Source of the DNA: Patescibacteria group bacterium | GTDB taxonomy: Bacteria > Patescibacteriota > Minisyncoccia > Phycocordibacterales > SIBU01 | NCBI GenBank assembly: GCA_040390045.1 | Contig: JAZJZC010000001.1 | Coordinates: 108,005 to 172,004, forward strand | Length of the DNA stretch: 64,000 nt | Direction of reading: 5' to 3' | Part shown: in pieces, positions 1-64,000 of the stretch | Layout: each line of letters opens with the position of its first letter | Numbering within the stretch: position 1 is the stretch's first letter | Notes under the pieces: model-generated | Database searches by the model: none | Seen by the model: only the letters and a program-made list of their open reading frames with translations | What the model was told of the DNA's origin: nothing | Program-made: the position numbers and the translations under genes

Positions 1-7
1 CGGGCTA

Positions 8-1123
8 ATGCAGCTCGGTACCTTGGTGTTCTTGTTCCCCTTAGCTCTGACTATTTTAGGGGTCACAACAGGCTGGAGCAGTTTCACTGCGTGGGGAGGA
101 GTTTGGTGCTTAACCTTTTCACTCCTTTTGATCGTTTGGGCAACCCCCATTGCAATCGCAGCTGACGCCATCCTGAGAATCAGGTGGATGAAGATCAGCT
201 GGTACGCCGAGCTTGGACGAGGGTTGCTTCTTTCGGAGGCACTCACGTTTTCAATTCTCACACTTGTTCCAATCAGAAACGCCTGGGGTGTCTTCCCCTT
301 CTGCTTACTCTGCGTTATAGGAATAATCTTGATGTCGTACCATTGGAAAATGGGGATGTCATGGTTTAAACCGATGATGTGGTACGGCACGATTGGGGCG
401 GTGATTGTCTGTTTGGGGATGTTCTTCTGGCCAGCATTGGTTAGCGGAATAAAGTGGATGCACAGTGACTGGAACACCTTCGAGGTGGTAAAGGGTTACC
501 ACTGGTTGTCGCCGCACGTCAGACCTCAAATCTGGCGGGCCGACGGCAACATGAGGACTCGAGCCATCATCGGCCTAATCCTCATCCTGGCATGGGTCGC
601 TGTTGGTAGCATCGCCCTACTCGTTACCTGGGTCTTCGGCCGAAAAGCTGGAGCTCCAGGGGCAAGTCACGCGGCTTCACCAGCGTCATCACATGGCTCA
701 GGTCATGGAGGTGGTGGAAGTGGTGGCCTGTCGTGGAAGGCGATATTTGGGGTAGTGGTCGTGATCGGGATCATCATTGCGATCTTAGAGCACGCGGACC
801 ATCCCAATAATCCCTATCCCTTCTTCGGAGGACCGGGAAGTGGGCGAATGTTCGCCACAACCAATCCCCCAAGAACAACCACGGGGCATGCGGTTGGAGC
901 GGCAGAAATCGCCGTCCCAATTCCCGACAACTACGACTTCGACGTCGTGGTCAGGGAGGTGGGAAAACCCATCTGGATCCGTCCGGAGGGTTCCACCAAC
1001 AAGTTCCGACTCCAAAGGGGAGAGTACCTCCCCCACTTCAACCTCTATGGGAACCACTTGTTCCTGTCGACGGTTGATCCGAGTCAAACTGTCGCGGTCG
1101 ACGTCAGCGTCTGGCCAAGATAG
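8..1123 (+). CDS. Hypothetical polytopic membrane protein with a Gly/Ser/His-rich linker and a C-terminal soluble domain. The frame is open to the window start, so it may be 5'-partial.
   Basis: Long ORF with many hydrophobic segments and a GGGGSGG linker. It is GC-rich (about 55%) compared with the flanks. No stop lies between position 2 and the ATG at 8. Confidence 0.45.
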   Translation: MQLGTLVFLFPLALTILGVTTGWSSFTAWGGVWCLTFSLLLIVWATPIAIAADAILRIRWMKISWYAELGRGLLLSEALTFSILTLVPIRNAWGVFPFCLLCVIGIILMSYHWKMGMSWFKPMMWYGTIGAVIVCLGMFFWPALVSGIKWMHSDWNTFEVVKGYHWLSPHVRPQIWRADGNMRTRAIIGLILILAWVAVGSIALLVTWVFGRKAGAPGASHAASPASSHGSGHGGGGSGGLSWKAIFGVVVVIGIIIAILEHADHPNNPYPFFGGPGSGRMFATTNPPRTTTGHAVGAAEIAVPIPDNYDFDVVVREVGKPIWIRPEGSTNKFRLQRGEYLPHFNLYGNHLFLSTVDPSQTVAVDVSVWPR

Positions 1124-1133
1124 TAAAATCACA

Positions 1134-1176
1134 AGCGAGGAAGAGATTATATCTCCCCTCGCTTTTTCTTTTTTTT
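1134..1176 (+). terminator. Rho-independent terminator after the 8..1123 ORF.
   Basis: Stem agcgagg/cctcgct with a 16-nt loop, followed by a T-run (ctttttcttttttt). Confidence 0.4.
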
Positions 1177-1260
1177 AATTTTCGAGCTACATGTTTTCAA
1201 TCTTCATTCACCCCACTCGTCCCGCCTCTCTGTGTGTATGTACACCGTTTCTTCTTCCGT

Positions 1261-1301
1261 ATACATTAAGGAGTCACGGCCGTGACTCCTTAATGTAGGT
1301 G
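1261..1301. repeat. Palindromic element R1 (TACATT-N-CACGGCCGTG-N-AATGTAGGTG).
   Basis: Perfect 32-bp palindrome cattaaggagtcacggccgtgactccttaatg. The ends and centre are conserved with R2 and R3. Confidence 0.7.
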
Positions 1302-1367
1302 CTCAAATCAGAGAATAATTTTTTGAAACTTAATTAGAAATAGATTTAGAAGAAACAGAAAAGAAGA

Positions 1368-1943
1368 TTACTTCAAACCAAAATTTTTACGAATTTCTGT
1401 ATCATTCTCTATTGAATCTACGATCATGTACAACACTGCCTTCCCTATCTTAAAATCCGCCTTGAGCATGGTTATAAAATCTTCGCAATCGTAGGGGTAC
1501 ACCCAAACGCTTTGTTGAAGCTTAATGAATCCGATATTTGATAAAGTTTTTCTTAAAAGATCGCGCGTCTTTCTGTTACCTTCTCGTATATCAAAAATCA
1601 CTACGCGCCATTTCTTGTCCCAACGTTTTGGTTTCATGATCCTAAAATTATGCAGTTCAAAGTGACGAAGAATACTTTGACCTTTAGGAGAGAGCTTTAG
1701 AAAGCCGTGAGCGTCATAGAACAACAGACCTTTCTCCACGAGACGCTTCCGTGAGTTATGAATTATTTCAAGCTGTCTTGCACTTTTAATTATCCCTAAC
1801 TTCTTGAGTGACTGGAGAACATTTGGTGCCAAGAGAGCAATCGCGAGTATCCCCGCAGAAGCAACTGTCTGCAAAATAATTTCCTGCAATTGATGTTTAC
1901 GCGCTCGCTTTCTCGATTCAACTTCCATGTTTCCCATATACAT
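1368..1943 (-). CDS. PaaX-family-like transcriptional regulator (N-terminal wHTH, C-terminal PaaX_C-like domain).
   Basis: The C-terminal segment WDKKWRVVIFDIREGNRKTRDLLRKTLSNIGFIKLQQSVWVYPYD matches the PaaX C-terminal pattern (W-G-W-x-VvfdiPE...R..LR..L...GFg.L..svWv.P) as I recall it. The N-terminal region resembles a wHTH. The annotated start overlaps repeat R2, so the true start may be Met3 or Met6. Confidence 0.5.
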   Translation of the reverse strand: MYMGNMEVESRKRARKHQLQEIILQTVASAGILAIALLAPNVLQSLKKLGIIKSARQLEIIHNSRKRLVEKGLLFYDAHGFLKLSPKGQSILRHFELHNFRIMKPKRWDKKWRVVIFDIREGNRKTRDLLRKTLSNIGFIKLQQSVWVYPYDCEDFITMLKADFKIGKAVLYMIVDSIENDTEIRKNFGLK

Positions 1944-1978
1944 TGATTATACACGGCCGTGTGCAATCAATGTAGTGG
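1938..1978. repeat. Palindromic element R2.
   Basis: atacattgattatacacggccgtgtgcaatcaatgtagtgg. It keeps the TACATT and AATGTAG ends and the ACGGCCGT core, and its arms are partly complementary. Confidence 0.65.
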
Positions 1979-2148
1979 AAAACTAGAGACTTTACGACAC
2001 TTCCGCTCACCCATTCCTACAAAAACCCGAATCTCTTACCTTCTGCTCGGTCTGCCGTTAATAAACAGACGCAACCTTGTTTTATTTCTATTACAGATGA
2101 CACTTACCATAGCTCTCAGATACCATGAAATAGTCGGTAATTAGCGAA

Positions 2149-2190
2149 CTACATTGATCACACACGGCCGTTGCTCATCGATGTAGGTGG
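2149..2190. repeat. Palindromic element R3.
   Basis: ctacattgatcacacacggccgttgctcatcgatgtaggtgg. The ends and core match R1 and R2. Confidence 0.6.
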
Positions 2191-2409
2191 AAGTTTTAAA
2201 GGTTTAATGATCATGAAGTCTAAGGATTTGATAATTTAAAATTTTGGAATTTAAAAGTTGAAGGATTTTTAATGTAGAGATTCTTGAAAAGGAAGGTGAA
2301 AAAGGATACGAGAAAGATTTAGTATTTAATCGATTGATACACTTTGATTAAACCAAAAGAAAAACCTCTAAACACTTAGTGTCTAGAGGTTTTTCTGAGA
2401 TAAGACCGA

Positions 2410-3948
2410 TTAGAAGATGCTCAGTAACTTTGATCCGAAGCTAACCATTTTCTGGCTCAAGGTTACAGTGGCGGCAGCCTTTACAACTGGCTTAGCTTGA
2501 GATGCCTTGAGAGCCTTGCCTCCCCCTCCAGTCTGAGGCAAGCCAGGATAAGTCTGAACAGGAGCTTGAACCGTCGGAGTAATTATTGGCGCTGGTACAG
2601 AATAGCTCGGTGAGCTCAACGAAGGAAGTACAATTGTGGGTGATGCTTGATATGTTGGACCAGCGAGCGATCGGCCAACGAACGTTGGACTAGAATCATA
2701 GGTTGGAGAACTTAGGGTATTCCCCGCTGTACCTTCTGTTGCGGCGTAGGTTGGTGAGCTCAAATTTGAACCAGCGTTACTTCCACTTGTATCATAATTT
2801 GGAGAACTTAATGAAGCACCGTTAATACCAGCTGCGGCAACATAACTTGGTGAACTTAAGGTAGCACCGTTATTACTTGCCGTAGTGTATGTGGCAGAGG
2901 ACAAGCTTCCACCATTAGAATTTTCATTTGTAGTATATGTTGCGGAACTCAAAGTGCCGCCGACAGTTGCTGTCGCAATATAGGTTGCGCCAGACAAAGT
3001 GGCGCCGTTGTTGTTTGATGCACTGTAGGTTGGGGAAGAGAGGTTGTTACCGTTAGTACTTGCAGAAGTTGTATAGGTTGCTCCAGAAAGAGTCTGACCA
3101 GAATTGCCTGGGTTGGCAACGTATGTAGCAGAGCTCAAAGTAACCCCGTTAGGGTTATTAGTCGAAGTGTAGGTCGGTGAGGAAAGATTTGTACCATTTA
3201 CGTTTGAATTTGCAACGTAGGTAGCCGAACTCAAGTTGGTACCGTTGACATTGCCTGTCGCGGTATACGTAGGAGAAGCTAAGTTGTTACCAGAGTTACT
3301 TCCTGAAGTTGTGTATGATGGAGAACTAAGGTTGGTACCGGTATTACTTCCTGAAGTACTGTAGGTCGGAGAAGCAAGATTGCTCCCAGAATTATTTCCA
3401 TTAGCAGTATAGGTAGCCGAACTCAAGGTTGTGCCGGTGGTGTTGTTTGTCGAGGTGTAGTTTGGTGAAGATAAATTAGTTCCGGAGTTACTTGAGTTAG
3501 AAACATACGTAGCTGAACTTAGAGTAGGGCCGGCAGGATTATTTGTTGCGTAGTAATTTGGTGAAGATAAGTTTGAACCGCTATTATTGGCCGATGTTGC
3601 ATACACAGGAGAAGTCAAAATATTTCCACCACTAGTTACTGTTGTTACGTACGTAACTGAAGATACAGTAGAACCATTCACGTTATTTGTAGCTGTATAG
3701 TTGGGAGAAGCTAAATTCTTACCAGTATTGTAAGAAGTTGTTGTATACCCTGGTGAAGCAAGACTGCCACCACCAGTATTGGTGTTCGCGACATAATTTG
3801 CAGCGGAACGTGAAGCGCCAGAAATATTGCTATTAGCAACATAACTTGGAGCGCTTAAAGAAGCACAGGCGCAATCAGCCTTACTTACTGCTGGTAAGAA
3901 AGCTATAAAAAGTATTGAAAAACCGATATTTATAAGGTTATTTTTCAT
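2410..3948 (-). CDS. Secreted tandem-repeat surface protein (about 27 repeats of a 16-aa unit G-x-N-L-S-S-P-T-Y-T-x-T-x-N-x-x) with a C-terminal LPQTG-like motif.
   Basis: N-terminal signal peptide MKNNLINIGFSILFIAFLPAVSKA. The 48-bp DNA tandem repeats are visible across about 2650-3800. The C-terminus reads YPGLPQTGGGGK, followed by a weakly hydrophobic basic tail. Confidence 0.6.
   Translation of the reverse strand: MKNNLINIGFSILFIAFLPAVSKADCACASLSAPSYVANSNISGASRSAANYVANTNTGGGSLASPGYTTTSYNTGKNLASPNYTATNNVNGSTVSSVTYVTTVTSGGNILTSPVYATSANNSGSNLSSPNYYATNNPAGPTLSSATYVSNSSNSGTNLSSPNYTSTNNTTGTTLSSATYTANGNNSGSNLASPTYSTSGSNTGTNLSSPSYTTSGSNSGNNLASPTYTATGNVNGTNLSSATYVANSNVNGTNLSSPTYTSTNNPNGVTLSSATYVANPGNSGQTLSGATYTTSASTNGNNLSSPTYSASNNNGATLSGATYIATATVGGTLSSATYTTNENSNGGSLSSATYTTASNNGATLSSPSYVAAAGINGASLSSPNYDTSGSNAGSNLSSPTYAATEGTAGNTLSSPTYDSSPTFVGRSLAGPTYQASPTIVLPSLSSPSYSVPAPIITPTVQAPVQTYPGLPQTGGGGKALKASQAKPVVKAAATVTLSQKMVSFGSKLLSIF
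2650..3800. repeat. In-frame 48-bp tandem repeats inside the surface-protein gene.
   Basis: The protein shows reiterated NLSSPTYT / TLSSATYV units throughout, and the nucleotide repeats can be seen directly. Confidence 0.6.
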
Positions 3949-4128
3949 AATTTTGTTGATTACTTTGGCGTGGAAAGTGAGGTTTTAGGCTCAATTTTTC
4001 ACCCCTGAATCATAACAAACATTATAAATAAAGTCAAGGGGTATACTTGACATATCGAAACCGTGTGATAAACTGCGGTGAGCGTTCGGTTGGGCTAATT
4101 CCCTACTGAACATGACGGTTCAACGCAG

Positions 4129-4929
4129 TTGCACATTACACATATCTCTATGAAAAATCTGATCCTGAAGCTGGCGTTCAGCTTCCTCGCCCTCACCGCA
4201 ACCTTCACCAGCGTCCATGCGGGCTTCCGAGCTCCAGTCTGGAATGACCGATGCTACACCTGTCACGGCGGCACGCCAAGCATCTGGCCCGGAGCGCCGG
4301 GGAGTGGTTGTGGAGGCCTCGCGTACGCGATCGCCTGCGGGTTCGTCAAACCCGTCACAGCGCCTCCGGCATGCTCTAACTGCGCCGTGGTTACGGTCTG
4401 CGATCCCCCACTATCGGCACCGGTCTATTCGCCGGCTGGAGGACCGGATTGCGCCCCATCGTTATCGGCGCCAGTCTATTCACCGGCAGGTGGAGTAATC
4501 TGTTACCCCTCGTTGTCGGCTCCGGTCTACAGCGCACAGACAAATGTCTGCTGTGGCGAGCCACTGTCCTCGCCGACATACACTGCGGATACAAACACCT
4601 GCTGTGGAGGGTCATTATCAGCACCGGTGTACACCGCCAACGTGGTTCCGTGCGCGGTGGTTGTGACTCCCCCGCCACCTCAAGCCAAGCGGCCGGTTTT
4701 GGGCCTAGTATTTGACTACACCGGTCAATACATCCAGGTCAAGATCTCCTTGAAAAACGGAGACCCGAATGCGAAGTATTCGCTCGAGGCGGCGGCGGTC
4801 ACTGGAGGACAATGGGGAGTGGTTCCCGGCCAGAAAATATCGGCCAACGGAAATGGGGTCGGAGAGGTGAAGTTCCTCTACAACTCCACCTTTCCCTTCG
4901 CTCTCTTCAGGGCGAGATTGGATCAGTGA
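4129..4929 (+). CDS. Secreted Cys-rich repeat protein (3x PSLSAPVYSPAGG; CC pairs; one CYTCH motif).
   Basis: Signal peptide MKNLILKLAFSFLALTATFTSVHA. The repeated S-L-S-A-P-V-Y motifs resemble the LSSPTY units of the divergent neighbour gene. GC-rich (about 60%). Confidence 0.5.
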   Translation: MHITHISMKNLILKLAFSFLALTATFTSVHAGFRAPVWNDRCYTCHGGTPSIWPGAPGSGCGGLAYAIACGFVKPVTAPPACSNCAVVTVCDPPLSAPVYSPAGGPDCAPSLSAPVYSPAGGVICYPSLSAPVYSAQTNVCCGEPLSSPTYTADTNTCCGGSLSAPVYTANVVPCAVVVTPPPPQAKRPVLGLVFDYTGQYIQVKISLKNGDPNAKYSLEAAAVTGGQWGVVPGQKISANGNGVGEVKFLYNSTFPFALFRARLDQ

Positions 4930-4949
4930 GGTCAGTGAAGATTTAATTA

Positions 4950-4992
4950 CCCGAGGTTTGAGACACCACAATGTCTCGAACCTCGGTTTTTT
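4950..4992 (+). terminator. Rho-independent terminator.
   Basis: cccgaggtttgagaca...tgtctcgaacctcgg followed by tttttt. Confidence 0.55.
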
Positions 4993-5010
4993 CTTTGTAA
5001 AATTAATGCA

Positions 5011-5045
5011 GAAAACACCGCCGCGCAAAGCGCGGCGGTGTTTTC
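5011..5045. terminator. Bidirectional terminator hairpin.
   Basis: aaaacaccgccgcgcaaagcgcggcggtgtttt. It is A/T-flanked on both sides and lies between convergent genes. Confidence 0.55.
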
Positions 5046-5052
5046 ACTACAC

Positions 5053-5301
5053 TTACAAAATATTAACCGTGCCCAGAATTATCTCTTTGAGCGCGTAGGC
5101 GGAAATCATAACAACCATTCCCACCACGCCCCAGATCATCTGACGAGTGCCAGTTGATCGAGCTTCGGCGTCATCGGCGGCGCCAACAAAGTTTTGGACC
5201 CCCCAAATAAAGACAAGTGTGGCCAGAGCAAACATCAACAAAATCAGCGGCTTCAGAATGAAGTCGCTGATTTTGTTTACTAATTCATTAACAGCAGTCA
5301 T
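5053..5301 (-). CDS. Pilin-like two-helix hairpin protein (TrbC/VirB2-like), core domain only.
   Basis: TM1-IWGVQNFVGAADDAEARSTGTRQMIWGVVGMVVM-TM2 topology. It shares the [IY]-x-G-x-F-x(3)-AG-[DG]-E-E-x(4)-AK-x(3)-I-W-G motif with the six upstream paralogs. Confidence 0.5.
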   Translation of the reverse strand: MTAVNELVNKISDFILKPLILLMFALATLVFIWGVQNFVGAADDAEARSTGTRQMIWGVVGMVVMISAYALKEIILGTVNIL

Positions 5302-5344
5302 AGATAATATAATTTCTGCGTATAATAAATTATTTCAAACTAGA

Positions 5345-5761
5345 TTAAACGCAAGGTGGAATAGTACAGGTAATTGTTGGCAAACCGTTCTGCGTTGCTG
5401 CTCTGTTTACTGTTGTCTGTCCAGCATTACTTAGTCCAAAAGTATTGATGAGGATTCCAACAAGACCCCAAACAGAGGCCATGAGGAAAATACCGATGAT
5501 TCCCCAAATAATAAAGCCCTTAGCGCTAGCTCGAGCCTCTTCATCTCCAGCTGAACTGATGAATCCGAAAATACCGTAGATAACAACGAAAACAGCAAGA
5601 CCGAACAAGAACGGAATAATGGTGTTAATAACAAGGGTCAGTCTCTGCAAAAAAGTAGTTAAACTAGTTACAGGGGCAGAAACTTGGGGAGCAGCTGCTG
5701 CTTGCGCGAACGCAAGAACCGGAAGAAGAAACGATGCTGAAGCGACGAGAAACTTTTTCAT
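5345..5761 (-). CDS. Pilin-like hairpin protein, paralog 6. It has a signal peptide, a variable region and a conserved hairpin.
   Basis: The C-terminal domain reads VIYGIFGFISSAGDEEARASAKGFIIWGIIGIFLMASVWGL. The C-terminal tail has a Cys pair (TCTIPPC). Confidence 0.5.
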   Translation of the reverse strand: MKKFLVASASFLLPVLAFAQAAAAPQVSAPVTSLTTFLQRLTLVINTIIPFLFGLAVFVVIYGIFGFISSAGDEEARASAKGFIIWGIIGIFLMASVWGLVGILINTFGLSNAGQTTVNRAATQNGLPTITCTIPPCV

Positions 5762-6125
5762 TATATTTTAATTGATTAATTGAAAACTAATAATTTGTAT
5801 TGATACCGAGCGACCTTTATTATTTTTTATGAATGGTTACATTATATATTGTCCATTACAGATAACAAGTGGGGTGTGGATAGTGGCGCTCGGATTGTTC
5901 TTTTCGCTAAAGCGCTTCGTAATCCTCGAAAATCAAGTCGGTGGTCTTTACGTAAAACAAAAAACTCGCTCGAGGACTCGCTCAAACAATTTCATTTTCC
6001 TAACCATCTCGTGATTTTTTACGGCTACTACGCTAACCCGCTCAAAGAACTATCCTCACTTGGATACCGAGATAGGAATCTCGGTAGGAAAACAGGGCTG
6101 GAAATTCAAATAGAGACTAATTCAG

Positions 6126-6998
6126 CTACTTGCAACCAGCTGGTGTAGGAATGGCTAAACAACGAAATATCTGAGTAGTGCCTTGAGGTGTGTTGTCAAA
6201 ATTAAAGGTTTTAACCAAAATATTAATCATGCCCCAAATGGAGAGCATGAGAAATATGAAGATAACACCCCAAATTATAAAATTCCTCGCATCGGCTCGT
6301 TTTTCCTCATTTTGAGCTTCTCGAATATAATTGAAAATACCAAGAATGACAACAAAGACAGCAATACCAATAAGAAATCCAACAATGTTGGGGCCGATGA
6401 TATTGAGCCTTGCGATGAGTTCAACAATGGTTTTTGGCGGTGTGGTCGGCAAAGGAGTATTGTTGGGATATACAGCCGTCACAATACCGTTTGACCTGTC
6501 GAGGTTGAAAGTATTGTAGAGAATGTTTATAAGACCCCAGACTGAGAGCATGCAAAAAATACCAACAATCCCCCACACAATAAAATCTCGGGCTTCTTTA
6601 CGTTTTTCTTCGTCAGCCGCCTGAGAAACATAACCGAAAATGCCGTAAATAATCAAAAATACAGCGAGACCGATCAAAAACGGTATGAAAAGGTTTATGA
6701 TACCGATGAATCTATTGAGGAGAAGGTCGATGGTATTGATAGTGCCAGTCTGCAACGCTCCGGTGACAGCGCTATACCGACTATAGCCAGCTGGGCAATT
6801 CCCGTTAGCACTAGGCTGACTACTAGAGCCATCAGCAGAAACACAAATATCGGCCGCAAAAGCTGGACTGACATTCACAAAAAAACTAAGGAGCAAGGGG
6901 AAAATCAGGAGTCCCAAAAGCACCTGTGACAGTCGTAATTTTAATAATGTAATTTTCATGAGAATAATTCTGTAATCAAAAATTTCATTGAGCACCAA
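6126..6998 (-). CDS. Pilin-like protein with two tandem hairpin domains (internal duplication).
   Basis: Two copies of ...IYGIFGYVSQAADEEKRKEARDFIVWGIVGIF... and ...ILGIFNYIREAQNEEKRADARNFIIWGVIFIF... within one ORF. There are Cys pairs near both termini. Confidence 0.5.
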   Translation of the reverse strand: MVLNEIFDYRIILMKITLLKLRLSQVLLGLLIFPLLLSFFVNVSPAFAADICVSADGSSSQPSANGNCPAGYSRYSAVTGALQTGTINTIDLLLNRFIGIINLFIPFLIGLAVFLIIYGIFGYVSQAADEEKRKEARDFIVWGIVGIFCMLSVWGLINILYNTFNLDRSNGIVTAVYPNNTPLPTTPPKTIVELIARLNIIGPNIVGFLIGIAVFVVILGIFNYIREAQNEEKRADARNFIIWGVIFIFLMLSIWGMINILVKTFNFDNTPQGTTQIFRCLAIPTPAGCK

Positions 6999-7524
6999 CC
7001 AAAGGAATCACAGGGTAACGGGAATGAACGGTCGTATTTGTGTTATCGATCCCTAAGGTGTTGTACAAAATATTTACGAGCCCCCAAACAGAGAGCATGA
7101 GAACGACACCAATAACGCCCCACATGATAAAGTCACGAGCTTGCTTGCGAGCTTCTTCGTCCGCGGCTTGAGAAATGTAAGTGAAAATGCCATAAATAAT
7201 GACGAAGACTCCTAGACCGACGAGGAATGGGATGAGAAGGTTTATGACACCAATAGCTCGGTTTAGAAGACCAGCGATACTGGTGATGGCTCCGCCCCCA
7301 CCACCCGAACAATTTCCGAGCGCTGCATAAGCTTGGTTTAGAGCTGTGCCATTATTACCTTCCCTAGTCATATTGTGAGAACTCAACCATGCATTAACTT
7401 GATCATCAGTACATGAAGCAAAAACTGGACTAACACTTATTGAAAAACTTGAAACTAGAAGCAAACTAAAAACACTTAAAAGAAAGACTCTAGTAAATTT
7501 TGATTTTAATGATAGTTTTTTCAT
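6985..7524 (-). CDS. Pilin-like hairpin protein, paralog 4.
   Basis: Start taken at the ATG giving MKKLSLKS (signal peptide). The track's longer ORF uses a GTG inside an intergenic repeat. The domain reads IIYGIFTYISQAADEEARKQARDFIMWGVIGVVLM. Confidence 0.5.
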   Translation of the reverse strand: MKKLSLKSKFTRVFLLSVFSLLLVSSFSISVSPVFASCTDDQVNAWLSSHNMTREGNNGTALNQAYAALGNCSGGGGGAITSIAGLLNRAIGVINLLIPFLVGLGVFVIIYGIFTYISQAADEEARKQARDFIMWGVIGVVLMLSVWGLVNILYNTLGIDNTNTTVHSRYPVIPLVGAQ

Positions 7525-7540
7525 GGGGTAATTATATAAT

Positions 7541-7636
7541 GAATTCATGGAACATGGAACACAAATCACAGAACACTGGGGGATAAAATTAATCTCTTTT
7601 TTATGATCCGTGTTCCATGTTTTGTGTTCTGTGACC
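7541..7636. repeat. Intergenic heptad-repeat inverted-arm element (CAYGGAA type).
   Basis: Left arm CATGGAA CATGGAA CACAAAT CACAGAA CAC at 7546-7576. Core tgggggataaaattaatctcttttttatg. Right arm cgtgttccatgttttgtgttctgtga at 7609-7634, inverted. Confidence 0.65.
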
Positions 7637-7989
7637 TAAAAGGTGTCCACTCCCAAATAGGTATTGGCCAAAAGTCTGGCTAGACCCCAGAAAGAGAAAA
7701 TAATAAACATCCCCAGAAGACCGTAAATAATGAGTTGTTTGGCTTTACCCAAACGTTCTTCGTCTCCACCTGCCCCGCTGTATTTTAAAATTCCGGTGAG
7801 CAATCCGAAAAAACCGAGACCGGCAACAAACATTGTAACGTCGCCTAAGATGTTTATAAAATTTAGAACAAATTCAGAAAAATTTCTAGACGGGGTCGCT
7901 GGCGTCGCGGCAACTGCGAGAAAAGGAAAGGTAGAAGACGAAATTATTATAGCCAAAGTTTTCGTATGTTTTCGTATTTTCGTAATCAT
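7636..7989 (-). CDS. Pilin-like hairpin protein, paralog 3.
   Basis: LKYSGAGGDEERLGKAKQLIIYGLLGMFIIFSFWGL. The N-terminal codons MITKIRKHTKT are encoded by TACGAAAAT repeats. Confidence 0.45.
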   Translation of the reverse strand: MITKIRKHTKTLAIIISSSTFPFLAVAATPATPSRNFSEFVLNFINILGDVTMFVAGLGFFGLLTGILKYSGAGGDEERLGKAKQLIIYGLLGMFIIFSFWGLARLLANTYLGVDTF

Positions 7990-8009
7990 TTAGTATGTTC
8001 GTATTACCG
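7958..8009. repeat. TACGAAAAT-family short dispersed repeat cluster.
   Basis: gttttcgtatgttttcgtattttcgtaatcatttagtatgttcgtatta. Confidence 0.55.
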
Positions 8010-8459
8010 TGTTGGACACGTGAGTCCTGCAGTACCGAGTTGTTGGATGGTGCCACAAATAATAGTGGAAATAACTTTAGCACCGAGTAGAACAGCGACA
8101 CCGATCACGGTCCACAAAAGTGCATTCTTGGCTTTACTTAATTTTTCTTCACTGCCTCCAGCCATAACCATCAGAAATCCAGCATAAATGAGAAAGAAAA
8201 TAGAGAGTAGAGCGGCAATCGGAAAAAGGGTATCGAGAAGTAATTTGATGAAAGCCTCGATAGAGTTAACGCTTCCAAGAGGATTGGTTATAATCGGGGC
8301 AATTTGTGATCCAGATCCACCTCCCGTGATCTGCGAGCCCTGAGCCAGAGCCGTAGTGGCTGAAAGCATTGCATATGTAACTCCTGTCAAAAACGCTAGA
8401 AAAATTTTAAATTTTTTAAATATCATTGAATATATTTGATTACTATTTTGGAGCTTCAT
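8004..8459 (-). CDS. Pilin-like hairpin protein, paralog 2.
   Basis: FFLIYAGFLMVMAGGSEEKLSKAKNALLWTVIGVAVLLGA. C-terminal Cys pair ICGTIQQLGTAGLTC. Confidence 0.5.
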   Translation of the reverse strand: MKLQNSNQIYSMIFKKFKIFLAFLTGVTYAMLSATTALAQGSQITGGGSGSQIAPIITNPLGSVNSIEAFIKLLLDTLFPIAALLSIFFLIYAGFLMVMAGGSEEKLSKAKNALLWTVIGVAVLLGAKVISTIICGTIQQLGTAGLTCPTR

Positions 8460-8485
8460 TAAAATGAATACGATTTGGAAAAATT

Positions 8486-8953
8486 TTATATTGGTTTTAA
8501 TGTACTCCTGCTTATAAACCCGGCATCAATTAACCCGGCGTCGATTGCATGGACAATAAGCCAGGCCGAAAGCATGATCAAAAACCCGACAAGCACTTTT
8601 CCAAAAATTTCTTTGGCATGCTCTATTTTACCCATTTCTCCTCCCGCTGTCATCATCAAAAATCCTGCCCAAGCAAAGGCGAGAGCAGAAACCGCTGCTC
8701 CAAGGACGATGAGGTAGTTAGCTATTTTATTGATGAGCGTAATAATGTGTTGAAATCCACAGGGATTCGAAACCGTACCTCCTACATATTTAACTCCACT
8801 TCCTGTTCCAAGGGTAGCCCCGTCAGGATAGACTTCTGTGCCACAGGGAATAAAATTTTGTACCGCTTGTCCAAAAACCAAAAAGGGTGCTGTAATCAAA
8901 AATATCGCCAAGAAAAACGAGAAGATGGCATTTTGATTTACAATTTTTGTCAT
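8486..8953 (-). CDS. Pilin-like hairpin protein, paralog 1.
   Basis: AFAWAGFLMMTAGGEMGKIEHAKEIFGKVLVGFLIMLSAW. The N-terminal variable region carries a Cys pair. Confidence 0.5.
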   Translation of the reverse strand: MTKIVNQNAIFSFFLAIFLITAPFLVFGQAVQNFIPCGTEVYPDGATLGTGSGVKYVGGTVSNPCGFQHIITLINKIANYLIVLGAAVSALAFAWAGFLMMTAGGEMGKIEHAKEIFGKVLVGFLIMLSAWLIVHAIDAGLIDAGFISRSTLKPI

Positions 8954-8964
8954 GAAAATTTTAT

Positions 8965-10230
8965 CTAGTTACGGAGAGACTTGCCAGCAATAGTAATTGC
9001 ATCTCCGACACCAGCTTCACCGCTTGTTATAGATTCTATCATATTTTGGAAAGCGGCCCGTGAATTTGAGGAGTTTGGATCAACCCAGGCTTTGGCGCGC
9101 AGTGCAGAATTATAAAAAATTGCTTGATATGGATCTTTCGGATCAGCAACAAGCATGGAGCGTCGAACTGGTGGAAGTCCAGTCCGTGAACTTAAAAGAT
9201 TGATGGTGTCGGGAGCTGTCATGGCAATTAGCAACGAAACTGCACTTGCCTGGTTTTGGGAACTTTTAAGAACTGCTAAACCTTGCATTTTTCCAAAGGT
9301 CGTCAATATTGAAGCGCCTTTTGGTTGAGGGAAATAGGTTACATCAAAATTGAGATTGGAGTTTCGATCACGAATTTTAGACATCTCCGAAGCGAACCCA
9401 AAATAAAAGGCTAAATCTCCTGAGGCAAACATGTCGCGAGAATTGATCAAAGCCCTATTCCAAGAGTAGTCGGGTTTTAATGGATTAGCAAAATCAGTAT
9501 AAAAATTAACAGCTCCAATAGTAGCTAAGGTTGGCGAAAGAGCGCCCATTAAGCCATCTGGACCGTACTGAGTAATGGGGCTACCTGCCTGGAGCAAGAT
9601 GGCTGAAATTATTTCAAACGCATTTGTAATGTTTTTAAATTCCCCTAAAGCAACTCCGCTTTTCAGTATGTTTGAATTGGCATCCTTAACTGACAGTCGT
9701 GGAACGAGTGTAATAAATTGATCCCACGTTTTTGGAGGAAGGGATTCACCAATATTGGTCAAGGAATCTCGGTTCCAATACATGACGAGCGGATCTACTG
9801 TGAACGGTAACGCAACAACACCTTCGCTATCTATATACAACTCAGCCTCCTGAATAAAAGTGTCTTTGAAATCCCTCAGAGGCATTATGTTGTAGGAAAA
9901 TGGCAGAATTTTGTCTCTATATTTAATAATTTTATCCTGTGGGAGCAAAATTGCGTCAGGTCCTACCCCTGAAGCCAAAGCTTCGATCAAATCCTGGTCA
10001 AAAGCTGCTTCAATTTTTTGTATATACTCAATTTTATAACCATTAGTACCTAACGTTAAATTTGATACAGAGTCGTTGAAAGCGGCAGTGTCCATTGTTC
10101 CCCAAATAACAACAGTCACGCTGTTGACACTACCATTTTTTGCTTTCGTGAGAGCAAGAACGATCACACCGCCGACTAAGGCGATAATAAAGATAGCGGT
10201 GAGTACGACTTGGAATGGGCTGGCTTTCAT
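8965..10230 (-). CDS. Membrane-anchored extracellular solute-binding protein-like (ABC transporter SBP family 1-like).
   Basis: N-terminal TM anchor followed by a roughly 390-aa periplasmic-type domain. The overall pattern resembles sugar-binding SBPs; assigned by resemblance only. It lies immediately upstream of the pilin-like array on the same strand. Confidence 0.4.
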   Translation of the reverse strand: MKASPFQVVLTAIFIIALVGGVIVLALTKAKNGSVNSVTVVIWGTMDTAAFNDSVSNLTLGTNGYKIEYIQKIEAAFDQDLIEALASGVGPDAILLPQDKIIKYRDKILPFSYNIMPLRDFKDTFIQEAELYIDSEGVVALPFTVDPLVMYWNRDSLTNIGESLPPKTWDQFITLVPRLSVKDANSNILKSGVALGEFKNITNAFEIISAILLQAGSPITQYGPDGLMGALSPTLATIGAVNFYTDFANPLKPDYSWNRALINSRDMFASGDLAFYFGFASEMSKIRDRNSNLNFDVTYFPQPKGASILTTFGKMQGLAVLKSSQNQASAVSLLIAMTAPDTINLLSSRTGLPPVRRSMLVADPKDPYQAIFYNSALRAKAWVDPNSSNSRAAFQNMIESITSGEAGVGDAITIAGKSLRN

Positions 10231-10234
10231 AATG

Positions 10235-10278
10235 ATACGAAATTATTATACGAAAATACGAAATGTATACGAAAATTA
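10235..10278. repeat. TACGAAAAT-family repeat cluster in the upstream region of the SBP gene.
   Basis: atacgaaattattatacgaaaatacgaaatgtatacgaaaat. Confidence 0.55.
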
Positions 10279-10333
10279 TGTTCCACTGTTATAATTTTTA
10301 TACTAGCTCCAACGTCCATGTAAATATAGCATA

Positions 10334-10858
10334 TTATCGTATAAAAATTAAGCCGTAGTGGTGCTCCCCTGCTGAAATTTCCCGCTGGAAAACAAATCCG
10401 GCCTTTTCAAAAAGCGCCCGAGCCATGTCAGAGGAAAAAACGTGTTCCTTTTGCGGGCCCATGCCACCAAACGACTCCTTCCAATCAACAACGAGGACAC
10501 GACCTTTTGGTTTTAAAATTCTTTTTACTTCAAATGGGAAATCGGTTTTGTGTTCTAACTGAAAAAGCGTATTGCATACCAACACGTCGTCCACAGAAGA
10601 ATCTGCCAATCGTGTACCACCAAGCTTTTCGACATTACCCAAAAGCGCTTCTACATTTGTGAGACTACTTCGTCGCGCCTCGTTTTTAAGTTTTTCCAAT
10701 AAGTCTTTTAAAACGTCCACAGCGTAGACCTTGCCTTTGTCGCCTACTGCTCGTGCGGCAGCCATAGTATAAAAACCGGCACCCGAGCCGAGGTCGGCTA
10801 CGGAAGTTCCGGGTTCAAGTCTCAATTGCTCTATATTTTTTTGTGGGTCAGAGAACAA
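10334..10858 (-). CDS. Class I SAM-dependent methyltransferase.
   Basis: Motif I VADLGSGAGFYT and motif II-like VYAVDV. Confidence 0.65.
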   Translation of the reverse strand: MFSDPQKNIEQLRLEPGTSVADLGSGAGFYTMAAARAVGDKGKVYAVDVLKDLLEKLKNEARRSSLTNVEALLGNVEKLGGTRLADSSVDDVLVCNTLFQLEHKTDFPFEVKRILKPKGRVLVVDWKESFGGMGPQKEHVFSSDMARALFEKAGFVFQREISAGEHHYGLIFIR

Positions 10859-10941
10859 GGTTTCTAATTATTAGTTGTAAGTCTTAAATATAAGAGAAAT
10901 TATACCGCTCTCAAAACCGAAAAGCTAGTGACACTCGGGGG

Positions 10942-11658
10942 TTATTTGCCGATTTTAAGTTCACCAAACAACCGGTACATCCCGATAAGTTCTTTCGTCA
11001 CAATAGCAGGGATTTTTTTCAGATAAAAAATATTGGTTTTTCCGCTCTGGCGCCTAAAATGATTAACTGGCACCTCGATTATTTTTGCGCCCGCAAGGTT
11101 TACTCGTATCACAAACTCAGCATTAAAAAACTGAAGATACGATACTTTTTGAGCAACGTCGTCCAAAAAACTTTTTTTAATAAGTCTAAAACCAGTATCC
11201 ATGTCCTCAAAAGAAACCTTGAATATCCTGCGTAACAAAAAATTATATCCTTTTGAGAGTACTGATCTTAGCGCACCGTCCTTTCTGTCGATTTTCTTTC
11301 CTAGAATAACATCATAGCGATCAGCGTACTCCCATAATTTCCAGAAATCTTTTGGGTCAAATTGGCTATCAGAATCAACGAGAAAAACCCACTCATACCG
11401 AGGGTATTTCAAAGAATCTTTAATGGCTTGAAGATACCCCTTTCTCTTTTCACTTAAGTATACTCGTATCGATAGTTCACTCTCCAAATCTTTAAGTATC
11501 CGTTTGGTGTCATCCGTACTTCCATCCTCCACGGCAATTATTTCAAAATTAAGTTTACCTTTTAGTTCGTTGTAATATGAATGAATTGTTTTAGCAATTA
11601 TGTACTCTTCATTGTATACAGGAAAAACAAATGATACGCTTCTGGTTTGTAAATTCAT
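10942..11658 (-). CDS. Family 2 glycosyltransferase (Dpm1/GtrB-like).
   Basis: IIAVEDGSTDDT (DxD region) and VDSDSQ, a typical GT-A fold. Confidence 0.7.
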   Translation of the reverse strand: MNLQTRSVSFVFPVYNEEYIIAKTIHSYYNELKGKLNFEIIAVEDGSTDDTKRILKDLESELSIRVYLSEKRKGYLQAIKDSLKYPRYEWVFLVDSDSQFDPKDFWKLWEYADRYDVILGKKIDRKDGALRSVLSKGYNFLLRRIFKVSFEDMDTGFRLIKKSFLDDVAQKVSYLQFFNAEFVIRVNLAGAKIIEVPVNHFRRQSGKTNIFYLKKIPAIVTKELIGMYRLFGELKIGK

Positions 11659-11748
11659 AATTCCGCATTATATCAGATATTTTATTCGAGTGAATAGCGA
11701 TAAAAATCTTGGAAATTAATTAAATGCTATAATTATTTTGCAATTCAA

Positions 11749-13218
11749 ATGAACGCTGTAAAACAAATTTTAACGAACCGAAAAATCATACTAAAGTGTG
11801 TTATCTGGTTTCTTATTATTGCATCGAGTGTCGCCATCTATGAACCATATCTCTCAAGCGGTTGGTCTTCGAACGAATCCCCGCGTTTTGAAGGCTGGGC
11901 GTTTTTTCATTACTATTTGGGAGCAAAATATTTTGGGGAAGTGGGTTATTTCGATTTCTACCAATGCGCTATAGAAGCTGGAGGAAAAACTGTTGGGTGG
12001 TCAGATGAGACCATAACTCGAGATTTGCGAACCTACAATCTCCTGCCCTCAAAAGACGTTCCTGCTTGTCATCGTGAACGATTTTCGGAAGCCCGTTGGC
12101 TAGAATATAAAAATGATGTAGCTTGGATTATCAAAGAAGGTGACCAGCAAAATCATCTTCCAAATCTAGACCTAGTTACCGACAAGGGTTTCAACCCAAC
12201 ACCTTTTTGGTCTGTGGTGGCAGGAGATCTTGCAAATGCATTTCCTTCCCAAAAAGGCTTGGCCTTAACCTTACTCATGATGGTAGACTTTTTGGTCTTT
12301 GTCTTTTCGATTGCATTCATACGCTGGAAGGAAGGAGACACACTGGCAATACTAACGGCCTTACTAACTCTTTTTTACTTCGGCGCATTTCATTCTCTTG
12401 GTGGACAATTTTTGCAGTATATTTGGTTTTTATGCATTATCGTTAGTACTGTTTTATGGCGCGCGAAAAAACCTTTCTCAAGTGGTGTATTAATGGGACT
12501 TGCGATAGGGATTCGGTCATTTCCGTTATTTTTTGCTGCGCCAATGTTTTGTGTCGCTTTTTATTCGCTCATCAAAAAGCAAAAAAATATACCTGTAATA
12601 ATTTTTTGCGCTGGTTGCATAACAGCAATGCTCATGTGTTTTATTATTGGAAGCACGTCAACAAGAGGAGTGAGCGCCTGGCAGGAATGGAGCGAGAAGA
12701 TATCCGTCCACGAGAAATATTTGCGTGGAGAAATTTTTGAGATTGGACTTCCGAATTTGATAAGTACGATTGCTTCAGAAGAAAATGGAAATGCGTCAAA
12801 TTACCTTGAAGATTTTCCACATACGCTTCTACGTATTGCACGTTTTGAAAAATTTATTTTCTTATATTACGCTCTGGCCGGAACTCTTCTTGCTTTGTGG
12901 GCGTGGTTGCTTTGGAAAAATAGATCTCTGGAGGTTTTTGGATATGGGTTTATACCTCTCTATGTGCTTACCTCTCTTTCCCCCATTTACTATCTTTCTC
13001 TAGCACTTTTACCCTGCATGTTTGGGGGGGCACCAATACGAATTCGTAACTATGCCGTTGGCGGGACTTTATTACTTATGGTGGCTCACCTTCCTTTTCT
13101 GCTCAGTGGTTATATAACCTTCAATTATTACGATCATCTTATCAGTGGCATATTGATTTTCCTCTTTTTCATCGGAATGGTATATGTATGGCACAAGGAA
13201 GAATCATTGGCGCCTTAA
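11749..13218 (+). CDS. Polytopic membrane protein, possible GT-C-type glycosyltransferase.
   Basis: Twelve or more predicted TM segments with a large loop. It lies in a glycosylation-type cluster. No specific motif recognised. Confidence 0.3.
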   Translation: MNAVKQILTNRKIILKCVIWFLIIASSVAIYEPYLSSGWSSNESPRFEGWAFFHYYLGAKYFGEVGYFDFYQCAIEAGGKTVGWSDETITRDLRTYNLLPSKDVPACHRERFSEARWLEYKNDVAWIIKEGDQQNHLPNLDLVTDKGFNPTPFWSVVAGDLANAFPSQKGLALTLLMMVDFLVFVFSIAFIRWKEGDTLAILTALLTLFYFGAFHSLGGQFLQYIWFLCIIVSTVLWRAKKPFSSGVLMGLAIGIRSFPLFFAAPMFCVAFYSLIKKQKNIPVIIFCAGCITAMLMCFIIGSTSTRGVSAWQEWSEKISVHEKYLRGEIFEIGLPNLISTIASEENGNASNYLEDFPHTLLRIARFEKFIFLYYALAGTLLALWAWLLWKNRSLEVFGYGFIPLYVLTSLSPIYYLSLALLPCMFGGAPIRIRNYAVGGTLLLMVAHLPFLLSGYITFNYYDHLISGILIFLFFIGMVYVWHKEESLAP

Positions 13219-14154
13219 AACAACGTCGATATATTTTGTCTTGACAAAAGTTTCTTGAATCGCATCCTCGAAAGGCGTTTGAGTGACACCAAACACCTTT
13301 TTTGTATCAACACCTTTGAAATCGTCCCCTGCCACTAATGCTGTGAGCTGCTGAACAGTAAATGGTGGTTTTTGAACAAACAACGCGCATATCTGCAACA
13401 TAAAACCAAAAAATACAATTGGGATGTGTATAATTTTTGTAGATAATTTTTTGGCGCGAATAATTGCAAAAATAATATCTTGGTAATCGATGCGAGTGTC
13501 ACCGACGATATCAAACACCTGATTATTAAACTCGGGCTTCAGAGACCGCACAAGACATCGACAAAAATCTTTAACATACAGTGGCTGTCGCAAAAACTTT
13601 CCGTTGCCAGGAATAGGAAAAATCGGAGTTTTTTCCATAAAACGTGACAACCAACCTAAGTGTTTTGGGTCAAATGGGCCAAACATCAACGTTGGCCGTA
13701 ACACCGTATATCGGAGACCGCTTCTAAGCACTCCTGCTTCTTGAATTTTTTTGGCGTTTGTGTAATCATCGGTTGCAACAGAATTGACCACCGAAGAACT
13801 GACATGAATGAGACGCGGGACACTAAATTTTCTGCATGCATTGAGCACACTGTATGTGGTGTCAATCGTGTTACGTTTAAATTGCTCCGAATGCGTACTT
13901 GTAATTTGTGCCTGCAACTGAATAACTACGTCTACACCCTCAAGCGTCCGCTCCCAAAAATCAGAAGAAATAGCTAAATCTGCCTCAACAACATCCACTT
14001 CCGGATGTAACCTGTGGAGTATCGACAAATTATAGGCACTCTTATCTATAACAACAAAACGAGTGTATCTTTCTGATTTTAATTCGAAGAGAAGATTTTG
14101 CCCAACAAATCCTGCCCCTCCAGTTATCGCAATTTTTATATTTTTATTGTTCAT
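13204..14154 (-). CDS. NAD-dependent epimerase/dehydratase (SDR family).
   Basis: MNNKNIKIAITGGAGFVGQNL Rossmann motif. Start chosen at that Met; the track's longer ORF overlaps the next gene. Confidence 0.65.
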   Translation of the reverse strand: MNNKNIKIAITGGAGFVGQNLLFELKSERYTRFVVIDKSAYNLSILHRLHPEVDVVEADLAISSDFWERTLEGVDVVIQLQAQITSTHSEQFKRNTIDTTYSVLNACRKFSVPRLIHVSSSVVNSVATDDYTNAKKIQEAGVLRSGLRYTVLRPTLMFGPFDPKHLGWLSRFMEKTPIFPIPGNGKFLRQPLYVKDFCRCLVRSLKPEFNNQVFDIVGDTRIDYQDIIFAIIRAKKLSTKIIHIPIVFFGFMLQICALFVQKPPFTVQQLTALVAGDDFKGVDTKKVFGVTQTPFEDAIQETFVKTKYIDVVLRRQ

Positions 14155-14164
14155 ACTAGTGAGG

Positions 14165-15448
14165 CTACTTCCGATAGATACTTTGTATATTTGGATATAG
14201 TCCGTCAAGCCAAATTCGTTGGTAGAATATCTTAGAGAAAAAAACAAAAAAATATAAAAATAATAAAAAATTTATTATTTCATCTATATACAATAAGTTT
14301 TGTGACCATCGACTGAGCCATACGCTAAAGATAACCCCAAGCAAAACGGCCGAGGCGGAAATACTGTATTTTCCAGCATCTTTGATCCAAATTAAAAGTT
14401 GTGGCACTAAAAAAATTAAAAAAATTAATCGATAGTCATAATTTCTACCAAGGATATAGGTACCAAGATATATTCCTGCCCCAACAAGAAAACCGGCACT
14501 AACAACTCTTCCACGTTGGGAATTTTCAAATTCCACTGCGGTTCCAAAATAGCTGCGTCTCCTAAATATAGAAAAAATCAAAACCAGCAGTGATGATAGG
14601 GTTAAAAATTCGATAAAAAAACCTACTTTTGATGTTAGAACATGCTCAATGATATCGAAGCTGACGCTAATTCCGTACGTAAAATAATTACCGATAGTTG
14701 GAAGAACTTGAACTATACGCTGAATGTCATTAAAGATTACGAATAGGTACAACAAGAAAGTGAAAAAAACACTTATAAAAATAAGCGTTCCTCTTTTTCC
14801 TTTCTCCTTCAACACAACAACAAGCGCCATTATTGGATATAATTTTAATACAGCAGCTAAAAACAAAACGACGTAACCAAAAACATTAGTTTTCTTCTGT
14901 ACGCTACTTATAGAAAACGTAGCCAAGGCCAAAAGAGAAAATATAATGAGATCATTATTACCCCGTTCAACCGCAAGCAAAACAGACGGGGAAAGCAAAA
15001 TTAAAAGATACACAATCACTTCCGGTATATTTATAAAGCCAATTATAAAATAAGCACTGGTAAAAAAAAGTATTCCCGAAAGGATTCCTAAAAAGACTGT
15101 GTGCGACTGATCTATCTGGAGTGGGGCCAGCGCCATCCATATGCGAGGATAATCAAATGGCCGCTTCCACGGATCGCATGGATTTGCGATGAGTACATCA
15201 TGTCCAGAACGATTGCACTCAAGAGCGCTCGTAGTTTGTCTTGTGTCTGCAAACAACGAACCGTTAGCTAATTCACCCGGTTTTTGCCAAAACAAAATAT
15301 AATACGGCATGAAAAAACTTGAGACAAACACCGTCAAAAAATAAAGGCCCGTGAGAAAAAATAATATCTTGCGACAATCAAATGACTGATTTTTTGCCAC
15401 CCGAGAAATACTACTACTGTTGAGAAACTGAAAAGGTGGTGTGGTCAC
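14165..15448 (-). CDS. Polytopic membrane protein (DUF2029/GT87-like?).
   Basis: Many TM helices. Lies in the envelope-glycosylation cluster. No catalytic motif recognised. Confidence 0.3.
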   Translation of the reverse strand: MTTPPFQFLNSSSISRVAKNQSFDCRKILFFLTGLYFLTVFVSSFFMPYYILFWQKPGELANGSLFADTRQTTSALECNRSGHDVLIANPCDPWKRPFDYPRIWMALAPLQIDQSHTVFLGILSGILFFTSAYFIIGFINIPEVIVYLLILLSPSVLLAVERGNNDLIIFSLLALATFSISSVQKKTNVFGYVVLFLAAVLKLYPIMALVVVLKEKGKRGTLIFISVFFTFLLYLFVIFNDIQRIVQVLPTIGNYFTYGISVSFDIIEHVLTSKVGFFIEFLTLSSLLVLIFSIFRRRSYFGTAVEFENSQRGRVVSAGFLVGAGIYLGTYILGRNYDYRLIFLIFLVPQLLIWIKDAGKYSISASAVLLGVIFSVWLSRWSQNLLYIDEIINFLLFLYFFVFFSKIFYQRIWLDGLYPNIQSIYRK

Positions 15449-15460
15449 AAAACAAAAATG

Positions 15461-17926
15461 TTACAAACAAGTAAGTGACGCGATGGCATCACCTTCGCGG
15501 AGTTTCATAATGCGAACGCCCTGAGTCTGGCGGCCAATGACAGGAATTTCTTTGATATCAACACGGATGACCTGACTTTTTTTGGAAATGGCAATCACCT
15601 CTTCGATTTCAGTTTCATCGATCACTTTTGAGGCGATGAGTACGCCAGTTTTTGGAGTAATCTTGGCGGTCTTGATGCCCGATCCTCCGCGCTTTTGCAC
15701 TTTATATTCTGAGAGATCAGTTTTCTTACCATAACCATTTTCCATGATGACAAGCAGTGATGGTTCTTTGTGACTTTTCTTAATGATGTCAGCGCCAACA
15801 AGCATGTCGCCTTTTCCGAGTCGAACAACACGAACTCCGCCGGCATTTCTGCCCATTTCTCTCACATCATTTTCTTTAAAACGAATTGATTGACCCTTGC
15901 TGGTGACGACAATACAATCATCCCCCTTCTCAACAAACGAAGCGGAAATCAATTGATCGCCCGGCTGAAGTTTAATAGCAATCAAACCACTGCGTCTGAC
16001 ATCGTGGAAACTTTTTGCGGCCACTTTTTTGCCAACGCCAGATTTTGTAACCATCATAAGAGACAGGGTTGATTGTTTAACTTCTTTCGGCATCGCCAAA
16101 ATGCTCGTAACTTTTTCGTCATCAGAAAGTGAGATGAAGTTTACAATGGATTTTCCTCGCGTGGCGCGTTTACCTTCTGGAATTTCATACATTTTCACTT
16201 GGTAGGCCTTGCCTTTATCGGTAAAGAACAACAAATCACTGTGGGTTGTGGTCGTCAAAAACATCGTCACAAAATCTTCTTCCTTAGTATCAAGATCAAC
16301 CACGCCAACTCCTCCGCGTTTCTGTTTGCGATATTCTTCTGGATCGGTGCGCTTAATGTAACCGCCCTTGGTGAGCACCAAAACGCTTTCCGCGTCGGGA
16401 ATTAAATCTTCTTCGGAAAACGTGCCCGCGCCGGCCTTGATAATTTTGGTGCGGCGTTCGTCGCCATACTTGGCTTTGATTTCGTTCAACTCATCTTTAA
16501 TAATTGAAAGAATTTTCTTTGGGCTGGCCAAAATAGCTTTGAGAATTTCGATGAGTTCTTGGATCGCTTTGAGTTCATCTTCGATTTTCTTGCGTTCAAG
16601 GCCGGCGAGACGTGAGAGTTTCATTTCCAAAATGGCGGTGGCCTGACGGTCAGAGAATTTAAATTGCTTCATCAAGTTGGCGTGAGCTTCGGGAGTGTCT
16701 TTCGACTTTTTGATGAGTTTGATAATTTCATCAATGTGATCCAGCGCTTTTTTCAGACCGATCAAAATGTGCTCGCGTTCTTCCGCTTTTCGTAAATCAA
16801 ATTCGGTGCGGCGTCGCACGACGATCACCCGATGCGCCACGAATTCCTCGAGGATGGATTTCAGTGACAAAGTTTGAGGAATACCGTCAACAAGCGCAAC
16901 CACGTTGAAGTGAAAAGCTTCTTCGAGCTGAGTGTGTTTGTATAAAAAGTTTAAAACTTTTTCTGGATAGGCTCCCTGCTTGAGATCAATCACCACGCGA
17001 ATGTCTTTTGAGGATTCATCGCGAAGACCCTTGATGCCTTCGATTTTTTTGTCGCGAACCAAGTCGGCAATGCGCATGATGAGTTCAGCTTTGTTGACGC
17101 GATACGGAATTGAGGTAATGACAATTTGAAAAGTTCCAGATTTTGATTCGATAATTTCTGCAATACCTCGAGTTACGACGCCACCGCGGCCTGAGCCGTA
17201 GGCGTGCATTAAATCTTTGGCGCCGAAGACCACGCCGCCCGTTGGAAAATCGGGGCCTTTAACAAACTGTAATAAATCTTCGGTTGTGGCACTTTTATTA
17301 TCGATAAGATGTGTTGTCGCATCAACCACTTCGCCGAGATTGTGCGGTGGGATGTTGGTGGCCATACCGACAGCAATTCCCAATGTGCCGTTGAGCAAAA
17401 GACTTGGAACGACTGAAGGTAACACTATCGGTTCTTGTTTGGTGTTGTCATAGTTTGGACGGAAATCAACAGTTTCTTTTTCGATGTCACGAAGAAGTTC
17501 TGAAGAAATTTTAGACATGCGAGCTTCAGTGTATCGGTGCGCAGCTGCTGGATCGCCGTCGATTGAACCAAAGTTTCCCTGGCCAATGATCAGCGGGTAT
17601 CTCATCGAAAAATCCTGAACCATTTTTACCATTGTGTCGTACACTGCAATGTCGCCGTGAGGGTGATAGTTACCGAGTACTTCTCCAACCACGGTGGCGG
17701 ATTTTCTAAATTTGGCAGACGAAGTGAGACCCATCTGGTTCATGGCGAAGAGAATGCGGCGGTGCACTGGTTTTAATCCATCACGAACATCAGGAAGGGC
17801 TCGAGAGGTAATAACCGACATGGCGTAGTCGAGATACGACTCGCGCATTTCAGTGGAAATGTTGCGGGAAACTACGTTTACATGAGGGGCTTTTTCCTCG
17901 TTTTTTGGTTCTTTCTTGTCGGGCAT
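15461..17926 (-). CDS. gyrA: DNA gyrase subunit A.
   Basis: [31 protein letters not shown] and GyrA-box-like QKRGGVG / KRGGSG in the C-terminal beta-pinwheel. 821 aa. Confidence 0.9.
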
Positions 17927-17972
17927 TGTGGGGCAATTTTAACAGAAAATGAATAAAAAGTGAAGTCCTTCA

Positions 17973-18016
17973 ATACGAAAAGGCGGGTATACGAAAATAC
18001 GAAATTTTACGAAAAC
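17973..18016. repeat. TACGAAAAT-family repeat cluster upstream of gyrA.
   Basis: atacgaaaaggcgggtatacgaaaatacgaaattttacgaaaac. Confidence 0.55.
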
Positions 18017-18030
18017 TTTGTGGTGTGTTT

Positions 18031-18309
18031 TCAATATTTTTGGTCGGGAGAAGTTGTAGCATCACCTGCAAACATCTCGCTACCCAACTTTTTTATGACC
18101 GTGAAAAAACTAGAAATATTTGATGCGATTTCACTAATTGGACCGGACTGTTCTTCCTCCAATGACTGTACTGGCTGGTCGAAACTGAAATTAAAAGTGC
18201 TGACCCAAATCAAAAAAATCAAACCAGTGATTGACGTGGTAACAATGAGCAAAAAACGCTTCCGGTAGGCGAGAGGTTTCTTTCTCAATTGTTCTATGTA
18301 GTCGAACAT
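18031..18309 (-). CDS. Small hypothetical membrane protein.
   Basis: 92 aa with one TM segment. It lies between two TACGAAAAT repeat clusters. Weak support. Confidence 0.3.
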   Translation of the reverse strand: MFDYIEQLRKKPLAYRKRFLLIVTTSITGLIFLIWVSTFNFSFDQPVQSLEEEQSGPISEIASNISSFFTVIKKLGSEMFAGDATTSPDQKY

Positions 18310-18328
18310 ATAAATATGAACTTGTTTA

Positions 18329-18420
18329 TGAAAATACGAAATAATACGAAAACTCTCGTTACATAGAAAAAATTTTTGTATGTTTTCGTATTTTCGTACC
18401 CATTTCGTATGTTCGTATTA
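18329..18420. repeat. TACGAAAAT-family repeat cluster with an inverted pair.
   Basis: gaaaatacgaaataatacgaaaac ... gtatgttttcgtattttcgtacccatttcgtatgttcgtatta. Confidence 0.6.
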
Positions 18421-19068
18421 AACCTGTGCCTCCAAAACAATCGCCTCGCCCTCTTTGCCCTCCAAATCTTTTTTCTTGAGCGTCAATTTATCTACCGGTT
18501 TAATTCCCTCTTCTCCGGCTTCTTTCAAAAATAACTTAAGATTTTTATCCTGAGCATTTTCGTAGTGGGTAGGAATAATAATTTTCGGTTCTAGTTTTAC
18601 TGCAAGCTCATAGGCCAGAGATGGACTCAAAACTCCTTCGCCACCAATTGGCACAAACAAAACATCAATATCATCGAGTGCTTCTTTGGTTTCCGCGGAT
18701 AAATCTTTAGAATCAAGCGCACCGAGGAAACAAAGATTCATGCCTTCCAACGATAGACTATATATAGTATTGAGTCGCGATTCGCCTGAGCCGGCCTTGA
18801 GCCCGTAGTGGGATTCACCTTTAAATCCTTTTATAAAAATTCCTTTAATTTCATATTCGCCAGGACCGGTAATAGCAAACGGCGCGCGATCGCCATGAGT
18901 GACTGCTTCAACACCGTTGAAATCTGGATCGTTTAAGGAAATCAAAGCGATGTCGGCACCAAATCGAGAAACTTTACGCTTTGAATCTTTCGAAATCGGG
19001 TTGACCGCGATCACGGTGTCGCCGAATTGAATCTTGAAGGCTTCGAGGCCTAGGTATGTGATTATCAT
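18418..19068 (-). CDS. Metallo-beta-lactamase-fold hydrolase (UPF0173-like).
   Basis: MIITYLGLEAFKIQFGDTVIAVNP N-terminus and IIPTHYEN near the C-terminus, typical of the MBL fold. Confidence 0.6.
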   Translation of the reverse strand: MIITYLGLEAFKIQFGDTVIAVNPISKDSKRKVSRFGADIALISLNDPDFNGVEAVTHGDRAPFAITGPGEYEIKGIFIKGFKGESHYGLKAGSGESRLNTIYSLSLEGMNLCFLGALDSKDLSAETKEALDDIDVLFVPIGGEGVLSPSLAYELAVKLEPKIIIPTHYENAQDKNLKLFLKEAGEEGIKPVDKLTLKKKDLEGKEGEAIVLEAQV

Positions 19069-19185
19069 AAAAATAAGCTGAAAGCTTATAGCTGTTAGCT
19101 GATAGGAAGAGGACTCAAGTATAACAGAACGGAAAAAAGATTAAAGCCCCCAATCATTGACAACTCCCAACAAATAAACTAGTTT

Positions 19186-19698
19186 TTGATTAGAAATAAT
19201 GCGAAAGAAAGACCTATGAAAAGCGATACAATACTGATCACGAACCTTTGCTCCGTAATAATCCAAGTTCCTGGGGCAATTATGACCGCCTCGCCCCACG
19301 CCTTAGTCTTGTTTCAAAGGCCATACCAAGGAGAGCCACTGACGCGTGGAGAAAATTGCATCCGAGGATTTGGCACTGAAAAGGCAGAGTGGATTTTTGA
19401 CAGGACGCTTGCCTGCGGCTACGGTGACTATCAAATCTTCGATCCGCAAGGCGACGATTCTCACTACAAATGGATCACTCTGGCCTTCGCTGACGGGACA
19501 ACAGTAAAGTTGCAGAGGATGCAAGATGATCAGGATCTAGTAATCTTACGGCACGAGAATTATGAGCACGCAACGCGTAATGTGTTGCCGCGGCTTGTGC
19601 GAAAATTCTGGCACCAATCAGGAAACTTCCCCGTCAGGAACTGGCTCAGGTTTGCGGATCTTCCTCCGTTGACTCCGCCGATCGAATCGGCCGATTAA
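19186..19698 (+). CDS. Hypothetical protein, GC-rich.
   Basis: 170-aa ORF followed by a clean terminator. No recognisable motif. Confidence 0.4.
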   Translation: MIRNNAKERPMKSDTILITNLCSVIIQVPGAIMTASPHALVLFQRPYQGEPLTRGENCIRGFGTEKAEWIFDRTLACGYGDYQIFDPQGDDSHYKWITLAFADGTTVKLQRMQDDQDLVILRHENYEHATRNVLPRLVRKFWHQSGNFPVRNWLRFADLPPLTPPIESAD

Positions 19699-19715
19699 AG
19701 CACGATGTTCACTTC

Positions 19716-19747
19716 CGAGACACAACCTTTTGTGTCTCGTTTTATTT
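19716..19747 (+). terminator. Rho-independent terminator.
   Basis: cgagacacaa-cctttt-gtgtctcg followed by ttttatttt. Confidence 0.6.
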
Positions 19748-19790
19748 TGCAAAATCAGGAAAACTTTTAACTTGAGAAACGCTCCGGTTA

Positions 19791-19818
19791 TTGCCATTGG
19801 AGCGTTTCTCTGTATAAT
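19791..19818 (+). promoter_or_regulatory. Putative sigma70-type promoter for rpsA, overlapped by an inverted repeat.
   Basis: TTGCCA, 16-nt spacer, extended -10 TGTATAAT. The inverted repeat is gagaaacgctcc...ggagcgtttctc. Confidence 0.4.
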
Positions 19819-20052
19819 ACCCCCATGCCTGTTCGCCAGATTGCGGATGCATAATTGAGAACTAATTAAATAGCCTCCAGATGCGAGGCGCCAGCGAGGA
19901 TTGCGACCAAAATGTATTCATATACATTGCGGGAGCAAACGGAGCTGGCAACAAAGCAGATGGGGTTATTTTATTAGTTCTTGGGCATTTAATAGAAAGA
20001 GTGTGAGCTAACCTTAGACAAAGTGTCTGAGCCTCGCATTCACCATTAAAAA

Positions 20053-21204
20053 ATGAAAAAAGATACTACTGCGAAAGTAAAGGACGGTTCAAGTGGAGCA
20101 GATATGATCGCGAAAGATCACGAGGAAAAAGTAGAAGAAGAAAGCTTGATGACACGTCTCATCAAGGAAACCGGCAATCCAGCCGCCGTTGGAGATTTGG
20201 TTGAGGGTACTGTTTTAAATATCGAAAAAGCTAAAGTGTTTGTTGACCTGTCGCCATTCGGCACGGGTATTATTTATGGACGGGAATACATCAACGCCCG
20301 AGATGTTATCAAAAAAGTAAGCATCGGGGACAAGATTGCCGCCAAGGTTGTCGATGTTGAAAATGAAGATGGTTATGTTGAACTCTCTCTTCGAGAAGCT
20401 CGACAGGCGATGATTTGGAGCGAGGCCGAAGCGGCTATTCGCGACAAGAAAACTTTAGAACTTTTGGTTAAGGAAGCTAACAAAGGAGGTTTGATTTTGG
20501 AATGGCAAGGCATTGCAGGATTCCTTCCTGCGTCACAATTGAAGCCTGAACATTACCCTCGCGTGGCTGAAGGCGATAAAGATAAGATTATCGAGGAACT
20601 CCGCAAGTTGGTTGGCGAACGAATTTCTGTCTGCGTTATTTCCGCCATTCCTAAAGAAGGTAAATTGATTTTCTCTGAGAAAAATCCTGAAACAAAAGAT
20701 AAAGAAAAGATTGTCGGTAAATATACTGTTGGCGATGAAGTCGGAGGTGAAATCACGGGCATCGTAGACTTCGGCATCTTCGTGAAAATCGAAGAAGGAC
20801 TTGAGGGCTTGGTGCACATTTCTGAAATCGACTGGGCACTTGTAGAAAACCCACGACTTTTGTACAAAGTCGGCCAGAAAGTAAACGTGAAAATAATTGA
20901 AATTAAGGAAGGAAAAATTTCACTTTCAATTAAAGCGTTGAAAGCAAACCCTTGGGTTGATGCCAGCAAGAAATACAAAAAAGATGATGTGGTCAAGGCG
21001 GTTATCATCAAATTCAACAAACACGGAGCCTTGGCTTCGATTGAAGAGGGTGTCGCCGGACTTGTTCACATTTCTGAATTTGGAACCGAAGAAAAATTGC
21101 GCGCCAATCTAGAACTCGGCAAAACCTACTCTTTCAAAATCACCTTCTTTGATGCGAAGGAGCAGAAGATGGCGCTGTCGTTTGCAGGTGAAAAGAAAGC
21201 CTAG
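20053..21204 (+). CDS. rpsA: 30S ribosomal protein S1 (four S1 domains).
   Basis: Repeated S1 OB-fold segments (GDLVEGTV..., GDKIAAKVVDV..., GEITGIVDFGIFVKI..., VKAVIIKFNKHGALASI...). Confidence 0.8.
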   Translation: MKKDTTAKVKDGSSGADMIAKDHEEKVEEESLMTRLIKETGNPAAVGDLVEGTVLNIEKAKVFVDLSPFGTGIIYGREYINARDVIKKVSIGDKIAAKVVDVENEDGYVELSLREARQAMIWSEAEAAIRDKKTLELLVKEANKGGLILEWQGIAGFLPASQLKPEHYPRVAEGDKDKIIEELRKLVGERISVCVISAIPKEGKLIFSEKNPETKDKEKIVGKYTVGDEVGGEITGIVDFGIFVKIEEGLEGLVHISEIDWALVENPRLLYKVGQKVNVKIIEIKEGKISLSIKALKANPWVDASKKYKKDDVVKAVIIKFNKHGALASIEEGVAGLVHISEFGTEEKLRANLELGKTYSFKITFFDAKEQKMALSFAGEKKA

Positions 21205-21233
21205 AGCTGAAAAAAAATTTTTTGATTAAACTG

Positions 21234-21268
21234 AAAACTCCGCCGCGACTACGTCGCGGCGGAGTTTT
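21234..21268 (+). terminator. Rho-independent terminator after rpsA.
   Basis: ctccgccgcgac-tac-gtcgcggcggag followed by tttt. Confidence 0.7.
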
Positions 21269-21317
21269 CTCTACTTATTTGCTTTTAATTTCGTTCTAGT
21301 TATTGTCATTAAAATAT

Positions 21318-21339
21318 TTTGTACGATATATCGTACAAA
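21318..21339. promoter_or_regulatory. Perfect 22-bp palindrome TTTGTACGATATATCGTACAAA, copy 1. It overlaps the putative promoter of the regulator gene.
   Basis: Exact palindrome. TTGTCA lies 17 nt upstream of the central ATATAT. Confidence 0.6.
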
Positions 21340-21363
21340 ATATTGTTGTGATACAATAACAAC

Positions 21364-21765
21364 ATGCCACATGTATCCAAACACCTTGTAGCTGAAAAGG
21401 TACTCCGCGAACTAGAGGAGCACATTATCGCTGTCTTGAGTGACACAGGTTTGAAAGCCAGAAACAAAATCTTCAAAGAAATACTAACAAAGACAGAGAG
21501 ACTGATGGTTGCGAAACGTCTGGCAATGATTTACTTGATACAGAAAGGGAGGGCGACGCACGAGATCAGCGAGATGTTGAAGGTTAGTCCTTCAACTGTA
21601 GCTCGTTTTGAGAACCAACTTGAGCAAAAGTGTTTCATACACACCGCTTCGTGGGTAAAAAATCACGTTGCCATGAATCGCGTTTTTAAACTTATTTTTA
21701 ACTTAGCTGCCGTTCCGTTTGAAGCCCAGAAAAAATCTCTCGGCCAAATGCTTGATGAAAACTAA
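21364..21765 (+). CDS. TrpR/YerC-like HTH transcriptional regulator.
   Basis: LMVAKRLAMIYLIQKGRATHEISEMLKVSPSTVARF helix-turn-helix. Small (133 aa). Confidence 0.5.
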   Translation: MPHVSKHLVAEKVLRELEEHIIAVLSDTGLKARNKIFKEILTKTERLMVAKRLAMIYLIQKGRATHEISEMLKVSPSTVARFENQLEQKCFIHTASWVKNHVAMNRVFKLIFNLAAVPFEAQKKSLGQMLDEN

Positions 21766-21788
21766 TTATTGAACATGTCGGTTCACTA

Positions 21789-21810
21789 TTTGTACGATAT
21801 ATCGTACAAA
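21789..21810. promoter_or_regulatory. 22-bp palindrome, copy 2.
   Basis: Exact TTTGTACGATATATCGTACAAA. Confidence 0.6.
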
Positions 21811-21870
21811 ATCAATTTGACACCTTGAATTGTTCACGAAAGAAGAGACAAAAAAAACGGCTCTGCCCAA

Positions 21871-21892
21871 TTTGTACGATATATCGTACAAA
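21871..21892. promoter_or_regulatory. 22-bp palindrome, copy 3.
   Basis: Exact copy, embedded in a roughly 60-bp direct repeat shared with copy 4. Confidence 0.6.
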
Positions 21893-21902
21893 GTAGAGAT
21901 TT

Positions 21903-22532
21903 TTATAGAATAATTTCGTCACCTTTTCCGATCAATTCCACCTTCCCATCTCGCATCAAAATCCCTTGCTCATCGGTAAGAATTTTTACCGGAAGTGGGG
22001 TTTGAGAAATTTTTTCCTTCAAAATCTGATCATACTCTGGTTTGTAATGAACCGTCATAAGAAATGGAACCAAACTCATGGCGGTCAAATCGGTAAGATT
22101 GTAATGACTGTATTTATCCTGATGTTTCCAAAGCGCCATTTCTATTGTTGGACAGGCAACATAACTGCCGGCACTTGCTCCCATGTAAATTAAACCTTTC
22201 GGCAACAACTCTTTTATAATTTTTTCAAAACCACTCTGCCTAATTGACTTCATGAGTAAAAACGTATTACCACCTTCAACGTACACTAATTCAGTTTTTT
22301 CTAAAACTTTTTTTAAATCATCCCCTGTCGTGTGATCCAAATCTATTTCCGTGCAATCATAGTTGTGTTCTTTGAAAAACTTTCGATTCCTTTCAAAGTA
22401 GGCTGTATCAGAAACTCCTTTCGAAGCAGTTGTAATGTGAACCATCTTGAAAGTATTGAAAGGCCGCCCCAAAACTTCAGGAGGGTTGTTCATCAAAAAC
22501 CGAGCGGTGGAAAGCAATAAAATTGTACTCAT
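21903..22532 (-). CDS. Peptidase S51 (dipeptidase E-like).
   Basis: VYVEGGNTFLL motif and a Ser-nucleophile region GASAGS. Confidence 0.65.
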   Translation of the reverse strand: MSTILLLSTARFLMNNPPEVLGRPFNTFKMVHITTASKGVSDTAYFERNRKFFKEHNYDCTEIDLDHTTGDDLKKVLEKTELVYVEGGNTFLLMKSIRQSGFEKIIKELLPKGLIYMGASAGSYVACPTIEMALWKHQDKYSHYNLTDLTAMSLVPFLMTVHYKPEYDQILKEKISQTPLPVKILTDEQGILMRDGKVELIGKGDEIIL

Positions 22533-22599
22533 GTTTTTAAATTCTAGCTGGCTGTTTCATTACTCAAGAAAGAAGACGTACCAAAACAACCCTAGCCAA

Positions 22600-22621
22600 T
22601 TTGTACGATATATCGTACAAA
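22600..22621. promoter_or_regulatory. 22-bp palindrome, copy 4.
   Basis: Exact copy. Confidence 0.6.
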
Positions 22622-22631
22622 TTGCAAATAC

Positions 22632-23297
22632 TTATAATTTACTTTGATTGAAAATAAGATACTTCCCTTCACTAACAACCTCAACTTCCTCATCAACAAC
22701 TTTAAGTGCGGACTCATCGTCAAGAGCATATATTGGTTCTTTAATTTTTTCTGCAACCTTAGTGAGATTTTCTTTTGTATTCTTTGGTGAATCTGGAGAA
22801 TGTAAATGAGGGTAAAAATAAAAAGGAACCAAACCAAGTGCGTCATTGTCATCATACCCAGTAAGTTCTTTATAGACCGAACGTTTGTTACTCATCAGAA
22901 GTGTTGGTGCAGTAACAATACTGCCGGCGCTTATCCCAGCATATACCTTAGTTTTTAAGAGTTCAGGCAAAAGCTCCTTCAGGCCAGATTTTTTCATCCA
23001 ATACATCAAGTGAGCTGAAGTTCCTCCTGAGAAAAACAAAACATTAGCCTTCTCAAGTTTTGGTAACCAAATATCTTGAGGTAATGCAGAAATATCTACA
23101 ATATCAATAAATTTGAGACCAAGATTTTTGAGATTGGATAAATCATCTATAAACCAACTTTTGTCGCCCCTACTGACGTTCATTGCAGTAGGAATAAAAG
23201 CGAGGTGAATCTCACTCGCTGGCTTTCCGACTAAATCAATAAAGGCCTCGGCAATCGACTTGTTGCTAATACCGTTTGAAGTAAGAAATAATTTCAT
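22632..23297 (-). CDS. Peptidase S51 (dipeptidase E-like) paralog.
   Basis: FFSGGTSAHLMYWM and GISAGS. Tandem paralog of 21903..22532. Confidence 0.65.
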   Translation of the reverse strand: MKLFLTSNGISNKSIAEAFIDLVGKPASEIHLAFIPTAMNVSRGDKSWFIDDLSNLKNLGLKFIDIVDISALPQDIWLPKLEKANVLFFSGGTSAHLMYWMKKSGLKELLPELLKTKVYAGISAGSIVTAPTLLMSNKRSVYKELTGYDDNDALGLVPFYFYPHLHSPDSPKNTKENLTKVAEKIKEPIYALDDESALKVVDEEVEVVSEGKYLIFNQSKL

Positions 23298-23331
23298 GTT
23301 TTATTAAAAGCTCACAGCTCTCAGCTTAAAG

Positions 23332-23961
23332 CTATAAGCCACTTTGTTGACTCATCGCCATTTCGCGACCGTCGACAACAAGCGTATGCAATGATTCGTT
23401 TAGGGTTTTTGAAAGTTTTTTTAGAGTGGCAAGCTGATCAGGAGAAAATTTTCCGAGAATGTGTTTATCGACGGCTTCTTCACCCTTTGGTTTCTTGAGG
23501 TCGCCTTTGGGAGTGACCGGAGAAATACCGACCCGAACGCGGACAAAACTTTCAGTTTTAATTGCTTTCATAATTGACTCAACTCCCCTGTGGCCCCCAG
23601 AACTTTTGTTGAAAGAAATTTTCACTTTTCCAAACGGAATATCTAAGTCATCATGAATGACTGCCAAGTTGACCGCTTCAACCATTTTTTGTTTTCCCTT
23701 GCCGGTGGTTTTAAATTTTAAATCCTTGCACTTCTTCACCGCGTCACCTGACTTGTTCATGAAGGTTTCAGGTTCGATGAGCATGACAGCTGATGTACCG
23801 ACTTTGCCAGAAGAAATCAAAGCTTTGGTTTTAAAATCAGTTTCCCAATCGGACAAATTTTCAGCCACGCGAAAAGCCTCGAGAAAAATTCTTCCAGTGT
23901 TGTGACGGGTATTTTCGTATTCTGCACCGGGATTTCCGAGGCCGACAATGATGTAAGACAT
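23332..23961 (-). CDS. pth: Peptidyl-tRNA hydrolase.
   Basis: MSYIIVGLGNPGAEYENTRHNTGRIF. The track's 60-nt N-terminal extension lies in an intergenic heptad repeat. Confidence 0.85.
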   Translation of the reverse strand: MSYIIVGLGNPGAEYENTRHNTGRIFLEAFRVAENLSDWETDFKTKALISSGKVGTSAVMLIEPETFMNKSGDAVKKCKDLKFKTTGKGKQKMVEAVNLAVIHDDLDIPFGKVKISFNKSSGGHRGVESIMKAIKTESFVRVRVGISPVTPKGDLKKPKGEEAVDKHILGKFSPDQLATLKKLSKTLNESLHTLVVDGREMAMSQQSGL

Positions 23962-24002
23962 GGAAACAAGTATAGAGTATGGGGTATAAAGTATCAAGCG
24001 GG

Positions 24003-24112
24003 AAGACAGATCACGGAACACGGACCACAGAACATTAAAGCCGGCGCACTTCGCGCGCCGGCCTCTGTTCCCTCTTTTTTATGTTCCATGTTCTATGTTT
24101 CGTGTTCTGTGA
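24003..24112. repeat. Heptad-repeat inverted-arm element (CAYGGAA type) enclosing a GC hairpin terminator.
   Basis: TCACGGAA CACGGAC CACAGAA CAT at 24011-24035. Hairpin gccggcgc-acttcgc-gcgccggc followed by a T-run. Inverted arm atgttccatgttctatgtttcgtgttctgtga at 24081-24112. Confidence 0.65.
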
Positions 24113-25802
24113 GATATTCGGGCGTATTCCCCGCCATCCATTCAAAAAGTTGTCGCATCACATACAAAGCCCCAATCGTATTTTCGTATGGACCTTTTTC
24201 CATAATGGCAGCAAAAGCATATCGAGGGTGATCGTATGGGAAAAAACCCACAACCCATGAATTCACCAATTTTTTAGTTGTTCCAAGTTCAGCGGTTCCA
24301 GTTTTTGCGGCAAGCTCGACTTGTGAAATGTTCAAACCTTTTGAGGTTCCGACAAGTACTGATTGTCGCATGCCCTCCCGAACCACTTGCATTTGATCTT
24401 CAGTAAATGGTAACACTTCGGCAGCCTTATCTGCTTCAACCTTGCTTGTTTGCAACAAAGTTGGACTTAAAAGTTTTCCTCCGTTGACCAAACTGGCAAC
24501 TGCCCGAACCACTTGCGTCGGTGTCACCTGAAAACCATACTGACCAATCGCGGTGTGATACGTGTCTCCAATTCTCCAATCTTCTCCATTAAAATTTTCC
24601 TTTTTCCATTCCGGACTAGGAATCGTTCCATTTTTTTCCAAAAGCGGATTCCCGGGCAAGGTTTCTCCGAAACCAAAAAGTCGCATGTATTTTTCAATTT
24701 TGGCGATACCGAGACCAATCTGATTTTCAAATCCCCCGCCGATTTCGTAAAAATAAACGTCAGACGAAACCGCCAAGGCATCTCTCATGGCAACATACCC
24801 TTGCGGCCGCCAATCGTTAAACACACTTTTTTTAGTTGGATCAAATGGATTGGGAATAGAAATTGAACCGGTACTTAAAATAGTTTTGTTGGGATCAATA
24901 ATATTTTCTTTCAGCGCCGCGAGCGCCACAAACGGCTTGACGATCGAGCCTGGCGTGTACAAACCGTCAGTCACCCGATTAAGAAAAGGCATATTCTTAC
25001 TTTTGAAAAAATCGTTTATCTCTTTGGTGTTTGTGCGATCAGACATCACATTAGAATCATATTCAGGATAACTTACAGACGTTAAAATTTCGCCAGTGGT
25101 AACATCCATAATCACTCCCGCTCCACCTTGAAAGCCGATGCTATCCGCCGAGGCTTTCATAAGATCGTATAGTTTCTCACCGATTCTCACATCAATTGAA
25201 AGGTTGAGCGTCTGACCGTTTTCTGGAGGTTCGATCACGCTTTCAGTTTCAATTTTTCCCAGCGCGTTGGTTTCAATAATTTTCAGTCCCGGTTTTCCAG
25301 AAATTTGGCTTTCGTACATTTTCTCAACACCATCCATTCCTTCATAATGACCTTGGTAATAAAAACCGTTGGCATCTTTAGATGGATAGCGAATGTACCC
25401 TAGAATATGAGCGAGACCGTCAATCGAAGCGTATTTTCTTTGGGAATATTCGTTGGTTGTACTGGCTGAGACATTTGAGATTAAAGAAACCTTATTGCGG
25501 TCGTACACCACGCCACGTTCAGGGAAAATGGTAGTTTGACGCAAACTATTTTGTTCACTTTTCAATGCGTACTGTTTGCCCTGGGCCACTTGCAACATAG
25601 AAATTTTTCCGGAAAAAACCAAAAAAATAATCAAAAAAAGTATTCCCGCGCCAATAATGGTCTTTTTTGAAATTGGTTTTTCCAGGCGCCCTTCAAATTG
25701 ACTCCGATCGAAATCGGGCAAATTTTTGGCATCAAGCAAAACCTCATCAGGATCGATTTCCCTATTCCAATTTTTTTGATGAAGGTTTTTTTTAAATACC
25801 AT
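24093..25802 (-). CDS. mrdA: Penicillin-binding protein 2 (elongasome transpeptidase).
   Basis: SIVKP (SxxK), SSD (SxN) and KTG motifs. N-terminal TM segment. Lies in the mreBCD context. Confidence 0.8.
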   Translation of the reverse strand: MVFKKNLHQKNWNREIDPDEVLLDAKNLPDFDRSQFEGRLEKPISKKTIIGAGILFLIIFLVFSGKISMLQVAQGKQYALKSEQNSLRQTTIFPERGVVYDRNKVSLISNVSASTTNEYSQRKYASIDGLAHILGYIRYPSKDANGFYYQGHYEGMDGVEKMYESQISGKPGLKIIETNALGKIETESVIEPPENGQTLNLSIDVRIGEKLYDLMKASADSIGFQGGAGVIMDVTTGEILTSVSYPEYDSNVMSDRTNTKEINDFFKSKNMPFLNRVTDGLYTPGSIVKPFVALAALKENIIDPNKTILSTGSISIPNPFDPTKKSVFNDWRPQGYVAMRDALAVSSDVYFYEIGGGFENQIGLGIAKIEKYMRLFGFGETLPGNPLLEKNGTIPSPEWKKENFNGEDWRIGDTYHTAIGQYGFQVTPTQVVRAVASLVNGGKLLSPTLLQTSKVEADKAAEVLPFTEDQMQVVREGMRQSVLVGTSKGLNISQVELAAKTGTAELGTTKKLVNSWVVGFFPYDHPRYAFAAIMEKGPYENTIGALYVMRQLFEWMAGNTPEYLTEHET

Positions 25803-26055
25803 AAAATTTTAGATGTCTGCGCAAAAAAGCTTTGAGAATAAAAATAGCTGACATAGAAACCGAATAGAGCACAGGGGTGGGAAGAAACCGAGTGGGGACG
25901 CCGTAGAGCACATCAACAATGACTCCTAATATAATACATTCGTAAAAATTATCAAAAATAAACAAACAGATAATCGCTACCAAAAAAACCAGCCAGACGG
26001 GCAGTGCAAAAACGGCGGCCAAAAGAATGATGTCCATTAGAATTCTTAGTACCAT
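25792..26055 (-). CDS. mreD: Rod shape-determining protein MreD-like (short).
   Basis: 87-aa membrane protein with three TM segments between mreC and mrdA. Assigned by position. Confidence 0.4.
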   Translation of the reverse strand: MVLRILMDIILLAAVFALPVWLVFLVAIICLFIFDNFYECIILGVIVDVLYGVPTRFLPTPVLYSVSMSAIFILKAFLRRHLKFYGI

Positions 26056-26059
26056 AGAA

Positions 26060-26926
26060 TTATTCTTCGGAGGAAAGTATCAAAACCTGATCAACGATGT
26101 TCAAGTTGACCGGTAAGGTAAAAAGGATAGATTGAAAGGCGCTCGTTTCTGTCTGCTCAACATCTCCAACAACGCCGTAAAATTTCGGGTAGAGGCCCGT
26201 GGATTTTATCACGTCTCCCGGCTTAACCAGAATTTCTTTTGGGAGTTTAATAGAAAAATTTCCGGCTCCTCTGCCGAGCGCTTCGGTATCAACACCACTT
26301 GTACCGACCCTCACTAACACTGACTCACCGAAGGACGAAAACAAAGAAATTTTTGCATAGCGATTAAACACCTCTTCCACTGTACCAATAGCAAAGTCTT
26401 GAACTAAAACCAAATCGCCTTTTTTCACGCCATCATTTTTTCCCGCGTCAACCACAAAAGAATCATACGCAGTATGGCCGGGACGACTAAGAACGGAGGC
26501 TAAAACTGATTTCTCGCCGTTGGTCCTCCCGAGCAAAGTCTTGAGCGTGTCATTTTCTCTTTTGTAATCATCGAGGGTCGTAAGCGCCACGTTTGCAATA
26601 CTGAGCTTTAAAAGAAGCGCGGCATTTTCAGATTCCAGTTTCGCCTTATCATCAAACATAGACCACACAGCGGCAAAACTACCTTTGACAAATTCACTTG
26701 AATTCCAAACAGGCGTTGCAACCCCGTACAACGTTTGTGTCAAAAAGTTCGGAAGGAAAAAATAAAAAATTCCGGCCAGTCCAAGAACTAAAACCACGCC
26801 AACAATAGACTTCCAAGCGCTACTATTTCTGTGGTTATTTTTTTGGAGGTAATTCATCTTCATTCTGAAGCAACACTTCACTATACCGATCGAGATCTTC
26901 GAGAATAATTCCAGCGCCACGAGCAA
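26060..26926 (-). CDS. mreC: Rod shape-determining protein MreC.
   Basis: N-terminal TM segment, coiled-coil, then a beta-rich C-terminal domain. Lies downstream of mreB. The true start is probably the MKMNYLQ Met near 26863. Confidence 0.55.
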   Translation of the reverse strand: MLVALELFSKISIGIVKCCFRMKMNYLQKNNHRNSSAWKSIVGVVLVLGLAGIFYFFLPNFLTQTLYGVATPVWNSSEFVKGSFAAVWSMFDDKAKLESENAALLLKLSIANVALTTLDDYKRENDTLKTLLGRTNGEKSVLASVLSRPGHTAYDSFVVDAGKNDGVKKGDLVLVQDFAIGTVEEVFNRYAKISLFSSFGESVLVRVGTSGVDTEALGRGAGNFSIKLPKEILVKPGDVIKSTGLYPKFYGVVGDVEQTETSAFQSILFTLPVNLNIVDQVLILSSEE

Positions 26927-27899
26927 CGGCAGTCAAAGGGTCTTCGGCGATGTGTACGGGAATTTTTAAAGAATCGACCAACAGTTCATCAAAACCTTTG
27001 AGGAGCGCTCCACCTCCGACAAGATAGGCGCCGCGATGCATGATGTCTGCCACAATTTCAGGCGGCGTGGTTTCAAGAACTTCTTTAACGGACTCAACGA
27101 GATTATCGACCGATTGCGCAATCGCCTCACGAACATCAGAATCGGTCACAATCACTTCGCGTGGCAATCCGGTAATCAAATCGCGCCCTCGGATTGAAGC
27201 TTCCATTGGAGAGCCGCTGGGCAAGACAGAACCAATGGCAATTTTAATACTCTCAGCGGTTTTCTCCCCAATTAAAATTTTAAATTCGCCTCGAATATAG
27301 GAAATAATATCTTCATTCAATCGATCGCCGGCAATTTTCAAACTTTTTGAACGCACAATTCCTCCGAGAGAAATAACGGCAATGTCTGACGTACCTCCAC
27401 CGATATCAATAATCATATTTCCAACCGGTTCCTGCACGGGAAGACGAATACCGATGGCGGCGGCCATCGGTTCTTCTACGATATGGACTTCGCGCGCGCC
27501 GTTATTTTTGGTAGCGTCGCGTACCGCTCGGGTTTCCACATTTGTAATTCCTGAAGGAACTCCAACAACCACTCGCGGTCCCAAAAGTTTTCTAGAATTA
27601 GCTTCAGCTTTTTTTATCAAGTACGAAATCATTTCTTCAGTCACTTCAAAATCTGAAATTACACCGCCAACAAGCGGTTTGACCGCACTAATGTGCGGCG
27701 GCGTGCGTCCCAACATCGATTTAGCGTGAATACCAACGGCCACCACTTGACCAGTTTTATTATTAACGGCAACAACAGAAGGTTCGTTGATAATAATTCC
27801 CTGTCCGCGCATGTAGACCAGTGTATTAGCCGTACCGAGATCAATCCCGATGTCATTCGACAAAAAAGTATACATTTTTTCTAGGTGTTTGTTTCTCAT
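26835..27899 (-). CDS. mreB: Rod shape-determining protein MreB.
   Basis: IGIDLGTANTLVY, DIGGGTSD and LVGGGALLKG actin-fold motifs. Confidence 0.85.
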   Translation of the reverse strand: MRNKHLEKMYTFLSNDIGIDLGTANTLVYMRGQGIIINEPSVVAVNNKTGQVVAVGIHAKSMLGRTPPHISAVKPLVGGVISDFEVTEEMISYLIKKAEANSRKLLGPRVVVGVPSGITNVETRAVRDATKNNGAREVHIVEEPMAAAIGIRLPVQEPVGNMIIDIGGGTSDIAVISLGGIVRSKSLKIAGDRLNEDIISYIRGEFKILIGEKTAESIKIAIGSVLPSGSPMEASIRGRDLITGLPREVIVTDSDVREAIAQSVDNLVESVKEVLETTPPEIVADIMHRGAYLVGGGALLKGFDELLVDSLKIPVHIAEDPLTAVARGAGIILEDLDRYSEVLLQNEDELPPKK

Positions 27900-27907
27900 G
27901 TGGCTTC

Positions 27908-29149
27908 TTAGATCATCTTGAGCACTTCAGCTTCACTCAACATTTTTGATTGGCTTTCGGTTCTGCCTTTAACTTCAATCACGCCCGCCTTGACTGTTTT
28001 ATCGCTGACCACAAGCCGCCATGGTAGACCCAACAAATCCGAATCAGCAAATTTTTCTCCGGCGCGAAGATCTCGATCGTCATACAAAACCTCAACTCCC
28101 ATCTTATTTAATTTCTCGTACAACTCGTCTGCGTATTTTTTAGCGTCACCTTCCATAGAAAGTGAGATGAGGTGAACTTTAAACGGCGCAACTGATTCTG
28201 GCCAGACAATGCCTTTTTCATCGGCGAGAACTTCCACAATCGTACCCATGAGTCTCCCGAGCCCGATACCGTAGCAACCCATAATAACGGTTTTCTTTTC
28301 ACTTTTTTCGTCCATGAAATGGAGCTCAAGTGGTTCAGAAAAATTAACTCCGAGATTAAAAATATTTCCAACCTCAACGGCTTTTTTCTTCACTAAATCT
28401 TTATTGCCACAATTAGGACAAGCGGATACTTCCTTGAAAATTTCATCGTTAATAGCCATTTTACATTTCTCGCAAATATAAATGACATCTTCTCCTGCGT
28501 CAGTCACCGTCTGAAATTCATCTGAGTATTTTGAAAAACTTCCACCACTTGAAGACGTGATGTACGTCTGTGAACCAATTCCAACTGCATCGTAAATATT
28601 TTTGTACGCAGTTTTTGCTCCCTCATAAAAAGCTGAGTGTTCCTCCTGAGTTCTCGAAAAAGAATACATATCTTTCATCAAAAATTCTCGGCCGCGAATG
28701 ATGCCACTTTTGGCTCGCGCTTCATTTCTAAATTTCGTTTGGATTTGGTAAATATACAACGGCAAATCTCTCCACGAACGAACATAATCTTTCAAAAGAT
28801 TGGTGAGCTCGGCTTCGTGACTGTATCCAAGCCCGACCTCGTTGTCATTTTTTAATTTAGTTTTAAACCAATTGTCGACAACCGCGTCACTCCATTTGCC
28901 AGCTTTCTCCCAAAGATTTTTGTCTTGAAGAACCGTGAGCATCACTTCCTGTCCGCCAACCGCATTCATTTCCCTGCGAATAATGTTGCCAATTTTGTTT
29001 ATAACTCTAAGGCCGAGCGGCAGATATGAATAAACTCCAGCCATTTCTTTGTGAATAAATCCTGCGCGAATGAGCAGTTCGGCATTTTTTGCCACTTCAT
29101 CTTTTGGAGCCTCTTTGCGAGTTTTTGTAAAAAGTTTTGATTGGCGCAT
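27908..29149 (-). CDS. proS: Prolyl-tRNA synthetase, short form without the INS editing domain.
   Basis: The N-terminus MRQSKLFTKTRKEAPKDEVAKNAELLIRAGFIHKEMAGVYSYLPLGLRV aligns with bacterial ProRS. 413 aa implies no insertion domain. Confidence 0.75.
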   Translation of the reverse strand: MRQSKLFTKTRKEAPKDEVAKNAELLIRAGFIHKEMAGVYSYLPLGLRVINKIGNIIRREMNAVGGQEVMLTVLQDKNLWEKAGKWSDAVVDNWFKTKLKNDNEVGLGYSHEAELTNLLKDYVRSWRDLPLYIYQIQTKFRNEARAKSGIIRGREFLMKDMYSFSRTQEEHSAFYEGAKTAYKNIYDAVGIGSQTYITSSSGGSFSKYSDEFQTVTDAGEDVIYICEKCKMAINDEIFKEVSACPNCGNKDLVKKKAVEVGNIFNLGVNFSEPLELHFMDEKSEKKTVIMGCYGIGLGRLMGTIVEVLADEKGIVWPESVAPFKVHLISLSMEGDAKKYADELYEKLNKMGVEVLYDDRDLRAGEKFADSDLLGLPWRLVVSDKTVKAGVIEVKGRTESQSKMLSEAEVLKMI

Positions 29150-29215
29150 AAAATAAAATAGGTGGATAGAAATTAAAATCCGTGGCTTTAATACTACAGC
29201 AAAGCCCGAAAAAAC

Positions 29216-29233
29216 GCGATAGTTGACTATCGC
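29216..29233. promoter_or_regulatory. Palindrome GCGATAGTTGACTATCGC in the proS upstream region.
   Basis: 7-bp inverted repeat around TTGAC. Confidence 0.3.
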
Positions 29234-29306
29234 AATTCTTTATTGTAACTGACGAGGACAAACTCTATTATCGTAGACTTAGAGAAAAGGGCCAAACAGG
29301 CAAGTT

Positions 29307-30407
29307 CTAAAAGAGCTTAACGATATCGTGATAGGTAATAAATAGCATCAGTAAAATAAGCAACCCGAATCCTGCCGTGTTTAATCCTTGAATCAATTTC
29401 GGTTTGAGCGGCGAGCCTTTAATAGCTTCAATGAGGACCACAAAAATTCTACCGCCATCGAGCGCCGGCAGTGGTAAAAGATTAATAACAGCCAAATTTA
29501 TTGAAAGAAGCGCGGTGAAAAAAATCAAATACGAGAAACCAAGATTTTTCGCGTCGCCAACCAACGAGACCATACCGATGGGACCCGAGACCGTAGACAA
29601 ATCAGCTCGTCCAAAAATCGCATCTTTGAAAAAATCAAAAATTCCCAGCGCCACATTTACAAACAAACGCTCAGTCATAATTCCTGCTTGCCAAAAAGCT
29701 TTAAAAATTGGCAACTTGATGTAGCCGATCATGTCCATGCCGATTCCGATAGCTACCGCGTCCCCAACGATTCCTTTTTTCGCTTCAATCTGCAGTTGAG
29801 AAATTTTTGACCCGCGCTGTATAGACATCTCAATTGGACCCTTGCTTTTCATAATAAAATCGTGAACCGTGTCTGGATTTAATTTTTCCGTCATTTGAGC
29901 CGTTGTGGTTTTTAATGAAAGAATCGCGTCTCCCGCTTTCAACCCTGACAATTCTGCTGGTGAATTTGGCAAAATGGAAGTGACAGTTAATTGTACATTA
30001 GTCAGTTGTGAAGCATTGGTCGTGTCGAGGGCTGTCGGCAAACCGAACATAAAACCTAGAGAAATAATAAGCCACGCAAAAATAACATTAAACAAAACGC
30101 CGCCAGAGAGCACAGCCGCTTGAACGAAACTACTTTTATGCGCCAAACTTCGACTTTTATTTTCAACCACTCCATTGGGGCTTTCTAAACTTTCAGCGTT
30201 CTCACCGAAAATTCTCACAAACCCGCCGAACGGTAAGAGGTTCAGCGAGTAGATAGTCTCACCAATTTTTTTACTAAAAAGTGTGGGAGGAAATCCCAAA
30301 CCAAATTCATCTACTCTCACTCCATTTTTTTTGGCAATCAAAAAATGGCCAAGTTCGTGAACGAGGACGAGCAACGCTAAAATTATTAGAAAAATTATTA
30401 TGTTCAT
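29307..30407 (-). CDS. rseP: RIP metalloprotease RseP (site-2 protease).
   Basis: HELGHFLIAKKNGV zinc motif, a PDZ segment and C-terminal LDGG. Start taken at MNIIIFLIIL; the track extension runs into an intergenic repeat. Confidence 0.75.
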   Translation of the reverse strand: MNIIIFLIILALLVLVHELGHFLIAKKNGVRVDEFGLGFPPTLFSKKIGETIYSLNLLPFGGFVRIFGENAESLESPNGVVENKSRSLAHKSSFVQAAVLSGGVLFNVIFAWLIISLGFMFGLPTALDTTNASQLTNVQLTVTSILPNSPAELSGLKAGDAILSLKTTTAQMTEKLNPDTVHDFIMKSKGPIEMSIQRGSKISQLQIEAKKGIVGDAVAIGIGMDMIGYIKLPIFKAFWQAGIMTERLFVNVALGIFDFFKDAIFGRADLSTVSGPIGMVSLVGDAKNLGFSYLIFFTALLSINLAVINLLPLPALDGGRIFVVLIEAIKGSPLKPKLIQGLNTAGFGLLILLMLFITYHDIVKLF

Positions 30408-30417
30408 TTTTAAAAAG

Positions 30418-30506
30418 GGTTTAGGGTAGAGGGCACAGGGTTTAATCAAAAAAGATTTCTTGTATTTCAAAAACTACACCCTTAACCCTAACCCCTATAC
30501 CCTAAC
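30418..30506. repeat. Heptad-repeat inverted-arm element (AGGGTNN type).
   Basis: GGGTTTA GGGTAGA GGGCACA GGGTTTA at 30418-30447. AT-rich core. Inverted arm cacccttaaccctaacccctataccctaac at 30477-30506. Confidence 0.6.
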
Positions 30507-31050
30507 TTTGTATTTCCTTCTCCTTCCTCTCCGCCGCGTCCCCAAGTTTTTTATTGAGCGCATCCACAAGCTTTTGCAATTCCGCTTTTAAACGAAACTT
30601 TTCGTCTTCTCCCATGCCCCCTGCTTTTTCTGCCGCCTCAATTTCTTTTTGGACTTCATCACGCAATTTTCTCACTGAGACTCGCGCATCTTCCAATTTA
30701 TCTTTCGCGATTTTCAATAACGCTGTTCGTCGATCGTTGGTTAGTTCTGGAAATGAAACTCGAACACCAGTGTCCACTGCGGCTACAGATAGCCCCAGGC
30801 TCGCCGCCACAACCGCTTTTTCAATTTCTTTTATGAGTGACGTGTCCCACGGTGTGATAAAAAGTGATCGCGCGTCCTGACTAGCGATGCTTCCAACAGA
30901 ACTAATCGGCATCTTGGCGCCATATGACTCAACTAAAATTCCATCGAGAATAGCTGGCGTTGCGCGAGACGTGCGAACACTCCCCAACTCCTTAGTGAGC
31001 CACTCTTCGATATCTTTGCCTTTTTGATTGAATTTAGTGAAGGAAAACAT
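30502..31050 (-). CDS. frr: Ribosome recycling factor.
   Basis: Full-length similarity to RRF (TSRATPAILDGILVESYG ... ELTNDRRTALLKIAK). Confidence 0.85.
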   Translation of the reverse strand: MFSFTKFNQKGKDIEEWLTKELGSVRTSRATPAILDGILVESYGAKMPISSVGSIASQDARSLFITPWDTSLIKEIEKAVVAASLGLSVAAVDTGVRVSFPELTNDRRTALLKIAKDKLEDARVSVRKLRDEVQKEIEAAEKAGGMGEDEKFRLKAELQKLVDALNKKLGDAAERKEKEIQS

Positions 31051-31057
31051 AGAGGGT

Positions 31058-31140
31058 CATGGAACACGTAGCACACAACATGGAGCAAGGGGATAAATCT
31101 TGTCTGCATGTTCCATGCTTCATGATACGTGCTCCATGTT
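31058..31140. repeat. Heptad-repeat inverted-arm element (CAYGGAA type).
   Basis: tcatggaacacgtagcacacaacatggagcaag - ggggataaatcttgtctg - catgttccatgcttcatgatacgtgctccatgtt. The GGGGATAAA core is shared with the 7541 element. Confidence 0.65.
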
Positions 31141-31179
31141 ATATTATCAGCTCTCCAGAAAAAATCCAATCACGAAAAA

Positions 31180-31881
31180 TCATTTAGGCAGCGGAACTAT
31201 AAGAGAAACGTATTCCAAAAGCATTTTGACGCTCGCCGAGCGGTCGAGCATATAGTCTCGGCATTTTTCGATATCGACTAAAATTTTTGGCGACAGCCCC
31301 TTTTTATCTTTAAACTTTTGATACAAAATTTCTTCAACACCTTCGATCAAACGGAGTGCTTCTGCCTTAGTTTTCTTTTCGTCTTTAATATCGTCGGCTA
31401 GTTTTTTAACAAAGGCGAGACGTTTGGGTAAACTGAGAGAGAGGAATTCTTTGGCCCCGGCCGCGGCGGCCGGGGCTGTTCTCATCTCAATCTTTGCCAC
31501 ACGCGAGAGCAACGTCGGGATCAAATTTTTCACACATTCGCCAAGCAAGAAAAAATAAGTATTTTCAGTCGGTTCTTCAAAAACTTTCAACAATGAATTT
31601 TGGGCTTCGAGCGTTATCGAGTCCGCTTCAATCACAAAAATTTTCTTAGCGTCCACTACAAAAGATTTTTTTTCTTGAAATTCTTTCAGAATTCTGGCGT
31701 TTTCAATGTTCAATGATTCAAATTTCTGATACGAAAAATCTGGGTTGCCCTTCGTTTCAATCTTCCACGAGCGTTCTAAAAGTTCAAATAATTTTTCTTT
31801 GGCGTTAACATCTCCAAAAATAGCATTGGCATGATGCCCCAAAATTTCGGCATGTTCCGTGTTCCGTGTTTTGTGTTCCAT
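31180..31881 (-). CDS. DNA polymerase III delta-prime-like clamp-loader subunit, with no Walker A.
   Basis: IFVIEADSITLEAQNSLLKVFEEP sensor-1 / SRC-region motif. No P-loop is visible. The N-terminal codons overlap a heptad repeat, so the start is uncertain. Confidence 0.5.
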   Translation of the reverse strand: MEHKTRNTEHAEILGHHANAIFGDVNAKEKLFELLERSWKIETKGNPDFSYQKFESLNIENARILKEFQEKKSFVVDAKKIFVIEADSITLEAQNSLLKVFEEPTENTYFFLLGECVKNLIPTLLSRVAKIEMRTAPAAAAGAKEFLSLSLPKRLAFVKKLADDIKDEKKTKAEALRLIEGVEEILYQKFKDKKGLSPKILVDIEKCRDYMLDRSASVKMLLEYVSLIVPLPK

Positions 31882-31882
31882 G
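31851..31882. repeat. Single heptad-repeat arm (CAYGGAA type).
   Basis: catgttccgtgttccgtgttttgtgttccatgg. Confidence 0.55.
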
Positions 31883-31886
31883 GCTT

Positions 31887-32900
31887 CTAGCGCTTCGCTA
31901 TGATGCTCTTCTTGTACATCTCAAGATGCTCCAACGCAATTCCTGTCCCGAGAGCCACACAATAGAGTGCATCTTTAGCAAGTGTGGCTTTCACTCCAGT
32001 TCGGCGAAAAACCAATTCTGGTAAATTGCGCAACTGCGAAGAACCGCCTGTCATCATAATTCCTTGATCAATAATATCCGCAGCCAGTTCTGGTGGCGTT
32101 TCCTGCAAAACATCTTTAATAGCTTTGACCATTTCGCGAAGTTCTTTACTGATGGCTTTGACCACTTCGTTGGTTTTTACTTCAGCTGTTCGAGGAAGCC
32201 CAGTAATAAAATCACGGCCTTTGATTGTCATGGCAATCTCTTCTTCGAGCGGCACGGCAGAACCGATATTAATTTTTATATCCTCCGCCATTTTATCCCC
32301 AATCGCTAAGTTGAAAGTTTTTTTAATGTAATCGGTAATGGCAATATCAATTTTGTTGCCAGCCACTTTTACGGAAGTTGAAGCAACAATACCTCCAAGC
32401 GAAATCACCGCCACATCTGTCGTGCCACCACCGATATCCACAATCATTCGTCCCACAGCTTCTTGAATAGGAATACCCGCGCCGATGGCCGCCAAAATTG
32501 GTTCCTTCACCACGTAGGCATTTTTGGCTCCAGCTTTAATAGCCGCCTCAATCACCGCGCGCCGTTCAGTCGAAGTCACGCCAGCTGGCACACTGATCAT
32601 CACTTCTGGTTTCCAAATATTCCATTTGCCAAGAGCCTTGTTTATAAAATATCGCAACATGGCTTCGGTCACTCGATAATCAGCAATCACACCATCTTTC
32701 ATCGGGCGGTAGGCAATAATCGAATCGGGGGTTTTCCCAATCATATTTTTGGCTTCAACTCCGACGGCTAAAATTTTATTGTCTTGTTCAGACACGGCAA
32801 CCACTGATGGTTCGTTTAACACGACGCCTTTACCCGGAACAAACACCAAGGTGTTGGCGGTGCCGAGATCAATGCCAAGTTTTTTGGAAAATAAACTCAT
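31887..32900 (-). CDS. MreB-like actin homolog, second paralog.
   Basis: LGIDLGTANTLVF, DIGGGTTD and MTGGSSQL actin-fold motifs. Confidence 0.8.
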   Translation of the reverse strand: MSLFSKKLGIDLGTANTLVFVPGKGVVLNEPSVVAVSEQDNKILAVGVEAKNMIGKTPDSIIAYRPMKDGVIADYRVTEAMLRYFINKALGKWNIWKPEVMISVPAGVTSTERRAVIEAAIKAGAKNAYVVKEPILAAIGAGIPIQEAVGRMIVDIGGGTTDVAVISLGGIVASTSVKVAGNKIDIAITDYIKKTFNLAIGDKMAEDIKINIGSAVPLEEEIAMTIKGRDFITGLPRTAEVKTNEVVKAISKELREMVKAIKDVLQETPPELAADIIDQGIMMTGGSSQLRNLPELVFRRTGVKATLAKDALYCVALGTGIALEHLEMYKKSIIAKR

Positions 32901-32904
32901 AAGA

Positions 32905-32934
32905 AGGGTTGAGGGTATAGGGTTCAGGGTTTAG
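32905..32934. repeat. Single heptad-repeat arm (AGGGTNN type).
   Basis: agggttgagggtatagggttcagggtttag, upstream of the mreB paralog. Confidence 0.55.
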
Positions 32935-33040
32935 TAAAAGAATTGTAACAGTATAGTACGTTTTGCGAAAAAGGTTTAATAGTTGACGAGACCAGTTTAT
33001 TATTTTAGTCTGGTTTTAGAAAAGTCGAAGGCCCCATTAT

Positions 33041-33307
33041 ATGGAACCTATACATTGGATTATCGTGGACACGGGATTAACCTGCACAGCAATCCTGTTC
33101 ATCTACGAAACGAAGGAGTCATACCTGCATTGGTGCCTTGTGTCCTTTCTTGATTTTTGGATAGGCGCTCACCTTGTTGGAACTGCTGCACTGGGAGTAA
33201 CCATGGGCAACTCCATAATCCCGTCTGTAGCCTTTTTGTTCAGTGTGCTCTTTTTTGTGAACGCTAAAAGGGATTTCGAAAAGGCACTCAAATTTCCTCG
33301 GGAATAA
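33041..33307 (+). CDS. Small hypothetical membrane protein.
   Basis: 88 aa with 2-3 TM segments, followed by a clean terminator. Confidence 0.4.
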   Translation: MEPIHWIIVDTGLTCTAILFIYETKESYLHWCLVSFLDFWIGAHLVGTAALGVTMGNSIIPSVAFLFSVLFFVNAKRDFEKALKFPRE

Positions 33308-33323
33308 TTCCTTTCCTGAATCC

Positions 33324-33355
33324 CCCGCGCTCGTACTCGAGCGCGGGTTTTCTTT
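33324..33355 (+). terminator. Rho-independent terminator.
   Basis: cccgcgctcg-tac-tcgagcgcggg followed by tttt. Confidence 0.65.
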
Positions 33356-33491
33356 TACCTTTCCTCTAACCTTTCTCAAATTGCTGTAAACCACAAAACT
33401 TCATTTGCAAAGAAAAACTTCTCCAGCGCGCCTTGTCCGGGCTTGGGCAAGCGGGAGGAGTTTTTCGAAGCAGAGGGTTTTGTGTTTACAG

Positions 33492-34799
33492 CTAATTACT
33501 CACTCTCTCTATATCCACTCCCACCGCCTTTAGCCTCTCCTCAATTCTTTCATAGCCTCGATCGACATAATGAACATTATTAATAACGGATCGCCCCTTC
33601 GCCACAATAGCTGCCAAAATGTAGGCGAGACCAGCGCGAATGTCTGGTCCGTCGAGCTCCCTACCTTTTAAAATCGCTGGACCTTTGATTGTCATGGTGT
33701 GCTTACTCCAGACGTTCAGCTTCGCTCCCATCTTTACCAAATCATCAGCGTAATTTAATCGGCCGTCAAAAATAGTTTCAAAGACGCTACTCTCGCCCGT
33801 TACTTGAGTCAAAAAAACCGTCAGCGGCGCTTGCAAGTCAGTTGGAAAACCTGGGTACTCGTGAGTGGTGACACTGGTTCCATGAAAATTAGAATTTTTT
33901 GCATCCCGTGAATATTTAACATGAATGGAGTCTTTCGTGATATTCATGTGAAGTCCAGAACGCTCAAAGGTGGCAATCAAACTTTCCAAATGCATCGGGT
34001 TACAATTTTTTATAGTGATGTCCTCTCCTGCAAGCGCAGCCAAAATAAGGAAACTTCCCGCCTCGATTCGATCCGGAATAGTTTTAAAACTTTTTTTGCC
34101 AGCTTTCAAAATGCCTCCACCAACAATCGTCAATGTTGGAGAACCCACACCAGTAATTTTCGCGCCGCAAGAAATTAAAAATTCAGCGACATTTCCGATC
34201 TCCGGTTCCATAGCGGCGTTTTTAATAACCGTCGTTCCTTCAGCCAACGTGGCCGCCATCATTACCGTCTCGGTGACGGTATGACTTGGCACACGAAGGA
34301 AAATTTCCGCACCATGAAGTTTCTTACCGTTAGTTTTAAATGTATAAATTTCTGAATCAAATGTAACCGTCGCACCCATTTTTTCAAAAGCCGAAATAAA
34401 CATATCCACCGGTCGCTCACCGAGCACGCAACCTCCCGGATGCGGCAACACCACCTCTCCATAGCGTGCGAGCAGAGGGCCAATAAAAACCGTCGACGCT
34501 CTCATTTTTTTCGAAAGTTCATGGTCGAGAATTTTGCTCGTTAAAACCGAAGCATCGATTCTCCACTCGTGATAACCTTTTCGCTCAATCTTACCACCTA
34601 GATTTTTTATAATTTCTACCGAACTTTGGACATCCTGAATAAACGGCACGTTTTCAAATAGTATCGGCTCGTCAAATAAAATGGCGCTTGCAAACGCCGG
34701 CAATACAGCATTCTTCGCGCCAAACACAGGAAGTTCTCCGACGAGAGCTCGTTTGCCGTGCTGGCCTTTGATAAGAAAAATGTCTTTCATACAGCGCAT
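33492..34799 (-). CDS. murA: UDP-N-acetylglucosamine 1-carboxyvinyltransferase.
   Basis: GAKNAVLP, RPVD, LAEGTT and HVDRGYERIEERL, colinear with E. coli MurA. The start is probably MKDIF, at 34790. Confidence 0.85.
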   Translation of the reverse strand: MRCMKDIFLIKGQHGKRALVGELPVFGAKNAVLPAFASAILFDEPILFENVPFIQDVQSSVEIIKNLGGKIERKGYHEWRIDASVLTSKILDHELSKKMRASTVFIGPLLARYGEVVLPHPGGCVLGERPVDMFISAFEKMGATVTFDSEIYTFKTNGKKLHGAEIFLRVPSHTVTETVMMAATLAEGTTVIKNAAMEPEIGNVAEFLISCGAKITGVGSPTLTIVGGGILKAGKKSFKTIPDRIEAGSFLILAALAGEDITIKNCNPMHLESLIATFERSGLHMNITKDSIHVKYSRDAKNSNFHGTSVTTHEYPGFPTDLQAPLTVFLTQVTGESSVFETIFDGRLNYADDLVKMGAKLNVWSKHTMTIKGPAILKGRELDGPDIRAGLAYILAAIVAKGRSVINNVHYVDRGYERIEERLKAVGVDIERVSN

Positions 34800-34913
34800 T
34801 CTAATCGTTTCAGCAACTTTTTACAAATAGAACAAGATTGCAAGGTCGATACTTTTTTGCGACTATGTATTTACAATCTGTTTCTTAAATTGAAACTAAT
34901 CTAAATCCGTTAT

Positions 34914-36815
34914 ATGAAACTCATTGAAGTCATTCCCATAGCTCGTGGCATTGGAAAGGAAACTCTTTCCTACTTTTCTAATGCAGACATTCCCAATGGC
35001 TCCCTTGTCACCGTACCTGTTCGCAAACGCCTGATTTCTGGCCTTGTCGTTTCTTCGCACGACGCGCAAGAAGAAAAATCTTCCATCAGATCGTCCGACT
35101 ATCAAATGAGAAAGGTTGGTGAATTCAAATCTGAAAGTTTTTTATCGGAAAATTTCATGAAGGCGGCGAAATCAATCGCAGACTTCTCGGCAAGTTCAAT
35201 CGGCAGTGTGCTCAATCTTCTTATTCCGAAAACTATTTTGGAACACGCACCAGAGGTTAAAGCCAATAACCCTAAACAAATTCAGAAACTGGAAAATTTT
35301 GACCGGCTGGCACTTCAAGCCGAAGATGAGGAGCGGTTTGCGACCTATCGCAGTTTGATACGTGAGGAATTTGCCCGCAGACACTCGGTATTTTTCTGTG
35401 TGCCAACCGCGGAAGACGCTATAAAACTTTCAGCACTTTTACCCAAAGGCATTGAGGATTACACCTTTGCTTTTTACGGCTCGCTCCCGAAAAATAAAAT
35501 GCTAACGCTTTGGCAAAAAGCCGTTAGCGAAGAACATCCGATTTTAATTATTGCCACAGCGCCCTTTTTTTCAATTTCACGATCTGACATCAGTACGATC
35601 GTAGTTGAAAATGAAAGTTCCCGATCATACAAAATGCAGATGCGACCCTTTTTGGATGTGCGGATTTTTGCTGAATTTTTTGCCAAAGAAATTGGCGCAA
35701 AATTTATTGTTGGTGATAATTTTTTGCGAACCGAAACAATTTTCAAAGTTAAACAAGGAGAATTTGCAGAACTTTCTCCGCTAAAATTTCGATCGCTCTC
35801 CCCCGCTAGAAATACAGTCATCGACATGAGCGCTCTGAAAAAAAGTACTGGAGGAAAATTTGAAACTTTGAGCCCTGAACTTGAAGCGCTAATACAGCAG
35901 TCACATACTGCCAATCAAAATTTATTTATTTTTGCTGCCCGAAGAGGTTTCGCGCCGGAAACTATTTGTGGCGACTGCGGAACTCTTGTCCTCTGCAGTC
36001 GTTGCCGATCACCGATTACGCTCCATCGCGCCAAACCCGGAGACAACAGCCAAAACTTTTTTTTCTGCCACGGATGTAATGAGAAACGAAGTACCGAGGA
36101 ACATTGTTCGAAATGCGGCAGTTGGAAGTTGCAATCAATTGGCATCGGGATTGAGCTCGTAGAAGTGGAACTAGAAAAAAAATTCCCTTTCATCAAAATA
36201 TTCAGAGTCGATAAAGACACCACGCCAACCAAAAAACAAATTTCTAAAAAGATTGCTTCGTTTTACGCGTCACCTGGAAGTATTCTATTGGCAACCGAAA
36301 TGGTGTTTCCCTATTTAGACAAAAAAATCGAAAATACCGCAGTGGCCTCACTCGACGCCCTGTTTTCACTTCCGGATTTTCGAATCAACGAAAAAATCCT
36401 CCATATTCTTCTGAAAATCAGAGCACTCACCGAATCTTCTTTTTTTGTGCAAACTCGAATTCCAAATGAAAAAATTCTTGATTACGCACTCAAAGGAAAT
36501 TTGATCGATTTTTATCGAGAAGAAATTGCCGCGAGGAAAGACTTTAATTATCCCCCATTTACCACGCTCATTAAAATTTCCCTCTCAGGAACACGAGCGG
36601 CCGTTTCAAAAGAAATGCTCGAACTTAAAGAGTTTCTTCAGCCTTTCACAACAGAGATTTTTCCAGCGTTCATTGAGGAATCTCGCGGGGCCTTTACGCT
36701 TCACGCTCTCATCCGCTTGCCTATCGGCGGCTGGATCAATCGCGAACTTTTGTCAAAACTTCTTCAGCTCCCTCCTCAATTTCGCATCGCGGTGGAACCG
36801 GAGAGTCTGCTATAA
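34914..36815 (+). CDS. priA: Primosomal protein N' (PriA)-like, with degenerate helicase ATPase motifs.
   Basis: N-terminal 3'BD-like region (MKLIEVIPIARGIGKETLSYF...VTVPVRKRLISGLVV). Cys4-type Zn-binding region CGDCG...CSRC...CHGC...CSKC. A C-terminal region colinear with PriA. No GxGKT Walker A and no DEAH/DExH box found. Confidence 0.6.
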   Translation: MKLIEVIPIARGIGKETLSYFSNADIPNGSLVTVPVRKRLISGLVVSSHDAQEEKSSIRSSDYQMRKVGEFKSESFLSENFMKAAKSIADFSASSIGSVLNLLIPKTILEHAPEVKANNPKQIQKLENFDRLALQAEDEERFATYRSLIREEFARRHSVFFCVPTAEDAIKLSALLPKGIEDYTFAFYGSLPKNKMLTLWQKAVSEEHPILIIATAPFFSISRSDISTIVVENESSRSYKMQMRPFLDVRIFAEFFAKEIGAKFIVGDNFLRTETIFKVKQGEFAELSPLKFRSLSPARNTVIDMSALKKSTGGKFETLSPELEALIQQSHTANQNLFIFAARRGFAPETICGDCGTLVLCSRCRSPITLHRAKPGDNSQNFFFCHGCNEKRSTEEHCSKCGSWKLQSIGIGIELVEVELEKKFPFIKIFRVDKDTTPTKKQISKKIASFYASPGSILLATEMVFPYLDKKIENTAVASLDALFSLPDFRINEKILHILLKIRALTESSFFVQTRIPNEKILDYALKGNLIDFYREEIAARKDFNYPPFTTLIKISLSGTRAAVSKEMLELKEFLQPFTTEIFPAFIEESRGAFTLHALIRLPIGGWINRELLSKLLQLPPQFRIAVEPESLL

Positions 36816-36874
36816 ATAAGTTAAAAGTTCATCAAGTTCGTAAAGTTTATAAAGTAAAAATAGAAATCAACCTA

Positions 36875-36912
36875 AACCATTCACACATTCGTGCGAATGT
36901 GTGAATGGTTTA
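36875..36912. terminator. Strong hairpin (17-bp stem) between convergent genes.
   Basis: aaaccattcacacattcg-tgc-gaatgtgtgaatggttt. Confidence 0.55.
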
Positions 36913-36925
36913 ATTGTGAAAAAAC

Positions 36926-36959
36926 AGCATTATACCTTTCGCTCGAAAGGTATAATGCT
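36926..36959. terminator. Second strong hairpin (15-bp stem).
   Basis: agcattatacctttc-gctc-gaaaggtataatgct followed by attt. Confidence 0.55.
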
Positions 36960-37007
36960 ATTTGATAAAAACTGTAAATCCTAAAATGTTCCTAAATCTG
37001 TCTCGCC

Positions 37008-37421
37008 TTAACGCTCCCATTTCTTTTCTTCAGGGTGAAAATCAACTTGGTGTTCAGGAATTCCTAGAGAAATGCCGTAACGTTTCGCCGCGTCATATTC
37101 TTGCTGGCTATTCTTATTGATTTTGAAAATTTTTCCGGGGAAAATAATAAAGTGAGTATTCTCGTTTTTAAAATCTGCGTACCATGCTGAAGGTTGGGAA
37201 ATTAAAGTTTGGCTCAAAATTTTTGTAGCCAGATCAACTTTTTCCTCAGAAATTTCTACTGTGTGCAAAGTCCACTGCGAAAGCCATGGGGTGTGATGTT
37301 CAGGTGTCACCGTTTCAATTTCAGTTTTAAGAACCGCGACCTCCGCGAGCACCTCTAAATTCTTCAAACTTTCTTCGATTATTATGCCACTGTAATTCAT
37401 AAATTTATTTGATTGTAACAT
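37008..37421 (-). CDS. Hypothetical protein.
   Basis: 137-aa ORF with compact spacing. No motif recognised. Confidence 0.4.
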   Translation of the reverse strand: MLQSNKFMNYSGIIIEESLKNLEVLAEVAVLKTEIETVTPEHHTPWLSQWTLHTVEISEEKVDLATKILSQTLISQPSAWYADFKNENTHFIIFPGKIFKINKNSQQEYDAAKRYGISLGIPEHQVDFHPEEKKWER

Positions 37422-37432
37422 GCAATTTTTCC

Positions 37433-37466
37433 AAAGAAAAAGCGCCGAAATAATTTAGCGGCGCTC
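37433..37466 (-). terminator. Rho-independent terminator on the minus strand.
   Basis: The reverse-complement hairpin gcgccgctaaattatttcggcgc is followed by ttttt. Confidence 0.5.
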
Positions 37467-37640
37467 CGGCAAAAACGAGCGAGTGATTCTTCTCCCATCC
37501 GGACCCTTGGCATGCCGAGAGATCAACCTTTGTTGAAGACGGTGATCAAAGATGGCTGGAATCCTCTCTTTGAGCGCAGCTTGGGAGTTTGGATTTTCTA
37601 CTTCTGGGTTGTTACCTTTTGTCTTCATTTGATACCTCAA
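37455..37640 (-). CDS. Small basic hypothetical protein (61 aa), or a small RNA.
   Basis: The ORF is bracketed by a terminator at its 3' end and sits in a GC-rich patch. No homolog recognised. Confidence 0.25.
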   Translation of the reverse strand: MRYQMKTKGNNPEVENPNSQAALKERIPAIFDHRLQQRLISRHAKGPDGRRITRSFLPERR

Positions 37641-37712
37641 TTTGATCTGTCAAAATTGTAACTTACTATTTCCTACTTTGCTAAAGCTCTTTTTGCACGG
37701 TACAATTATTTA

Positions 37713-38255
37713 ATGACACCGATTGTCCAAAACCCTAATCCTGTTCTACGCAAAGTAGCGAAGGAAGTGCCGGAAAAAACCATAAAAAGCCCTAAAATCA
37801 TTGCTGTTTTAGAAAGGATGAAAGAGGCCCTTGATTCCCAAGAAGACGGCGTGGCCATTGCTGCACCACAAATTGGCGAATCATTGAGAATTTTTGTAAT
37901 CACCGAACGAGCTCTTGAAATTTCAGATGAACTAGCGGAAGGAAAAAAAATCGCTAAGAACCCTGAAAAAGTTTATGGTCATTTGGTTTTTATCAATCCC
38001 GTAATTTCCAAAATTTCGAAAACCAAAGCCGTACTCGAAGAAGGGTGTCTCAGTGTCAGGTATGCCTATGGAAAAGTTAACCGTTCAACCAAGGCCACGG
38101 TCAAAGCGTTCAACGAAAAAGGTGAAAAATTTACACGCGGCGGAAGCGGGCTTTTAGCGCAAATTTTCCAGCATGAAATCGATCATCTCAATGGCATTTT
38201 ATTTATTGATACGGCAAAAGAGGTTAAGGAGGTTCCACCTGAAAAAACTACATGA
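37713..38255 (+). CDS. def: Peptide deformylase.
   Basis: GIAAPQIG, EGCLSV and HEIDHLNG motifs. Confidence 0.9.
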   Translation: MTPIVQNPNPVLRKVAKEVPEKTIKSPKIIAVLERMKEALDSQEDGVAIAAPQIGESLRIFVITERALEISDELAEGKKIAKNPEKVYGHLVFINPVISKISKTKAVLEEGCLSVRYAYGKVNRSTKATVKAFNEKGEKFTRGGSGLLAQIFQHEIDHLNGILFIDTAKEVKEVPPEKTT

Positions 38256-39118
38256 GTACGACACCTCTCAATTACGTTTTTTTCGGAACTCCAGAATTTT
38301 CCACACTTGTCCTCGCTGAACTTTTATCGAAGGGATATTCCCCCGCCTTTGTGGTGACGACTCCCGACAAGCCGGCAGGAAGAGGGCTGGCACTCACGGA
38401 ATCGCCGGTGAAAATTTTTGCGACAAAGCAAAATATTCCGGTATTGCAACCAGAAAAACTCGATGCCGAATTTGTTTCTAATCTCAAAGAAAAAAATCTC
38501 GACCTATGTATTGTGGCGGCATATGGAAAAATTTTGCCAGAATCTCTACTGTCCATTACAAAGTATCCTCCGCTCAACGTGCACCCATCACTGCTTCCAA
38601 AGTATCGCGGTACGTCTCCCGTTGAAAGCCAGATTTTAGCGGATGAAAAAAATATCGGCGTTTCAGTAATTCGCATGGATGAAAAAACCGATCACGGACC
38701 GATCGTTGCCCAAGAAAAAGTGGAAATACCTAACTGGCCGATTTCACGAGATACCTTAAATACTATTTTATGGAAAAAAGGAGGAGCGTTGATTGCGCAG
38801 GCGTTACCGAGCTGGATAGATGGAAGCCTAAAAGAAATTCCTCAAAATCACGACGAGGCCACACCTACACCAAGAACACAAAAAACCGACGGACTCGTTG
38901 AACTTTTAGATTCTGATCGAAAAAATTATCTTAAATATCTTGCGTACGAAGGCTGGCCGGGCACCTATTTTTTTAGTGAGAAAGATGGTAAAAAAATCCG
39001 TGTCATTATCAAAAAAGCGCGCCTTCTTGATGAAAAATTTGTGATCGACACTGTGCTACCTGAAGGGAAAAAAGAAATGGGGTATGAAGATTTTCTTAAG
39101 GGGAAAAAAGTCGGTTAA
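38252..39118 (+). CDS. fmt: Methionyl-tRNA formyltransferase.
   Basis: N-terminal formyltransferase fold (VFFGTPEFS ... NVHPSLLPKYRG). Adjacent to def, with a 4-nt overlap. Confidence 0.8.
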   Translation: MSTTPLNYVFFGTPEFSTLVLAELLSKGYSPAFVVTTPDKPAGRGLALTESPVKIFATKQNIPVLQPEKLDAEFVSNLKEKNLDLCIVAAYGKILPESLLSITKYPPLNVHPSLLPKYRGTSPVESQILADEKNIGVSVIRMDEKTDHGPIVAQEKVEIPNWPISRDTLNTILWKKGGALIAQALPSWIDGSLKEIPQNHDEATPTPRTQKTDGLVELLDSDRKNYLKYLAYEGWPGTYFFSEKDGKKIRVIIKKARLLDEKFVIDTVLPEGKKEMGYEDFLKGKKVG

Positions 39119-39160
39119 AAAATCCCCGTTCCGATGTACATCGGAACGGGGATTTTCTTT
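39117..39160 (+). terminator. Rho-independent terminator after fmt.
   Basis: aaaatccccgttccgatg-tac-atcggaacggggatttt followed by a T-run. Confidence 0.7.
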
Positions 39161-39339
39161 ACTGCTCCTATTTACTCCAACAACTCATTAATCTCTGCTC
39201 TGTGGTCTGGATTATCAAGCTTGCTCAATGCCCCATCCGCGACACGATAGATCGCAGCCGCGATAATAGTTATCGCCAGAAGAAAAAATAAAGAAAGATT
39301 TTTACCCAAACTTTGATGTAGGTTCATTGTAGAAACTAA

Positions 39340-39705
39340 CTATCGGTAAAACCGGCGAAACATATTTTTAATTCTTTGCCCACTTCTTCTGACGAGCGAC
39401 ATCTTTTTTCCTTTGTGCGAACTCAATTCCCTACTTATTTCATCTTTAATGTCATCGATGGCGGTCATCAAATCTTCTTGTTCTGAAACGGCGCGAAAAG
39501 CCTTGCCCCCAATGTGAATATTGATTTCAGCTCTAAAAATATCCCCGGCTTGATGATGTTTAGTGGTTTTGCCGAGTTCAACGTCAATAATATATCCATC
39601 GGCCTCGCTTGGTAAAAATTTCTCAATAGCTCCGAGTCTCTTATACAAATAATCCGACACATCTGGGGTAATTTCTAACCCTGTACCTTTTAAGTTTATT
39701 TTCAT
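39340..39705 (-). CDS. hpf: Ribosome hibernation promoting factor / RaiA.
   Basis: MKINLKGTGLEITPDVSDYLYKRL... typical of the YfiA/HPF family. Confidence 0.75.
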   Translation of the reverse strand: MKINLKGTGLEITPDVSDYLYKRLGAIEKFLPSEADGYIIDVELGKTTKHHQAGDIFRAEINIHIGGKAFRAVSEQEDLMTAIDDIKDEISRELSSHKGKKMSLVRRSGQRIKNMFRRFYR

Positions 39706-39864
39706 ATATTTAGTATAACACGCAGGTTAACTTTACATTACAATCCTCTGTCTCTTAATTTTTCTCTTATTCTTAATTTCCCGATGCTCCGTAATCGGAG
39801 TTCGGGATCCCGACCGTCTTCGCGTCGGGACTTAAATCTTAAATCCTGAATCTTGAATCTTCTG

Positions 39865-41475
39865 CTAGTACACGTCCTCCTGCTTCTCCTTCAAAAAGGA
39901 CACGAAGGCGTCTGAAAATTGGAGCAGAAGTTTGAACGGTGTTTCGATAATAAAATCGAGAACGAAGGCGAATAAATTGATTGAAGAAAATTTTCGAGAA
40001 AGCCACTTGCCGGCTTGGACAATTGGGAGGGCGAAGAGATTAAACATCATAGTGACAATGCGATCTTCCTCAACAGACACTTTCCATTTGTTGGCGCTAT
40101 GGCGAATTCGCAGGGCAAAATAACTAACGAGGGTTAAGAATGAGAGAAACAATAAAATACTCACAATGCTCCAATTAAATTTATTGAGCACAAAGACAAT
40201 GAAACCGAATACGATCAAAAACAAAACCGCGTACATCATGAGGAAGAATGAATAAATCACACCGACGCCTTTGTCTCTCACTTTTATGATTTTAATATTT
40301 TCGCCCGCGATAACATCCCCCACCCCGTGGATTATGGCGCTGGTATTTTTATCTCCCAACGGACGAACAGAAATAGTCATGAACAACAAAAGGGCTGGGT
40401 GGAAAAGAACGTTTGTGGCAATCGGGGCGTACTCGATTCCATGTTCAAAATACCATTGGTACGGCAACTCGATAGCCAGAGCTAAAAGAATTTTGGTAGT
40501 TAAAATAAAAAACACCGCGCGCACTGCGCTCGCGCGCGCTTTCTTGTATTGTTTTAAATAATTTTTTTCCAAAAATTCCCGACTAAAGTGAGCTAACGTT
40601 GCACTATCAATAAACACTCTTTCGGATTCTGCCCCGTAAGCTCTGACCACTTCACGAATGACAGAAAAATAAATGGCGTAATTATTTAATCTAGGCAAAA
40701 GTTTGAAACTGAGCGGATGTTTTAAAGACGCGTGAATGCTGTGCCAAATGGCTGGACAATTTTCCGCAATGTTTTTAATGGCAACATCACTTTCAAGATT
40801 TGGCCATTCTGGAGGAAGGTATCGCAACCAAAATTTATAAAACAAGGTTTCGTCGTCAACGTGGAGTAATCCTCGATAACAGGCAATGGCAACCTGAGAT
40901 TCCAATTCTTCTTCGGAAACTGAGGATCCAACCTTGATAGAATCTTTCACCGTGTCAAAAAAAGCGTCGGCTACAAAATCATCTTCGTTGTTGGGATAAA
41001 AAAAAGCTTCGATCTCACTCGCCATGAGACTGACAATTATTTTCTGGGATCGTGAGGGAGTAAAACTACTTCGTGGTAGAAAATTTTCAATTTTTTTGTA
41101 CTTCCGGATAATTTTTTCCACGTCAACCGCCACCATTTCAGGAATGGAGTTGTTCAACAAATATCGTCCGGCAATAAGTTCTTGGATTAGAGAAAGTCCA
41201 ATTCCCGTACCACCTTCAAAAATAACTTTTCTTTTTATAATTCTCTCGATAGCACTCCGGCGGATATGTCGTTCATCTTTGTAGTCCACCAAATAGCGGA
41301 GCTTTTCATAGGCAGCGCCAGCTTTTTCGGTCAGCTTGTGAACGTTTATCAGAGTGTCGTTTGGAGAATGGGGTATGATCCCCTTCTGAGTCTTCAGCTT
41401 CGTAATCAACGTCTCTATTGGCCTTGAAATCATCGGATTATTATGCCAGATTTTAAAGCAATTTGCTAATTGCAA
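39865..41475 (-). CDS. Hypothetical protein with an N-terminal soluble domain and a C-terminal polytopic membrane domain.
   Basis: 536-aa ORF. The start is possibly at MISRPIETL. No motif recognised. Confidence 0.4.
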   Translation of the reverse strand: MQLANCFKIWHNNPMISRPIETLITKLKTQKGIIPHSPNDTLINVHKLTEKAGAAYEKLRYLVDYKDERHIRRSAIERIIKRKVIFEGGTGIGLSLIQELIAGRYLLNNSIPEMVAVDVEKIIRKYKKIENFLPRSSFTPSRSQKIIVSLMASEIEAFFYPNNEDDFVADAFFDTVKDSIKVGSSVSEEELESQVAIACYRGLLHVDDETLFYKFWLRYLPPEWPNLESDVAIKNIAENCPAIWHSIHASLKHPLSFKLLPRLNNYAIYFSVIREVVRAYGAESERVFIDSATLAHFSREFLEKNYLKQYKKARASAVRAVFFILTTKILLALAIELPYQWYFEHGIEYAPIATNVLFHPALLLFMTISVRPLGDKNTSAIIHGVGDVIAGENIKIIKVRDKGVGVIYSFFLMMYAVLFLIVFGFIVFVLNKFNWSIVSILLFLSFLTLVSYFALRIRHSANKWKVSVEEDRIVTMMFNLFALPIVQAGKWLSRKFSSINLFAFVLDFIIETPFKLLLQFSDAFVSFLKEKQEDVY

Positions 41476-41550
41476 ATACGAAATACAAATTGGTACGAAT
41501 ATACAAATTACAGCATTTGTACTTTTGTATTGATTTGTATTTCGTATTTA
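41473..41550. repeat. TACGAAAT-family repeat cluster with an 18-bp inverted pair.
   Basis: caaatacgaaatacaaat ... atttgtatttcgtattta. Confidence 0.55.
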
Positions 41551-41558
41551 CCTTGAAA

Positions 41559-41786
41559 TTACAGTATTTTATCAACACTCACAATCTTATGCGGACTATG
41601 ATGCCCGCTCACAAGCCTGATCTGAACTCGCTTTTCACCAAATTCTTTTCTCATGAGATCTAAAACTTTACGATTGGCCTGATTTTGTAGCGCTTTCTCT
41701 TTCACAGAAATATCGTAGGAATCTATACCGGTTTTTTGTATGGACTCTTCCCGAGCGTCGGCAACTACGTGAAGCTTTATATACAT
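41559..41786 (-). CDS. DUF167 / YggU-family protein.
   Basis: NQANRKVLDLMRKEFGEKRVQIRLVSGHHSPHKIVSV matches the GxANxxLixxL...ivsGxxsxxKxv pattern. Confidence 0.55.
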   Translation of the reverse strand: MYIKLHVVADAREESIQKTGIDSYDISVKEKALQNQANRKVLDLMRKEFGEKRVQIRLVSGHHSPHKIVSVDKIL

Positions 41787-42113
41787 TTAGAAATTATTTC
41801 ACTTTTTCCTAAACTTTGCTATCATAACGAAGGTTTTAAAAAACCAACATTCCCCGGCCCGCCCGTACCGACACGGCATGTTCGGGCAGGTGGCGCAGTG
41901 TGGCGTGAGCTTGGGGTGGGACCCAAGCGCAAGACCGGAGCGTGACGACGCGAGGAGGGCGAGCAGTAGCGAGTGTCGTGAGACTTCGCGGAATTCGCTA
42001 GCAAGCGAATATCCGTGATGAGCCTGTTAAACGGTTAAAAAATTCATCTATTTTAAACCTTTCTTCTGTTTACGAAATTTTTGCAAACAGATTGAGTTTT
42101 AAAACTCAGACAT

Positions 42114-42188
42114 TCCCCGGTGGCGCAGTGGTAGCGCAGTCGCCTGTTAAGCGATTGGTCGTAGGTTCGAATCCTACCCGGGGAGCCA
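42114..42188 (+). tRNA. tRNA-Asn (anticodon GTT), CCA encoded.
   Basis: Cloverleaf drawn by hand. Acceptor tccccgg/ccgggga, D-arm gcgc-agtggta-gcgc, anticodon stem gtcgc/gcgat with loop cTGTTaa, T-arm gtagg-ttcgaat-cctac, discriminator G, CCA. Confidence 0.85.
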
Positions 42189-43685
42189 AATAGGACTGTC
42201 AGCTAGTTCTAGGACTAGATTGAACGGAGAACGCAAGGTAAACCCTAGCGTTTTTTCGTTTACAGTCGGGTTCTGAAGTATGAAGTTAAGAAAGGCCCTT
42301 TGCTCGGCTGTTTCAGAACCCTCGAAGATTTGTCTTGCACGGCGGGCAACAGAAAGGACAGTGGCCACAGTAGTCTGATACTCGTAGTCGGCTTTTGTAT
42401 GTTCCTCTAGTTCGATGTTAAGAAGCTGCAACTTGTCCGCATACTCTTGATGCTTTCTGTCATAGGTTTCCTTAGTAATACTCTGGTCAAGGAAGGCCTC
42501 TAGTAATCTGTCATCCTTCATTTTGATTTGCTCGTACTCACTGCGGATGCGCTTAATCTGGGCCTTATGAAAGACAATTTCGGTTTCGGTGCTCTTCCGC
42601 AGTTCATCCACCAGCTCGCTCTGTACCTCGTCTGTAATGCCCTCAAACCGCTCCAGTACCTCGTATACAGGCTTGAGCAAGTCCTTTTCAGGTACATACA
42701 CTCTCTTGCAGATACCCTTAGCGTTGGTACAGGAATAATAGGTAAAAGTCAGCCCGCTTTTCTTGGTCTTGGTTTCGCCGCTCATAGAGCAACCACAGTT
42801 TTGACACTTCAGCAGACCCTTAAATATAAAATCTTTGGAGCGACCCATATAAGGCGACACTCGACGCTTCAAACGTATTTCTTGGCACTTATCAAAGAGT
42901 TCTTTATCAACCAAGCGCGGATATTTATGAGGATAGGAACCATACTTTTTCGACATAGCGATGCCACAATAAAAAGTATCCTTGAGGATATTTTCAACAC
43001 CACTCTTCGAGAGTTTGTTACCCTTGAGCGTTCGTAAACCAAGCTCGGTCATTTTGATACGGATAGTTTCAAGCGAGTGGTTTCCTGTCGCGTATAGCTC
43101 AAACATCTTTTGAATGAGATGTCCTCTTTCGGGGTCTATAATTATGTCCTTTCGTAATCTTTTTTCTACATCCAAAGACACATTCAAATAACCCAAACGA
43201 ACACTGCCCGTCCACTCACCACTTCTTCGTTTTTGTTCAAAAGCTCTTTTGACGTTGTCGCCGATTGCATCAGAGTAATACTTGGCCAAACCTAAGCTCA
43301 TACCAAATTGAAACTTCTCAACCGCAGACATCTGATTATTTATAACTTGCCCATCAGATACAAAGTGAAGCTCTATTTTGTCTGCTACCGCCATCTCGTA
43401 GAGGGTGCCAACCCTTTTATCAAAAACGCTTCTTGAAAGGCGGTCTACCTTATCAAAACAAACGGCAACTTTTTCTTTTTTCGCTACCTCTTCAACAGAC
43501 TCAACTAACTTATCAAACTCATCTCTCTTATCTTTGTACGCACTTTCGTCAAAGCTATACTTTTCTATAATCGTAAAGCCTTTCTTAGCACAATAATCGT
43601 TTATGCGCTTATCCTGCGCTGGCAAAGAATTGCCCGCTTCTTTTTGTTCCTCTGTTGATACTCGTGAGACGATTATTGCTTTCAT
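42174..43685 (-). CDS. Large serine recombinase (integrase).
   Basis: N-terminal resolvase domain MKAIIVSRVSTEEQ with the catalytic Ser, a recombinase domain, a zinc-ribbon region (CQNCGC...C) and a C-terminal coiled-coil. 503 aa. Confidence 0.8.
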   Translation of the reverse strand: MKAIIVSRVSTEEQKEAGNSLPAQDKRINDYCAKKGFTIIEKYSFDESAYKDKRDEFDKLVESVEEVAKKEKVAVCFDKVDRLSRSVFDKRVGTLYEMAVADKIELHFVSDGQVINNQMSAVEKFQFGMSLGLAKYYSDAIGDNVKRAFEQKRRSGEWTGSVRLGYLNVSLDVEKRLRKDIIIDPERGHLIQKMFELYATGNHSLETIRIKMTELGLRTLKGNKLSKSGVENILKDTFYCGIAMSKKYGSYPHKYPRLVDKELFDKCQEIRLKRRVSPYMGRSKDFIFKGLLKCQNCGCSMSGETKTKKSGLTFTYYSCTNAKGICKRVYVPEKDLLKPVYEVLERFEGITDEVQSELVDELRKSTETEIVFHKAQIKRIRSEYEQIKMKDDRLLEAFLDQSITKETYDRKHQEYADKLQLLNIELEEHTKADYEYQTTVATVLSVARRARQIFEGSETAEQRAFLNFILQNPTVNEKTLGFTLRSPFNLVLELADSPIWLPG

Positions 43686-43686
43686 A

Positions 43687-44454
43687 TTATTCTTTCGCTT
43701 TTGAGACGTAGTCTACAATTTTATCCCAATCCAACTGGTCTTTTGTGTAGAACAGCTCAATTAAATCTTTCGTCATTTCGTTGATTTTCTTTACGTAGGT
43801 TTCTTTGAAAGTATCGTCTCGTTTCTTCACTTCCTTATCGAGCGGCTTAATCAAGTTTCGATAAAGGTCTTTATCACCAGAAATTAATTCCCAAAAGTTT
43901 TGCCCGCAGAGTTTGGTGTAGTCAAGCTCACTATCTACCTTATGCTTTTTAAGAGGCACGTTATCTTTCCCATAAATACACCCGTTCACACAAACCATTT
44001 CTTGGGTCTTGCCTTCTTCGCGTAGGATACGCCGCGCTTCCTTAAGATTGCTTCTCATACCACTAATCTGGTCAGCGTTTCCCCAATTTGGGCCTGATTT
44101 TATGCCAACAATGTAGAGTTTGTTATCTCTTTCAAAGATTAAGTCCACACTCTTAAACTTATTCTCTTCAGCTTTTAGGCCCTTAAAAACAGTATGATTG
44201 ATATTGATAGCCAGATTCTCTAGCAGGTCTCCAAAAATTGTTTCCTCTTGTGAGGATAGAAACGCGTTTAATATATCGTTTACTAAGTCGCCAGCCGTTT
44301 GTATATTCTTGGCCTTAAATAGGTAGGGATTTTTTCTACGCATCACATCCTTAAGTTTTATGCTCTTCAGCTTCTCTATGCGTTTATCATAGAAAGGTTG
44401 AATCACATCTGATGCTACAAACTTATCCAATTCTTCGTAATTAATTTTTTTCAT
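43687..44454 (-). CDS. Putative type II restriction endonuclease, partner of the adjacent methyltransferase.
   Basis: No clear family match. It is tightly coupled to the methyltransferase gene (2-nt spacing). VDLIFERDNKLYIVGIKSG is a possible PD-(D/E)xK-like segment. Confidence 0.35.
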   Translation of the reverse strand: MKKINYEELDKFVASDVIQPFYDKRIEKLKSIKLKDVMRRKNPYLFKAKNIQTAGDLVNDILNAFLSSQEETIFGDLLENLAININHTVFKGLKAEENKFKSVDLIFERDNKLYIVGIKSGPNWGNADQISGMRSNLKEARRILREEGKTQEMVCVNGCIYGKDNVPLKKHKVDSELDYTKLCGQNFWELISGDKDLYRNLIKPLDKEVKKRDDTFKETYVKKINEMTKDLIELFYTKDQLDWDKIVDYVSKAKE

Positions 44455-44455
44455 A

Positions 44456-45328
44456 TTATTTTTGTGATTCTTGAAAGTTAGTAATTGATAATTCGTAGTA
44501 TTCAGGGAGTATCTCTATACCGATGGAACTTCGCCCTAATTGACCAGCAACAAGAGAGGTAGTGCCAGACCCTAAAAATGGGTCAAGCACGGTATCACCT
44601 GGTTTAGTAAAAAGTTTAATAAACCATTCGGGCAAGGATGCAGGAAAAGCCGCGCTATGGTTTTTATTTCCGCTTTCTGTCGCCATACTTACAACATTAG
44701 TCGGGTATGCCATATCCCGTCCGACCCAACTAGATACATTTTTTCCAAACCCGCTTCCGACTTTTGAATTATCTCTTCGCTTGTCAGTCTCACTTAAGTT
44801 TTTTAAGCGAGTTTTAGCCCAATCTCCCATTGGAACCATAACTTCATCTTGGTACATATTAAAGCTCTTATCCTTATTGAACTGCAACAATCGCTCCCAA
44901 GCATCTCGAAACCTGTTCGGCCATTTACCAGGGAAGCAGTTTTTCTTATGCCAGATAAACTCTTCAGTCCAAAGCCAGCCGTGCTTTCTCATTTCGATAA
45001 TTAACTCCATTACATACGTATGGCGCTCTCCGTTTGAAACCTTTTCTTTTATATTCAAAATAAACGTACCGTCTTTTTTAAGTACCCTCAATAACTCTTT
45101 TGATATTGGAGTAAACCACTCTACATATTTCTCTGGCTTTATACCGCCGTAAGTCTTGGCTCTCTGGTCTGCATAGGGAGGAGAAGTGACAATCAAGTCC
45201 ACTGAATTATCTGGCAATTCTTTGAGTGCCTCGACACAATCACCATTAATAAATCTTGCCTCAACAGATTTATCATTCGCAAAAAGCGTATTTGATTTTA
45301 TTACTTTTGCTTTCATATCTTTTTGCAT
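44456..45328 (-). CDS. DNA methyltransferase (N4-cytosine or N6-adenine, beta class).
   Basis: Motif IV DLIVTSPPY comes before motif I DPFLGSGTT. Confidence 0.8.
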   Translation of the reverse strand: MQKDMKAKVIKSNTLFANDKSVEARFINGDCVEALKELPDNSVDLIVTSPPYADQRAKTYGGIKPEKYVEWFTPISKELLRVLKKDGTFILNIKEKVSNGERHTYVMELIIEMRKHGWLWTEEFIWHKKNCFPGKWPNRFRDAWERLLQFNKDKSFNMYQDEVMVPMGDWAKTRLKNLSETDKRRDNSKVGSGFGKNVSSWVGRDMAYPTNVVSMATESGNKNHSAAFPASLPEWFIKLFTKPGDTVLDPFLGSGTTSLVAGQLGRSSIGIEILPEYYELSITNFQESQK

Positions 45329-45498
45329 TTCTTAAGAAAGGAATTGAACTCCTCTTTATCAATACGAAACTCTTTGCCAATCTTGTAGGCTTGTAACCGA
45401 CCTGCTTTTATATAGCGGTAAATTGTCATAATGTTTACCTCTAGTATCGTTGCCAGGTCTTCCGCTTTATAAAATGGTTTGTCTTTTTTTGTGTCCAT
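45313..45498 (-). CDS. Excisionase/AlpA-like HTH DNA-binding protein.
   Basis: 61 aa. LATILEVNIMTIYRYIKAGRLQAYKIGKEFRI is an excisionase-family HTH. Confidence 0.6.
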   Translation of the reverse strand: MDTKKDKPFYKAEDLATILEVNIMTIYRYIKAGRLQAYKIGKEFRIDKEEFNSFLKKCKKI

Positions 45499-45535
45499 AA
45501 TTACCTAATTATTATACTTTACTTTGCTTTACATA

Positions 45536-46638
45536 TCAATTTGGCACCTGTGGATAATCCCCATACTTATACGTCTTAAACTCATTAAGCTTAGTGTCTA
45601 TTTGCATAACCCAATTCCTAATTCCATTCTTAGTAACAAACTCGCTAACCAGCTTTAAGTCATTGGCAATTCGGTACCAGGTTCGCTCTCCTGATTTTTT
45701 AGAGACTACCGAACGCAGCTCTCTTACTCCATCTTTCGCAAGAAGTAATAATCCTGCGAGATAGATTGCTTGCTTTGGCTTTATATTTTTCTGTTCCATA
45801 AAAATGCTTTGCAAAATATCTTTGTTACTTATGGAAATGGATAGTAGAGCACTGTTTCCTTCTTTGATAACTGCTTGCCAATAATGCGTCACTACCGCCT
45901 TACTCAATTTTGAGCTAAAGACATCTTGGAAAGTTGGATTTTGAGAATAGCCTAACTTCTTAAGTACGCTGTTCATTTTCTGTTTACGAACTAGCCGAAC
46001 TTCAAAACGGATTATTTCTGGCAACCTCTTAACACCTGAAAGGATGCTTCTCTGGTAATAGGTCTGGTCTCTATCAATAGCTCTTTTCTCGCTGGCGAGT
46101 ATGTCTGCGACCTTGTCATAGATAATGAACTCGTGAGATGCGGTATGCGCATACAAGCTTTGGCCGTCATTGGTATAGCGTGAGCGGGTAAAATCAAAAC
46201 CTTTCTAAGATTTACTTTATTTATTTCACTGATTAAATAATTTGTCGTATAGCCATCTTCTAGGTGGATATTCTTTGAGAAGTGCACTGAACTTACTACT
46301 GCATTTTTGATACTCTCTTCGGAGACAATGAGTCCCATTGTTTTAAGACGTTCTTGTAATGTACTGACTGCTTTAGGAAAATCAGCATCTTCTAATTCGT
46401 CCAGGTTATTAAGAAAGAGAAGTTTGGAAACTGAAAACTCTATCCTTACGTTTGCGTTCTGCTTAAACCACTTGCCGTAACTTGTAAGCCGTGGAAAGTA
46501 GTAGCCAGTTTTCAAATCGCTTTTAGAGGGATTCTTTATGTACCTAGAATAGCGCTCGGTTCGTGATTGTAAGTCCCAATCATCCGCGATATTTTGTATC
46601 TCGCTCCAGGGAATTGAAAGGCAGATAGAATCAATCAT
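45536..46638 (-). pseudogene. Rep_trans-like replication initiation protein interrupted by a frameshift (two overlapping ORFs, 46012..46638 and 45536..46156).
   Basis: The downstream part contains HEFIIYDK...RFEVRL, recalled from Rep_trans-type initiators. The two ORFs overlap by 145 nt in different frames. Confidence 0.4.
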
Positions 46639-47107
46639 TTTTCTCTCGTTGCTTCTTATAAAGATGCGGATTTATTCGTTTATCAACTTTTATGAGCAGC
46701 GCAAAAAAGCCGACAAGGTTGCGCTTGTCTTCAGGCGTTAATTTCTCCTGATTCTTTTTTAATTTTTCTTGCTTTTGTACGCTCAACATAAAAGCCCGCT
46801 CTTGGCTTGGCAGGTTTCCATTGGCGTGGCGACCCGCGAAGCCAAGAAAGGGCTTGCGTACATTTTGCCAATGAAATTACCGCCGTTATTTAAGAACGGA
46901 CTTTTGTTTGATAAACAAAAAATTGCCCGTACAATCGCTATCCTCTACTGGGCAGTTGGCAGATATTTCTGCGCTACTTCAGCAATTCGGATACGATTAT
47001 ATTGGGCAATTACGGTTGAGATGGTAGGCGCGGTTTTCTCTCCGCGGCTATGTAATTGATTACTTTAAGTGTAGCGAGACGAAACGGGCGCGTCAATAAA
47101 AAGCGCT

Positions 47108-47168
47108 GTTATACAGTGACCAAGCGCGCCATACTCTGTTATCCAGGATTAAAGTCGGTTATCCACAG
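47108..47168. promoter_or_regulatory. Cluster of DnaA-box-like 9-mers.
   Basis: TGTTATACA at 47108, TGTTATCCA at 47137 and an exact TTATCCACA at 47159-47167. They lie in the divergent region between the Rep-like gene and the AbiEii gene. Confidence 0.4.
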
Positions 47169-47192
47169 AAAGAAAAAACCAGGCCCAAAAAA

Positions 47193-48650
47193 TTGCTATC
47201 ACTGACAGAAATCGCTACAATTCACTTGACAATGATTTACAAAGAAGAAATCGAAGCAAAAGCAAAAGAGTTTGAAATCCATCCCTCGAATGTCGAAAGG
47301 GACTATGTTTTTGGATGGCTGCTTTTTGGCATCTTCACCGCGAGTGGACTGAAGGATAGAATCTTTCTCAAGGGCGGAAATGCCCTCCGAAAAGGCTACT
47401 TTGAGAATACTCGCTTTTCGAGCGACTTGGATTTTGGAATACCTGACGACATAAGCCAGGAAGAATTGCTGTCCGAAATAAATAAAGTCTGCGAGCTTGC
47501 TCAAGAGAAGTCGGGAGTGGTCTTTGTCAAAGATGACAACAAAGTTGAAGAAAAGTTTACCGCCAGTGAAGCGCCACTGCCTGACCTAAAGGTCTATGAG
47601 GTGCGGGTTTACTTCAAAGGTTTTAATGGAGAGTCCGACCATATAAAAATAAGAATCTCAATGGACGTCACGCGTTTCGATAAAGTTCTTCTACCTCTTC
47701 AGACTGTGAAGTTGATACATCCTTATTCAGATGCGGCAGACTTAGTTTGTGACATTCAGTGTATGAAGCTCGAAGAGATTATCGCTACAAAACTGAAATG
47801 CCTTATACAACGACAGCACGCGCCTGACCTTTTTGACTACGCTCACTCCATCAAACTTTTAGGCGGTACTTTGAACAAGGAAGAGGTGGTGGAGACCCTC
47901 GTCAAGAAAACAATTTTCAATCGTAACCCTTTCATCCTCAAAGGCATTTTGAACGGCACAGCGTTTACCTATTTCAGAACAGAGTGGGCTAAATCCGTTA
48001 TCTGCGCGAAACAACTTGCTATGAATGTTGAGGATGCCATCGCGGCTTTCATTGCCGACCTCGATATTCTTTTTGCGAACTACACCGATAACGGATTTGC
48101 TCAATTCGTCTACTTCAGTCCTGAAGTGCGAGCAAAGATTATGCACGCGGGGCGCACGCAGACGCTAATGAAAGTTCGGTATAAGGGCTATGACAGAATC
48201 ATTGAACCGTATTCTCTAAAATATCTTGAAAAGAAAAGTGGTGAGGCCCGTGAGTATTTCTATCTTTATAATTGTAGTGGTGGCGAGAGCAAACCAGATA
48301 CTCGTTGCTTTCTTCCTGAACGTATTGAGTCCATCGAAAACACCGAAGAGAAGTTTACGCCTCGGTTTCAAATTGAATTGTCAAAAGCAGGAGAGTTACC
48401 AGAAAATCGCTATCTCTTTGACCCAAACAGACCTACTCCTGCTCCACGGCCGCGTGTTTCGAGAAGTACCAGTCCAAGAGCGCCGCGTGCGCGCGGTTTT
48501 TCTAGTGGAATAAAGTACATATATAAATGCACTTCTTGCGGCAAGACATCCACGAAAACTACGATGGATGGAAATCTGCGTGCTCATAAGGCCCCTGGTG
48601 GTTATGCTTGTGGCGGCAGATTTGGTTATTACGTTCGGACAAAGTACTAA
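47193..48650 (+). CDS. AbiEii/DUF1814-type nucleotidyltransferase fused to a WYL-like domain and a C-terminal Zn-ribbon-like tail.
   Basis: N-terminal FLKGGNALRKGYFENTRFSSDLDFG, the AbiEii signature. Middle region KVRYKGYDRIIEPYSLKY...EYFYLYNC...RCFLPERIESIE, WYL-domain-like. C-terminal CTSCGK...H...C. Confidence 0.6.
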   Translation: MLSLTEIATIHLTMIYKEEIEAKAKEFEIHPSNVERDYVFGWLLFGIFTASGLKDRIFLKGGNALRKGYFENTRFSSDLDFGIPDDISQEELLSEINKVCELAQEKSGVVFVKDDNKVEEKFTASEAPLPDLKVYEVRVYFKGFNGESDHIKIRISMDVTRFDKVLLPLQTVKLIHPYSDAADLVCDIQCMKLEEIIATKLKCLIQRQHAPDLFDYAHSIKLLGGTLNKEEVVETLVKKTIFNRNPFILKGILNGTAFTYFRTEWAKSVICAKQLAMNVEDAIAAFIADLDILFANYTDNGFAQFVYFSPEVRAKIMHAGRTQTLMKVRYKGYDRIIEPYSLKYLEKKSGEAREYFYLYNCSGGESKPDTRCFLPERIESIENTEEKFTPRFQIELSKAGELPENRYLFDPNRPTPAPRPRVSRSTSPRAPRARGFSSGIKYIYKCTSCGKTSTKTTMDGNLRAHKAPGGYACGGRFGYYVRTKY

Positions 48651-49014
48651 AAAGTTTTCCCTCAAAAAAGCTCAACTGGGTTAGGGTGTCCCCCCAGCGC
48701 GAAAAAAGTCGAAACGGAAAATACCCACTACCCGAAAAGGCAAAACGAAGAGGGTTACACCCCTTTGGTATAACTCTGCATAACCTTGTTATGCTCTGTT
48801 ATACCGTGCGTAAGTAGCATAGCCAGATACTACCTGTGCTATGGCGGGTTAAAGTATCCGACAGGCATAGCACACCCTCACTTTACCCACACCCCGAAAA
48901 TACTTCGTATAGAACGCTACGTACTGGTCTATGCAAAGGATAGAATACCGCTAAACTGAAGTTCACTCTTGATACTTGCCCAGTTGAGAGTTCTGAACCT
49001 GTCCACGAGTGGGA

Positions 49015-49048
49015 GCAAAACAAACGCCGAAAGGCGTTTTTGTTTTGC
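49015..49048. repeat. Strong GAAA-tetraloop hairpin in the element-end noncoding region.
   Basis: gcaaaacaaacgcc-gaaa-ggcgtttttgttttgc. Confidence 0.5.
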
Positions 49049-49219
49049 TCACCGGAGGAAGCGCAAATCGCTTCCGTGTAGGATTCGAAAACCTTCTCCC
49101 GTATCCGCCGCGGCGGATGGGAAAGGTGTACCGTCTACAGGTGTCTATCACAAACGATAGACCTGACCCTGTAAGGTTCGAAATTCCTACCCACAACCTC
49201 TTTATGCTACAATTTTTAA

Positions 49220-49702
49220 ATGAAAACGTATCTAATCGAAGGTTTGTCTGGTACCGGTAAAACAACAGTCTGCGCAGAATTAAATAAAAGGAATTACACA
49301 GCCGTAGATGCCGATGAGGTATTTGCTCATTTTGTTGACCCTAAAACTGGTTTGCATAGTGATGAAAAGACTACACACTGGATGTGGGAGGAAGAAAAAT
49401 TTAATACTATCGTTAAACAGGAAAGGGACGGACAATTATTTGTGTGTGGAGGCGCCACTAATCAGGAAAATTTTAAACATCATTTTGATAAAATTTTTAC
49501 TCTCCATGTTGATGATAACGTTCTGAAAGATAGGCTGTTACATAGAACTAACAATGACTACGGTAAGGACCCGAAGGAATTAGAACAACAACTAGAGTGG
49601 AACAAAGGTGCTGTACAGCATTCAAGACACAGAGGAACAACTTTGATCGACGCAACCAAGCCAATAAGTGACGTGGTGGATGAAATACTAAAAAATCTTT
49701 AA
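49220..49702 (+). CDS. P-loop nucleotide/nucleoside kinase-like protein.
   Basis: Walker A GLSGTGKTT at the N-terminus. 160 aa. Confidence 0.5.
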   Translation: MKTYLIEGLSGTGKTTVCAELNKRNYTAVDADEVFAHFVDPKTGLHSDEKTTHWMWEEEKFNTIVKQERDGQLFVCGGATNQENFKHHFDKIFTLHVDDNVLKDRLLHRTNNDYGKDPKELEQQLEWNKGAVQHSRHRGTTLIDATKPISDVVDEILKNL

Positions 49703-49768
49703 ATTAGATTTGGAAACTTAGTTTCCAAAATACTAGCTGACCCTATTCTCCTTGTATCCCCTTGTGAT

Positions 49769-50350
49769 ATGATTTTTATTATGTCTGAAAATCCATCACC
49801 ACTTGAAAAACCTCCTCAAGAAAATATACCCTATCCTGAAATGATAGCTGGACAAAAGCTAGAGACATTAATGAGCCCTGAGTTCAGAACATTTGCTGTG
49901 CGATTTGTAAATTTCCAACAATACAAAGAATATCTTGAAGCGGGCATGGGAGATTCCGGCGGTCGTGGGTTTCAAGCCTACGGAGAAGTTGTAGGTGTTA
50001 TGGACCAATCATTTCCTGAATTTTTAAAGGAATCCTCAAAAGATTGGGGTGAATCCATTCATGAATATACAGACTGGCCTCAATCTCGTGTTGGCATAAA
50101 AGTGCATGAACAGCTAACAGAAATTTTTAGAAATGCTCACACTGAAGCACTGAAATCGGTCGGTAGCAAGGATGAATTGAGAGAAAGATCGCTTGAAATA
50201 TTTCGTGATATTATTTTAAAAAAAGCAAGATCGATTAGAGAAAAAAAGGAAAGTCCTGGATATGATGGTGCGGATGAACGTGGAGCTTTAAACAGAAATC
50301 CTCCTGACTCTTCTTTAGAAAGTAGTCGCTGTATCAAAACTAACGAGTAA
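49769..50350 (+). CDS. Hypothetical protein.
   Basis: 193-aa ORF in a same-strand run. No motif recognised. Confidence 0.4.
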   Translation: MIFIMSENPSPLEKPPQENIPYPEMIAGQKLETLMSPEFRTFAVRFVNFQQYKEYLEAGMGDSGGRGFQAYGEVVGVMDQSFPEFLKESSKDWGESIHEYTDWPQSRVGIKVHEQLTEIFRNAHTEALKSVGSKDELRERSLEIFRDIILKKARSIREKKESPGYDGADERGALNRNPPDSSLESSRCIKTNE

Positions 50351-50363
50351 TGATTCTGGATGG

Positions 50364-50822
50364 TTGTATGATGGTAGGAATCTTAATGAATTCTTAGAGG
50401 GCGAAAAGACAAACTGGGATTGGCTATATAAAAAGCGTGACCCTAAGCCCCCTTTTCCCGAAGAAATGTTGCGGACAATATACAAATTTGTACACACACC
50501 TAGGGATATTACCCCTGCGGAATTAAAGGTTGTTTTTACCTATCTTTCAGATCTTAATATCGAGGGTGAACTTCAATATGACGTGGCAGTAATTTTTGAT
50601 CCAAGTGTTATGAAAGATTTTTCCAAGTCAGAACATTCCGCAAATCGTTTCTGGTCAGATGTAATTCCCAGAGGAGGAGAACAAAAAATCATGGGTGCTG
50701 TAGCCCTTCGGTCAGATCGTGAACTTGTAGAAAAAATTATTCACACCCCCAACAACAACACAAATCTATCCCATCCTGTGTTTGATTCCAAAGGAAACAT
50801 TAGATATCCCCTTGGGAAGTAA
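50364..50822 (+). CDS. Hypothetical protein.
   Basis: 152-aa ORF, 14 nt after the previous gene. Confidence 0.4.
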   Translation: MYDGRNLNEFLEGEKTNWDWLYKKRDPKPPFPEEMLRTIYKFVHTPRDITPAELKVVFTYLSDLNIEGELQYDVAVIFDPSVMKDFSKSEHSANRFWSDVIPRGGEQKIMGAVALRSDRELVEKIIHTPNNNTNLSHPVFDSKGNIRYPLGK

Positions 50823-50977
50823 TCTATTTACAAAGGTTCGACCTTTGTACTTGGAATTCCCACTCAAATTGACAAAACAACCTTTACACTCTAACCTCAA
50901 ACAAGTTGTTAGGGCTGTTCCCTAACACTTTCAACGCTCAGCAGAGCATAAAAGAGCAGTAGCTCTAGAAAGGTAGT

Positions 50978-51493
50978 ATGAAAAGCGTGGTTTCGCAGTA
51001 TCGCAATAGTTACATTCCAACAAATGACGAAGGTCGAGTCCTCGGGAAATTTTTCAAAGAATTTCCGTGGCTTTGGGCCTTATCATCTGACTGGTCCGGT
51101 CTCCTACTCATAAAAGTGCACAGGGCAGATCCTGGAATCGTTGAGGAGAACTTAGGGTGCCCATCATTCGCTTCGACGGCTGGGATTGCAACCACAACCT
51201 TTTGGCTCAAGGCTTGGGGTCGTGATTGTAACCTCAACTTGTGGGAATCTGTTAAACGGATTGAAACGGACGATTGGAATCGGGAAAAGGGCGAGAATCT
51301 GACGTATCTGGTCCGCAAAGCGTTTCGTCAGTTGCCTCCGGAATGTGAACTTGAGTTTCTAATCAGTAAGAAAGAATTCAGGGGGTATACCTCATCTGCA
51401 ATGCATGACGGTCCATGCCCTAGCCATGAGTACAACATCTTCAAGCCACCTCTGGGAGACAAAGGTTTTCGCGGTTTTGCTGGTGTGAAGTAG
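50978..51493 (+). CDS. Hypothetical protein.
   Basis: 171-aa ORF. The upstream region shares a CGACCTTTGTA...TTGACA motif with the next gene. Confidence 0.4.
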   Translation: MKSVVSQYRNSYIPTNDEGRVLGKFFKEFPWLWALSSDWSGLLLIKVHRADPGIVEENLGCPSFASTAGIATTTFWLKAWGRDCNLNLWESVKRIETDDWNREKGENLTYLVRKAFRQLPPECELEFLISKKEFRGYTSSAMHDGPCPSHEYNIFKPPLGDKGFRGFAGVK

Positions 51494-51605
51494 AGTCCGC
51501 GCTTCAAAATTTTCAATCCGTCTTACGTTTAAATAGTAGACGGGTTTTTCTTTTTTAAAAACTTAAAGCGTTCAACTTACAGAAGTGCGACCTTTGTATA
51601 TAAAT

Positions 51606-51634
51606 TTGACAAAGAACCATATCTCTGTTATATT
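51606..51634 (+). promoter_or_regulatory. Putative sigma70 promoter TTGACA-17-TATATT, preceded by the conserved CGACCTTTGTA motif.
   Basis: The boxes have exact spacing. The ATG follows 28 nt downstream. Confidence 0.45.
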
Positions 51635-51661
51635 ACCTGTAGCAGTAGAAAAATTTTAACC

Positions 51662-51904
51662 ATGAACGCTCAACTTCTTGTGGTAACGCAAACCGTACTC
51701 GAGAACTTCTCGAATACCGATTTGGCCGCTTTAAACACCCAAGTCGGGTTTTACGGGAATATGGCAAAGGGTTGTCCTGGCTACGCTCAAGCGTTTGAGA
51801 CTGGACTCATCAAGGAAAGCGGCGAGCCCGCTGACCTCGACACACTTCGGGAAGCTTGCAGGCTTGAGGTCGTCCGCCGGGACGAAGCAGGAACATTCCA
51901 ATAA
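51662..51904 (+). CDS. Small hypothetical protein (80 aa).
   Basis: The ORF follows a good promoter. No motif recognised. Confidence 0.35.
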   Translation: MNAQLLVVTQTVLENFSNTDLAALNTQVGFYGNMAKGCPGYAQAFETGLIKESGEPADLDTLREACRLEVVRRDEAGTFQ

Positions 51905-52100
51905 ATCCCCTCCTCGTCTCATCAGCCGAGGAAACACCCAAGCGCGACCGCCCAACTCAAGTTTCACTTGGGATGGGCGGTTTTCTTTTTTAGAAAATCT
52001 AAGTCCCCTGACTTGTAAGTAATGACATTCTTGCCACTATAAACTTGTAAATGCTATTATCATATATGTAGCCTGAATTTATTAACTAACATTAAAGTTT

Positions 52101-52724
52101 ATGAAAGTGAAAATAATGCCAGTGATTTCAAGTGCTATTGTATTTTCTAGTCTGATATTCGGAATAGCGTCAGCTCAAAGTGTTGCCGCAATCAATATTC
52201 ACGCGAATGCAAACGTTGAACTAGAAACAAAAGGTAACGCCACAAGCACTAACGCAAAAAACGGTAACGCAACGAGCACGGATGCAAACAGCCAAGGTCA
52301 ACTTACTGCCGAATCACACCGTAGTACAGTTGCGTCGTTTGTGGAATCACTTCTCAGTGTCGCCAATCGCGAAGGTGGAATCGGAGCCCAAGTACGAGTA
52401 ATTGCCCAAGCACAAAACGATTCAGCGAGCACCACTGCAGAAGCCATCACAAAGGTGGAGAGCCGAAACAGTCTTAAGACATTTTTGATTGGTAGTGACT
52501 ACAAAAATTTAGGCCAACTTCGTAGCGAAATTGTTACCACTCAAAACAACATAGACCAACTAAAAAAACTAGAAGCGCAAGCAACGAGTGATGCAGACAA
52601 AGCAGAACTGACAGTTCAGATCAAAGCCCTTGAGGATTCTCAGGTAAAAGTGGAAGCATTTGTTAAGGCGCATGAAAGTTCATTCAGCCTCTTTGGCTGG
52701 TTTGTAAAGCTATTCGTAAAATAA
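52101..52724 (+). CDS. Secreted hypothetical protein (signal peptide, coiled-coil).
   Basis: Signal peptide MKVKIMPVISSAIVFSSLIFGIASAQS, then an Ala/Gln/Glu-rich helical region. Confidence 0.45.
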   Translation: MKVKIMPVISSAIVFSSLIFGIASAQSVAAINIHANANVELETKGNATSTNAKNGNATSTDANSQGQLTAESHRSTVASFVESLLSVANREGGIGAQVRVIAQAQNDSASTTAEAITKVESRNSLKTFLIGSDYKNLGQLRSEIVTTQNNIDQLKKLEAQATSDADKAELTVQIKALEDSQVKVEAFVKAHESSFSLFGWFVKLFVK

Positions 52725-52755
52725 TTTACTAGGCATACATGTAGCCGTCAAGCAA

Positions 52756-52950
52756 TTGCTTGAACCTGTTTTTGGTGTCATGACAAATACGAGCAAAACT
52801 AAAATACTATATTCCGTTCTTGCAACACTATTCGGGGCATTTTTTGTTGTATACAGTGGGATTGATGACAGTCCTGGAGGACAATTGCTCGGACTCGTGG
52901 TAGTTATTGCCGGCATTGTAGGCATAGTAAAAAGCAAGAAGAAAATCTGA
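52756..52950 (+). CDS. Small membrane protein (64 aa, two TM segments).
   Basis: Hydrophobic hairpin. Lies immediately downstream of the secreted protein. Confidence 0.35.
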   Translation: MLEPVFGVMTNTSKTKILYSVLATLFGAFFVVYSGIDDSPGGQLLGLVVVIAGIVGIVKSKKKI

Positions 52951-53050
52951 CCAAACAAGGCTCTGACACCGTCTGCTAAAATTAGAATTAGTAATACATT
53001 AAAAATGTATACTGCCTTCTCAAATACATGAGAATAATTAAATAAGTCGC

Positions 53051-53599
53051 ATGTCTGTAAAAATTACATACTTTGTACACGGAACAACTACCGACAATGA
53101 GAAGGAGGTGTCATCAGGTTGGTCTGATGCGGAACTTTCAGAACTTGGTATCCAGCAATCAATTGATTTGAAAGAAAAAACTAAGGATAAAACATTTGAT
53201 GCGATCTTTTGTTCTGATTTACAGCGTGCGGTTAGGTCAGCAGAACTAGTTTGGGGTGGAATATATCCTATTGTTCCTGACGCTAGGTTAAGAGAGTGTA
53301 ATTATGGAAAACTTAATGCCAACCCCTCTGCCATAGTTGAACCAATGCAAGAGGAAGAGTGCCTTACAAGCCCCTTTCCTGAAGGAGAAAGTTACGAAGA
53401 TGTGAAAACTAGAATTGCCGACTTTCTTGAATTTCTAAAAAAGAATTATGACGGAAAAAGTGTTGCGATTGTTGCACACAAAGCCCCGCAACTTTCGCTT
53501 GATGTTTTACTAAAGGGCAAAACTTGGACACAAGCTCTTGCAGAAGATTGGAGAAAGACTAAATCTTGGAAAGCGGGTTGGTACTATGTGCTAAACTAA
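53051..53599 (+). CDS. Histidine phosphatase superfamily (phosphoglycerate mutase-like) protein, non-canonical.
   Basis: ITYFVHGTTTDNE resembles the RHGE(T/S) motif but has Val in place of Arg. Confidence 0.45.
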   Translation: MSVKITYFVHGTTTDNEKEVSSGWSDAELSELGIQQSIDLKEKTKDKTFDAIFCSDLQRAVRSAELVWGGIYPIVPDARLRECNYGKLNANPSAIVEPMQEEECLTSPFPEGESYEDVKTRIADFLEFLKKNYDGKSVAIVAHKAPQLSLDVLLKGKTWTQALAEDWRKTKSWKAGWYYVLN

Positions 53600-53639
53600 A
53601 AAAACTTAAGTACAAAGAGCTTCTTTTCAAAAATTTCCC

Positions 53640-53960
53640 AAATGACCCAACTTTTCATCCCACGTGTCGGGCTGGTTATCTGCACGCTTGCAAATCAATT
53701 GCTCATAAACAGCAGGGTCAGGAAAAGCAAATAAAGTTTGTCCTCGTCCTATCCCCGCCGCAAGCGGTTCCCTCGCGGACTCGGCGGGGTATTAGGCGAG
53801 GAATCGGGGCAAACTTTTTGTAGCAGAGTCGGCTCCGCCGACTCATCCATTCGTTGTGGATTCATCCTCGCCGCAAGGCAGGCGAGGTATTCTCCGCAGT
53901 TACAATAAAAAAGACACCGAGGGATTGCCCTTGGTGTCGGTTATCTTGTGGCCAATTTGT
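53640..53960. other. GC-rich structured noncoding region (candidate ncRNA) between convergent genes.
   Basis: Multiple GC stems: ccccgccg...cggcgggg, agtcggctccgccgactc and cctcgccgcaaggcaggcgagg. It includes the speH terminator gacaccaaggg-caat-ccctcggtgtc followed by tttttt, read on the minus strand. Confidence 0.3.
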
Positions 53961-53970
53961 GTTAGTGACC

Positions 53971-54408
53971 CTACTGACGAAAACGTTTTCCACGAACCGT
54001 GAGTTGCACGTCCTCTTTTTTTGCCTCAAACGTTTTACGAATGAAAGCCAAGGCTTTTTCCTGGTCGAACGCCTTGCATGAGAAGATGTCCAGAAAGAAC
54101 GTCTTGTCATACGGATAGGTGTGGATGGAGATGTGGGAGGTCGCAATAATAACGACCCCGGTCACTCCATAATCATTCGGCATATCAGCCCCGTCATATG
54201 AAATGACGTAAGGTTGAGTCAGCCGTTGCATTCCGATGACCGCCGGCAATTTGAGCAAGAACTCAAACACCACTTGCATGTCATTCAGACGAACATGATC
54301 AGCCTCATACCCGTCGTAAGTGAGGTGCGGACCGTACCCTTTGATTTCGTTTTTACGGTCGGTGTCAGAAGGAATGTTCTGACTAACTGCCCTTTGCTTC
54401 GTGTTCAT
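53971..54408 (-). CDS. speH: S-adenosylmethionine decarboxylase proenzyme (SpeH type).
   Basis: TSHISIHTYPYD around the Ser processing site. About 145 aa, the archaeal/bacterial class 1a size. Confidence 0.75.
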   Translation of the reverse strand: MNTKQRAVSQNIPSDTDRKNEIKGYGPHLTYDGYEADHVRLNDMQVVFEFLLKLPAVIGMQRLTQPYVISYDGADMPNDYGVTGVVIIATSHISIHTYPYDKTFFLDIFSCKAFDQEKALAFIRKTFEAKKEDVQLTVRGKRFRQ

Positions 54409-54690
54409 TTAATTGCTTGAAGTTTTAGTTTTTTATACTGGTACCCGCTTCCTGAGCGCCTCTGCATGGAAGTATAGGGAAGAATGTTTAAAATGTAAAT
54501 GTGGATAACATAATTTGCAAATGAACATCGAACATGAATATTGACAAGTGCTGGTAAATTCTATACTGTACTTTTAGTTCGAAAAAGCTTTTGCCTTTCC
54601 TTTTTGATCATCAATCTGATTAGTAAAGGATCTGTTTTTTTATTGAACCTTAAAAAATGACGGTACACCCGTCTGTGATAGGAGAAACAC

Positions 54691-56547
54691 ATGAAATCGA
54701 AAAGAGTAGTTGAAAAGTCGGAAAACGGCTTGGCCCATCTTGTTGATGGCGTTCTGTGCTTAGCGCTTAGTTCCAAGGTCTTTGCGGACTGTAGGTCACC
54801 GCGGGAAGTTGTTACTGTCGGCACTCCGCCAAATCCGGAGCTTGGTGACATTTCAGTTGTTTGTTTCGGACTTGCGGAGAAACTTAACCGGAAGAAAGAT
54901 GTAAACACCGTGGCTAAACAACTTGCCGCGGCGATTCCGTCGACTTCAAAAATCGCAAAGGTGTCGGCTGCCGGACCTTATGTGAACATAACGTTCGATC
55001 GCGCGGCGGTAAGCGCGCCTGCAGTTACGGCAATACTTGCCGAGAATGAGCGGTACGGGTTCAACAAAACCCTTGCAGGAAAAACATTCATGGTGGAGTA
55101 TCTTTCCCCAAATACCAACAAGCCACTTCACTTAGGACACCTGAGAAATGGCGTAATCGGAACAACCGCAGCTCGGTTGCTCGAAGCGTGCGGCGCAACG
55201 GTGCTCAAGGCGAACAACATCAACGATCGGGGCATTCACATCATCAAGTCAATGCTCACCTACCAGAAATTTGGCAACGGCGAAACTCCCGAATCAACTG
55301 GTGAAAAAGGAGATCATTTCGTCGGTCGGTATTATGTCCGGTTCGAAACGGAACTTCGCCGCCTAAAAGCCGAGTGGCTGAAAGAGAGAGGCCTTACTTG
55401 GGACGTACTCTCGGAAGAGGAGCAAGAAAAAATTAGCGAACTTTTCGAGAAGGAATGTCCGCTCATGGTTGAAGCGCGGGAGATGCTGCGTCTTTGGGAA
55501 TCAGGCGACCCTGCGGTCCTTCCGCTCTGGCGCAGGATGAACCAATGGGTGTTGTCCGGATTCGACCAGTCAAATGCCCGTTTAGGGTACGCGTTTGACA
55601 GGGTCTATTACGAGAGTGAGACCTACCTTCTCGGACGCAGGATTGTTCTGGAACAACTCGAGCGCGGAATCGGCGAGCGCCGCCCCGATCAGGCGGTGGT
55701 CGTTGACCTCAGCAATTCAAAGCTTGGTACAAAACTACTTCTTCGTGCGGACGGAACTTCAGTGTACATGACCCAAGATGTCGGTCTGGCCGTTACGCGA
55801 TTCGAACAAGAAGGACGACTTGATGGCATCATTTATGTGGTGGCCACTGAGCAGGAGCATCATTTCAAGGTCCTCTTCGAATTGTTGAAACGCTACGGTT
55901 ATGATTGGGCGTCGTCGCTATACCACCTTTCATATGGGATGGTGAATCTGCCATCAGGCCGGATGAAGTCTCGTGAAGGAACAGTGGTTGACGCCGATAA
56001 TCTGCTTGATGAACTTGAGCGGTCGGCGGCGCAGAAACTTGGGCGCGACGGTTCGGAGGCTACCAGCAAAGAAGTTCAACGTTCCTCATCGATTATCGCG
56101 ATTGGGGCGCTGAACTACTACTTGGCAGCGGTTACTCCGCGAGCCGACATGTTGTTTGACCCAAGCTCGTCAATCGAGTTTGAGGGCGATACTGGACCGT
56201 ACATCCAGTACTCCTGCGTTCGGATATCGTCAATCATCAATAAAGCGGGAGGACTGCCGGTGGTGCAGTATCCGGACGCACTGACAGATGATGATGCCTT
56301 TGCGCTTGTCAAAGCACTGATTGAGTTTCCGAACGCAGTCAAACAGGCGGCGCAGCAGTTCAATCCCACCATACTCACTGCTGCCCTCTATAAAACGGCA
56401 AAAACATTTTCGTCGTTTTATAGAAATCGGCACGTGCTTCATGATGGTACTGTCAACCAAGATAGGCTTGAACTGTGTCAGGCCACGAAAGTCGTGCTAA
56501 CAAACGGGTTGAAATTGCTTGGCGTCGGGATTCCCGAGCGGATGTAA
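54691..56547 (+). CDS. argS: Arginyl-tRNA synthetase.
   Basis: HIGH-class motif SPNTNKPLHLGHLRN. N-terminal additional domain. C-terminal DALS anticodon-binding region. GC-rich (about 55-60%). Confidence 0.85.
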   Translation: MKSKRVVEKSENGLAHLVDGVLCLALSSKVFADCRSPREVVTVGTPPNPELGDISVVCFGLAEKLNRKKDVNTVAKQLAAAIPSTSKIAKVSAAGPYVNITFDRAAVSAPAVTAILAENERYGFNKTLAGKTFMVEYLSPNTNKPLHLGHLRNGVIGTTAARLLEACGATVLKANNINDRGIHIIKSMLTYQKFGNGETPESTGEKGDHFVGRYYVRFETELRRLKAEWLKERGLTWDVLSEEEQEKISELFEKECPLMVEAREMLRLWESGDPAVLPLWRRMNQWVLSGFDQSNARLGYAFDRVYYESETYLLGRRIVLEQLERGIGERRPDQAVVVDLSNSKLGTKLLLRADGTSVYMTQDVGLAVTRFEQEGRLDGIIYVVATEQEHHFKVLFELLKRYGYDWASSLYHLSYGMVNLPSGRMKSREGTVVDADNLLDELERSAAQKLGRDGSEATSKEVQRSSSIIAIGALNYYLAAVTPRADMLFDPSSSIEFEGDTGPYIQYSCVRISSIINKAGGLPVVQYPDALTDDDAFALVKALIEFPNAVKQAAQQFNPTILTAALYKTAKTFSSFYRNRHVLHDGTVNQDRLELCQATKVVLTNGLKLLGVGIPERM

Positions 56548-56590
56548 TTCGGTATCGCCATTAAATTGTAGTTAACCCAAGGAGAATTTC

Positions 56591-56640
56591 CAAAAGATTT
56601 TCTCCTTTTTTATTGACATCGGTTTTAATATGGTTTATTC
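56591..56640 (+). promoter_or_regulatory. Terminator-promoter module, copy 1.
   Basis: ggagaatttccaaaagattttctcc followed by tttttta, then TTGACA-17-TATTCT. Confidence 0.45.
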
Positions 56641-57355
56641 TCAACTTCAGAAATTGTCAGTAAAAACTCAACCAAAGGAGATAAAAGTGTCGAATTCGAA
56701 TCTCTCGAAAACAGAAGACCACGGTCCTCTCAGTAAGTTTCTCCGGACTTTGCGGTTCAATAAGATAACCGAGGTAACCATTGAGGCCGGACATATCTAT
56801 GCCGACCAGGTACCGGGCCAAGAACAACGGGAGGGCTTTGCGGTAGCGTGTGAGATTTGCAAGCAATTATCTTTGGAGGGTATTACTCCAAGGCGAATCG
56901 TGTTTGTTGATGACTACAACGCCAAAAGAAATGGCTTTTCCGTGGAAGGTTATCTCGAATTTGCCACCGTTTGCGGATTTGCTCCCGACAGTGTTTTTTG
57001 GGAGTCGGAGATGGCCGGACACGCTGAAGTCTTGATTGATAAGCTCATGAAGCAGGGTCAACTGGAGAATGGCGAGGGTCAAAAACTTCTGACTGTGAAG
57101 CAGGGTATCAAGCTTCGTCATTCCGATGGGCGCTATACCTGCGCTGCTCTAGACACAGCCTTTCATCTTGAGCGGTTTCGTCAATTTGGTTACAACGTTA
57201 CGGTGTTACCCAAATGTTCGGAGCATAACCCCGAGCAAGATTATGCCGACCAGCAGCGAAATGTGCGGCGGCTCTTACGAATTCTCGGAAACGATCATTC
57301 GCCGCTCGCGACCGTGTTCTTTGACCCACAGCGCAATCTCAACATTGTGCACTGA
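56630..57355 (+). CDS. Hypothetical protein (241 aa).
   Basis: The ORF has its own promoter module. No motif recognised. Confidence 0.45.
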   Translation: MVYSQLQKLSVKTQPKEIKVSNSNLSKTEDHGPLSKFLRTLRFNKITEVTIEAGHIYADQVPGQEQREGFAVACEICKQLSLEGITPRRIVFVDDYNAKRNGFSVEGYLEFATVCGFAPDSVFWESEMAGHAEVLIDKLMKQGQLENGEGQKLLTVKQGIKLRHSDGRYTCAALDTAFHLERFRQFGYNVTVLPKCSEHNPEQDYADQQRNVRRLLRILGNDHSPLATVFFDPQRNLNIVH

Positions 57356-57363
57356 ATATATTA

Positions 57364-57420
57364 GGAGGAGAATTTCTGAACGATTTTCTCCTTTTTTCTT
57401 GCCAAAATATCTAATGCCAT
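57364..57420 (+). promoter_or_regulatory. Terminator-promoter module, copy 2.
   Basis: ggagaatttctgaacgattttctcc followed by ttttttc, then TTGCCA-17-TATTAT. Confidence 0.45.
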
Positions 57421-57457
57421 TTATTATTCAATTTTTGATGACTCTAGTGCTTCCCCT

Positions 57458-58669
57458 ATGTTGTGGTATGCTTTTAATTCAAGAATTACGATGAAGAAAG
57501 ATATTACAATTGTTTGCAGTAAATGTTTAAAGCCGTCGAAGAAAGGTGTTATTTCCTGCACATGCTCAACGAGCCGGTACTACGATTATGAAACCGTGCT
57601 TTATGACTACAAAAAGGCGGCTGAAAATTTTCCACTCGTCGGTACTCATAACGGTTTAGATAGATTTTTACCGTTGCTTCCCAATGAAAAGTTTTCAATT
57701 ACTTTGGGTGAAGGTAATACTCCCCTGCTTCACTTTCAAAAATTCGGACTGAAATACGGTTTGGCGCGCCTTTTTGTCAAAAACGAAACTGGAAATCCCA
57801 CCGGATGTTTTAAAGACCGAGAAACCGCGGTAGGCATCAATGTTGAAAGTGAGCAAGGCACAAAAAAAATTGAGATTGTTTCATCGGGAAATGCCGCGAT
57901 TTCAGCCGTAGCTTATAGCAATAAGGCCGGTATCGAGTGTCTCTGCCATATACCGGAGACGACTTCTGAAGGTAAAAAGCAGTTGCTTCAGATTTTTGGT
58001 GCAAAGTTTCAATTGCACAAGGGTGACTACGAAAACATTTATCGCAATGTCATTGATTCACATTCGTTGAAAGATACAGTTGTAAATTTTACGGCTGGCA
58101 AATATGTTTATAGGGAAGAAGGTAATAAGACCATTGCTTTTGAAATTTATGAACAGTTAGATGCGGTACCCGATACCGTTGTTGTTCCAATCGGTAACGG
58201 TTCGCTGCTTTTCGCAGTATACAAAGGTTTTTGGGAACTTTTACAGATGAAGAAAATAAAAAAAATTCCGAAGATGATAGGAGTTCAAATTGCCGGATTT
58301 TCACCTGTTGCTGAAGCGTTACGGCAGGGAAAGGATTTTGTCGCCCTACCCAATTCACCCCATTCAATTGCTGAGGGGGGAATTGCCGCCATGGAAAGTT
58401 ATTGTTCTCCGAAAGCGATAAAGGCCATTAAGGAAACGGATGGCGCTGTAATTGAAATTACTGATGCCGATTTGGTCCGTGTACTTAAAGAATTGATAAC
58501 TGAAGAATCCTTTGTTGTTGAGCCAACTTCTCTTGCTCCTTTTGCTGCGTTCTCGCAGATTAAGTCAGAGCCGAACGAAACGATAGTGTGTGTTGCAACC
58601 GGGAATGCTTTTAAAAATCTTGAAGAAATTCTTCGGATGCTTGAGGGGTGGAGTCACGCAAAAAAGTAA
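57458..58669 (+). CDS. Threonine synthase-like PLP enzyme (Trp-synthase-beta fold).
   Basis: NPTGCFKDRE (Lys-PLP motif). N-terminal Cys-rich zinc ribbon. GNGS loop. Confidence 0.65.
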   Translation: MLWYAFNSRITMKKDITIVCSKCLKPSKKGVISCTCSTSRYYDYETVLYDYKKAAENFPLVGTHNGLDRFLPLLPNEKFSITLGEGNTPLLHFQKFGLKYGLARLFVKNETGNPTGCFKDRETAVGINVESEQGTKKIEIVSSGNAAISAVAYSNKAGIECLCHIPETTSEGKKQLLQIFGAKFQLHKGDYENIYRNVIDSHSLKDTVVNFTAGKYVYREEGNKTIAFEIYEQLDAVPDTVVVPIGNGSLLFAVYKGFWELLQMKKIKKIPKMIGVQIAGFSPVAEALRQGKDFVALPNSPHSIAEGGIAAMESYCSPKAIKAIKETDGAVIEITDADLVRVLKELITEESFVVEPTSLAPFAAFSQIKSEPNETIVCVATGNAFKNLEEILRMLEGWSHAKK

Positions 58670-58964
58670 AAATATAATGAAGTTGCTTTTCGTAGACATT
58701 ATTACGGATGACCCGATTTTTCAGGAAAGTGATGAAAAAATGTTGTCCAAATATTGCCGGTGGTTATTTCAGCAGGTAACATTCGGCCTTCGTCCACGGG
58801 ACGGGGGCGATTTTTTTCATATATCTTTTATGTATAATAATGTTGTAATTTAGGGCTACTTTCTTCGTGCTGCCTTTCATTTTCTGACCGTCAAGATTTA
58901 CATTTTTGGTATAAAAAAACCCGGGGCACATTTCTGTAACTCCGGGTGTGATTGCTATCGACAT

Positions 58965-60194
58965 TCAACTTTCGAGCCGTCGCACCAAGATTGTGATGGC
59001 GGATGAACTGTTGCTGGCCTGAAGATCTAGCGGGAGATCCGAAATCTTACCGGTAGTAAACTTCTGACTGAGCCACCATTGCCCTGTGTGCGGGCTGACC
59101 AATGTTAGTAGCGCCACCCCCTGACCCCCCGCTTCTTCAAAGAGGCGCTCAAGCATGAGCTCCCCAATACCGTCACTGAGGTATGATTGATCAACCGCAA
59201 GCGAACTAATCAACGCCTTTTTCTCACTTGGGAAACAGCGCAGACAACCGCAAGCCATAACTCCGTCGTCCTTTACTGCAACACGATAATTCGCGAGCTG
59301 CGCCCCGATCATCTCTTCCGTGTGTTGACGAACATCGCCACGGCTTTCCTGTGTGCCAAGGACATTCAGAATACCGCCAATGTCGGATTCGCGCGCGGAG
59401 CGAATTTCCTGGTAGGGATTCTGGTGAATCATTGTTCCGACGCCATCCTTGGTGAACACTTCACTGAGTAAGCCACCAATGACCTTGCCATTAATGAAGT
59501 GAACGCGCAACACTCCTGTACTGATTACCTGTTCTGCCATTGACGTGAACTCCGCGAACTGTCCCGTAATGACACCGTCCGTTACCAGTTGGCGGACTTC
59601 ACTCGGCTGCGCTTCTCTCAGTAGAGCGCTACCCCTTTGGAAAATACCGTCAACGCACGAGAGGTAGATCAGTTTGTTTGTCGATATTCCTGCGCACAGA
59701 CTGGTCGTGACTCGCAGCAACGAACCAAACCACGATTCATCGGTATTTTCATCTTTCGGTCTTGCAACAATGACCGGCAGTAACCCTTTGGCCAGAATGT
59801 CACCAACCTTGTCCGGAAGCGACTCGGTGCCGATGTCATTCTCCTCCACCTTGAATGCGAAACCCTGTGATTTTGTAACTTCCGGTTTGTTTGAAACCAA
59901 GAAATTGCAGTGGAGCATGTTAAGGGATCGGCACAACTGCGCGGCAAGTGATTGCAGTCGTGCGTACCGAGTTTTCCGTCTTATCCGGTAATCAGACTGG
60001 TCGGAAGAACCGAGCACTAGCACAATACGAATACCGACCGCATGAAGCAGAGTAATGTCCCCTGCTACAGAGAGTATGTCATTACCCTCAAGTACCCTGC
60101 CATCAATTGCGATGACGAAGGTTGAATGTCCGAACCGCGCGACGTAGGTAAGCATCTCGCGAAGCTGGCTCGTCGCCAATTTTCTATCTTTCAT
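58965..60194 (-). CDS. Amino-acid N-acetyltransferase (N-acetylglutamate synthase-like: amino-acid kinase fold plus C-terminal GNAT).
   Basis: The AAK-fold N-terminal half (FVIAIDGRVL...VLVLGSS) and a GNAT-like C-terminal half. Start taken at MKDRKL, which removes the overlap with argE. Confidence 0.5.
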   Translation of the reverse strand: MKDRKLATSQLREMLTYVARFGHSTFVIAIDGRVLEGNDILSVAGDITLLHAVGIRIVLVLGSSDQSDYRIRRKTRYARLQSLAAQLCRSLNMLHCNFLVSNKPEVTKSQGFAFKVEENDIGTESLPDKVGDILAKGLLPVIVARPKDENTDESWFGSLLRVTTSLCAGISTNKLIYLSCVDGIFQRGSALLREAQPSEVRQLVTDGVITGQFAEFTSMAEQVISTGVLRVHFINGKVIGGLLSEVFTKDGVGTMIHQNPYQEIRSARESDIGGILNVLGTQESRGDVRQHTEEMIGAQLANYRVAVKDDGVMACGCLRCFPSEKKALISSLAVDQSYLSDGIGELMLERLFEEAGGQGVALLTLVSPHTGQWWLSQKFTTGKISDLPLDLQASNSSSAITILVRRLES

Positions 60195-60216
60195 AATGAA
60201 TCCTTTCCTTTTGGTT

Positions 60217-61374
60217 TCAGAGACACATCTTTTGTGCAATCTGCCTGAACTTGGTAACGGCAGACTCTAGTTGCTCAGTTTTGACAAACTCATTCGGTTT
60301 GTGCGCTTGCGCGATGTCGCCAGGTCCCAAGATGAGACAGTCGGTACCCATTAGTTGGAGAACTGACGCGTCTGTGCCGTATGGTACTCCTCGCGCCTTG
60401 ATACCTGTCACCTGTTCCGCCACGGTCACGATTAATGAATTCGCATCCGTGGTTACCGGTTCAGTAGGACAACGCATGAGGCGAAGCGAAACGAGGGGTT
60501 GCCCTCCGTGCTCCCCAATACTTCGCATTCGGGCCACGAGGTCTTGAATCATCAAATCCGATGTCTGCCCTTTGATGGGGCGGATATCAAACTCGATTGC
60601 GCATTCCTCGGCAATCACATTGGCTTTTGTACCGCCTTTGATCACCCCGATGTTTAATGTCGCGCAAGGAGGATCATATTCCTCGTTTTCCTGCATCGCT
60701 AGTTCACCAGCAAATGCGCGTAACTTTTCAATAACCCCTGCTGCGATCTCAATAGCGTTGATACCGCTTTGGGGGTCACTCGCATGACCACTGACTCCGC
60801 GACATAGGGCGCGCAAGTAAATGTGTCCCTTGTGCATACGCATCGGTCGCATTAAAGTTGGTTCACCAACCAACGCGTATCGAGGTCGAATCAATTTGGA
60901 TTCGACGAGATGTTTGGCTCCAAGCAGGCCAACCTCTTCGTCATACGTGAGCCCGAGAATCAGTTCCCGTTTGAAGCTTCCCGCTTTCGACAAAAGGGGC
61001 GCGATTGCACAGATCATTGCTGCAATTGAACCTTTCATGTCGACCGAGCCGCGTCCAAACAGCAATCCTCGCCTTTTCTCCTCAGTCAGCTGAAATGGCG
61101 GATAATCCCAGTGATTGCTGGAACCCACGGGGACTGTATCTGTGTGGGCGGAAAACATAAACGATTCCACGTCTCGCGGGCCGGCGCGGGCGATTATGTT
61201 TGCCTTCTCCAGTGTTCCATGCTCAAAGGTTCTCTGTTGGATTTCCACCTCAAAACCGATATCGACTAACAAAGGGTGGAGAAATTTCACCAACGGCAAA
61301 TTGCTATTGGTTGAAACGGTATCGAACGAAACCATCCTGCTCGTTAGCTCTTTTACATCAAGTATTGTGCTCAT
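60217..61374 (-). CDS. argE: Acetylornithine deacetylase / M20 family metallopeptidase.
   Basis: HTDTVPVG, GRGSVDMKGSIAAMICA and the ArgE/DapE-family layout. Confidence 0.7.
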   Translation of the reverse strand: MSTILDVKELTSRMVSFDTVSTNSNLPLVKFLHPLLVDIGFEVEIQQRTFEHGTLEKANIIARAGPRDVESFMFSAHTDTVPVGSSNHWDYPPFQLTEEKRRGLLFGRGSVDMKGSIAAMICAIAPLLSKAGSFKRELILGLTYDEEVGLLGAKHLVESKLIRPRYALVGEPTLMRPMRMHKGHIYLRALCRGVSGHASDPQSGINAIEIAAGVIEKLRAFAGELAMQENEEYDPPCATLNIGVIKGGTKANVIAEECAIEFDIRPIKGQTSDLMIQDLVARMRSIGEHGGQPLVSLRLMRCPTEPVTTDANSLIVTVAEQVTGIKARGVPYGTDASVLQLMGTDCLILGPGDIAQAHKPNEFVKTEQLESAVTKFRQIAQKMCL

Positions 61375-61745
61375 TTTTTCCTCTCTTTCGTATCTGGGAT
61401 TTGTTATTGTGTGTTCAATTTACAGCCTTATTGAGCCCCACCAAGGGCAGTACTGTCCTTAAAACAGTCGTTTTCAAAGGTCTATATATGAAACTAATTC
61501 CACCCTATCACAAATTTTGAGGCTTTGTCCAGAATCAGTACCCCGAGTTCAACAACCGATTTGCAACGCATGACTTAATGACAAAGGAACAGATTATCAA
61601 CCGCATCAAAAACGACGGAGTATCGATCATTCAAGCTGCGCAAGACTACAGGGTATCGGAAAATTCGCAATCGCATATCCATATGCGAAAAACAAAAAAA
61701 CATCCCGATCGGGATGTTTTTTTGTTTAAACTATTTCTGCGAAAT

Positions 61746-62273
61746 CTAGAACTTAATATTTGCCGGAACAGTGAGCAACTTGGCGTCCATCAACCAATCG
61801 TGACAATCCCAACTGACATTGTCTGGATTGGTACCATATACCGCTCCACTGGTAAGATCGCTTGGAATAACTTCAGGAAGTTCTGCCACTGAAGTGATGC
61901 TTAATTTCTTGCCAGTCACCGCGCCTTCTTTCCAAGAATAGAGAAGTCCCCCACTGTAGATCATGAGATTTGCAGTGCTTGTGGTAGCAGTGATCGTTCG
62001 AAACTCTCCTCGCATTTTTCCATCTGCAATGTAAACCACACTGGTGCTTCGACTGGTTGGGTTAACCTGTTCATAGGAGCACTGATGATTTCCTGATTGC
62101 GCAAAAATACTTCTAAATGTCGTCGTATTTTTTACCGGTGTGACATTTGTTTGAGTGTTAGTGCTACTTGTTTCTGCTGGCACACTTGGCATAGTTGACG
62201 ATGAAAAATACCAAATACCGAGTATTGCCAAAATTGCGACAACGACGATTCCAATTATTATGTTGCGATTCAT
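61746..62273 (-). CDS. Secreted or membrane-anchored hypothetical protein.
   Basis: N-terminal TM/signal segment MNRNIIIGIVVVAILAILGIWYF, then a Ser/Thr-rich linker and a beta-rich domain. Confidence 0.45.
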   Translation of the reverse strand: MNRNIIIGIVVVAILAILGIWYFSSSTMPSVPAETSSTNTQTNVTPVKNTTTFRSIFAQSGNHQCSYEQVNPTSRSTSVVYIADGKMRGEFRTITATTSTANLMIYSGGLLYSWKEGAVTGKKLSITSVAELPEVIPSDLTSGAVYGTNPDNVSWDCHDWLMDAKLLTVPANIKF

Positions 62274-62464
62274 GTGTAATATAAATTAAATTTTTAATGT
62301 AGGAAATTAAATTCGTCGACCTTTTAAGTCCGTGATAATTATATCACGTTAGGTTTGAAACACTTTATTTTGTAATACATAACAGCTTTTGCCGTCACTA
62401 GTCAGCAAGCAATATAATTGTTTATAATACTATCGTAGCTTATTTACTAATTAACAACAAAAAT

Positions 62465-62887
62465 ATGGCAAAAGTTAATCCGTTTATTAGATTCAACGAC
62501 AAGAAGTGCCGCGAAGCAATGACTTTTTACAAAGACTGTCTCGGTGGTGAACTTGAATTTATGACCGCCAAAGGCACGCCGATGGAAAAAGACATGGACG
62601 CTGACAAGCTCGACCTAGTCATGCACTCAACTTTGAAGAAGGGCGACTGGGTGCTCATTGGTTCAGACATGATGCGAGATAAAGCGAAAAGTGGCGACCA
62701 AGTCGGTATTTCCCTTGATTGTGAAAGTGCCAAAGAAATCAAAACAATTTTCGACAAACTTGCAAAAGGCGGAGACGTCTTCATGCCGCTTGAAGATCAA
62801 TTTTGGGGCGCGACCTTTGGTCTCGTTACTGACAAATACGGTGTCGAGTGGATGCTGAACTTCCAAAAAGCTCCGATGAAAAAATAA
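62465..62887 (+). CDS. VOC / PhnB-like glyoxalase-fold protein.
   Basis: FIRFNDKKCREAMTFYKDCLGGELEF resembles the PhnB N-terminus. Confidence 0.55.
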   Translation: MAKVNPFIRFNDKKCREAMTFYKDCLGGELEFMTAKGTPMEKDMDADKLDLVMHSTLKKGDWVLIGSDMMRDKAKSGDQVGISLDCESAKEIKTIFDKLAKGGDVFMPLEDQFWGATFGLVTDKYGVEWMLNFQKAPMKK

Positions 62888-62902
62888 AGAGTCGCAACAA
62901 AA

Positions 62903-62940
62903 AACCGCCGCGCGAAAATTCACGCGGCGGTTTTTGTTTT
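62903..62940 (+). terminator. Rho-independent terminator.
   Basis: ccgccgcg-cgaaaattca-cgcggcgg followed by ttttt. Confidence 0.65.
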
Positions 62941-63022
62941 CAAAAAAATTGACGCATGCTACTTAGGCGTGCTATTTTGATTTTTAGAAAATCACAGTTT
63001 TGACAATCAAACTCGGTACACC

Positions 63023-64000
63023 ATGAGTGACAATACAAACCGCCTCGAGGAGGCTTTGCGCCTTTGGGAAACGCACGCCTTCCTTTTTGGAAGAACGTTG
63101 TGCTCCAGAAACAAAGGACAGGAATTGCCCGAGACCCGTGATGGCGTTTTCGCACATTATCAGGAGTTTAGGCAATTCTTGCTTTCGCGGAATCAAACCT
63201 TCCGGCCTGATAAATTTTTTCACCCGAATCAAAAAACAATGGAGGAGAACATCGCTATCGGAGGGAACCTCCTCCTGCCGCTCGAACTCCATCAATGGTC
63301 TTGCAGATCGCGAAGAATTTATAGTGTAACTTCCGAGTTGCAACAATTCCTCGAAACTACCTCGACGAAACACATCACTTGGAATGATGTAACACTTCCA
63401 TTTGATTCGTTCGGTATCGCCCTCTCCATTCCCTTGAAATCATTTAATCGAGGTGAATCTGGAGTGAGGACGGTCACATCAAACTGCGACTTCATTCTCG
63501 TCACACGTCAGAGCATACCTGAAAAAAGATTTACCCTCTTGATCCGGCAAATTGCAATCGATCCCAACTATGTACACCCCGCTAAAGGCCTGCGCCAACA
63601 TATTGATGAGTTATTACAAAGTGGAAAATATTCGAAAGCTTCGACCATCTTAGAGGAACGAATAGCCACAATAAGGGCTTCGAGCGGTTACATGAGTCTT
63701 TTGCGACTTAACCTTTCGGAAGAAGAATTTAATTCCCCTCTCAGTCTTGTTCTTGACAGTGACCCGATGGTTTTGGCGCACCCGCTTGCATCGTCGGAAG
63801 CAAAAGAATACGGCGAGACTGAAATTCAAAGTGTGGCTCGTTTGAGCATCAGAATTGTGGTGGGGCTTTGTCTGTACCTCGAATCCCTCGGGACCAAAAG
63901 TAAGGGTAAAGGAAAACTAGCTGAACCCATTTGGGAGCGGCAGACTTCAACCGATCCGCGCACGCTGGTTTCCGAGTCGCAGGTTCTTACCGTCACTGGT
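63023..64000 (+). CDS. Hypothetical protein, 3'-partial; it runs off the window end and is not in the supplied ORF track.
   Basis: ATG at 63023 followed by 325 sense codons with no stop to position 64000, checked codon by codon. GC-rich. No motif recognised. Confidence 0.5.
   Translation, partial: MSDNTNRLEEALRLWETHAFLFGRTLCSRNKGQELPETRDGVFAHYQEFRQFLLSRNQTFRPDKFFHPNQKTMEENIAIGGNLLLPLELHQWSCRSRRIYSVTSELQQFLETTSTKHITWNDVTLPFDSFGIALSIPLKSFNRGESGVRTVTSNCDFILVTRQSIPEKRFTLLIRQIAIDPNYVHPAKGLRQHIDELLQSGKYSKASTILEERIATIRASSGYMSLLRLNLSEEEFNSPLSLVLDSDPMVLAHPLASSEAKEYGETEIQSVARLSIRIVVGLCLYLESLGTKSKGKGKLAEPIWERQTSTDPRTLVSESQVLTVTG

Follow-up and report, generated by a model that had tools for sequence, protein, structure and literature searches.

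Four identical copies of a 22-bp perfect palindrome lie around the gene for a small TrpR-fold protein in the stretch of Patescibacteria DNA analyzed here (64 kb, hereafter the window), and they are almost certainly the recognition sites predicted for that protein. Judged by sequence comparison, this protein-site pair is conserved across the ultra-small Patescibacteria. We favor, with moderate confidence, a reading in which the protein would be a global, autoregulated DNA binder of the TrpR family whose sites act as operators or roadblocks.

The palindrome, TTTGTACGATATATCGTACAAA, occurs at 21318-21339, 21789-21810, 21871-21892 and 22600-22621 (sites 1 to 4, none assigned a strand). No fifth copy was found in the 64-kb window even when three mismatches were allowed, shuffled sequences gave an expectation of zero copies, and isolated half-sites elsewhere in the window were no more frequent than chance. 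These searches bore out the first-pass annotation, which had reported four exact copies and no others; it was equally right that two copies sit within longer perfect palindromes (site 1 in one of 32 bp, 21313-21344; site 4 in one of 28 bp, 22597-22624) and about the gene order. The plus-strand gene for protein S1 is followed by a terminator (21233-21269), by site 1 and then by the 133-residue regulator gene (21364-21765, plus strand), relative to whose ATG, the predicted transcription start at 21364, site 1 spans −46 to −25. Site 2 lies 23 nt past the regulator stop codon and is the downstream member of a bracket found in nearly all homologue loci. Site 3, 82 bp from site 2, falls in a convergent intergenic region, 10 nt past the stop codon of an S51-family peptidase gene (21903-22532), and site 4 is 10 nt past the stop codon of a second such gene (22632-23297); it also precedes the ATG of the first by 67 nt. 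Both S51 genes are on the minus strand, as is pth, which comes next.

Site 1 overlaps the promoter of the regulator gene, as the first-pass annotation had proposed, and the promoter it named (TTGTCA, 17 nt, ATATAT; TTGTCA at 21303-21308) exists but has a poor −10 element. A better one, read from the sequence, is the extended −10 TGaTACAAT at 21349-21357 on the plus strand, 6 nt before the ATG. It is kept in relatives as TGcTATTAT (locus L001), TGtTATGAT (L004) and TGaTACAAT (L007), in every case 6 nt from the ATG. So short a distance implies a leaderless mRNA, the transcription start being inferred from sequence. The placement of site 1 relative to this promoter is conserved in the clade of the window, and a site lying over the protein's own leaderless promoter fits autorepression.

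The regulator had been labeled TrpR/YerC-like, and of this label only the TrpR part holds. Residues 24-89 match the Pfam TrpR family (PF01371; 36.8 bits against a cutoff of 27), an annotation that most homologues carry precomputed, and the AlphaFold2 model of the 133-residue protein is all-helical, with a pLDDT of 78 overall and above 90 across the helix-turn-helix (HTH). Foldseek returned E. coli TrpR (1trr, 1tro; probability 1.0) as the best matches, followed by the TrpR-like structures 3g1c, 3kor and 3frw (probability ~1.0, target-normalized TM ~0.7). Scores against the more specific NCBIfam models fell well below their cutoffs, both for the TrpR equivalog (TIGR01321; 20.3 bits against 67.25) and for YerC/YecD, or HisR (TIGR02531; 17.5 bits against 42.2). 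The protein belongs to a Patescibacteria family of at least 1352 clusters (50% identity, E ≤ 1e-10), whose alignment shows an invariant MPHxS N-terminus and an SPSTV recognition helix. T42, R52, T78 and R81 are invariant or nearly so in this family and align with T44, R54, T81 and R84 of TrpR, which we take to be residues of the tryptophan pocket; because these pocket-aligned residues are conserved, a small-molecule corepressor, perhaps an amino acid, is plausible. No single rule linking a protein residue to the base at ±8 of the site was evident. A connection with defense systems was considered and rejected, a PADLOC search having given weak, generic HTH matches only.

The S51 genes are variable neighbors of the regulator rather than conserved parts of the system. 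The first encodes 209 residues and has a 74%-identical ortholog at the equivalent position in L164, the closest relative; the second encodes 221 residues. Both had been taken for peptidase E, but neither reaches the cutoff of the PepE equivalog model. It had further been suggested that an S51 gene and its site were duplicated as a unit, a claim that fails because the paralogs are only 28% identical; similarity between their flanks is also weak. The direct repeat of roughly 60 bp reported at the 3′ ends of the two genes is present as 63 nt of 76% identity, 25 nt of which are the common palindrome, and the flanks outside the palindrome match at 21/60 and 23/60 positions against a background of 15.3 ± 3.4. 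Relatives retain the regulator and its sites without the S51 genes, and it is the TrpR-fold gene that the palindrome accompanies.

The main evidence for a protein-site pair comes from the homologues. Loci were fetched via the protein (12 loci of seven proteins with 80-40% identity, and two more at 31% and 28%), and every homologue locus fetched, from 100% to 28% identity and in unrelated neighborhoods, has palindromes both upstream and downstream of the gene. The 14-bp core TACGATATATCGTA is invariant in all of them with one exception, the homologue of 28% identity, where both bracket sites carry the same variant right half. About 14 bracketed regulator genes were also found in a genome scan, and 9-10 in a metagenome scan. 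The central ATATAT is invariant and symmetric across loci; flanking bases agree more often within genomes (0.55) than between them (0.36), regulator-adjacent and dispersed sites sharing lineage-specific bases. Sites can accumulate beside the gene, as in L001, with seven, and L185, with four tandem 111-bp units. Within the loci examined, the sequence is tied to the protein family only in Patescibacteria. A scan of 596 Gb of genomes did find an 18-mer in Bacillaceae, Paenibacillus, Chloroflexi and others, and a 'YerC box' conserved across phyla was considered on that account; this idea was rejected, as the matches outside Patescibacteria adjoin unrelated regulators (PadR, confirmed; MarR-, GntR- and HigBA-like, by eye) and hmmsearch found no TrpR-like gene near them, which marks them as unrelated occurrences.

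The first-pass annotation had described the four palindromes as an operator set for the adjacent regulator. The bracketing in every homologue locus supports that description, but not as a private, local set, since relatives also carry dispersed sites, some of them within genes. Relatives have copies on the order of tens per genome, or fewer: in metagenomes the exact 22-mer was seen at ~80 further loci that are remote from regulator and S51 genes alike, its density on long metagenome contigs did not exceed about one per 90 kb, and metagenome-assembled genomes have 3-8 or more matches. A generic repeat, which the annotation would have recognized by hundreds of copies unrelated to the regulator, is not what was found, since copies are not in the hundreds and are tied to the family within Patescibacteria. 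Dispersed sites lie just past stop codons and between convergent genes, and several housekeeping genes carry them in frame (LeuRS, ArgRS, MurD, MiaA and a GT4 glycosyltransferase). Intragenic copies make up ~45% of the dispersed ones and tend to lie in the 5′ portion of the gene (4, 15, 6, 3 and 1 by quintile). Some intragenic copies keep their codon position in orthologs that share 36-72% identity, and some coincide with 3-10-residue insertions relative to site-less orthologs. No gene family recurred as a target above chance (~5-6 independent intragenic coincidences against a rough expectation of ~6), and no his genes were seen at or near sites. A conserved promoter regulon was rejected because genes preceded by a site at 100 nt or less cluster only as singletons, except for the regulator's own neighbors. 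Also rejected were a larger MITE-like element, as the flanks of 277 sites are alike only at orthologous loci or in true tandem arrays, and a link to phage, as 2.9 million viral contigs gave only nine single matches. The GC skew of the window mostly reflects gene orientation and an island, its 46-kb break being an integrated element, and is uninformative about an origin or terminus.

In the mechanism that we favor, the 22-mer would be the recognition site of the 133-residue protein, with a functional core of ~20 bp, TTGTACGATATATCGTACAA, around the invariant 14 bp. Like other members of the TrpR family, the protein would presumably bind as a symmetric dimer. Site 1 would take the place of the −35 region of the leaderless promoter, so that the protein represses its own synthesis, possibly with a small molecule such as an amino acid as corepressor. 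Sites 2 to 4, 10-23 nt past the stop codons of the regulator and S51 genes, would offer further high-affinity binding points and might either block RNA polymerase, as a boundary or roadblock, or cooperate with site 1 through looping. Roadblock action is plausible, and the symmetry of the site would let it work either way along the DNA. The locus in the window would then be one member of a system spread across Patescibacteria, with further sites at gene ends, at 5′-proximal intragenic positions and at some promoters. We entertain more tentatively the idea that this small HTH protein alone reads perfect sites numbering a few tens, even in the frames of essential genes, and nucleates on the arrays that bracket its own gene. 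It might control elongation or boundaries globally, or organize the chromosome as a centromere- or occlusion-like factor, and would be encoded in a relocatable cassette of gene plus sites; such a system is not known for the TrpR fold.

Several observations sit uneasily with the favored mechanism. The universal site straight after the regulator's own stop codon is without a standard explanation. More genes have a site within 100 nt after the stop codon (71) than within 100 nt before the start (42), and the convergent, tandem and divergent types of dispersed intergenic site mirror the background, with no promoter preference. Copies are nearly always perfect, 249 intact cores comparing with eight that have one mismatch and 12 that have two, which is unusual for a transcription-factor regulon. 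Finally, two-fold symmetry that is significant to ±10, also inside genes, speaks for the mechanism, but intergenic arms remain complementary to ±18 (0.44-0.49 at ±14 to ±18 against 0.29 expected), giving perfect palindromes from 26 bp up to at least 42 bp long, and this length exceeds the reach expected of one dimer.

Some of these features would suit a protein that is not chiefly a transcription factor but marks the chromosome, much as ParB-parS, Noc-NBS, SlmA-SBS or MatP-matS do, through perfect palindromic sites that number a few tens and are often intragenic, with a nucleating cluster at the protein's own gene. The perfect, 'digital' sites and their indifference to promoters point this way, as do a core that is unchanged across the whole superphylum while its flanks drift and the many in-frame sites in essential genes, some at conserved codons. 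The clusters and tandem arrays in L001 and L185 recall sopC and parC, centromeres that adjoin the genes of their binding proteins. We nevertheless regard this explanation as unlikely: the fold is that of TrpR and not of ParB, TetR or MatP, no ParA-like NTPase or other conserved partner gene was found beside the regulator in the homologue loci, and the 5′ bias of intragenic sites together with their tight placement after stop codons points to transcription.

The long intergenic arms, complementary far past the core in sequences particular to each site, would suit a structure-driven repeat of the REP kind, in which hairpins or cruciforms stabilize mRNA 3′ ends, terminate transcription or spread by copying, and an HTH gene is flanked as RAYT genes are. 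Such a repeat would also favor the positions just past stop codons and between convergent genes, and could account for the intragenic copies that coincide with insertions and for a gene flanked on both sides. The four window copies do fold as RNA, at −9 to −15 kcal/mol. Their stems are A/U-rich, however, and followed by A-rich sequence with no U-tract, and an intrinsic terminator pattern scan that found the S1 terminator matched none of the four; Rfam 15 covariance models gave no match at the gathering score, only two sub-threshold chance matches. The would-be loop, the central ATATAT, is invariant and symmetric, which a dimer on duplex DNA needs and a hairpin does not. Copies number in the tens rather than the hundreds, those inside genes are symmetric only to ±10, and the 133-residue protein matches only HTH families, with no HUH/Y1 transposase domain. 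Long arms could also have a neutral origin, in mutation templated by the palindrome itself next to a perfect core kept by selection. We consider the REP-like explanation improbable.

A mobile cassette, with site-gene-site moving or being excised as one unit, palindromes as recombination sites and solo palindromes as footprints or empty sites, appears still less probable. Its best support is comparative: L160 has S1 (83% identical), a solo site and pth without the regulator, in a place occupied by site-gene-site in the window and in L001, L004, L007 and L164, and the RseP and class-II aminoacyl-tRNA synthetase genes that adjoin in the window (29307-30470 and 27908-29149) and in L068 are split by site-gene-site in L017, L038, L093 and L098. 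The regulator's neighborhood differs between lineages, variable accessory genes and IS elements gather at the locus, and the regulator stop codon is at times within a palindrome arm. Yet the neighborhood is stable within lineages (S1...pth in five relatives), there is no associated recombinase or transposase, and the protein consists of an HTH domain only. A perfect palindrome, moreover, offers no polarity for ordered recombination, and simple deletion between two identical 22-26-bp repeats can yield a solo site. Least credible, and largely refuted, is a dedicated regulator of the pth-S51-S51 unit with four private operators: all four window copies are indeed no more than 1.3 kb from the regulator and adjoin these genes, with site 4 upstream of one S51 gene, but the sites stand past stop codons instead of at S51 promoters, relatives keep the regulator and sites while lacking the S51 genes, which show no recent unit duplication, and the exact 22-mer also occurs at metagenome loci away from both.

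Patescibacteria (CPR) have tiny genomes and make up a large share of bacterial diversity. To our knowledge, almost nothing is known of their gene regulation, and the literature searched contained no paper with the core sequence in a relevant context or with a TrpR-like protein tied to this group. The present pair is a testable one, from a large family in which, among the homologues examined, only the most distant one departs from the 14-bp core. Should the dispersed sites prove to be roadblocks or boundaries, they would form a simple global layer of control in minimal cells, possibly tied to the host's amino-acid supply; should they organize the chromosome, the protein would represent a new class of nucleoid proteins that are site-specific and based on the TrpR fold. 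In either case, the exact site provides a handle for DAP-seq or ChIP, for reporter and repression tools in Saccharibacteria, and for spotting Patescibacteria DNA.

Among known systems, REP/RAYT elements (REPINs) likewise have a gene flanked on both sides by the palindromes that it presumably recognizes, dispersed intergenic copies at gene ends, and arms that vary yet stay complementary. RAYT, however, is a HUH tyrosine transposase, whereas the 133-residue protein is a bare HTH protein without an IS200/IS605-type HUH transposase, and REPs are imperfect and present in hundreds of intergenic copies, unlike the invariant core, symmetric center and low copy number found here. With ParB-parS, Noc-NBS and MatP-matS the pair shares a short, perfect and widely conserved palindrome in a few to tens of copies, often intragenic and clustered by the gene of the binder; it differs in its TrpR fold in place of a ParB/Spo0J fold, in having no adjacent ParA-type NTPase, and in the clear promoter overlap at its own gene. 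Roadblock operators such as those of CcpA (cre), PurR and CodY are intragenic high-affinity palindromes that halt RNA polymerase a few hundred nucleotides into genes and are biased to the 5′ side, with which the 5′-proximal bias seen here agrees. Those sets are graded, degenerate and promoter-centered, whereas the present sites are near-perfect and many stand past stop codons or between convergent genes.

Closest in kind are the small repressors of the TrpR family. TrpR- and HisR-type operators are 20-bp palindromes and often autoregulatory (PMC9413887), and the palindrome here matches them in form. HisR (YerC/YecD) of Firmicutes, also a small repressor with a 20-bp palindrome found by comparative genomics, recognizes the motif cacTTTAnnnnnnTAAAgtg (box cacTTTAn6TAAAgtg), which is unlike the palindrome here, and its regulon comprises his genes and transporters controlled at promoters, with no conserved counterpart in our data (PMC9413887). 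The TrpR motif is TGTAcTnGTnnACnAgTACA (PMC9413887). The Patescibacteria protein is only ~16-18% identical to E. coli TrpR, which acts at the trp, aroH and trpR operators; it has 35-40 extra C-terminal residues and the MPHxS N-terminus, the arms of its predicted site are 2 bp closer (TGTA-N10-TACA rather than N12), and the sites include a second one past the gene's stop codon and others within genes and at gene ends, unconnected with aromatic amino-acid genes. It nevertheless shares with E. coli TrpR the fold, the TGTA...TACA palindrome arms and an operator-like site in its own promoter.

The 22-mer TTTGTACGATATATCGTACAAA has four exact copies in the window (sites 1–4, at 21318, 21789, 21871 and 22600), and no further match was found there even with three mismatches, none being expected by chance; this confirmed the first-pass annotation, as did the finding that two copies lie within longer perfect palindromes, site 1 in one of 32 bp (21313–21344) and site 4 in one of 28 bp (22597–22624). 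The 16-mer core (≤3 mismatches) and isolated half-sites gave nothing above chance in the other 62 kb. Site 1 lies between a canonical terminator (21233–21269), which follows an S1-domain protein gene (20053–21204, +), and the gene for a 133-aa TrpR-like regulator (21364–21765, +); site 2 lies 23 nt past the stop of that gene. Site 3 is 10 nt past the stop of one S51 peptidase gene (21903–22532, −), and site 4 is 10 nt past the stop of a second (22632–23297, −) and precedes the first by 67 nt; pth lies beyond the second, also on the minus strand. Elsewhere in the window, an integrated mobile element (42174–48650), with which a GC-skew break at ~46 kb coincides, encodes a serine recombinase of 503 aa, a restriction-like pair made up of a DNA methyltransferase (290 aa) and its partner (255 aa), a 485-aa protein resembling by eye an AbiEii-type nucleotidyltransferase, and two ORFs of 206–208 aa, possibly a single frameshifted gene, that share ~145 nt in different frames.

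Loci fetched for several homologues of the window protein (given here as L-numbers, with identity to that protein) had the palindrome on both sides of the regulator gene. L001 (80%) had seven sites, four upstream and three downstream, without an S51 gene; L004 (72%) had one per side, with pth directly adjoining; and L007 (68%) had two per side amid IS elements. At 50–40% identity (L008, L010, L011) the brackets were kept, with TACGATATATCGTA in common, in unrelated neighbourhoods (obg-gatB, rbfA/infB and hsp20). The gene was still bracketed at 31% (L133), with the core unchanged, and at 28% (L134), where both sites carried an identical altered right half of the core. The same bracket was present at ~14 further regulator genes in a genome scan and at 9–10 in a metagenome scan. 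In the loci listed, the upstream site lay 0–50 nt from the ATG and the downstream site began 1–76 nt past the stop codon, its arm sometimes containing the stop. The S1...pth neighbourhood was kept in the window clade, with varying intervening genes. Bracketing in these relatives, including those with unrelated neighbours, bears out the proposal that the palindrome belongs with the adjacent regulator, and cognate binding by this TrpR-fold protein seems very likely. Two tRNA genes (3850–3920 and 4455–4530) appear by eye to flank the bracketed regulator of L133, a Saccharibacteria-like contig.

The regulator passed the Pfam Trp_repressor cutoff (36.8 bits; cutoff 27). TrpR proper was rejected as an assignment (NCBIfam, 20.3 bits, far under the cutoff of 67.25), and the earlier description of the protein as YerC-like failed likewise (NCBIfam YerC/YecD, 17.5 against a cutoff of 42.2). 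An AlphaFold model (pLDDT 78 overall, >90 across the HTH) had its best structural matches in E. coli TrpR and TrpR-like structures. In a profile alignment, T42, R52, T78 and R81 align with E. coli TrpR T44, R54, T81 and R84, which we take to line the tryptophan pocket; the regulator may also have a ligand. T81 and R84 of TrpR contact DNA (PMC9413887). An exhaustive profile search at E≤1e-10 gave a family of 1352 clusters (50% identity), nearly all of 125–145 aa; an identical protein is present in a Patescibacteria MAG, and homologues range from 85% down to 28% identity. In the family alignment, the N-terminus MPHxS (residues 1–5) is invariant in all 47 homologues, with varying underlying codons, a TxTE..M..KR block is invariant, and the recognition helix SPSTV hardly varies; these near-constant features fit the invariance of the DNA core. 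An invariant MPHxS is unusual for a repressor; it might form an arm that reads the central ATATAT or, speculatively, supply an N-terminal proline with a catalytic role, as Fpg/Nei have.

Intragenic sites showed two-fold complementarity far above expectation to ±10, which points to a functional core of ~20 bp, the size of a TrpR-family operator. At intergenic sites complementarity extended to ±18 and perfect palindromes reached at least 42 bp; here the outer arms varied among sites of one genome yet remained complementary. Bases −12 to −10 were more alike within genomes (0.55) than between them (0.36) and were common to regulator-adjacent and dispersed sites. Sites were nearly always perfect: in 1.25 Mb, 249 cores had no mismatch, 8 had one and 12 had two. 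A variant class, CCTTACGATA[T/C]ATCGTAAGG (L058 6830–6855, L118 7367–7392, L119 1528–1553, L186 2102–2127), is present alongside the main class within individual genomes; its complementary arms are long and its centre is sometimes asymmetric, and a paralogous protein may recognize it.

In the window clade, an extended −10 element follows the upstream site after ~10 nt (TGaTACAAT at 21349–21357 in the window, TGcTATTAT and TGtTATGAT in the 4988–5003 regions of L001 and L004, and TGaTACAAT in L007), and the gap to the ATG is exactly 6 nt in all four. No Shine-Dalgarno sequence precedes the regulator ATG in these four loci which, with a −10 element six nt from the ATG, suggests that the mRNA is probably leaderless and starts at the ATG. 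Relative to this start, site 1 spans −46 to −25, where a −35 element would otherwise be. In other clades the site runs up to the ATG, with its arm providing the −10 element; the 6-nt rule also holds in distant clades, e.g., L083 (CGTATATTAT-6 nt-ATG). Either layout is that of an autorepressor.

A scan of 596 Gb, with each species represented by a single genome, gave at least 120 loci matching TRTACGATATATCGTAYA. Among the matches listed, Patescibacteria with sites included Saccharibacteria, Paceibacterota/Parcubacteria, Zambryski-, Taylor-, Lloyd- and Kaiserbacteria and others, individual MAGs having 3–8 or more sites on different contigs. The perfect-core sites among these Patescibacteria matches flanked the regulator gene (41), lay inside long ORFs (38), were intergenic (27 tandem, 8 convergent, 5 divergent) or fell at locus edges (11); since the intergenic types occur in about background proportions, there is no promoter preference. 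Sites lay ≤100 nt past the stop codon of 71 genes and ≤100 nt before the start of 42, and among these 42 none recurred except the regulator's neighbours (a pfkB-like kinase and fba), the rest being singletons. A complete metagenome scan found the exact 22-mer in 89 stretches, ~10 with the regulator and ~80 with solo sites. On 58–164-kb contigs, counting only those that carry it at least once, its frequency was about one per 90 kb; the actual copy number is therefore of the order of tens, or fewer, in a genome. The genome-wide search proposed in the first-pass annotation, made here across genomes of relatives and metagenomes, revealed sites that are dispersed and often solitary, at tens or fewer per genome rather than hundreds.

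Matches outside Patescibacteria, among those listed, adjoined unrelated regulators with no TrpR-like gene found nearby, and were treated as unrelated to the system. Three Bacillaceae genomes share a 26-bp palindrome, ATGTTATACGATATATCGTATAACAT, ~40 nt before a small gene of the PadR family, and an ‘archaeon’ MAG has it 31 nt from a PadR-like gene, imperfect at the outer end (L022 7391–7416, L069 3535–3560, L125 2248–2273, L084 2619–2644; the L069 copy falls at the equivalent point inside an over-called ORF). In these loci a different regulator family uses the same 18-bp core. Several genomes of Dehalococcoidia and Caldilineaceae, in the Chloroflexi (L049, L050, L060, L112, L128), have TTGTACGATATATCGTACAA across the start of a HigB/RelE-like toxin and HTH-antitoxin pair, and it is probably the operator of that pair itself. 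Marine bacterium AO1-C (L126 264–5795) has six ATACGATATATCGTA[CT]AAAAA-like copies in 8 kb, mostly between successive genes, which are a different, denser repeat family.

Intragenic copies were in frame and translated as VRYIVQ, YDISY or TIYR. The genes that bear them encode aminoacyl-tRNA synthetases (LeuRS, ArgRS and PheT by Pfam; ThrRS and an AspRS-like protein by eye), repair proteins (UvrA by Pfam, UvrC by eye) and, by Pfam, MurD, MiaA, TsaD, YchF, GT4 glycosyltransferases, a methyltransferase and a reverse transcriptase. The site fell at the same codon in orthologs of LeuRS (three genomes), ArgRS (Zambryskibacteria and Saccharibacteria) and MurD (Paceibacterota and Kaiserbacteria). Other orthologs of YchF, MiaA, MurD and UvrA have it elsewhere in the gene or just outside, often with a 3–10-aa insertion relative to an ortholog without the site. 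One GT4 glycosyltransferase gene carried the full 22-mer (FVRYIVQ) at codon 69–99 of full-length ORFs in 11 orthologs, 36–72% identical to the reference copy (L065) and with freely diverged flanking codons, a set found through the site and so subject to ascertainment bias. The 29 independent intragenic positions were concentrated in the first 40% of the gene length (quintiles 4/15/6/3/1). About 5–6 independent same-family coincidences were counted versus ~6 expected by chance on a rough estimate, so a conserved regulon is not demonstrated. In Saccharibacteria, two genomes share the codon position of the in-frame palindrome in the reverse transcriptase (Pfam RVT_1; L029 713–1762, L048 5923–6921), and a 955-aa LeuRS (L014 3925–6792, −; also L154, L127) has an alpha/beta-hydrolase domain (Pfam Abhydrolase_1, residues 250–346) inserted between its catalytic and editing domains.

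We favor, with moderate confidence in the whole, a reading in which the adjacent TrpR-fold protein would recognize the palindrome, autorepression of the leaderless promoter would act through site 1, sites 2–4 would give the protein further places to bind at gene ends (as roadblocks or boundaries working in both directions, or as partners in looping), and the window locus would be a single node in a genome-wide system that Patescibacteria share. What the analysis shows is the sequence itself, the link between gene and palindrome, the protein's fold, the geometry of the promoter and how the sites are dispersed; binding, repression, roadblocking and a ligand are inferred. A plain transcription-factor model is strained by copies that are almost all perfect, by the absence of any promoter preference, by the length of the arms and by the site found universally past the regulator's own stop, and these features keep three rivals alive. 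That the palindromes are a centromere- or occlusion-like system of chromosomal sites seems unlikely. Arrays of sites adjoin the regulator gene in places: in L185 (453–803), an array directly downstream of it has four tandem 111-bp units with one palindrome each and identical flanks in the two inner units, and is iteron- or centromere-like. A REP-like structural repeat is quite improbable. As RNA, the four window copies have computed folds of −9 to −15 kcal/mol, but none is followed by a U-tract; the palindromes have no Rfam match. We also doubt strongly that site and gene are a relocatable cassette, the S1...pth setting being kept in the window clade. Cassette-like behaviour is seen in two comparisons. 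RseP and class-II aaRS genes adjoin in the window and L068 and are separated by site-gene-site in L017, L038, L093 and L098. L160, whose S1 and pth proteins are 83% and 63% identical to their window counterparts, has one solo site (9152–9173) in the S1-pth spacer and no regulator gene in its 14.5-kb locus; this is an ‘empty site’ or else the result of deletion between the two bracket sites.

The local model of the first-pass annotation, an operator set over pth and the S51 genes, is largely refuted and very improbable. The S51 proteins share only 28% amino-acid identity, and so are not recent duplicates; the flanks outside the palindrome match at 21/60 and 23/60 positions (background 15.3 ± 3.4), and duplication of gene and site as a unit is therefore rejected. 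The ~60-bp direct repeat exists as 63 nt at 76% identity, of which 25 nt are the palindrome itself. Neither protein reaches the PepE equivalog cutoff.

In the literature searched, we found no description of the regulator subfamily, of a core invariant down to ~30% protein identity, of obligatory bracketing of the regulator gene, or of in-frame sites inside essential genes for such a protein. A TrpR-family protein with a palindromic operator is itself of a known kind. Operators of this family are 20-bp palindromes that often precede the regulator's own gene, with the motifs TGTAcTnGTnnACnAgTACA for TrpR and cacTTTAn6TAAAgtg for HisR/YerC (PMC9413887).

Follow-up and report, generated by a model that had tools for sequence, protein, structure and literature searches.

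The window analysed here, a continuous stretch of 64,000 nucleotides from an uncultured Patescibacteria group bacterium, contains a tRNA-Asn(GTT) gene whose 3′ end is overlapped over 15 nt by a convergent gene encoding a large serine recombinase (LSR). The stop codon of the latter (TAG, 42174-42176) falls within the T-stem/acceptor region, and its final codons and stop are read from the tRNA, in agreement with a preliminary description of the locus that had placed the end of a serine recombinase gene within the last 15 nt of tRNA-Asn. The encoded protein contains a resolvase catalytic domain (PF00239, E 9e-20, residues 3-158) with the serine nucleophile, the motif SRVSTEEQ near the N-terminus, a Recombinase domain (PF07508, E 4e-15), and a zinc ribbon (PF13408, E 5e-10); judged by this domain content, it is a large serine recombinase. 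Public data contain more than 2000 homologues, the top 120 sharing 72-81% identity with it. The features of the locus are collected in Table 1.

Table 1. Coordinates of the features at the tRNA-Asn locus, given as positions in the window.
Feature	Position	Strand	Evidence or remarks
tRNA-Asn(GTT)	42114..42188	+	ARAGORN; Rfam, 72 bits
Large serine recombinase (LSR), 503 aa	42174..43685	-	Resolvase, Recombinase, Zn_ribbon_recom domains
Proposed crossover dinucleotide GA, attL	42183..42184		tRNA positions 71-72
P′ arm, in the 3′ coding end of the LSR gene	42185..42231		Conserved motif
Ultra-conserved cis site, LSR codons 400-410	42459..42488	-	GACCAGAGT/ATTACTAAGGAAACCTATGAC
Type II restriction endonuclease, EcoO109I family, RE_EcoO109I	43687..44454	-	PF14511, E 3e-74
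Beta-class N4/N6 DNA methyltransferase	44456..45328	-	PF01555, E 6e-46; PADLOC MTase_II, E 2e-51
Excisionase-family HTH, 61 aa	45313..45498	-	HTH_17 / TIGR01764; core gene
Rep-like core gene, frameshift near 46200	45536..46638	-	Two overlapping ORFs forming one gene
orf52, small conserved core ORF upstream of rep	46631..46789	-	tblastn, 25 related loci, same position
AbiEii nucleotidyltransferase with C-terminal zinc-ribbon extension	47193..48650	+	PF08843, E 4e-23; PADLOC AbiEii, E 6e-49
Element-internal noncoding DNA, specific to this cargo	48651..48968		Without similarity to related loci
P arm, attR junction, 48 nt	48969..49016	+	Motif TTAATnnnnGnCCAATTnnnAGTTCTGAACnnGTCCACnAnnGGGAGC; proposed GA at 49013-49014
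Terminator hairpin directly after the P arm	49017..49048	+	Terminator-like; hairpin at 49022-49039
Host-side structured repeat unit	49049..49195	+	RNA fold z-score -4.6

Core and cargo genes of the island

The genes encoding the restriction endonuclease and the methyltransferase are neighbours on one strand, separated by 1 nt, and the methyltransferase carries SPPY near its N-terminus and FLGSGT near its C-terminus, the order typical of the beta class. This pair, already named in the preliminary description, is predicted to form a type II restriction-modification (RM) system. The gene previously read as AbiEii-WYL kept its AbiEii assignment but not the WYL part, since the C-terminal extension of 240 aa gave no HMM match to a WYL domain even at E 10. 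No ORF for an AbiEi partner was found, the 400 nt upstream holding just a 96-aa ORF without matches. By annotation, the cargo consists of putative anti-phage genes, as in most sampled relatives.

The 61-aa protein, described earlier as an excisionase-type HTH and assigned here to HTH_17, is encoded at the same position in 40 related loci (54-81% identity) and is a candidate directionality factor. In phiRv1-type elements, a serine integrase is combined with an Xis-like, excisionase-family HTH directionality factor. A serine integrase is likewise paired with a small excisionase-family HTH in our island, which by analogy may control direction; unlike in phiRv1, the HTH_17 gene is set apart from the integrase gene by cargo.

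Regarding the Rep-like gene, previously taken for a Rep_trans-like gene split by a frameshift, the frameshift was borne out by the single ORF of 368-386 aa present in 35 relatives, while the family membership was not. The ORFs of the window gave no match to Rep_trans (PF02486), and matches were obtained for 4 of the 35 full-length relatives (best E 0.0013), at 13-14 bits against the Pfam gathering cutoff of 29.6 bits; these weak matches are colinear. The structural model of the protein (pLDDT 70.8, below 50 around the putative active site) places an invariant YDKxxD on a predicted strand at 177-182 and ILRFE on another at 217-225. In Rep_trans/MOBT proteins, motif III reads YxKxxE, its catalytic Tyr lying on a beta strand, and motif IV reads W/LxRxE (PMC5714925); the putative motif III of our protein ends in D, not E, in a part of the model with low confidence. 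Foldseek comparison of the model with the PDB gave no match at E <= 0.001, and an HMM search of PDB sequences gave none either. Fold matches in BFVD reached E 2.6e-6, the best being unnamed viral proteins, and one UniRef homologue is labelled 'Replication initiation protein'. The protein is possibly a distant relative of Rep_trans or MOBT. As for the DnaA-box cluster reported in this region, we found one perfect box (TTATCCACA at 47159) and a nearby GTTATCCA, with 14 boxes (<=1 mismatch) in the whole window, and the cluster was not confirmed.

Attachment arms and boundaries

The attachment sites of serine integrases have just a 2-nt core in common. Since the element uses an integrase of this type, no long direct repeat is expected, and a missing repeat would not refute it. 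When the 3′ half of the tRNA was aligned against the window, as proposed earlier, no true direct repeat was found; the acceptor end is not repeated within the window, and the best match in direct orientation covers 8 nt of the tRNA 3′ end. The preliminary description was thus right in placing an integrative element with a serine recombinase at the tRNA-Asn 3′ end, while its reconstituted tRNA 3′ half and long repeat, the absence of which it regarded as a refutation, follow a reasoning suited to tyrosine integrases; the domain search found no tyrosine recombinase encoded by the island. Under the crossover proposed below, the element would supply no more of the tRNA than its final 4 nt (GCCA), plus a new 3′ trailer.

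Conserved motifs mark both ends of the island. On the tRNA side, most loci keep the P′ arm motif (GC)CAgTTAGGACnnTCAGCTAGTTCTAGnAC..TTGAACGGAGAA after the end of the tRNA. The P arm occupies the opposite end of the elements and never changes orientation; its motif occurs in about 30 genome loci and 17 metagenome attP-like junctions, and the arm ends in GGAGC, the same as the tRNA. The block of identity between attL and attR is GGAGC in the Asn loci and CAGC in a tRNA-Gln locus (L008), where the core of the P arm follows the target (GCCAGC). Both arms in the window closely match the family consensus. The distance from the distal TTC to AGC is 23 nt in 43 P arms versus 18 nt in the tRNA B arms, a 5-bp difference that agrees in these sequences with the shift of 4-5 bp described for the DBD2 motif of serine integrases between attP and attB (bioRxiv 10.1101/2025.01.03.631226).

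The reconstructed attP forms the dyad GTCC-N8-GA-N8-GGAC. The predicted attP is CTTGCCCAGTTGAGAGTTCTGAACCTGTCCACGAGTGGGA/GCCAAATAGGACTGTCAGCTAGTTCTAGG and the predicted attB is GGTCGTAGGTTCGAATCCTACCCGGGGA/GCAAAACAAACGCCGAAAGGCG, where the slash marks the junction. GA is the preferred crossover dinucleotide on grounds of symmetry, but the cut may instead fall one or two positions later, at AG or GC. The B half-site would comprise the T-loop, the T-stem, and the acceptor 3′ strand of tRNA-Asn (about 42163-42184), cut at GA before the discriminator base; no conserved half-site was seen on the B′ side in related loci. The reading frame of the integrase would cross the junction, ending in the tRNA when integrated (503 aa) and, once the element is excised as a circle, extending into the P arm, with a predicted product of 528 aa. 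A P arm fused directly to a P′ arm at GGAGC/CA was found in one genome locus (L056) and in 17 metagenome contigs; these attP-like junctions lie mostly beside truncated LSR genes. None of them is from this species or a demonstrated circle, and terminal overlaps were not seen. For the element in the window, neither an empty site nor an excised circle is known.

It is very probable that the island is an integrated mobile element of 6830 bp (42185-49014) whose integrase is the large serine recombinase, its extent following from the proposed crossover at the GA of GG-GA-GC (42183-4 and 49013-4). In most of the related loci inspected, the P arm is followed by a hairpin with a T-run. Because the hairpin in the window occupies the same position, we take it for the tRNA-Asn gene's own terminator, which lies on the host (B′) side and which integration would have pushed 6.8 kb away from its tRNA. 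In L054, the same terminator follows a tRNA-Asn end that is unoccupied. There, the 133 nt beyond the P arm are 97% identical to those beyond the unoccupied end, and the same unit ending in GGAGC is continued by P′ in one copy and by a terminator in the other.

The sequence beyond the AbiEii gene had been described as a noncoding tail of 570 bp with a 10-bp inverted repeat, a GAAA hairpin, and two T-arm-like copies, one of them a plausible attR at 49174-49192. All these elements are present in the sequence, the hairpin being terminator-like, and the tail is made up of 318 nt of element DNA, then the P arm (48 nt), and finally host-side sequence. The 318-nt segment (DNA fold z-score -2.2) showed no similarity to any related locus and no Rfam match. 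Across about 30 relatives, the 10-bp inverted repeat shows no conservation, and it appears to be a chance occurrence. The two T-arm-like copies form the closing stem of the structured repeat unit, homologues of which occur in L037, L029, L051, L055 (two copies), and L017. In both L054 and L055, the unit carries at its 3′ terminus a perfect copy of the tRNA 3′ end, which is used as a secondary attB. The unit lies outside the element, on the host side.

It is very unlikely that the island is larger, with its attR at 49174-49192 or an end near 53 kb. A T-arm-like direct copy (GGTTCGAAATTCCTACCC) does exist at 49174-49192, exact 15-19-nt copies of the tRNA 3′ end occur a few hundred nt past the P arm in L004, L010, and L040, and the ORFs between 49.2 and 52.7 kb have no known function. 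However, the copy in the window shares just TCCTACCC with the tRNA, lacks the acceptor end, and lies some 170 nt past the end of the element, on the far side of the conserved P arm and its hairpin, as one closing-stem strand of a host-side unit that recurs in other genomes as a target. In addition, none of the proteins encoded at 49.2-53 kb was found in any related element. The attR at 49174-49192 was consequently rejected in favour of a junction at the P arm, and the extension through 49.2-53 kb is unsupported.

Conservation and spread in Patescibacteria

About 60 related loci, almost all from Patescibacteria (CPR), define a conserved family with the gene order P arm, cargo, orf52, Rep, Xis, cargo (mostly restriction-modification), LSR, P′ arm, and tRNA. 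The four genes LSR, Xis, Rep, and orf52 keep this order in about 40 loci, the elements measure 6.5-10.5 kb, and a convergent tRNA gene, usually for Asn and sometimes for Gln, Asp, or Arg, adjoins or overlaps the 3′ end of the LSR gene in about 30 of 59 genome loci. Across CPR classes, the proteins of the element resemble one another more closely (identity 75-80% for LSR, up to 81% for Xis) than do those of neighbouring housekeeping genes (fmt 40-51%, HPF 38-52%), a pattern that indicates horizontal spread of the family among these classes. The GC content of the element (0.413) shows no contrast with that of the window (0.427). No integrative elements of Patescibacteria were described in the literature searched, and the family is apparently undescribed so far.

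A phage origin was also considered. A serine integrase and an excisionase-type HTH protein are features typical of temperate phages, PHROG matches name the HTH protein excisionase, and the best fold matches of the Rep model are viral. Even so, it is extremely unlikely that the island is a prophage or phage satellite and not a plasmid-like integrative element: no capsid, portal, terminase, or tail genes were found in the window element or in sampled relatives, a collection of viral contigs contained only LSRs of 26-27% identity and no attP-type junction, and the elements are just 6.5-10.5 kb long. Domains of conjugation machinery (T4SS, coupling protein) were likewise not found in the window element or in sampled relatives.

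Because its rep gene is frameshifted, the copy in the window is probably no longer autonomous, though the integrase, the Xis gene, and both att arms look intact. It could even be a fixed fossil that arrived by LSR integration, is now immobile, and is kept for its defence genes. The rep gene, intact in 35 relatives, is frameshifted here; decayed copies are common in the family, including LSR genes with internal deletions (L037, L051), a split LSR gene (L040), and many C-terminal stubs; and no presence/absence polymorphism was found. We consider a fossil unlikely, however, as neither the LSR (503 aa, with its three domains) nor the Xis gene is disrupted, the P and P′ arms are near the family consensus, and loss of rep need not stop excision or integration. 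The lack of polymorphism weighs little, given that one sample of the organism exists: no strain of the same species without the element was found, and the sole other contig (Logan sample SRR26324623) is 100% identical.

When compared to known systems, the integrated element resembles those of phage large serine integrases such as LI/A118, SPbeta, Bxb1, and phiC31 in its Resolvase, Recombinase, and zinc-ribbon domains, in the imperfect dyad half-sites with the distal motif 5 bp nearer the centre in attB than in attP, and in attP and attB sites without long identity. In contrast to those systems, it is not a phage, and the integrase ORF spans the crossover, so that the C-terminus would differ between the integrated and excised forms. 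To our knowledge, characterised serine integrases insert into protein-coding genes, whereas the attB here is the end of a tRNA gene, with natural T-arm sequence as its distal motif. Tyrosine-integrase islands of the Islander type (PMC4383910) share with our element the site at a tRNA 3′ end, an intact tRNA, and accessory or defence cargo; the element differs from them in having no tyrosine integrase and no displaced tRNA fragment as a direct repeat, and about 4 nt of the tRNA would be element-derived.

A conserved site within the integrase gene and its possible role

At LSR codons 400-410, the entropy of synonymous codons drops to 0.21-0.33 bits, compared to about 1.2 bits elsewhere in the gene. 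This site is also kept in divergent LSR genes and marks precisely where more than 20 truncated derivatives break off, and it may be the nick site of the Rep-like protein. By nicking at a conserved site, Rep_trans/MOBT proteins can bring about both rolling-circle replication and transfer (PMC9371924, PMC5714925), and the canonical Rep_trans nick site is CT'AA in the loop of a GC-rich hairpin (PMC9371924). The candidate here, CCAGAGT/ATTACTAAGG, has only a 4-bp mini-palindrome (AGTA-T-TACT); in contrast to the canonical site, it reads AGT/ATTACT, not CT'AA in a GC-rich hairpin, and sits inside the integrase gene.

Integrative and mobilisable elements (IMEs) of Firmicutes combine a serine integrase with a Rep_trans/MOBT relaxase and are related to the DNA-processing modules of ICESt3, Tn916, and ICEBs1 (PMC5704250, PMC9371924, PMC5714925). 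Our family is similar in that its integrated elements are small, encode an integrase, an excisionase-type HTH, and a putatively Rep_trans-like nicking protein, carry variable cargo, and have no transfer apparatus of their own. It differs in that the host belongs to Patescibacteria, the Rep protein scores far under the Pfam threshold, no coupling protein is encoded, the target is a tRNA 3′ end, and the candidate nick site is situated inside the integrase gene.

Excision of such an element would need the small excisionase-family HTH as directionality factor, and the resulting circle would be a substrate for the Rep-like protein, which would nick it and either copy or transfer it. We tentatively propose, as a possibility rather than an expectation, that the origin of rolling-circle replication or transfer of the family lies inside the integrase gene, with CCAGAGT/ATTACTAAGGA at LSR codon 403 as the nick site of the divergent Rep_trans-like protein; that mis-terminated deletion circles re-integrate in trans as derivatives; and that the repeat unit downstream of tRNA-Asn acts as a second target. 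In this scheme, mis-termination at short G-N-G-N look-alike sites would yield deletion circles that always keep a 100-codon integrase stub, attP, and the adjacent cargo, and their re-integration in trans would give rise to non-autonomous mini-elements, tandem arrays, and stubs. Such derivative forms are present in over 20 independent loci, and many of these genomes carry, downstream of tRNA-Asn, a structured repeat unit ending in a copy of the tRNA 3′ end, which could serve as the second landing site. If true, this would be a self-contained system to integrate, nick, and replicate, common across the CPR radiation.

The conserved site in the integrase gene and the truncated derivatives are open to nicking and recombination assays. 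For annotation, integrase stubs beside tRNA-Asn genes should be regarded as derivatives of these elements and not called as genes. The chromosomal target, the end of the tRNA-Asn gene, is conserved and the attachment sites are readable, providing a candidate pair of integrase and att sites for inserting DNA into CPR genomes. The locus defines an abundant family of mobile elements for a poorly known group of organisms with tiny genomes, and this family may carry restriction-modification and other candidate defence genes between CPR lineages.

Gene content of the island and its overlap with tRNA-Asn

The 503-aa ORF that converges on the tRNA-Asn gene was identified as a large serine recombinase (LSR) because it carries Resolvase, Recombinase and Zn_ribbon_recom domains. 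Its C-terminal W-L-P-G-stop is encoded by the reverse complement of the tRNA 3' end, CTACCCGGGGAGCCA, with the TAG stop at 42174-42176 inside the tRNA, and the central observation of the preliminary description, an LSR gene ending within the tRNA-Asn 3' end, is therefore exact. The island genes (Table) are bordered on the left by the housekeeping genes def, fmt, a hibernation factor (HPF) and a DUF167-like ORF, and on the right by an AAA_18 kinase-like gene starting at 49220, five ORFs without matches, His_Phos_1, speD and argS.

Table. Features of the island and the adjoining tRNA gene.
Feature	Position	Strand	Remarks
tRNA-Asn(GTT)	42114-42188	+	sole tRNA in the window (ARAGORN and Rfam)
LSR, 503 aa	42174-43685	-	convergent with tRNA-Asn
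Conserved site inside LSR gene, codon 403	42459-42488	-	breakpoint loci L051, L037, L053-L058, L063-L079
EcoO109I-family restriction endonuclease	43687-44454	-	
Beta-class N6_N4 methyltransferase	44456-45328	-	SPPY first, FLGSGT later
HTH_17/TIGR01764 excisionase-family protein (Xis), 61 aa	45313-45498	-	
rep-like gene	45536-46638	-	two overlapping ORFs, without Pfam matches
52-aa ORF (orf52)	46631-46789	-	
AbiEii protein, 485 aa	47193-48650	+	

The AbiEii product gave no HMM match to the WYL domain previously ascribed to it, and an AbiEi partner is absent. The proposed DnaA-box cluster was not supported: there is one perfect DnaA-type box, at 47159, preceded at a distance of about 20 nt by another copy of GTTATCCA, a density not above that of the window; both lie immediately before the AbiEii start, and the GTTATCCA pair at 47134-47167 may be an operator for this cargo gene.

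Several additional observations concern the surroundings of the tRNA gene. A GC-rich segment just upstream of tRNA-Asn spans about 240 nt (41858-42095; fold z-score -1.1) and is flanked by an imperfect 25-nt duplication (41833-41857 and 42096-42120, 84% identical) composed of the tRNA leader plus the first 7 nt of tRNA-Asn. It contains the tRNA-like snippets GGTGGCGCAGTG and GCCTGTTAAACGG and a 30-nt motif, CAAGACCGGAGCGTGACGACGCGAGGAGGG, that recurs beside tRNA-Asn in the related loci L004 and L058. Apart from the tRNA itself, Rfam matches in the region upstream of tRNA-Asn were confined to microRNA-type families below threshold; these are spurious and stem from a long, near-perfect AT-rich inverted repeat at 41474-41550, between a 536-aa ORF and the DUF167-like ORF, which is probably a bidirectional terminator. 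In L058, a partial second tRNA-Asn 3' half with a different T-stem directly follows the intact tRNA-Asn (~11540-11606) and looks like a relic left at this site by an earlier event.

Attachment sites and the boundaries of the element

Serine integrases do not form long direct repeats. An exhaustive alignment of the tRNA 3' half against the window, which the preliminary description had proposed as a route to the true direct repeat, returned no direct repeat longer than 8 nt and no second copy of the acceptor end, the best match being inverted (15/16, 49074-49089). The ends were located from related elements, for which a scan of one genome per species yielded 59 loci. At the LSR-distal end these elements carry a 48-nt arm (P arm), always in tRNA-sense orientation, with the sequence TTAATnnnnGnCCAATTnnnAGTTCTGAACnnGTCCACnAnnGGGAGC in the related loci; it terminates in GGAGC, as tRNA-Asn does, and in most loci shown it is directly followed by a hairpin and T-run. 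In the window the P arm occupies 48969-49016, and the GAAA-tetraloop hairpin directly next to it scored as terminator-like. A second conserved arm (P'), CAgTTAGGACnnTCAGCTAGTTCTAG..., is found on the tRNA side after GGAGC, and in L056 and 17 metagenome contigs recovered by a junction-pattern search P and P' are fused at GGAGC/CA, an arrangement that we read as the attP configuration. Attachment-type junctions of this kind were not found in a viral contig collection, where LSRs were only 26-27% identical.

The TTC-to-AGC spacing is 23 nt in 43 P arms versus 18 nt in the tRNA, which is the known attP/attB shift of serine integrases, whose outer DNA-binding motif is displaced between the two sites (bioRxiv 10.1101/2025.01.03.631226). 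The reconstructed attP contains the dyad GTCC-N8-GA-N8-GGAC. From the P-arm motif, the fused arms, this geometry and the dyad, we infer a crossover at the GA of GG-GA-GC, corresponding to tRNA positions 71-72 and to window positions 42183-4 and 49013-4, while AG or GC just downstream may be alternative crossover dinucleotides. Given crossover at GA, the element would span 42185-49014 (6830 bp) and would contribute just G73 and CCA to tRNA-Asn. The empty site is reconstructed as ...CCTACCCGGGGA/GCAAAACAAACGCCGAAAGGCG, in which the tRNA's own terminator would lie past its end; the predicted junctions are CCTACCCGGGGAGCAAAACAAACGCC for attB in the excised state and CCACGAGTGGGAGCCAAATAGGACTG for attP in the circle, where the LSR would measure 528 aa versus 503 aa when integrated.

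A strain lacking the insertion, proposed earlier as a comparison, was not found: a genome scan with the flanking 536-aa protein returned no relatives, and exact-protein look-ups of DUF167 and HPF gave no match. Look-ups of the restriction endonuclease, AAA_18 and fmt led to no contigs beyond those of the same sample (Logan SRR26324623); among these, the only other contig with these genes bears the island and is 100% identical to the window. The closest approach to an empty site is L054, in two ways: over 133 nt, the stretches past its P arm and past its unoccupied tRNA-Asn end agree at 97%, and of the two copies of its GGAGC-ending unit one leads into P' and the other into a terminator.

These boundaries alter the reading of the region at 48651-49219, described previously as a noncoding tail with a plausible attR at a direct T-arm copy (49174-49192). 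Its hairpin and T-arm-like copies are present, but the tail is composite and the attR assignment was wrong. It comprises 318 nt of cargo-specific noncoding DNA without relatives (fold z-score -2.2), the P arm, the terminator hairpin, and a structured unit at 49049-49195 (fold z-score -4.6), with no Rfam match along the tail. The second arm of the previously noted 10-bp inverted repeat (48671/48979) falls within the P arm; as a family feature the repeat was rejected, being missing from about 30 relatives, and it is probably due to chance. The closing stem of the structured unit is formed by the T-arm-like copies, one strand at 49074-49089 and the other at 49174-49192. Homologous units are linked to tRNA-Asn flanks in several CPR genomes. 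They occupy the same host-side position in L037 (~2795-2941), L029 (~5817-5963), L051 (~1200-1346) and L055 (two copies, ~10290-10426 and ~4638-4774), and in L017 (~19750-19860) one lies upstream of a tRNA-Asn. The units share the motifs AGGATTCGAArACCTT and rAAGGTGTAC, with a few compensatory changes, and correspond to no Rfam family.

In L004, L010, L040, L054 and L055 the last 15-25 nt of comparable units reproduce the tRNA 3' end exactly, and L054 and L055 have a mini-element integrated there. On this ground we regard the structured unit as a host-side secondary landing site and not as the end of the island; the window copy of the unit has a degenerate 3' end (CCTACCCACAACC). Reading the distal tRNA-like copies of L004, L010 and L040 as attR repeats with a T-loop crossover was considered and dropped, the conserved P arm lying nearer the LSR. 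The suggestion that the island extends into the 49.2-53 kb block found no support, since the proteins of this block are absent from every related locus; its segment 49220-52724 lies on a single strand and comprises the AAA_18 gene and the five ORFs without family matches. As a separate observation, a 127-133-nt unit made of the terminator and the structured piece has a copy on either side of the mini-element in L054 (8790-10492; 97% identity) and L055 (4638-10426), which implies that the element has a choice of two landing sites and that chromosomes differing in their occupancy have recombined.

The rep-like gene and a conserved site inside the LSR gene

In most attP-like junctions and in seven genome loci only the last ~100 LSR codons are retained. 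In most of these truncated LSRs the similarity begins at one nucleotide, the first of ATTACTAAGGA at codon 403, and in a few at codons 410-441; the upstream sequence is unrelated from locus to locus and ends in G-N-G-N. Likewise, L051 and L037 bear internal LSR deletions joining codons ~157 or ~312 to the codon-403 point. Across codons 400-410, synonymous-codon entropy in 31 full-length genes is 0.21-0.33 bits, compared with ~1.2 bits elsewhere, the strongest DNA conservation within the gene. The site is kept in LSRs just 35-50% identical there and is missing in L045, where there is no rep gene in the vicinity.

Action of the LSR at a pseudo-site fits these breakpoints poorly, as ATTACT, rather than a shared dinucleotide followed by GT, opens the fixed part, and G-N-G-N is all that the left partners have in common. 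Simple insertion into the LSR gene is unlikely because N-terminal LSR halves are absent within 10 kb. The 3' side of the site is kept by every derivative, and this one-sided retention fits a strand-specific nick at codon 403 followed by mis-termination: rolling-circle replication or transfer would mis-terminate after the nick and yield circles with an LSR stub, attP and adjacent cargo. We advance this nick-site reading tentatively, as possible but rather less than evenly probable, with CCAGAGTATTACTAAGGACATCTATGAC as the hypothetical nick sequence; L054 resembles an integrated mini-element derived from such a circle. Rep_trans/MOBT proteins have a canonical CT'AA hairpin nick site (PMC9371924), from which the codon-403 site differs.

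Regarding the rep-like gene, the frameshift reported earlier is borne out by 35 relatives, which have a single intact ORF of 368-386 aa where the window has two; the frame is lost just after ...NKVNLRK, near 46200, and L062 carries an independent frameshift a few codons away. With rep broken, the island may be non-autonomous. Pfam Rep_trans weakly matches only four of the 35 relatives, at 13-14 bits, in colinear alignments spanning conserved YDKxxD and ILRFE, which resemble Rep_trans motifs III and IV (PMC5714925). The AlphaFold model (pLDDT 70.8) had no Foldseek match in the PDB, nor did a profile search against PDB sequences return one; the model matches unnamed viral proteins (E 2.6e-6), and one homologue is named 'Replication initiation protein' in UniRef. 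The protein is a probable rolling-circle initiator or relaxase, its membership in Rep_trans being unproven.

Distribution of the element family in CPR lineages

The LSR is 100% identical to a protein from a 'Patescibacteria group bacterium' MAG; its homologues number more than 2000, with 72-81% identity for the best 120 cluster representatives. The 59 loci are nearly all from CPR, including Saccharibacteria, Nomurabacteria, Kaiserbacteria, Gracilibacteria, Moranbacteria and Paceibacteria. About 30 of the 59 have a convergent tRNA that the 3' end of the LSR gene adjoins or overlaps, mostly Asn and occasionally Gln, Asp or Arg. A core of LSR, HTH_17 protein, rep-like gene and orf52 keeps a constant order in about 40 loci, and elements with both ends visible measure 6.5-10.5 kb, with the layout P arm, cargo 1, orf52, Rep, Xis, cargo 2, LSR, P' arm, tRNA. 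Type II or type III restriction-modification systems or an Mrr-like nuclease make up most of cargo 2, which in one case is a D-Ala-D-Ala ligase; cargo 1 varies (e.g., AAA_21 ATPase, PIN-TPR protein, DUF3800, unknown proteins). The window's restriction endonuclease and AbiEii recur in none of the related loci.

Variation in the target was also observed. Close LSR relatives are located at tRNA-Gln (L008, L019, L039, L041), tRNA-Asp (L025) and tRNA-Arg (L048); the L008 LSR is 76% identical, and its P-arm core is altered to GCCAGC to match tRNA-Gln, which suggests target switching through co-variation of the P arm with the acceptor end. In a subfamily (L019, L022, L028, L034, L050) the P' arm itself is a terminator hairpin just after the tRNA, e.g., GGACGATCAG...CTGGTCGTTTTT, and at least in L019 the LSR ORF stops before the tRNA, not within it.

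We conclude that the locus is a genuine LSR integrative element, whose boundaries are corrected here. Elements of this kind are already known; the large CPR family is apparently undescribed, no paper describing it having been found in the literature searched. Across lineages the LSRs are 75-80% identical, versus 40-51% for fmt and 38-52% for HPF, and since the element proteins are far more alike than the neighbouring housekeeping proteins, this pattern points to horizontal spread of the element across CPR lineages.

Follow-up and report, generated by a model that had tools for sequence, protein, structure and literature searches.

An AbiEii–WYL–zinc-finger protein without a separate AbiEi partner on a tRNA-Asn serine-recombinase island of a Patescibacteria genome

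The window analysed in this work is the whole 64-kb stretch of a Patescibacteria contig, and the gene under study lies in it on an integrated island whose parts are listed in Table 1. The 3' end of a tRNA-Asn, the probable integration site of the gene-bearing island, overlaps the stop of a large serine recombinase gene, and between the recombinase and the cargo lie a type II restriction-modification (R-M) pair and a small excisionase-like gene related to PHROG 66, which is described as “excisionase and transcriptional regulator”. A sequence-only reading of the window, made before the present analysis, had placed the gene in an integrated element next to an R-M pair; the island is borne out, but the R-M genes lie about 2 kb away, with three open reading frames (ORFs) between. 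The second boundary of the island was not found: the window contains the tRNA 3' end only once and shows no direct repeat that is convincing. This is no argument against an island, because a very short identity at the crossover is enough for a serine recombinase.

Table 1. Features of the locus, by position in the window
Feature	Position	Strand	Basis and remarks
tRNA-Asn (GTT)	42114..42188	+	ARAGORN; Rfam RF00005, 72 bits
Large serine recombinase (Resolvase + Recombinase + Zn_ribbon_recom), island integrase	42174..43685	-	Profile matches
EcoO109I-family endonuclease, type II R-M	43687-44454	-	PF14511, E=3.2e-74
N6/N4 DNA methyltransferase, type II R-M	44456-45328	-	PF01555, E=5.6e-46; PADLOC MTase_II
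HTH_17 excisionase-like small DNA-binding protein	45313..45498	-	PF12728, E=5e-12; PHROG 66, E=2e-8
Promoter-like TTGCTA, 17-nt spacer, TACAAT	47193..47221	+	Consensus match only; 10 nt 5' of the ATG
AbiEii–WYL–CCHC-finger gene, 472 aa	47232..48650	+	Stop codon 48648-48650; translation verified; P0001; homologue starts
AbiEii/DUF1814 NTase domain, residues 1-285, MenT-like fold	47232..48086	+	Pfam, PADLOC, Foldseek
NTase motif I, G48-G49 in “LKGGNALRK”, invariant	47373..47378	+	Homologue alignment; compare MenT4 “KGGTSLRK”
R61-F62-S63-S64-D65-L66-D67, catalytic DxD and S63	47412..47432	+	Homologue alignment; compare MenT4 “GRFSTDLDF”
NTase motif III aspartate D145, invariant	47664..47666	+	Homologue alignment
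NTase motif IV, K187-L-K-C-L-I-Q-R194-Q-H-A-P-D199-L-F-D202	47790..47837	+	Homologue alignment
Divergent WYL domain, residues 295-376	48114..48359	+	One helix, then five-strand Sm-like barrel
Conserved, predicted-disordered segment “PRFQIELSKAGELPENRYLFDPNRP”, residues 377-401	48360..48434	+	Homologue alignment, pLDDT
Pro/Arg-rich basic linker, residues 402-424	48435..48503	+	6 K+R, 0 D+E, 5 P; predicted disordered
C-terminal CCHC zinc finger, residues 425-472	48504..48647	+	Ligands C433, C436, H452, C460
Terminator-like hairpin, then T-run	49022..49039	+	About 370 nt 3' of the stop; consensus match only

The possibility that the gene is a core component of a single serine-recombinase element was considered and rejected: of 85 related loci, only 19 have a recombinase homologue at a distance of up to 8 kb on either side of the toxin gene, and the other island genes of the window are not conserved. 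The gene is cargo. Its neighbours across the related loci include R-M systems, DarT1-NADAR, Pycsar-type TIR, AAA_21, PLD and SMODS proteins and serine recombinases, a defence or mobile context.

The ORF that contains the gene was confirmed in the sequence as 47193..48650 on the forward strand, where it specifies 485 amino acids from a TTG codon. Translation, however, almost certainly begins further downstream, at the ATG in position 47232, which gives 472 residues, as judged from the database protein P0001 (472 aa, identical to the product from this ATG) and from the aligned homologues, all 35 of which begin at “MI.K.EIE” in agreement with it. The strings quoted by the sequence-only reading (KGGNALRKGYFENTRFSSDLDFG, VRYKGYDRIIEPYSLKY, EYFYLYNC and RCFLPERIESIE) are all found in the translation, and so are the C-x2-C...H...C tail and the linker rich in Pro and Arg that precedes it. 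The promoter-like site falls within the first 13 codons of the longer, TTG-started frame, and the hairpin downstream is a possible end of the transcript.

The assignment of the N-terminal domain to AbiEii, already made from the sequence alone, is confirmed by profile searches with both Pfam PF08843 (E=3.6e-23, 83.2 bits against a cutoff of 22.5) and the PADLOC AbiEii profile PDLC02304 (E=5.8e-49), and the top Foldseek matches are MenT4 (6y56) and MenT3/TglT (7c46 and 6j7r), at E≈4e-7 and probability 1.00; the AF2 model of the protein has a mean pLDDT of 75.6. All four nucleotidyltransferase (NTase) motifs (GG, DxD, the third acidic residue and K…R…D..D) are present, are invariant in the 35 homologues, and align to MenT4, to JHP933 and to a clade of related toxins, discussed below, that are paired with an AbiEi. 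R61, S63, D65 and D67 are invariant in the paired clade as well as in the 35 homologues, in which K187, K189, R194, D199 and D202 of motif IV are also invariant; motif IV aligns with “KL....R.KARDLFD” of JHP933 (4ok0) and with “EKVRALAERTRPRDLYD” of the paired clade. Since the motifs are conserved and the fold is that of the MenT toxins, the domain is proposed to be an active MenT/AbiEii-type NTase which would extend the acceptor ends of tRNAs by nucleotides and would thereby halt translation, with abortive infection or growth arrest as the outcome.

The phospho-acceptor of DUF1814 toxins is the Ser or Thr immediately ahead of the DxD strand, namely S78 of MenT3, in R76-x-S78-K79-D80 (PMC11375011), and T65 of AbiEii, in R63-S64-T65 (bioRxiv 10.64898/2026.01.19.700257). 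S63 of the present protein lines up with these acceptors by motif rather than by structural superposition. MenT3 S78 has also been described as catalytic (PMC11375011), and the conservation of S63 could serve catalysis instead of regulation. An apparent loss of the acceptor, suggested by “KGGNA” here versus “KGGTS” in MenT4, was rejected, because the acceptor precedes the DxD strand and corresponds to the invariant S63.

The identification of the second module as a WYL domain requires more indirect evidence. The sequence-only reading had named the lack of a WYL profile match at residues 300-400 as a refutation, and for this single sequence the match is indeed absent: neither the protein nor its isolated C-terminal half matches a WYL profile in Pfam or NCBIfam searches, even at E≤10, a sequence-profile search of the PDB matched no WYL protein, and a comparison with one BrxR sequence was not significant (probability 0.3%). 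This is outweighed by fold evidence and transitive homology. The region forms a five-strand Sm-like β-barrel of the WYL type that is nearer to WYL structures than to generic Sm/Hfq, sub-threshold WYL matches occur in 19 of 72 relatives (best E=0.0018), and a homologous protein of the paired clade passes the WYL threshold (27.5 versus 21.8 bits). A local profile-profile comparison (hhalign) is modest, at E=0.0054.

The WYL domains of DriD, CapW and PafBC sense single-stranded DNA (ssDNA), and that of CapW docks its 3' end. In the hhalign register against CapW, the ssDNA contacts S144, R164, R168 and R184 would correspond to G319, R/K340, Y344 and R/K358, so that about two of the four would be kept, while Ser→Gly319 and Arg→Tyr344 depart from the ssDNA-sensing factors, as do the invariant acidic residues E325 and E341. 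The arginines of the classical “RxDRI” motif have also been lost from the WYL domain of this lineage. The ligand may therefore differ from that of the known sensors, or binding may have been lost.

The segment that follows the barrel is predicted to be disordered (pLDDT <50 from residue 380 in the AF2 model), and yet E382, K385, G387, E388, P390, F396, D397 and P401 are invariant in the 35 homologues. Its stretch beyond “EL” is specific to the lineage without AbiEi: 69 of the 76 solo loci have a “[SC][KR][AS]GE”-like core, usually followed by Y[LF][FG], and members with identities of 37-49% are among them, whereas the paired clade lacks the KAGE core and has “TPSGPVSIPP” at its position. The motif ELSKAGE…YLF may act in cis. 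The linker beyond it varies in length and sequence within both clades. The terminal module, with its C433-x2-C436-x15-H452-x7-C460 ligands invariant in the 35 homologues and kept in the paired clade, and with pLDDT 78-90, is a zinc-binding module, as had been proposed, but it resembles C2H2/BED fingers more than a zinc ribbon, having a single CxxC knuckle where the classical ribbon has two. Sub-threshold matches among 72 relatives were to zf-C2H2 (19), zf-BED (15, best E=6e-4) and zf-C2HC_2 (10), and others were to Zn_ribbon_SprT (E=0.007) and to eukaryotic C2H2 fingers (E≈0.02).

The absence of an AbiEi antitoxin gene, also claimed by the sequence-only reading, is confirmed. The neighbouring ORFs have no AbiEi match in Pfam, PADLOC or NCBIfam, and an HMM built from seven true AbiEi partners of the sister clade, for which positive controls score 408-499 bits, found none in the whole window and the 85 related loci (9,958 ORFs; best E=0.29 with filters off). 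AbiEi does not appear in a list of 25 families drawn from 78 upstream neighbours, and the only genes to recur nearby encode serine recombinases (at 15 of 81 loci), methyltransferases (at 9) and small HTH proteins (at 8). On plasmids of Sinorhizobium, Sphingomonas and Streptomyces, too, no AbiEi is annotated beside the family members, whether of full length or of the short class. The adjacent AbiEi (COG5340), usually overlapping the toxin start, that defines the two-gene AbiE system is thus missing here, although an antitoxin could be encoded elsewhere in the genome, outside the 64-kb window. The tight upstream spacing in many relatives raised the possibility of some other conserved operon partner, but this was rejected, since 47 of the 56 genes that lie close upstream are singletons without mutual relation. 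The long flanks contain no relevant tandem repeats and no Rfam match that would indicate a small ORF or RNA antitoxin, and, except for some 85 bp in common with the closest relative, they show no conservation, which argues against a conserved small ORF or RNA. Short representatives of the family, which might have been split or standalone WYL-finger proteins, turned out to be N-terminally truncated fragments that retain the end of the AbiEii helical region.

If the antitoxin has been lost, the gene might be an orphaned remnant of an AbiE operon, its toxin inactive or re-purposed and without a role in defence. The missing AbiEi, the divergence of the WYL domain below Pfam detection and the lost RxDRI motif would fit such a history. 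But the 35 homologues, drawn from many phyla and 63-83% identical over their full length, show no variation in any of the catalytic motifs, in the ligands of the finger or in many residues of the WYL domain, and intact full-length ORFs are found in at least 145 species-level genomes. These observations indicate strong purifying selection and repeated successful transfer rather than decay, and they make a remnant highly improbable. The conservation of the 472-residue architecture at 100% coverage in more than 1,000 database proteins, together with the 145 species-level genomes, likewise shows that the arrangement did not arise by chance.

The three-module architecture is not confined to this lineage. 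A fusion of “WYL + AbiGII-like nucleotidyltransferase (DUF1814)” was listed by Makarova et al. in 2014 (PMC4012209), and a sister clade annotated PF08843+PF13280 has at least 7,937 matches (at least 7,900 clusters), so that the fusion is not the unusual arrangement it had seemed from the sequence alone. The sister-clade proteins, 470-490 aa long, align end to end with the present one (27% identity, E=1e-42) and have in common with it the NTase motifs, including R-F-S-x-D-L-D, the “IEPYSL” WYL core, “PR..VEL” and the finger “Y.Y.C..C.K.F......L..HK...G..C.G”. The clades differ in that the paired WYL scores above the Pfam threshold and retains “HRSYRVDRI”, whereas the profile-undetectable WYL here reads “PGIRCF..E.IES”, and in that an overlapping upstream AbiEi gene is present in 7 of 7 sister-clade loci examined and in none of 85 loci of this lineage. 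Examples of the paired arrangement are found in Rhizobium sp. CB3171 (pCB3171_2; toxin WP_283054706.1, AbiEi WP_283054705.1) and in Thiodictyon syntrophicum (pTs417; toxin WP_100922825.1, AbiEi WP_100922826.1).

The search of related genomes thus finds the same fusion to be widespread, but in the sister clade it comes in addition to a separate AbiEi. Because all seven sister-clade loci retain AbiEi, the WYL domain and finger cannot be said to have replaced the antitoxin, as the sequence-only reading implied, and because the extension coexists with AbiEi in a much larger clade, replacement is not its primary role. As far as the gene neighbourhoods indicate, the distinguishing and unusual mark of this branch is the loss of the separate AbiEi, and not the already known fusion. 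We assign a probability of about 0.9 to the conclusion that the protein is a member of the AbiEii(DUF1814)–WYL–CCHC-finger family which belongs to a divergent, horizontally spread, AbiEi-less lineage, and that its gene travels, as a stand-alone item of cargo beside a type II R-M system, on a serine-recombinase island integrated at tRNA-Asn.

The function of the extension is less certain. It may consist of substrate-recruitment modules in both clades, with the WYL domain and finger bringing the tRNA 3' end, or other single-stranded RNA (ssRNA) or ssDNA, to the NTase, while the toxicity of the solo enzymes is controlled by low or inducible expression, by a kinase or phosphatase of the host that targets S63, or by an unlinked antitoxin. 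The occurrence of the extension with or without AbiEi is what would be expected of part of the catalytic machinery. Single-stranded nucleic acids are bound by Sm-like and WYL folds (the CapW docking being one case), the Pif1 helicase of Thermotoga elfii has a fused WYL domain that serves as an accessory module for ssDNA binding (bioRxiv 10.1101/163188), C2H2/BED-type fingers and basic Pro/Arg linkers are typical nucleic-acid binders, and tRNA acceptor ends are the MenT substrates. We nevertheless consider recruitment a somewhat unlikely explanation, given that the canonical AbiEii and MenT toxins need no extension of this kind to act on tRNA, that it gives no account of how a catalytically intact lineage tolerates the loss of its antitoxin, and that it leaves the lineage-specific conserved “KAGE…YLF” motif unexplained.

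A different solution to the missing antitoxin is that none is needed, because the enzyme is harmless to the host: it could be a terminal-transferase-like enzyme which the WYL domain and finger recruit to 3' ends of ssDNA or RNA in the replication intermediates of phages or plasmids. The solo gene, the wide transfer of the lineage in defence and mobile islands and the recognition of ssDNA by WYL domains are all compatible with an enzyme aimed at invaders, and terminal transferases of the Pol-β fold (TdT, E≈0.03) are among the weaker Foldseek matches; these, however, reflect a common NTase fold, and the proteins nearest in sequence and in structure are toxins that modify tRNA. Moreover, the sister clade with the same extension retains its antitoxin, which implies that this type of enzyme is toxic to its own cell. 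This alternative is accordingly rated as improbable.

The preferred reading is that the enzyme is a tRNA-modifying toxin which, because it has no antitoxin, would have to be held off in cis. The best candidate for this task would be the C-terminal region, comprising the diverged WYL barrel and the acidic/aromatic “ELSKAGE…Y[LF]F”. An acidic loop of AbiEi (D85/E86) enters the AbiEii active site and touches the acceptor T65, neutralising AbiEii (bioRxiv 10.64898/2026.01.19.700257), and the C-terminal region could fill the active site or alter its shape as that loop does in trans; it might also promote auto-phosphorylation of the retained S63. Binding of single-stranded nucleic acid by the WYL domain and finger, during infection or DNA damage, would then release the NTase. 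The cis steps, that is, the C-terminal hold and the release by a ligand, are put forward as hypotheses, and self-regulation is plausible; a single-chain self-regulated effector is possible. The mechanism as a whole (an NTase toxin, held off in cis and released by nucleic acid) is tentative, with odds somewhat short of even, while identity and mechanism taken together as one statement have about an even chance of being right. The most specific version is rather unlikely: a single-polypeptide AbiE-type defence in which, after the loss of the antitoxin, ELSKAGE…Y[LF]F and the remodelled WYL domain gate the active site or drive S63 auto-phosphorylation, and a nucleic-acid ligand on the WYL domain and finger switches on the tRNA-modifying NTase.

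A lineage with an intact catalytic site and acceptor serine but no antitoxin, distributed over many phyla, constitutes a natural experiment on the control of a toxin in cis, and the paired and solo clades provide a ready comparison for the role of the WYL and finger extension. The hosts of the solo lineage include cultured Rhizobium, Roseovarius, Sinorhizobium, Sphingomonas and Blastococcus as well as genome-reduced Patescibacteria. Defence-system finders that need an AbiEi and AbiEii pair will not report the lineage as a system, and Pfam leaves its WYL domain unflagged. The DUF1814 toxins characterised so far (AbiEii, MenT1/3/4, RlegT, SanaT and SdenT) are all neutralised by a separate antitoxin. 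If the single-polypeptide reading is true, no DUF1814 toxin before this one would have been free of an antitoxin, and no WYL domain would previously have been shown to exert post-translational control over a toxin.

Known systems close to the present protein, besides the paired sister clade, are the canonical AbiE and MenAT pairs (AbiEi-AbiEii of S. agalactiae and L. lactis; MenA-MenT1/3/4 of M. tuberculosis), of which the AbiE class was assigned to type IV and has recently been reclassified as type VII. The DUF1814 NTase fold and motifs are common to both, and the acceptor has its motif equivalent here in S63. The canonical toxins are about 290 aa long and have no C-terminal extension, whereas the WYL domain, linker and finger add about 185 residues here; their antitoxin is always adjacent and induces auto-phosphorylation, which recent work argues is a unifying DUF1814 mechanism, whereas no antitoxin gene was found here.

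Among WYL proteins, the transcription factors BrxR, CapW, DriD and PafBC carry a winged helix-turn-helix (wHTH), while the present protein has no wHTH and no detected WCX dimerisation domain, and its WYL is fused to an enzyme in place of a DNA-binding domain. Other enzyme–WYL proteins are the Pif1 helicase–WYL protein of T. elfii and Cas3–WYL, fusions of a kind that was listed by Makarova et al. (PMC4012209) and in which a WYL domain is likewise appended to an enzyme that acts on nucleic acids. The catalytic domain in those proteins is a helicase or nuclease, whereas here it is an NTase toxin, accompanied by a zinc finger and a lineage-specific linker motif.

The open reading frame that the sequence-only reading placed at 47193..48650 (+) is present, encodes 485 amino acids from a TTG start, and contains every string quoted from its translation. 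The biologically meaningful start is almost certainly ATG 47232, which yields the 472-residue protein whose numbering is used here, because an identical 472-aa protein from a Patescibacteria MAG is deposited (P0001), the beginning 'MI.K.EIE' at this ATG is shared by 35/35 aligned homologues, and the 13 extra codons of the longer frame contain a promoter-like site (see table). The segment 3' of the gene, about 570 bp without a convincing ORF, is apparently long by the standard of Patescibacteria genomes; it contains several hairpins, has no match in Rfam, and is conserved only over its first ~85 bp, solely with the closest relative, L006 (78% identity).

Features of the locus and of the encoded protein (nucleotide positions in the window; residues of the 472-aa protein, from its AlphaFold2 model)
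Feature	Position	Strand	Remark
tRNA-Asn	42114-42188		
Large serine recombinase ORF	42174-43685	opposite to tRNA-Asn	3' end overlaps last 15 nt of the tRNA
206-aa ORF of pair	45536-46156	-	frame differs from that of 208-aa ORF
208-aa ORF of pair	46012-46638	-	~145 nt overlap with 206-aa ORF
52-aa Lys-rich ORF	46631-46789	-	divergent from toxin gene
Sigma-70-like TTGCTA-17-TACAAT	47193-47221	+	consensus match
Toxin gene	47232-48650	+	472 aa
3' segment	48651-49219		
Hairpin	48748-48794		in 3' segment
Bidirectional terminator-like hairpin	49022-49039		in 3' segment
Four downstream ORFs	49220-51493	+	AAA_18/kinase-like (160 aa); 193, 152, 171 aa
NTase domain	residues 1 to ~285		
Helix, then five β-strands	residues 297-309, then 311-374		WYL module
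Segment of pLDDT <50	residues 380-424		
Small β-rich tail	residues 428-471		

Profile searches bear out the proposed AbiEii N-terminus (Pfam PF08843, E=3.6e-23; PADLOC AbiEii, E=5.8e-49). In a Foldseek search with the full AlphaFold2 model, which was built from 35 homologues (mean pLDDT 75.6), MenT4 (6y56) and MenT3/TglT (7c46, 6j7r) are recovered at E≈4e-7, with DriD, CapW and BrxR directly next. The motifs G48-G49, D65/D67, D145 and K187/K189/R194/D199/D202 are invariant among the 35 homologues, and the NTase is intact and of the MenT/AbiEii type. The PADLOC profile PDLC02317, labelled AbiEii, matches 47193-48647 in two stretches (E=1e-44); because it is 396 positions long and matches in this manner, it may already cover a WYL-containing AbiEii subclass.

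The claimed WYL domain finds no profile match in Pfam, NCBIfam or PDB sequences, and the protein's isolated C-terminal half likewise finds none at E≤10, but the predicted structure and its Foldseek neighbours support the claim. The module is a real, if divergent, WYL domain, since residues 283-405 modelled separately have a confident core (pLDDT 85-95), 19/72 more divergent family members give weak PF13280 matches (best E=0.0018), and the BrxR family profile aligns locally with that of the module at E=0.0054, in the register that the structures lead one to expect. The residues of CapW that contact ssDNA, S144, R164, R168 and R184 (PMC11662680), correspond in the hhalign register to G319, R/K340, Y344 and R/K358, so the ssDNA pocket appears to be only partly conserved. 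The supposed Zn-ribbon tail is indeed a zinc-binding module, with ligands C433, C436, H452 and C460 all invariant in the 35 homologues and recurrent sub-threshold matches of family members to C2H2, BED and C2HC finger models, but it is a CCHC finger with a single CxxC knuckle rather than a zinc ribbon of the classical kind.

Searched as a profile, the WYL module retrieves just 286 clusters at 50% identity. Every match inspected is an AbiEii fusion or a truncated piece of one, except P0234, which is junk sequence past the module, and P0205. The latter (478 aa, from the representative search) has a genuine N-terminal TIR_2 domain (E=5.8e-20) followed by the AbiEii C-terminal helical part and the WYL module, past which it, like P0234, is apparently out of frame and lacks the finger; either TIR has replaced the NTase as the effector in front of this WYL region, or the protein is a chimera produced by gene calling or assembly. 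A shorter class of ~385-413 aa terminates directly behind the WYL module. The full-length architecture recurs, with 100% coverage, in >1,000 database clusters. The solo lineage, which is under strong purifying selection, is carried by 145 species-level genomes (Patescibacteria, Omnitrophota, Bdellovibrionota, Planctomycetota, Bacteroidota, Acidobacteriota, Verrucomicrobiota, Pseudomonadota, Actinomycetota), including cultured Rhizobium, Roseovarius, Seohaeicola and Blastococcus, and by Sinorhizobium and Sphingomonas plasmids; the sequenced phages searched contain no member. It is very improbable that the gene is a decayed orphan, a reading that this conservation contradicts. Full-length homologues of 44-68% identity also occur in Methanosarcinales (L022) and Promethearchaeota (L056) MAGs, on contigs of just 3.5-9 kb, and could reflect inter-domain transfer or binning contamination.

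The toxin gene moves as a self-contained unit, because its neighbours are heterogeneous and the surrounding DNA differs from one relative to the next. Of 56 upstream genes at tight spacing, 47 are singletons unrelated to one another; the Pfam families listed for 78 upstream neighbours are those of defence genes (DarT1-NADAR, Pycsar-type TIR, R-M, AAA_21, PLD), recombinases and housekeeping genes, and AbiEi is not among them; and within ±5 kb the sole recurrent neighbours are large serine recombinases (15/81 loci), DNA methyltransferases (9) and small HTH proteins (8). The window copy is cargo of a mobile defence island, in agreement with the integrated element and restriction-modification pair noticed earlier: tRNA-Asn is followed by the large serine recombinase, an EcoO109I-type REase, an N6/N4 MTase, an excisionase-like HTH_17 gene, two overlapping ORFs and the toxin gene. 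The overlap of tRNA and recombinase means that the island abuts tRNA-Asn directly; within the 64-kb window the tRNA 3' end is not repeated as a second att-like site. The two overlapping ORFs have no Pfam, PADLOC or NCBIfam match, only the upstream one matches phrog_7059 weakly (E=8e-4, profile length 339), and together they look like a single ~360-aa gene with a frameshift, whether a pseudogene or an assembly error. The divergent 52-aa ORF has a single tblastn match (E=2e-7, 50% identity over 36 aa), directly downstream of the L022 toxin homologue (L022:7214-7321), which may be chance or mark a small island-associated gene. Among the ORFs 3' of the toxin gene, those of 193 and 152 aa match nothing in Pfam or PHROGs, and that of 171 aa nothing in PHROGs, its sole scan. 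Elsewhere, a SMODS nucleotidyltransferase lies directly 5' of a short-class member on a Streptomyces sp. NBC_01455 plasmid (L088, 2478-5188), a DUF3800-like gene lies 14 bp 3' of a family member on a Sinorhizobium mexicanum plasmid (L087, 4953-7108), and two paired-clade loci have SduA_C (Shedu) and Fic genes (L096) or HipA and TIR_2 genes (L097) nearby.

The distant relatives found by tblastn of plasmids are AbiEii proteins of 474-482 aa with an overlapping upstream gene annotated as AbiEi antitoxin, for example in Rhizobium sp. CB3171 and Thiodictyon syntrophicum. The Rhizobium toxin matches AbiEii (E=6.6e-37) and, over the Pfam threshold, WYL (27.5 vs 21.8 bits), has the same finger tail, and is preceded by a gene with an above-threshold AbiEi_1 match; its alignment covers the whole of the window protein (E=1e-42), spanning 'YQGTTRRIEPYSL' against 'YKGYDRIIEPYSL' as well as the finger. 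The homologue search returned at least 7,937 matches to this sister clade among 8,000 candidates scored, nearly all with precomputed PF08843+PF13280 and some titled 'WYL domain-containing protein'. Fusion and separate AbiEi occur together in 7/7 sister-clade loci examined, where the overlapping upstream gene (215-296 aa) has its best Pfam match to AbiEi_1 or AbiEi_4. An AbiEi HMM built from these seven proteins, which it scores at 408-499 bits, finds nothing with filters off in 9,958 ORFs from 85 solo-lineage loci and the whole window (best E=0.29), in agreement with the lack of an upstream partner noticed earlier.

Both clades retain the NTase motifs, the acceptor context R-F-S-x-D-L-D, 'IEPYSL', 'PR..VEL' and the finger. 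The C-terminal WYL strand is the classical 'HRSYRVDRI' in the paired clade, whereas in the solo clade it is 'PGI[RK]xF..E.IES', with an insertion around the WYL-equivalent strand. Past 'EL', the paired clade has 'TPSGPVSIPP' and a variable linker, while the solo clade has a '[SC][KR][AS]GE' core in 69/76 loci, usually with Y[LF][FG] 4-5 residues on; this motif is kept even in members of 37-49% identity, and within the close family eight of its residues never vary despite its predicted disorder.

MenT toxins block translation by adding nucleotides to tRNA acceptor ends. By inserting a loop into the toxin's active site, AbiEi/MenA antitoxins make it phosphorylate its own Ser/Thr immediately preceding the DxD strand (PMC11375011; bioRxiv 10.64898/2026.01.19.700257), and AbiEi D85 and E86 contact AbiEii R63, T65, R117 and K252 (bioRxiv 10.64898/2026.01.19.700257). 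The WYL domains of DriD, CapW and PafBC sense ssDNA. We tentatively propose, with a joint probability of roughly 35-40%, that in the solo lineage the C-terminal region would hold the enzyme off in cis, with the lineage-specific acidic/aromatic motif as the best candidate to mimic the antitoxin loop and S63 as a possible auto-phosphorylation site, and that nucleic acid bound by the WYL and finger modules would switch the enzyme on. The main rival, itself doubtful, is that these modules recruit substrate and toxicity is controlled elsewhere; it would fit both the presence of the two modules in paired and solo clades alike and the precedent of Pif1-WYL (bioRxiv 10.1101/163188). It is quite unlikely that the enzyme acts on invader nucleic acid without toxicity to the host.

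The observation made from the sequence therefore stands, but its interpretation does so only in part, as the fusion is neither unusual nor a replacement for AbiEi: the paired clade has both, and Makarova et al. (2014) already listed an 'AbiGII-like nucleotidyltransferase (DUF1814)' among enzymatic domains fused to WYL (PMC4012209), the only paper combining AbiEii/DUF1814 with WYL in the literature searched. The fusion itself is ordinary, but the existence of paired and solo sister clades makes two questions directly testable, namely how a DUF1814 toxin is controlled without its antitoxin and what role the WYL and finger extension plays. What distinguishes the solo lineage is the absence of AbiEi, and what is new here is this AbiEi-less lineage, with a WYL domain invisible to Pfam, within an AbiEii–WYL family that is already known and annotated.
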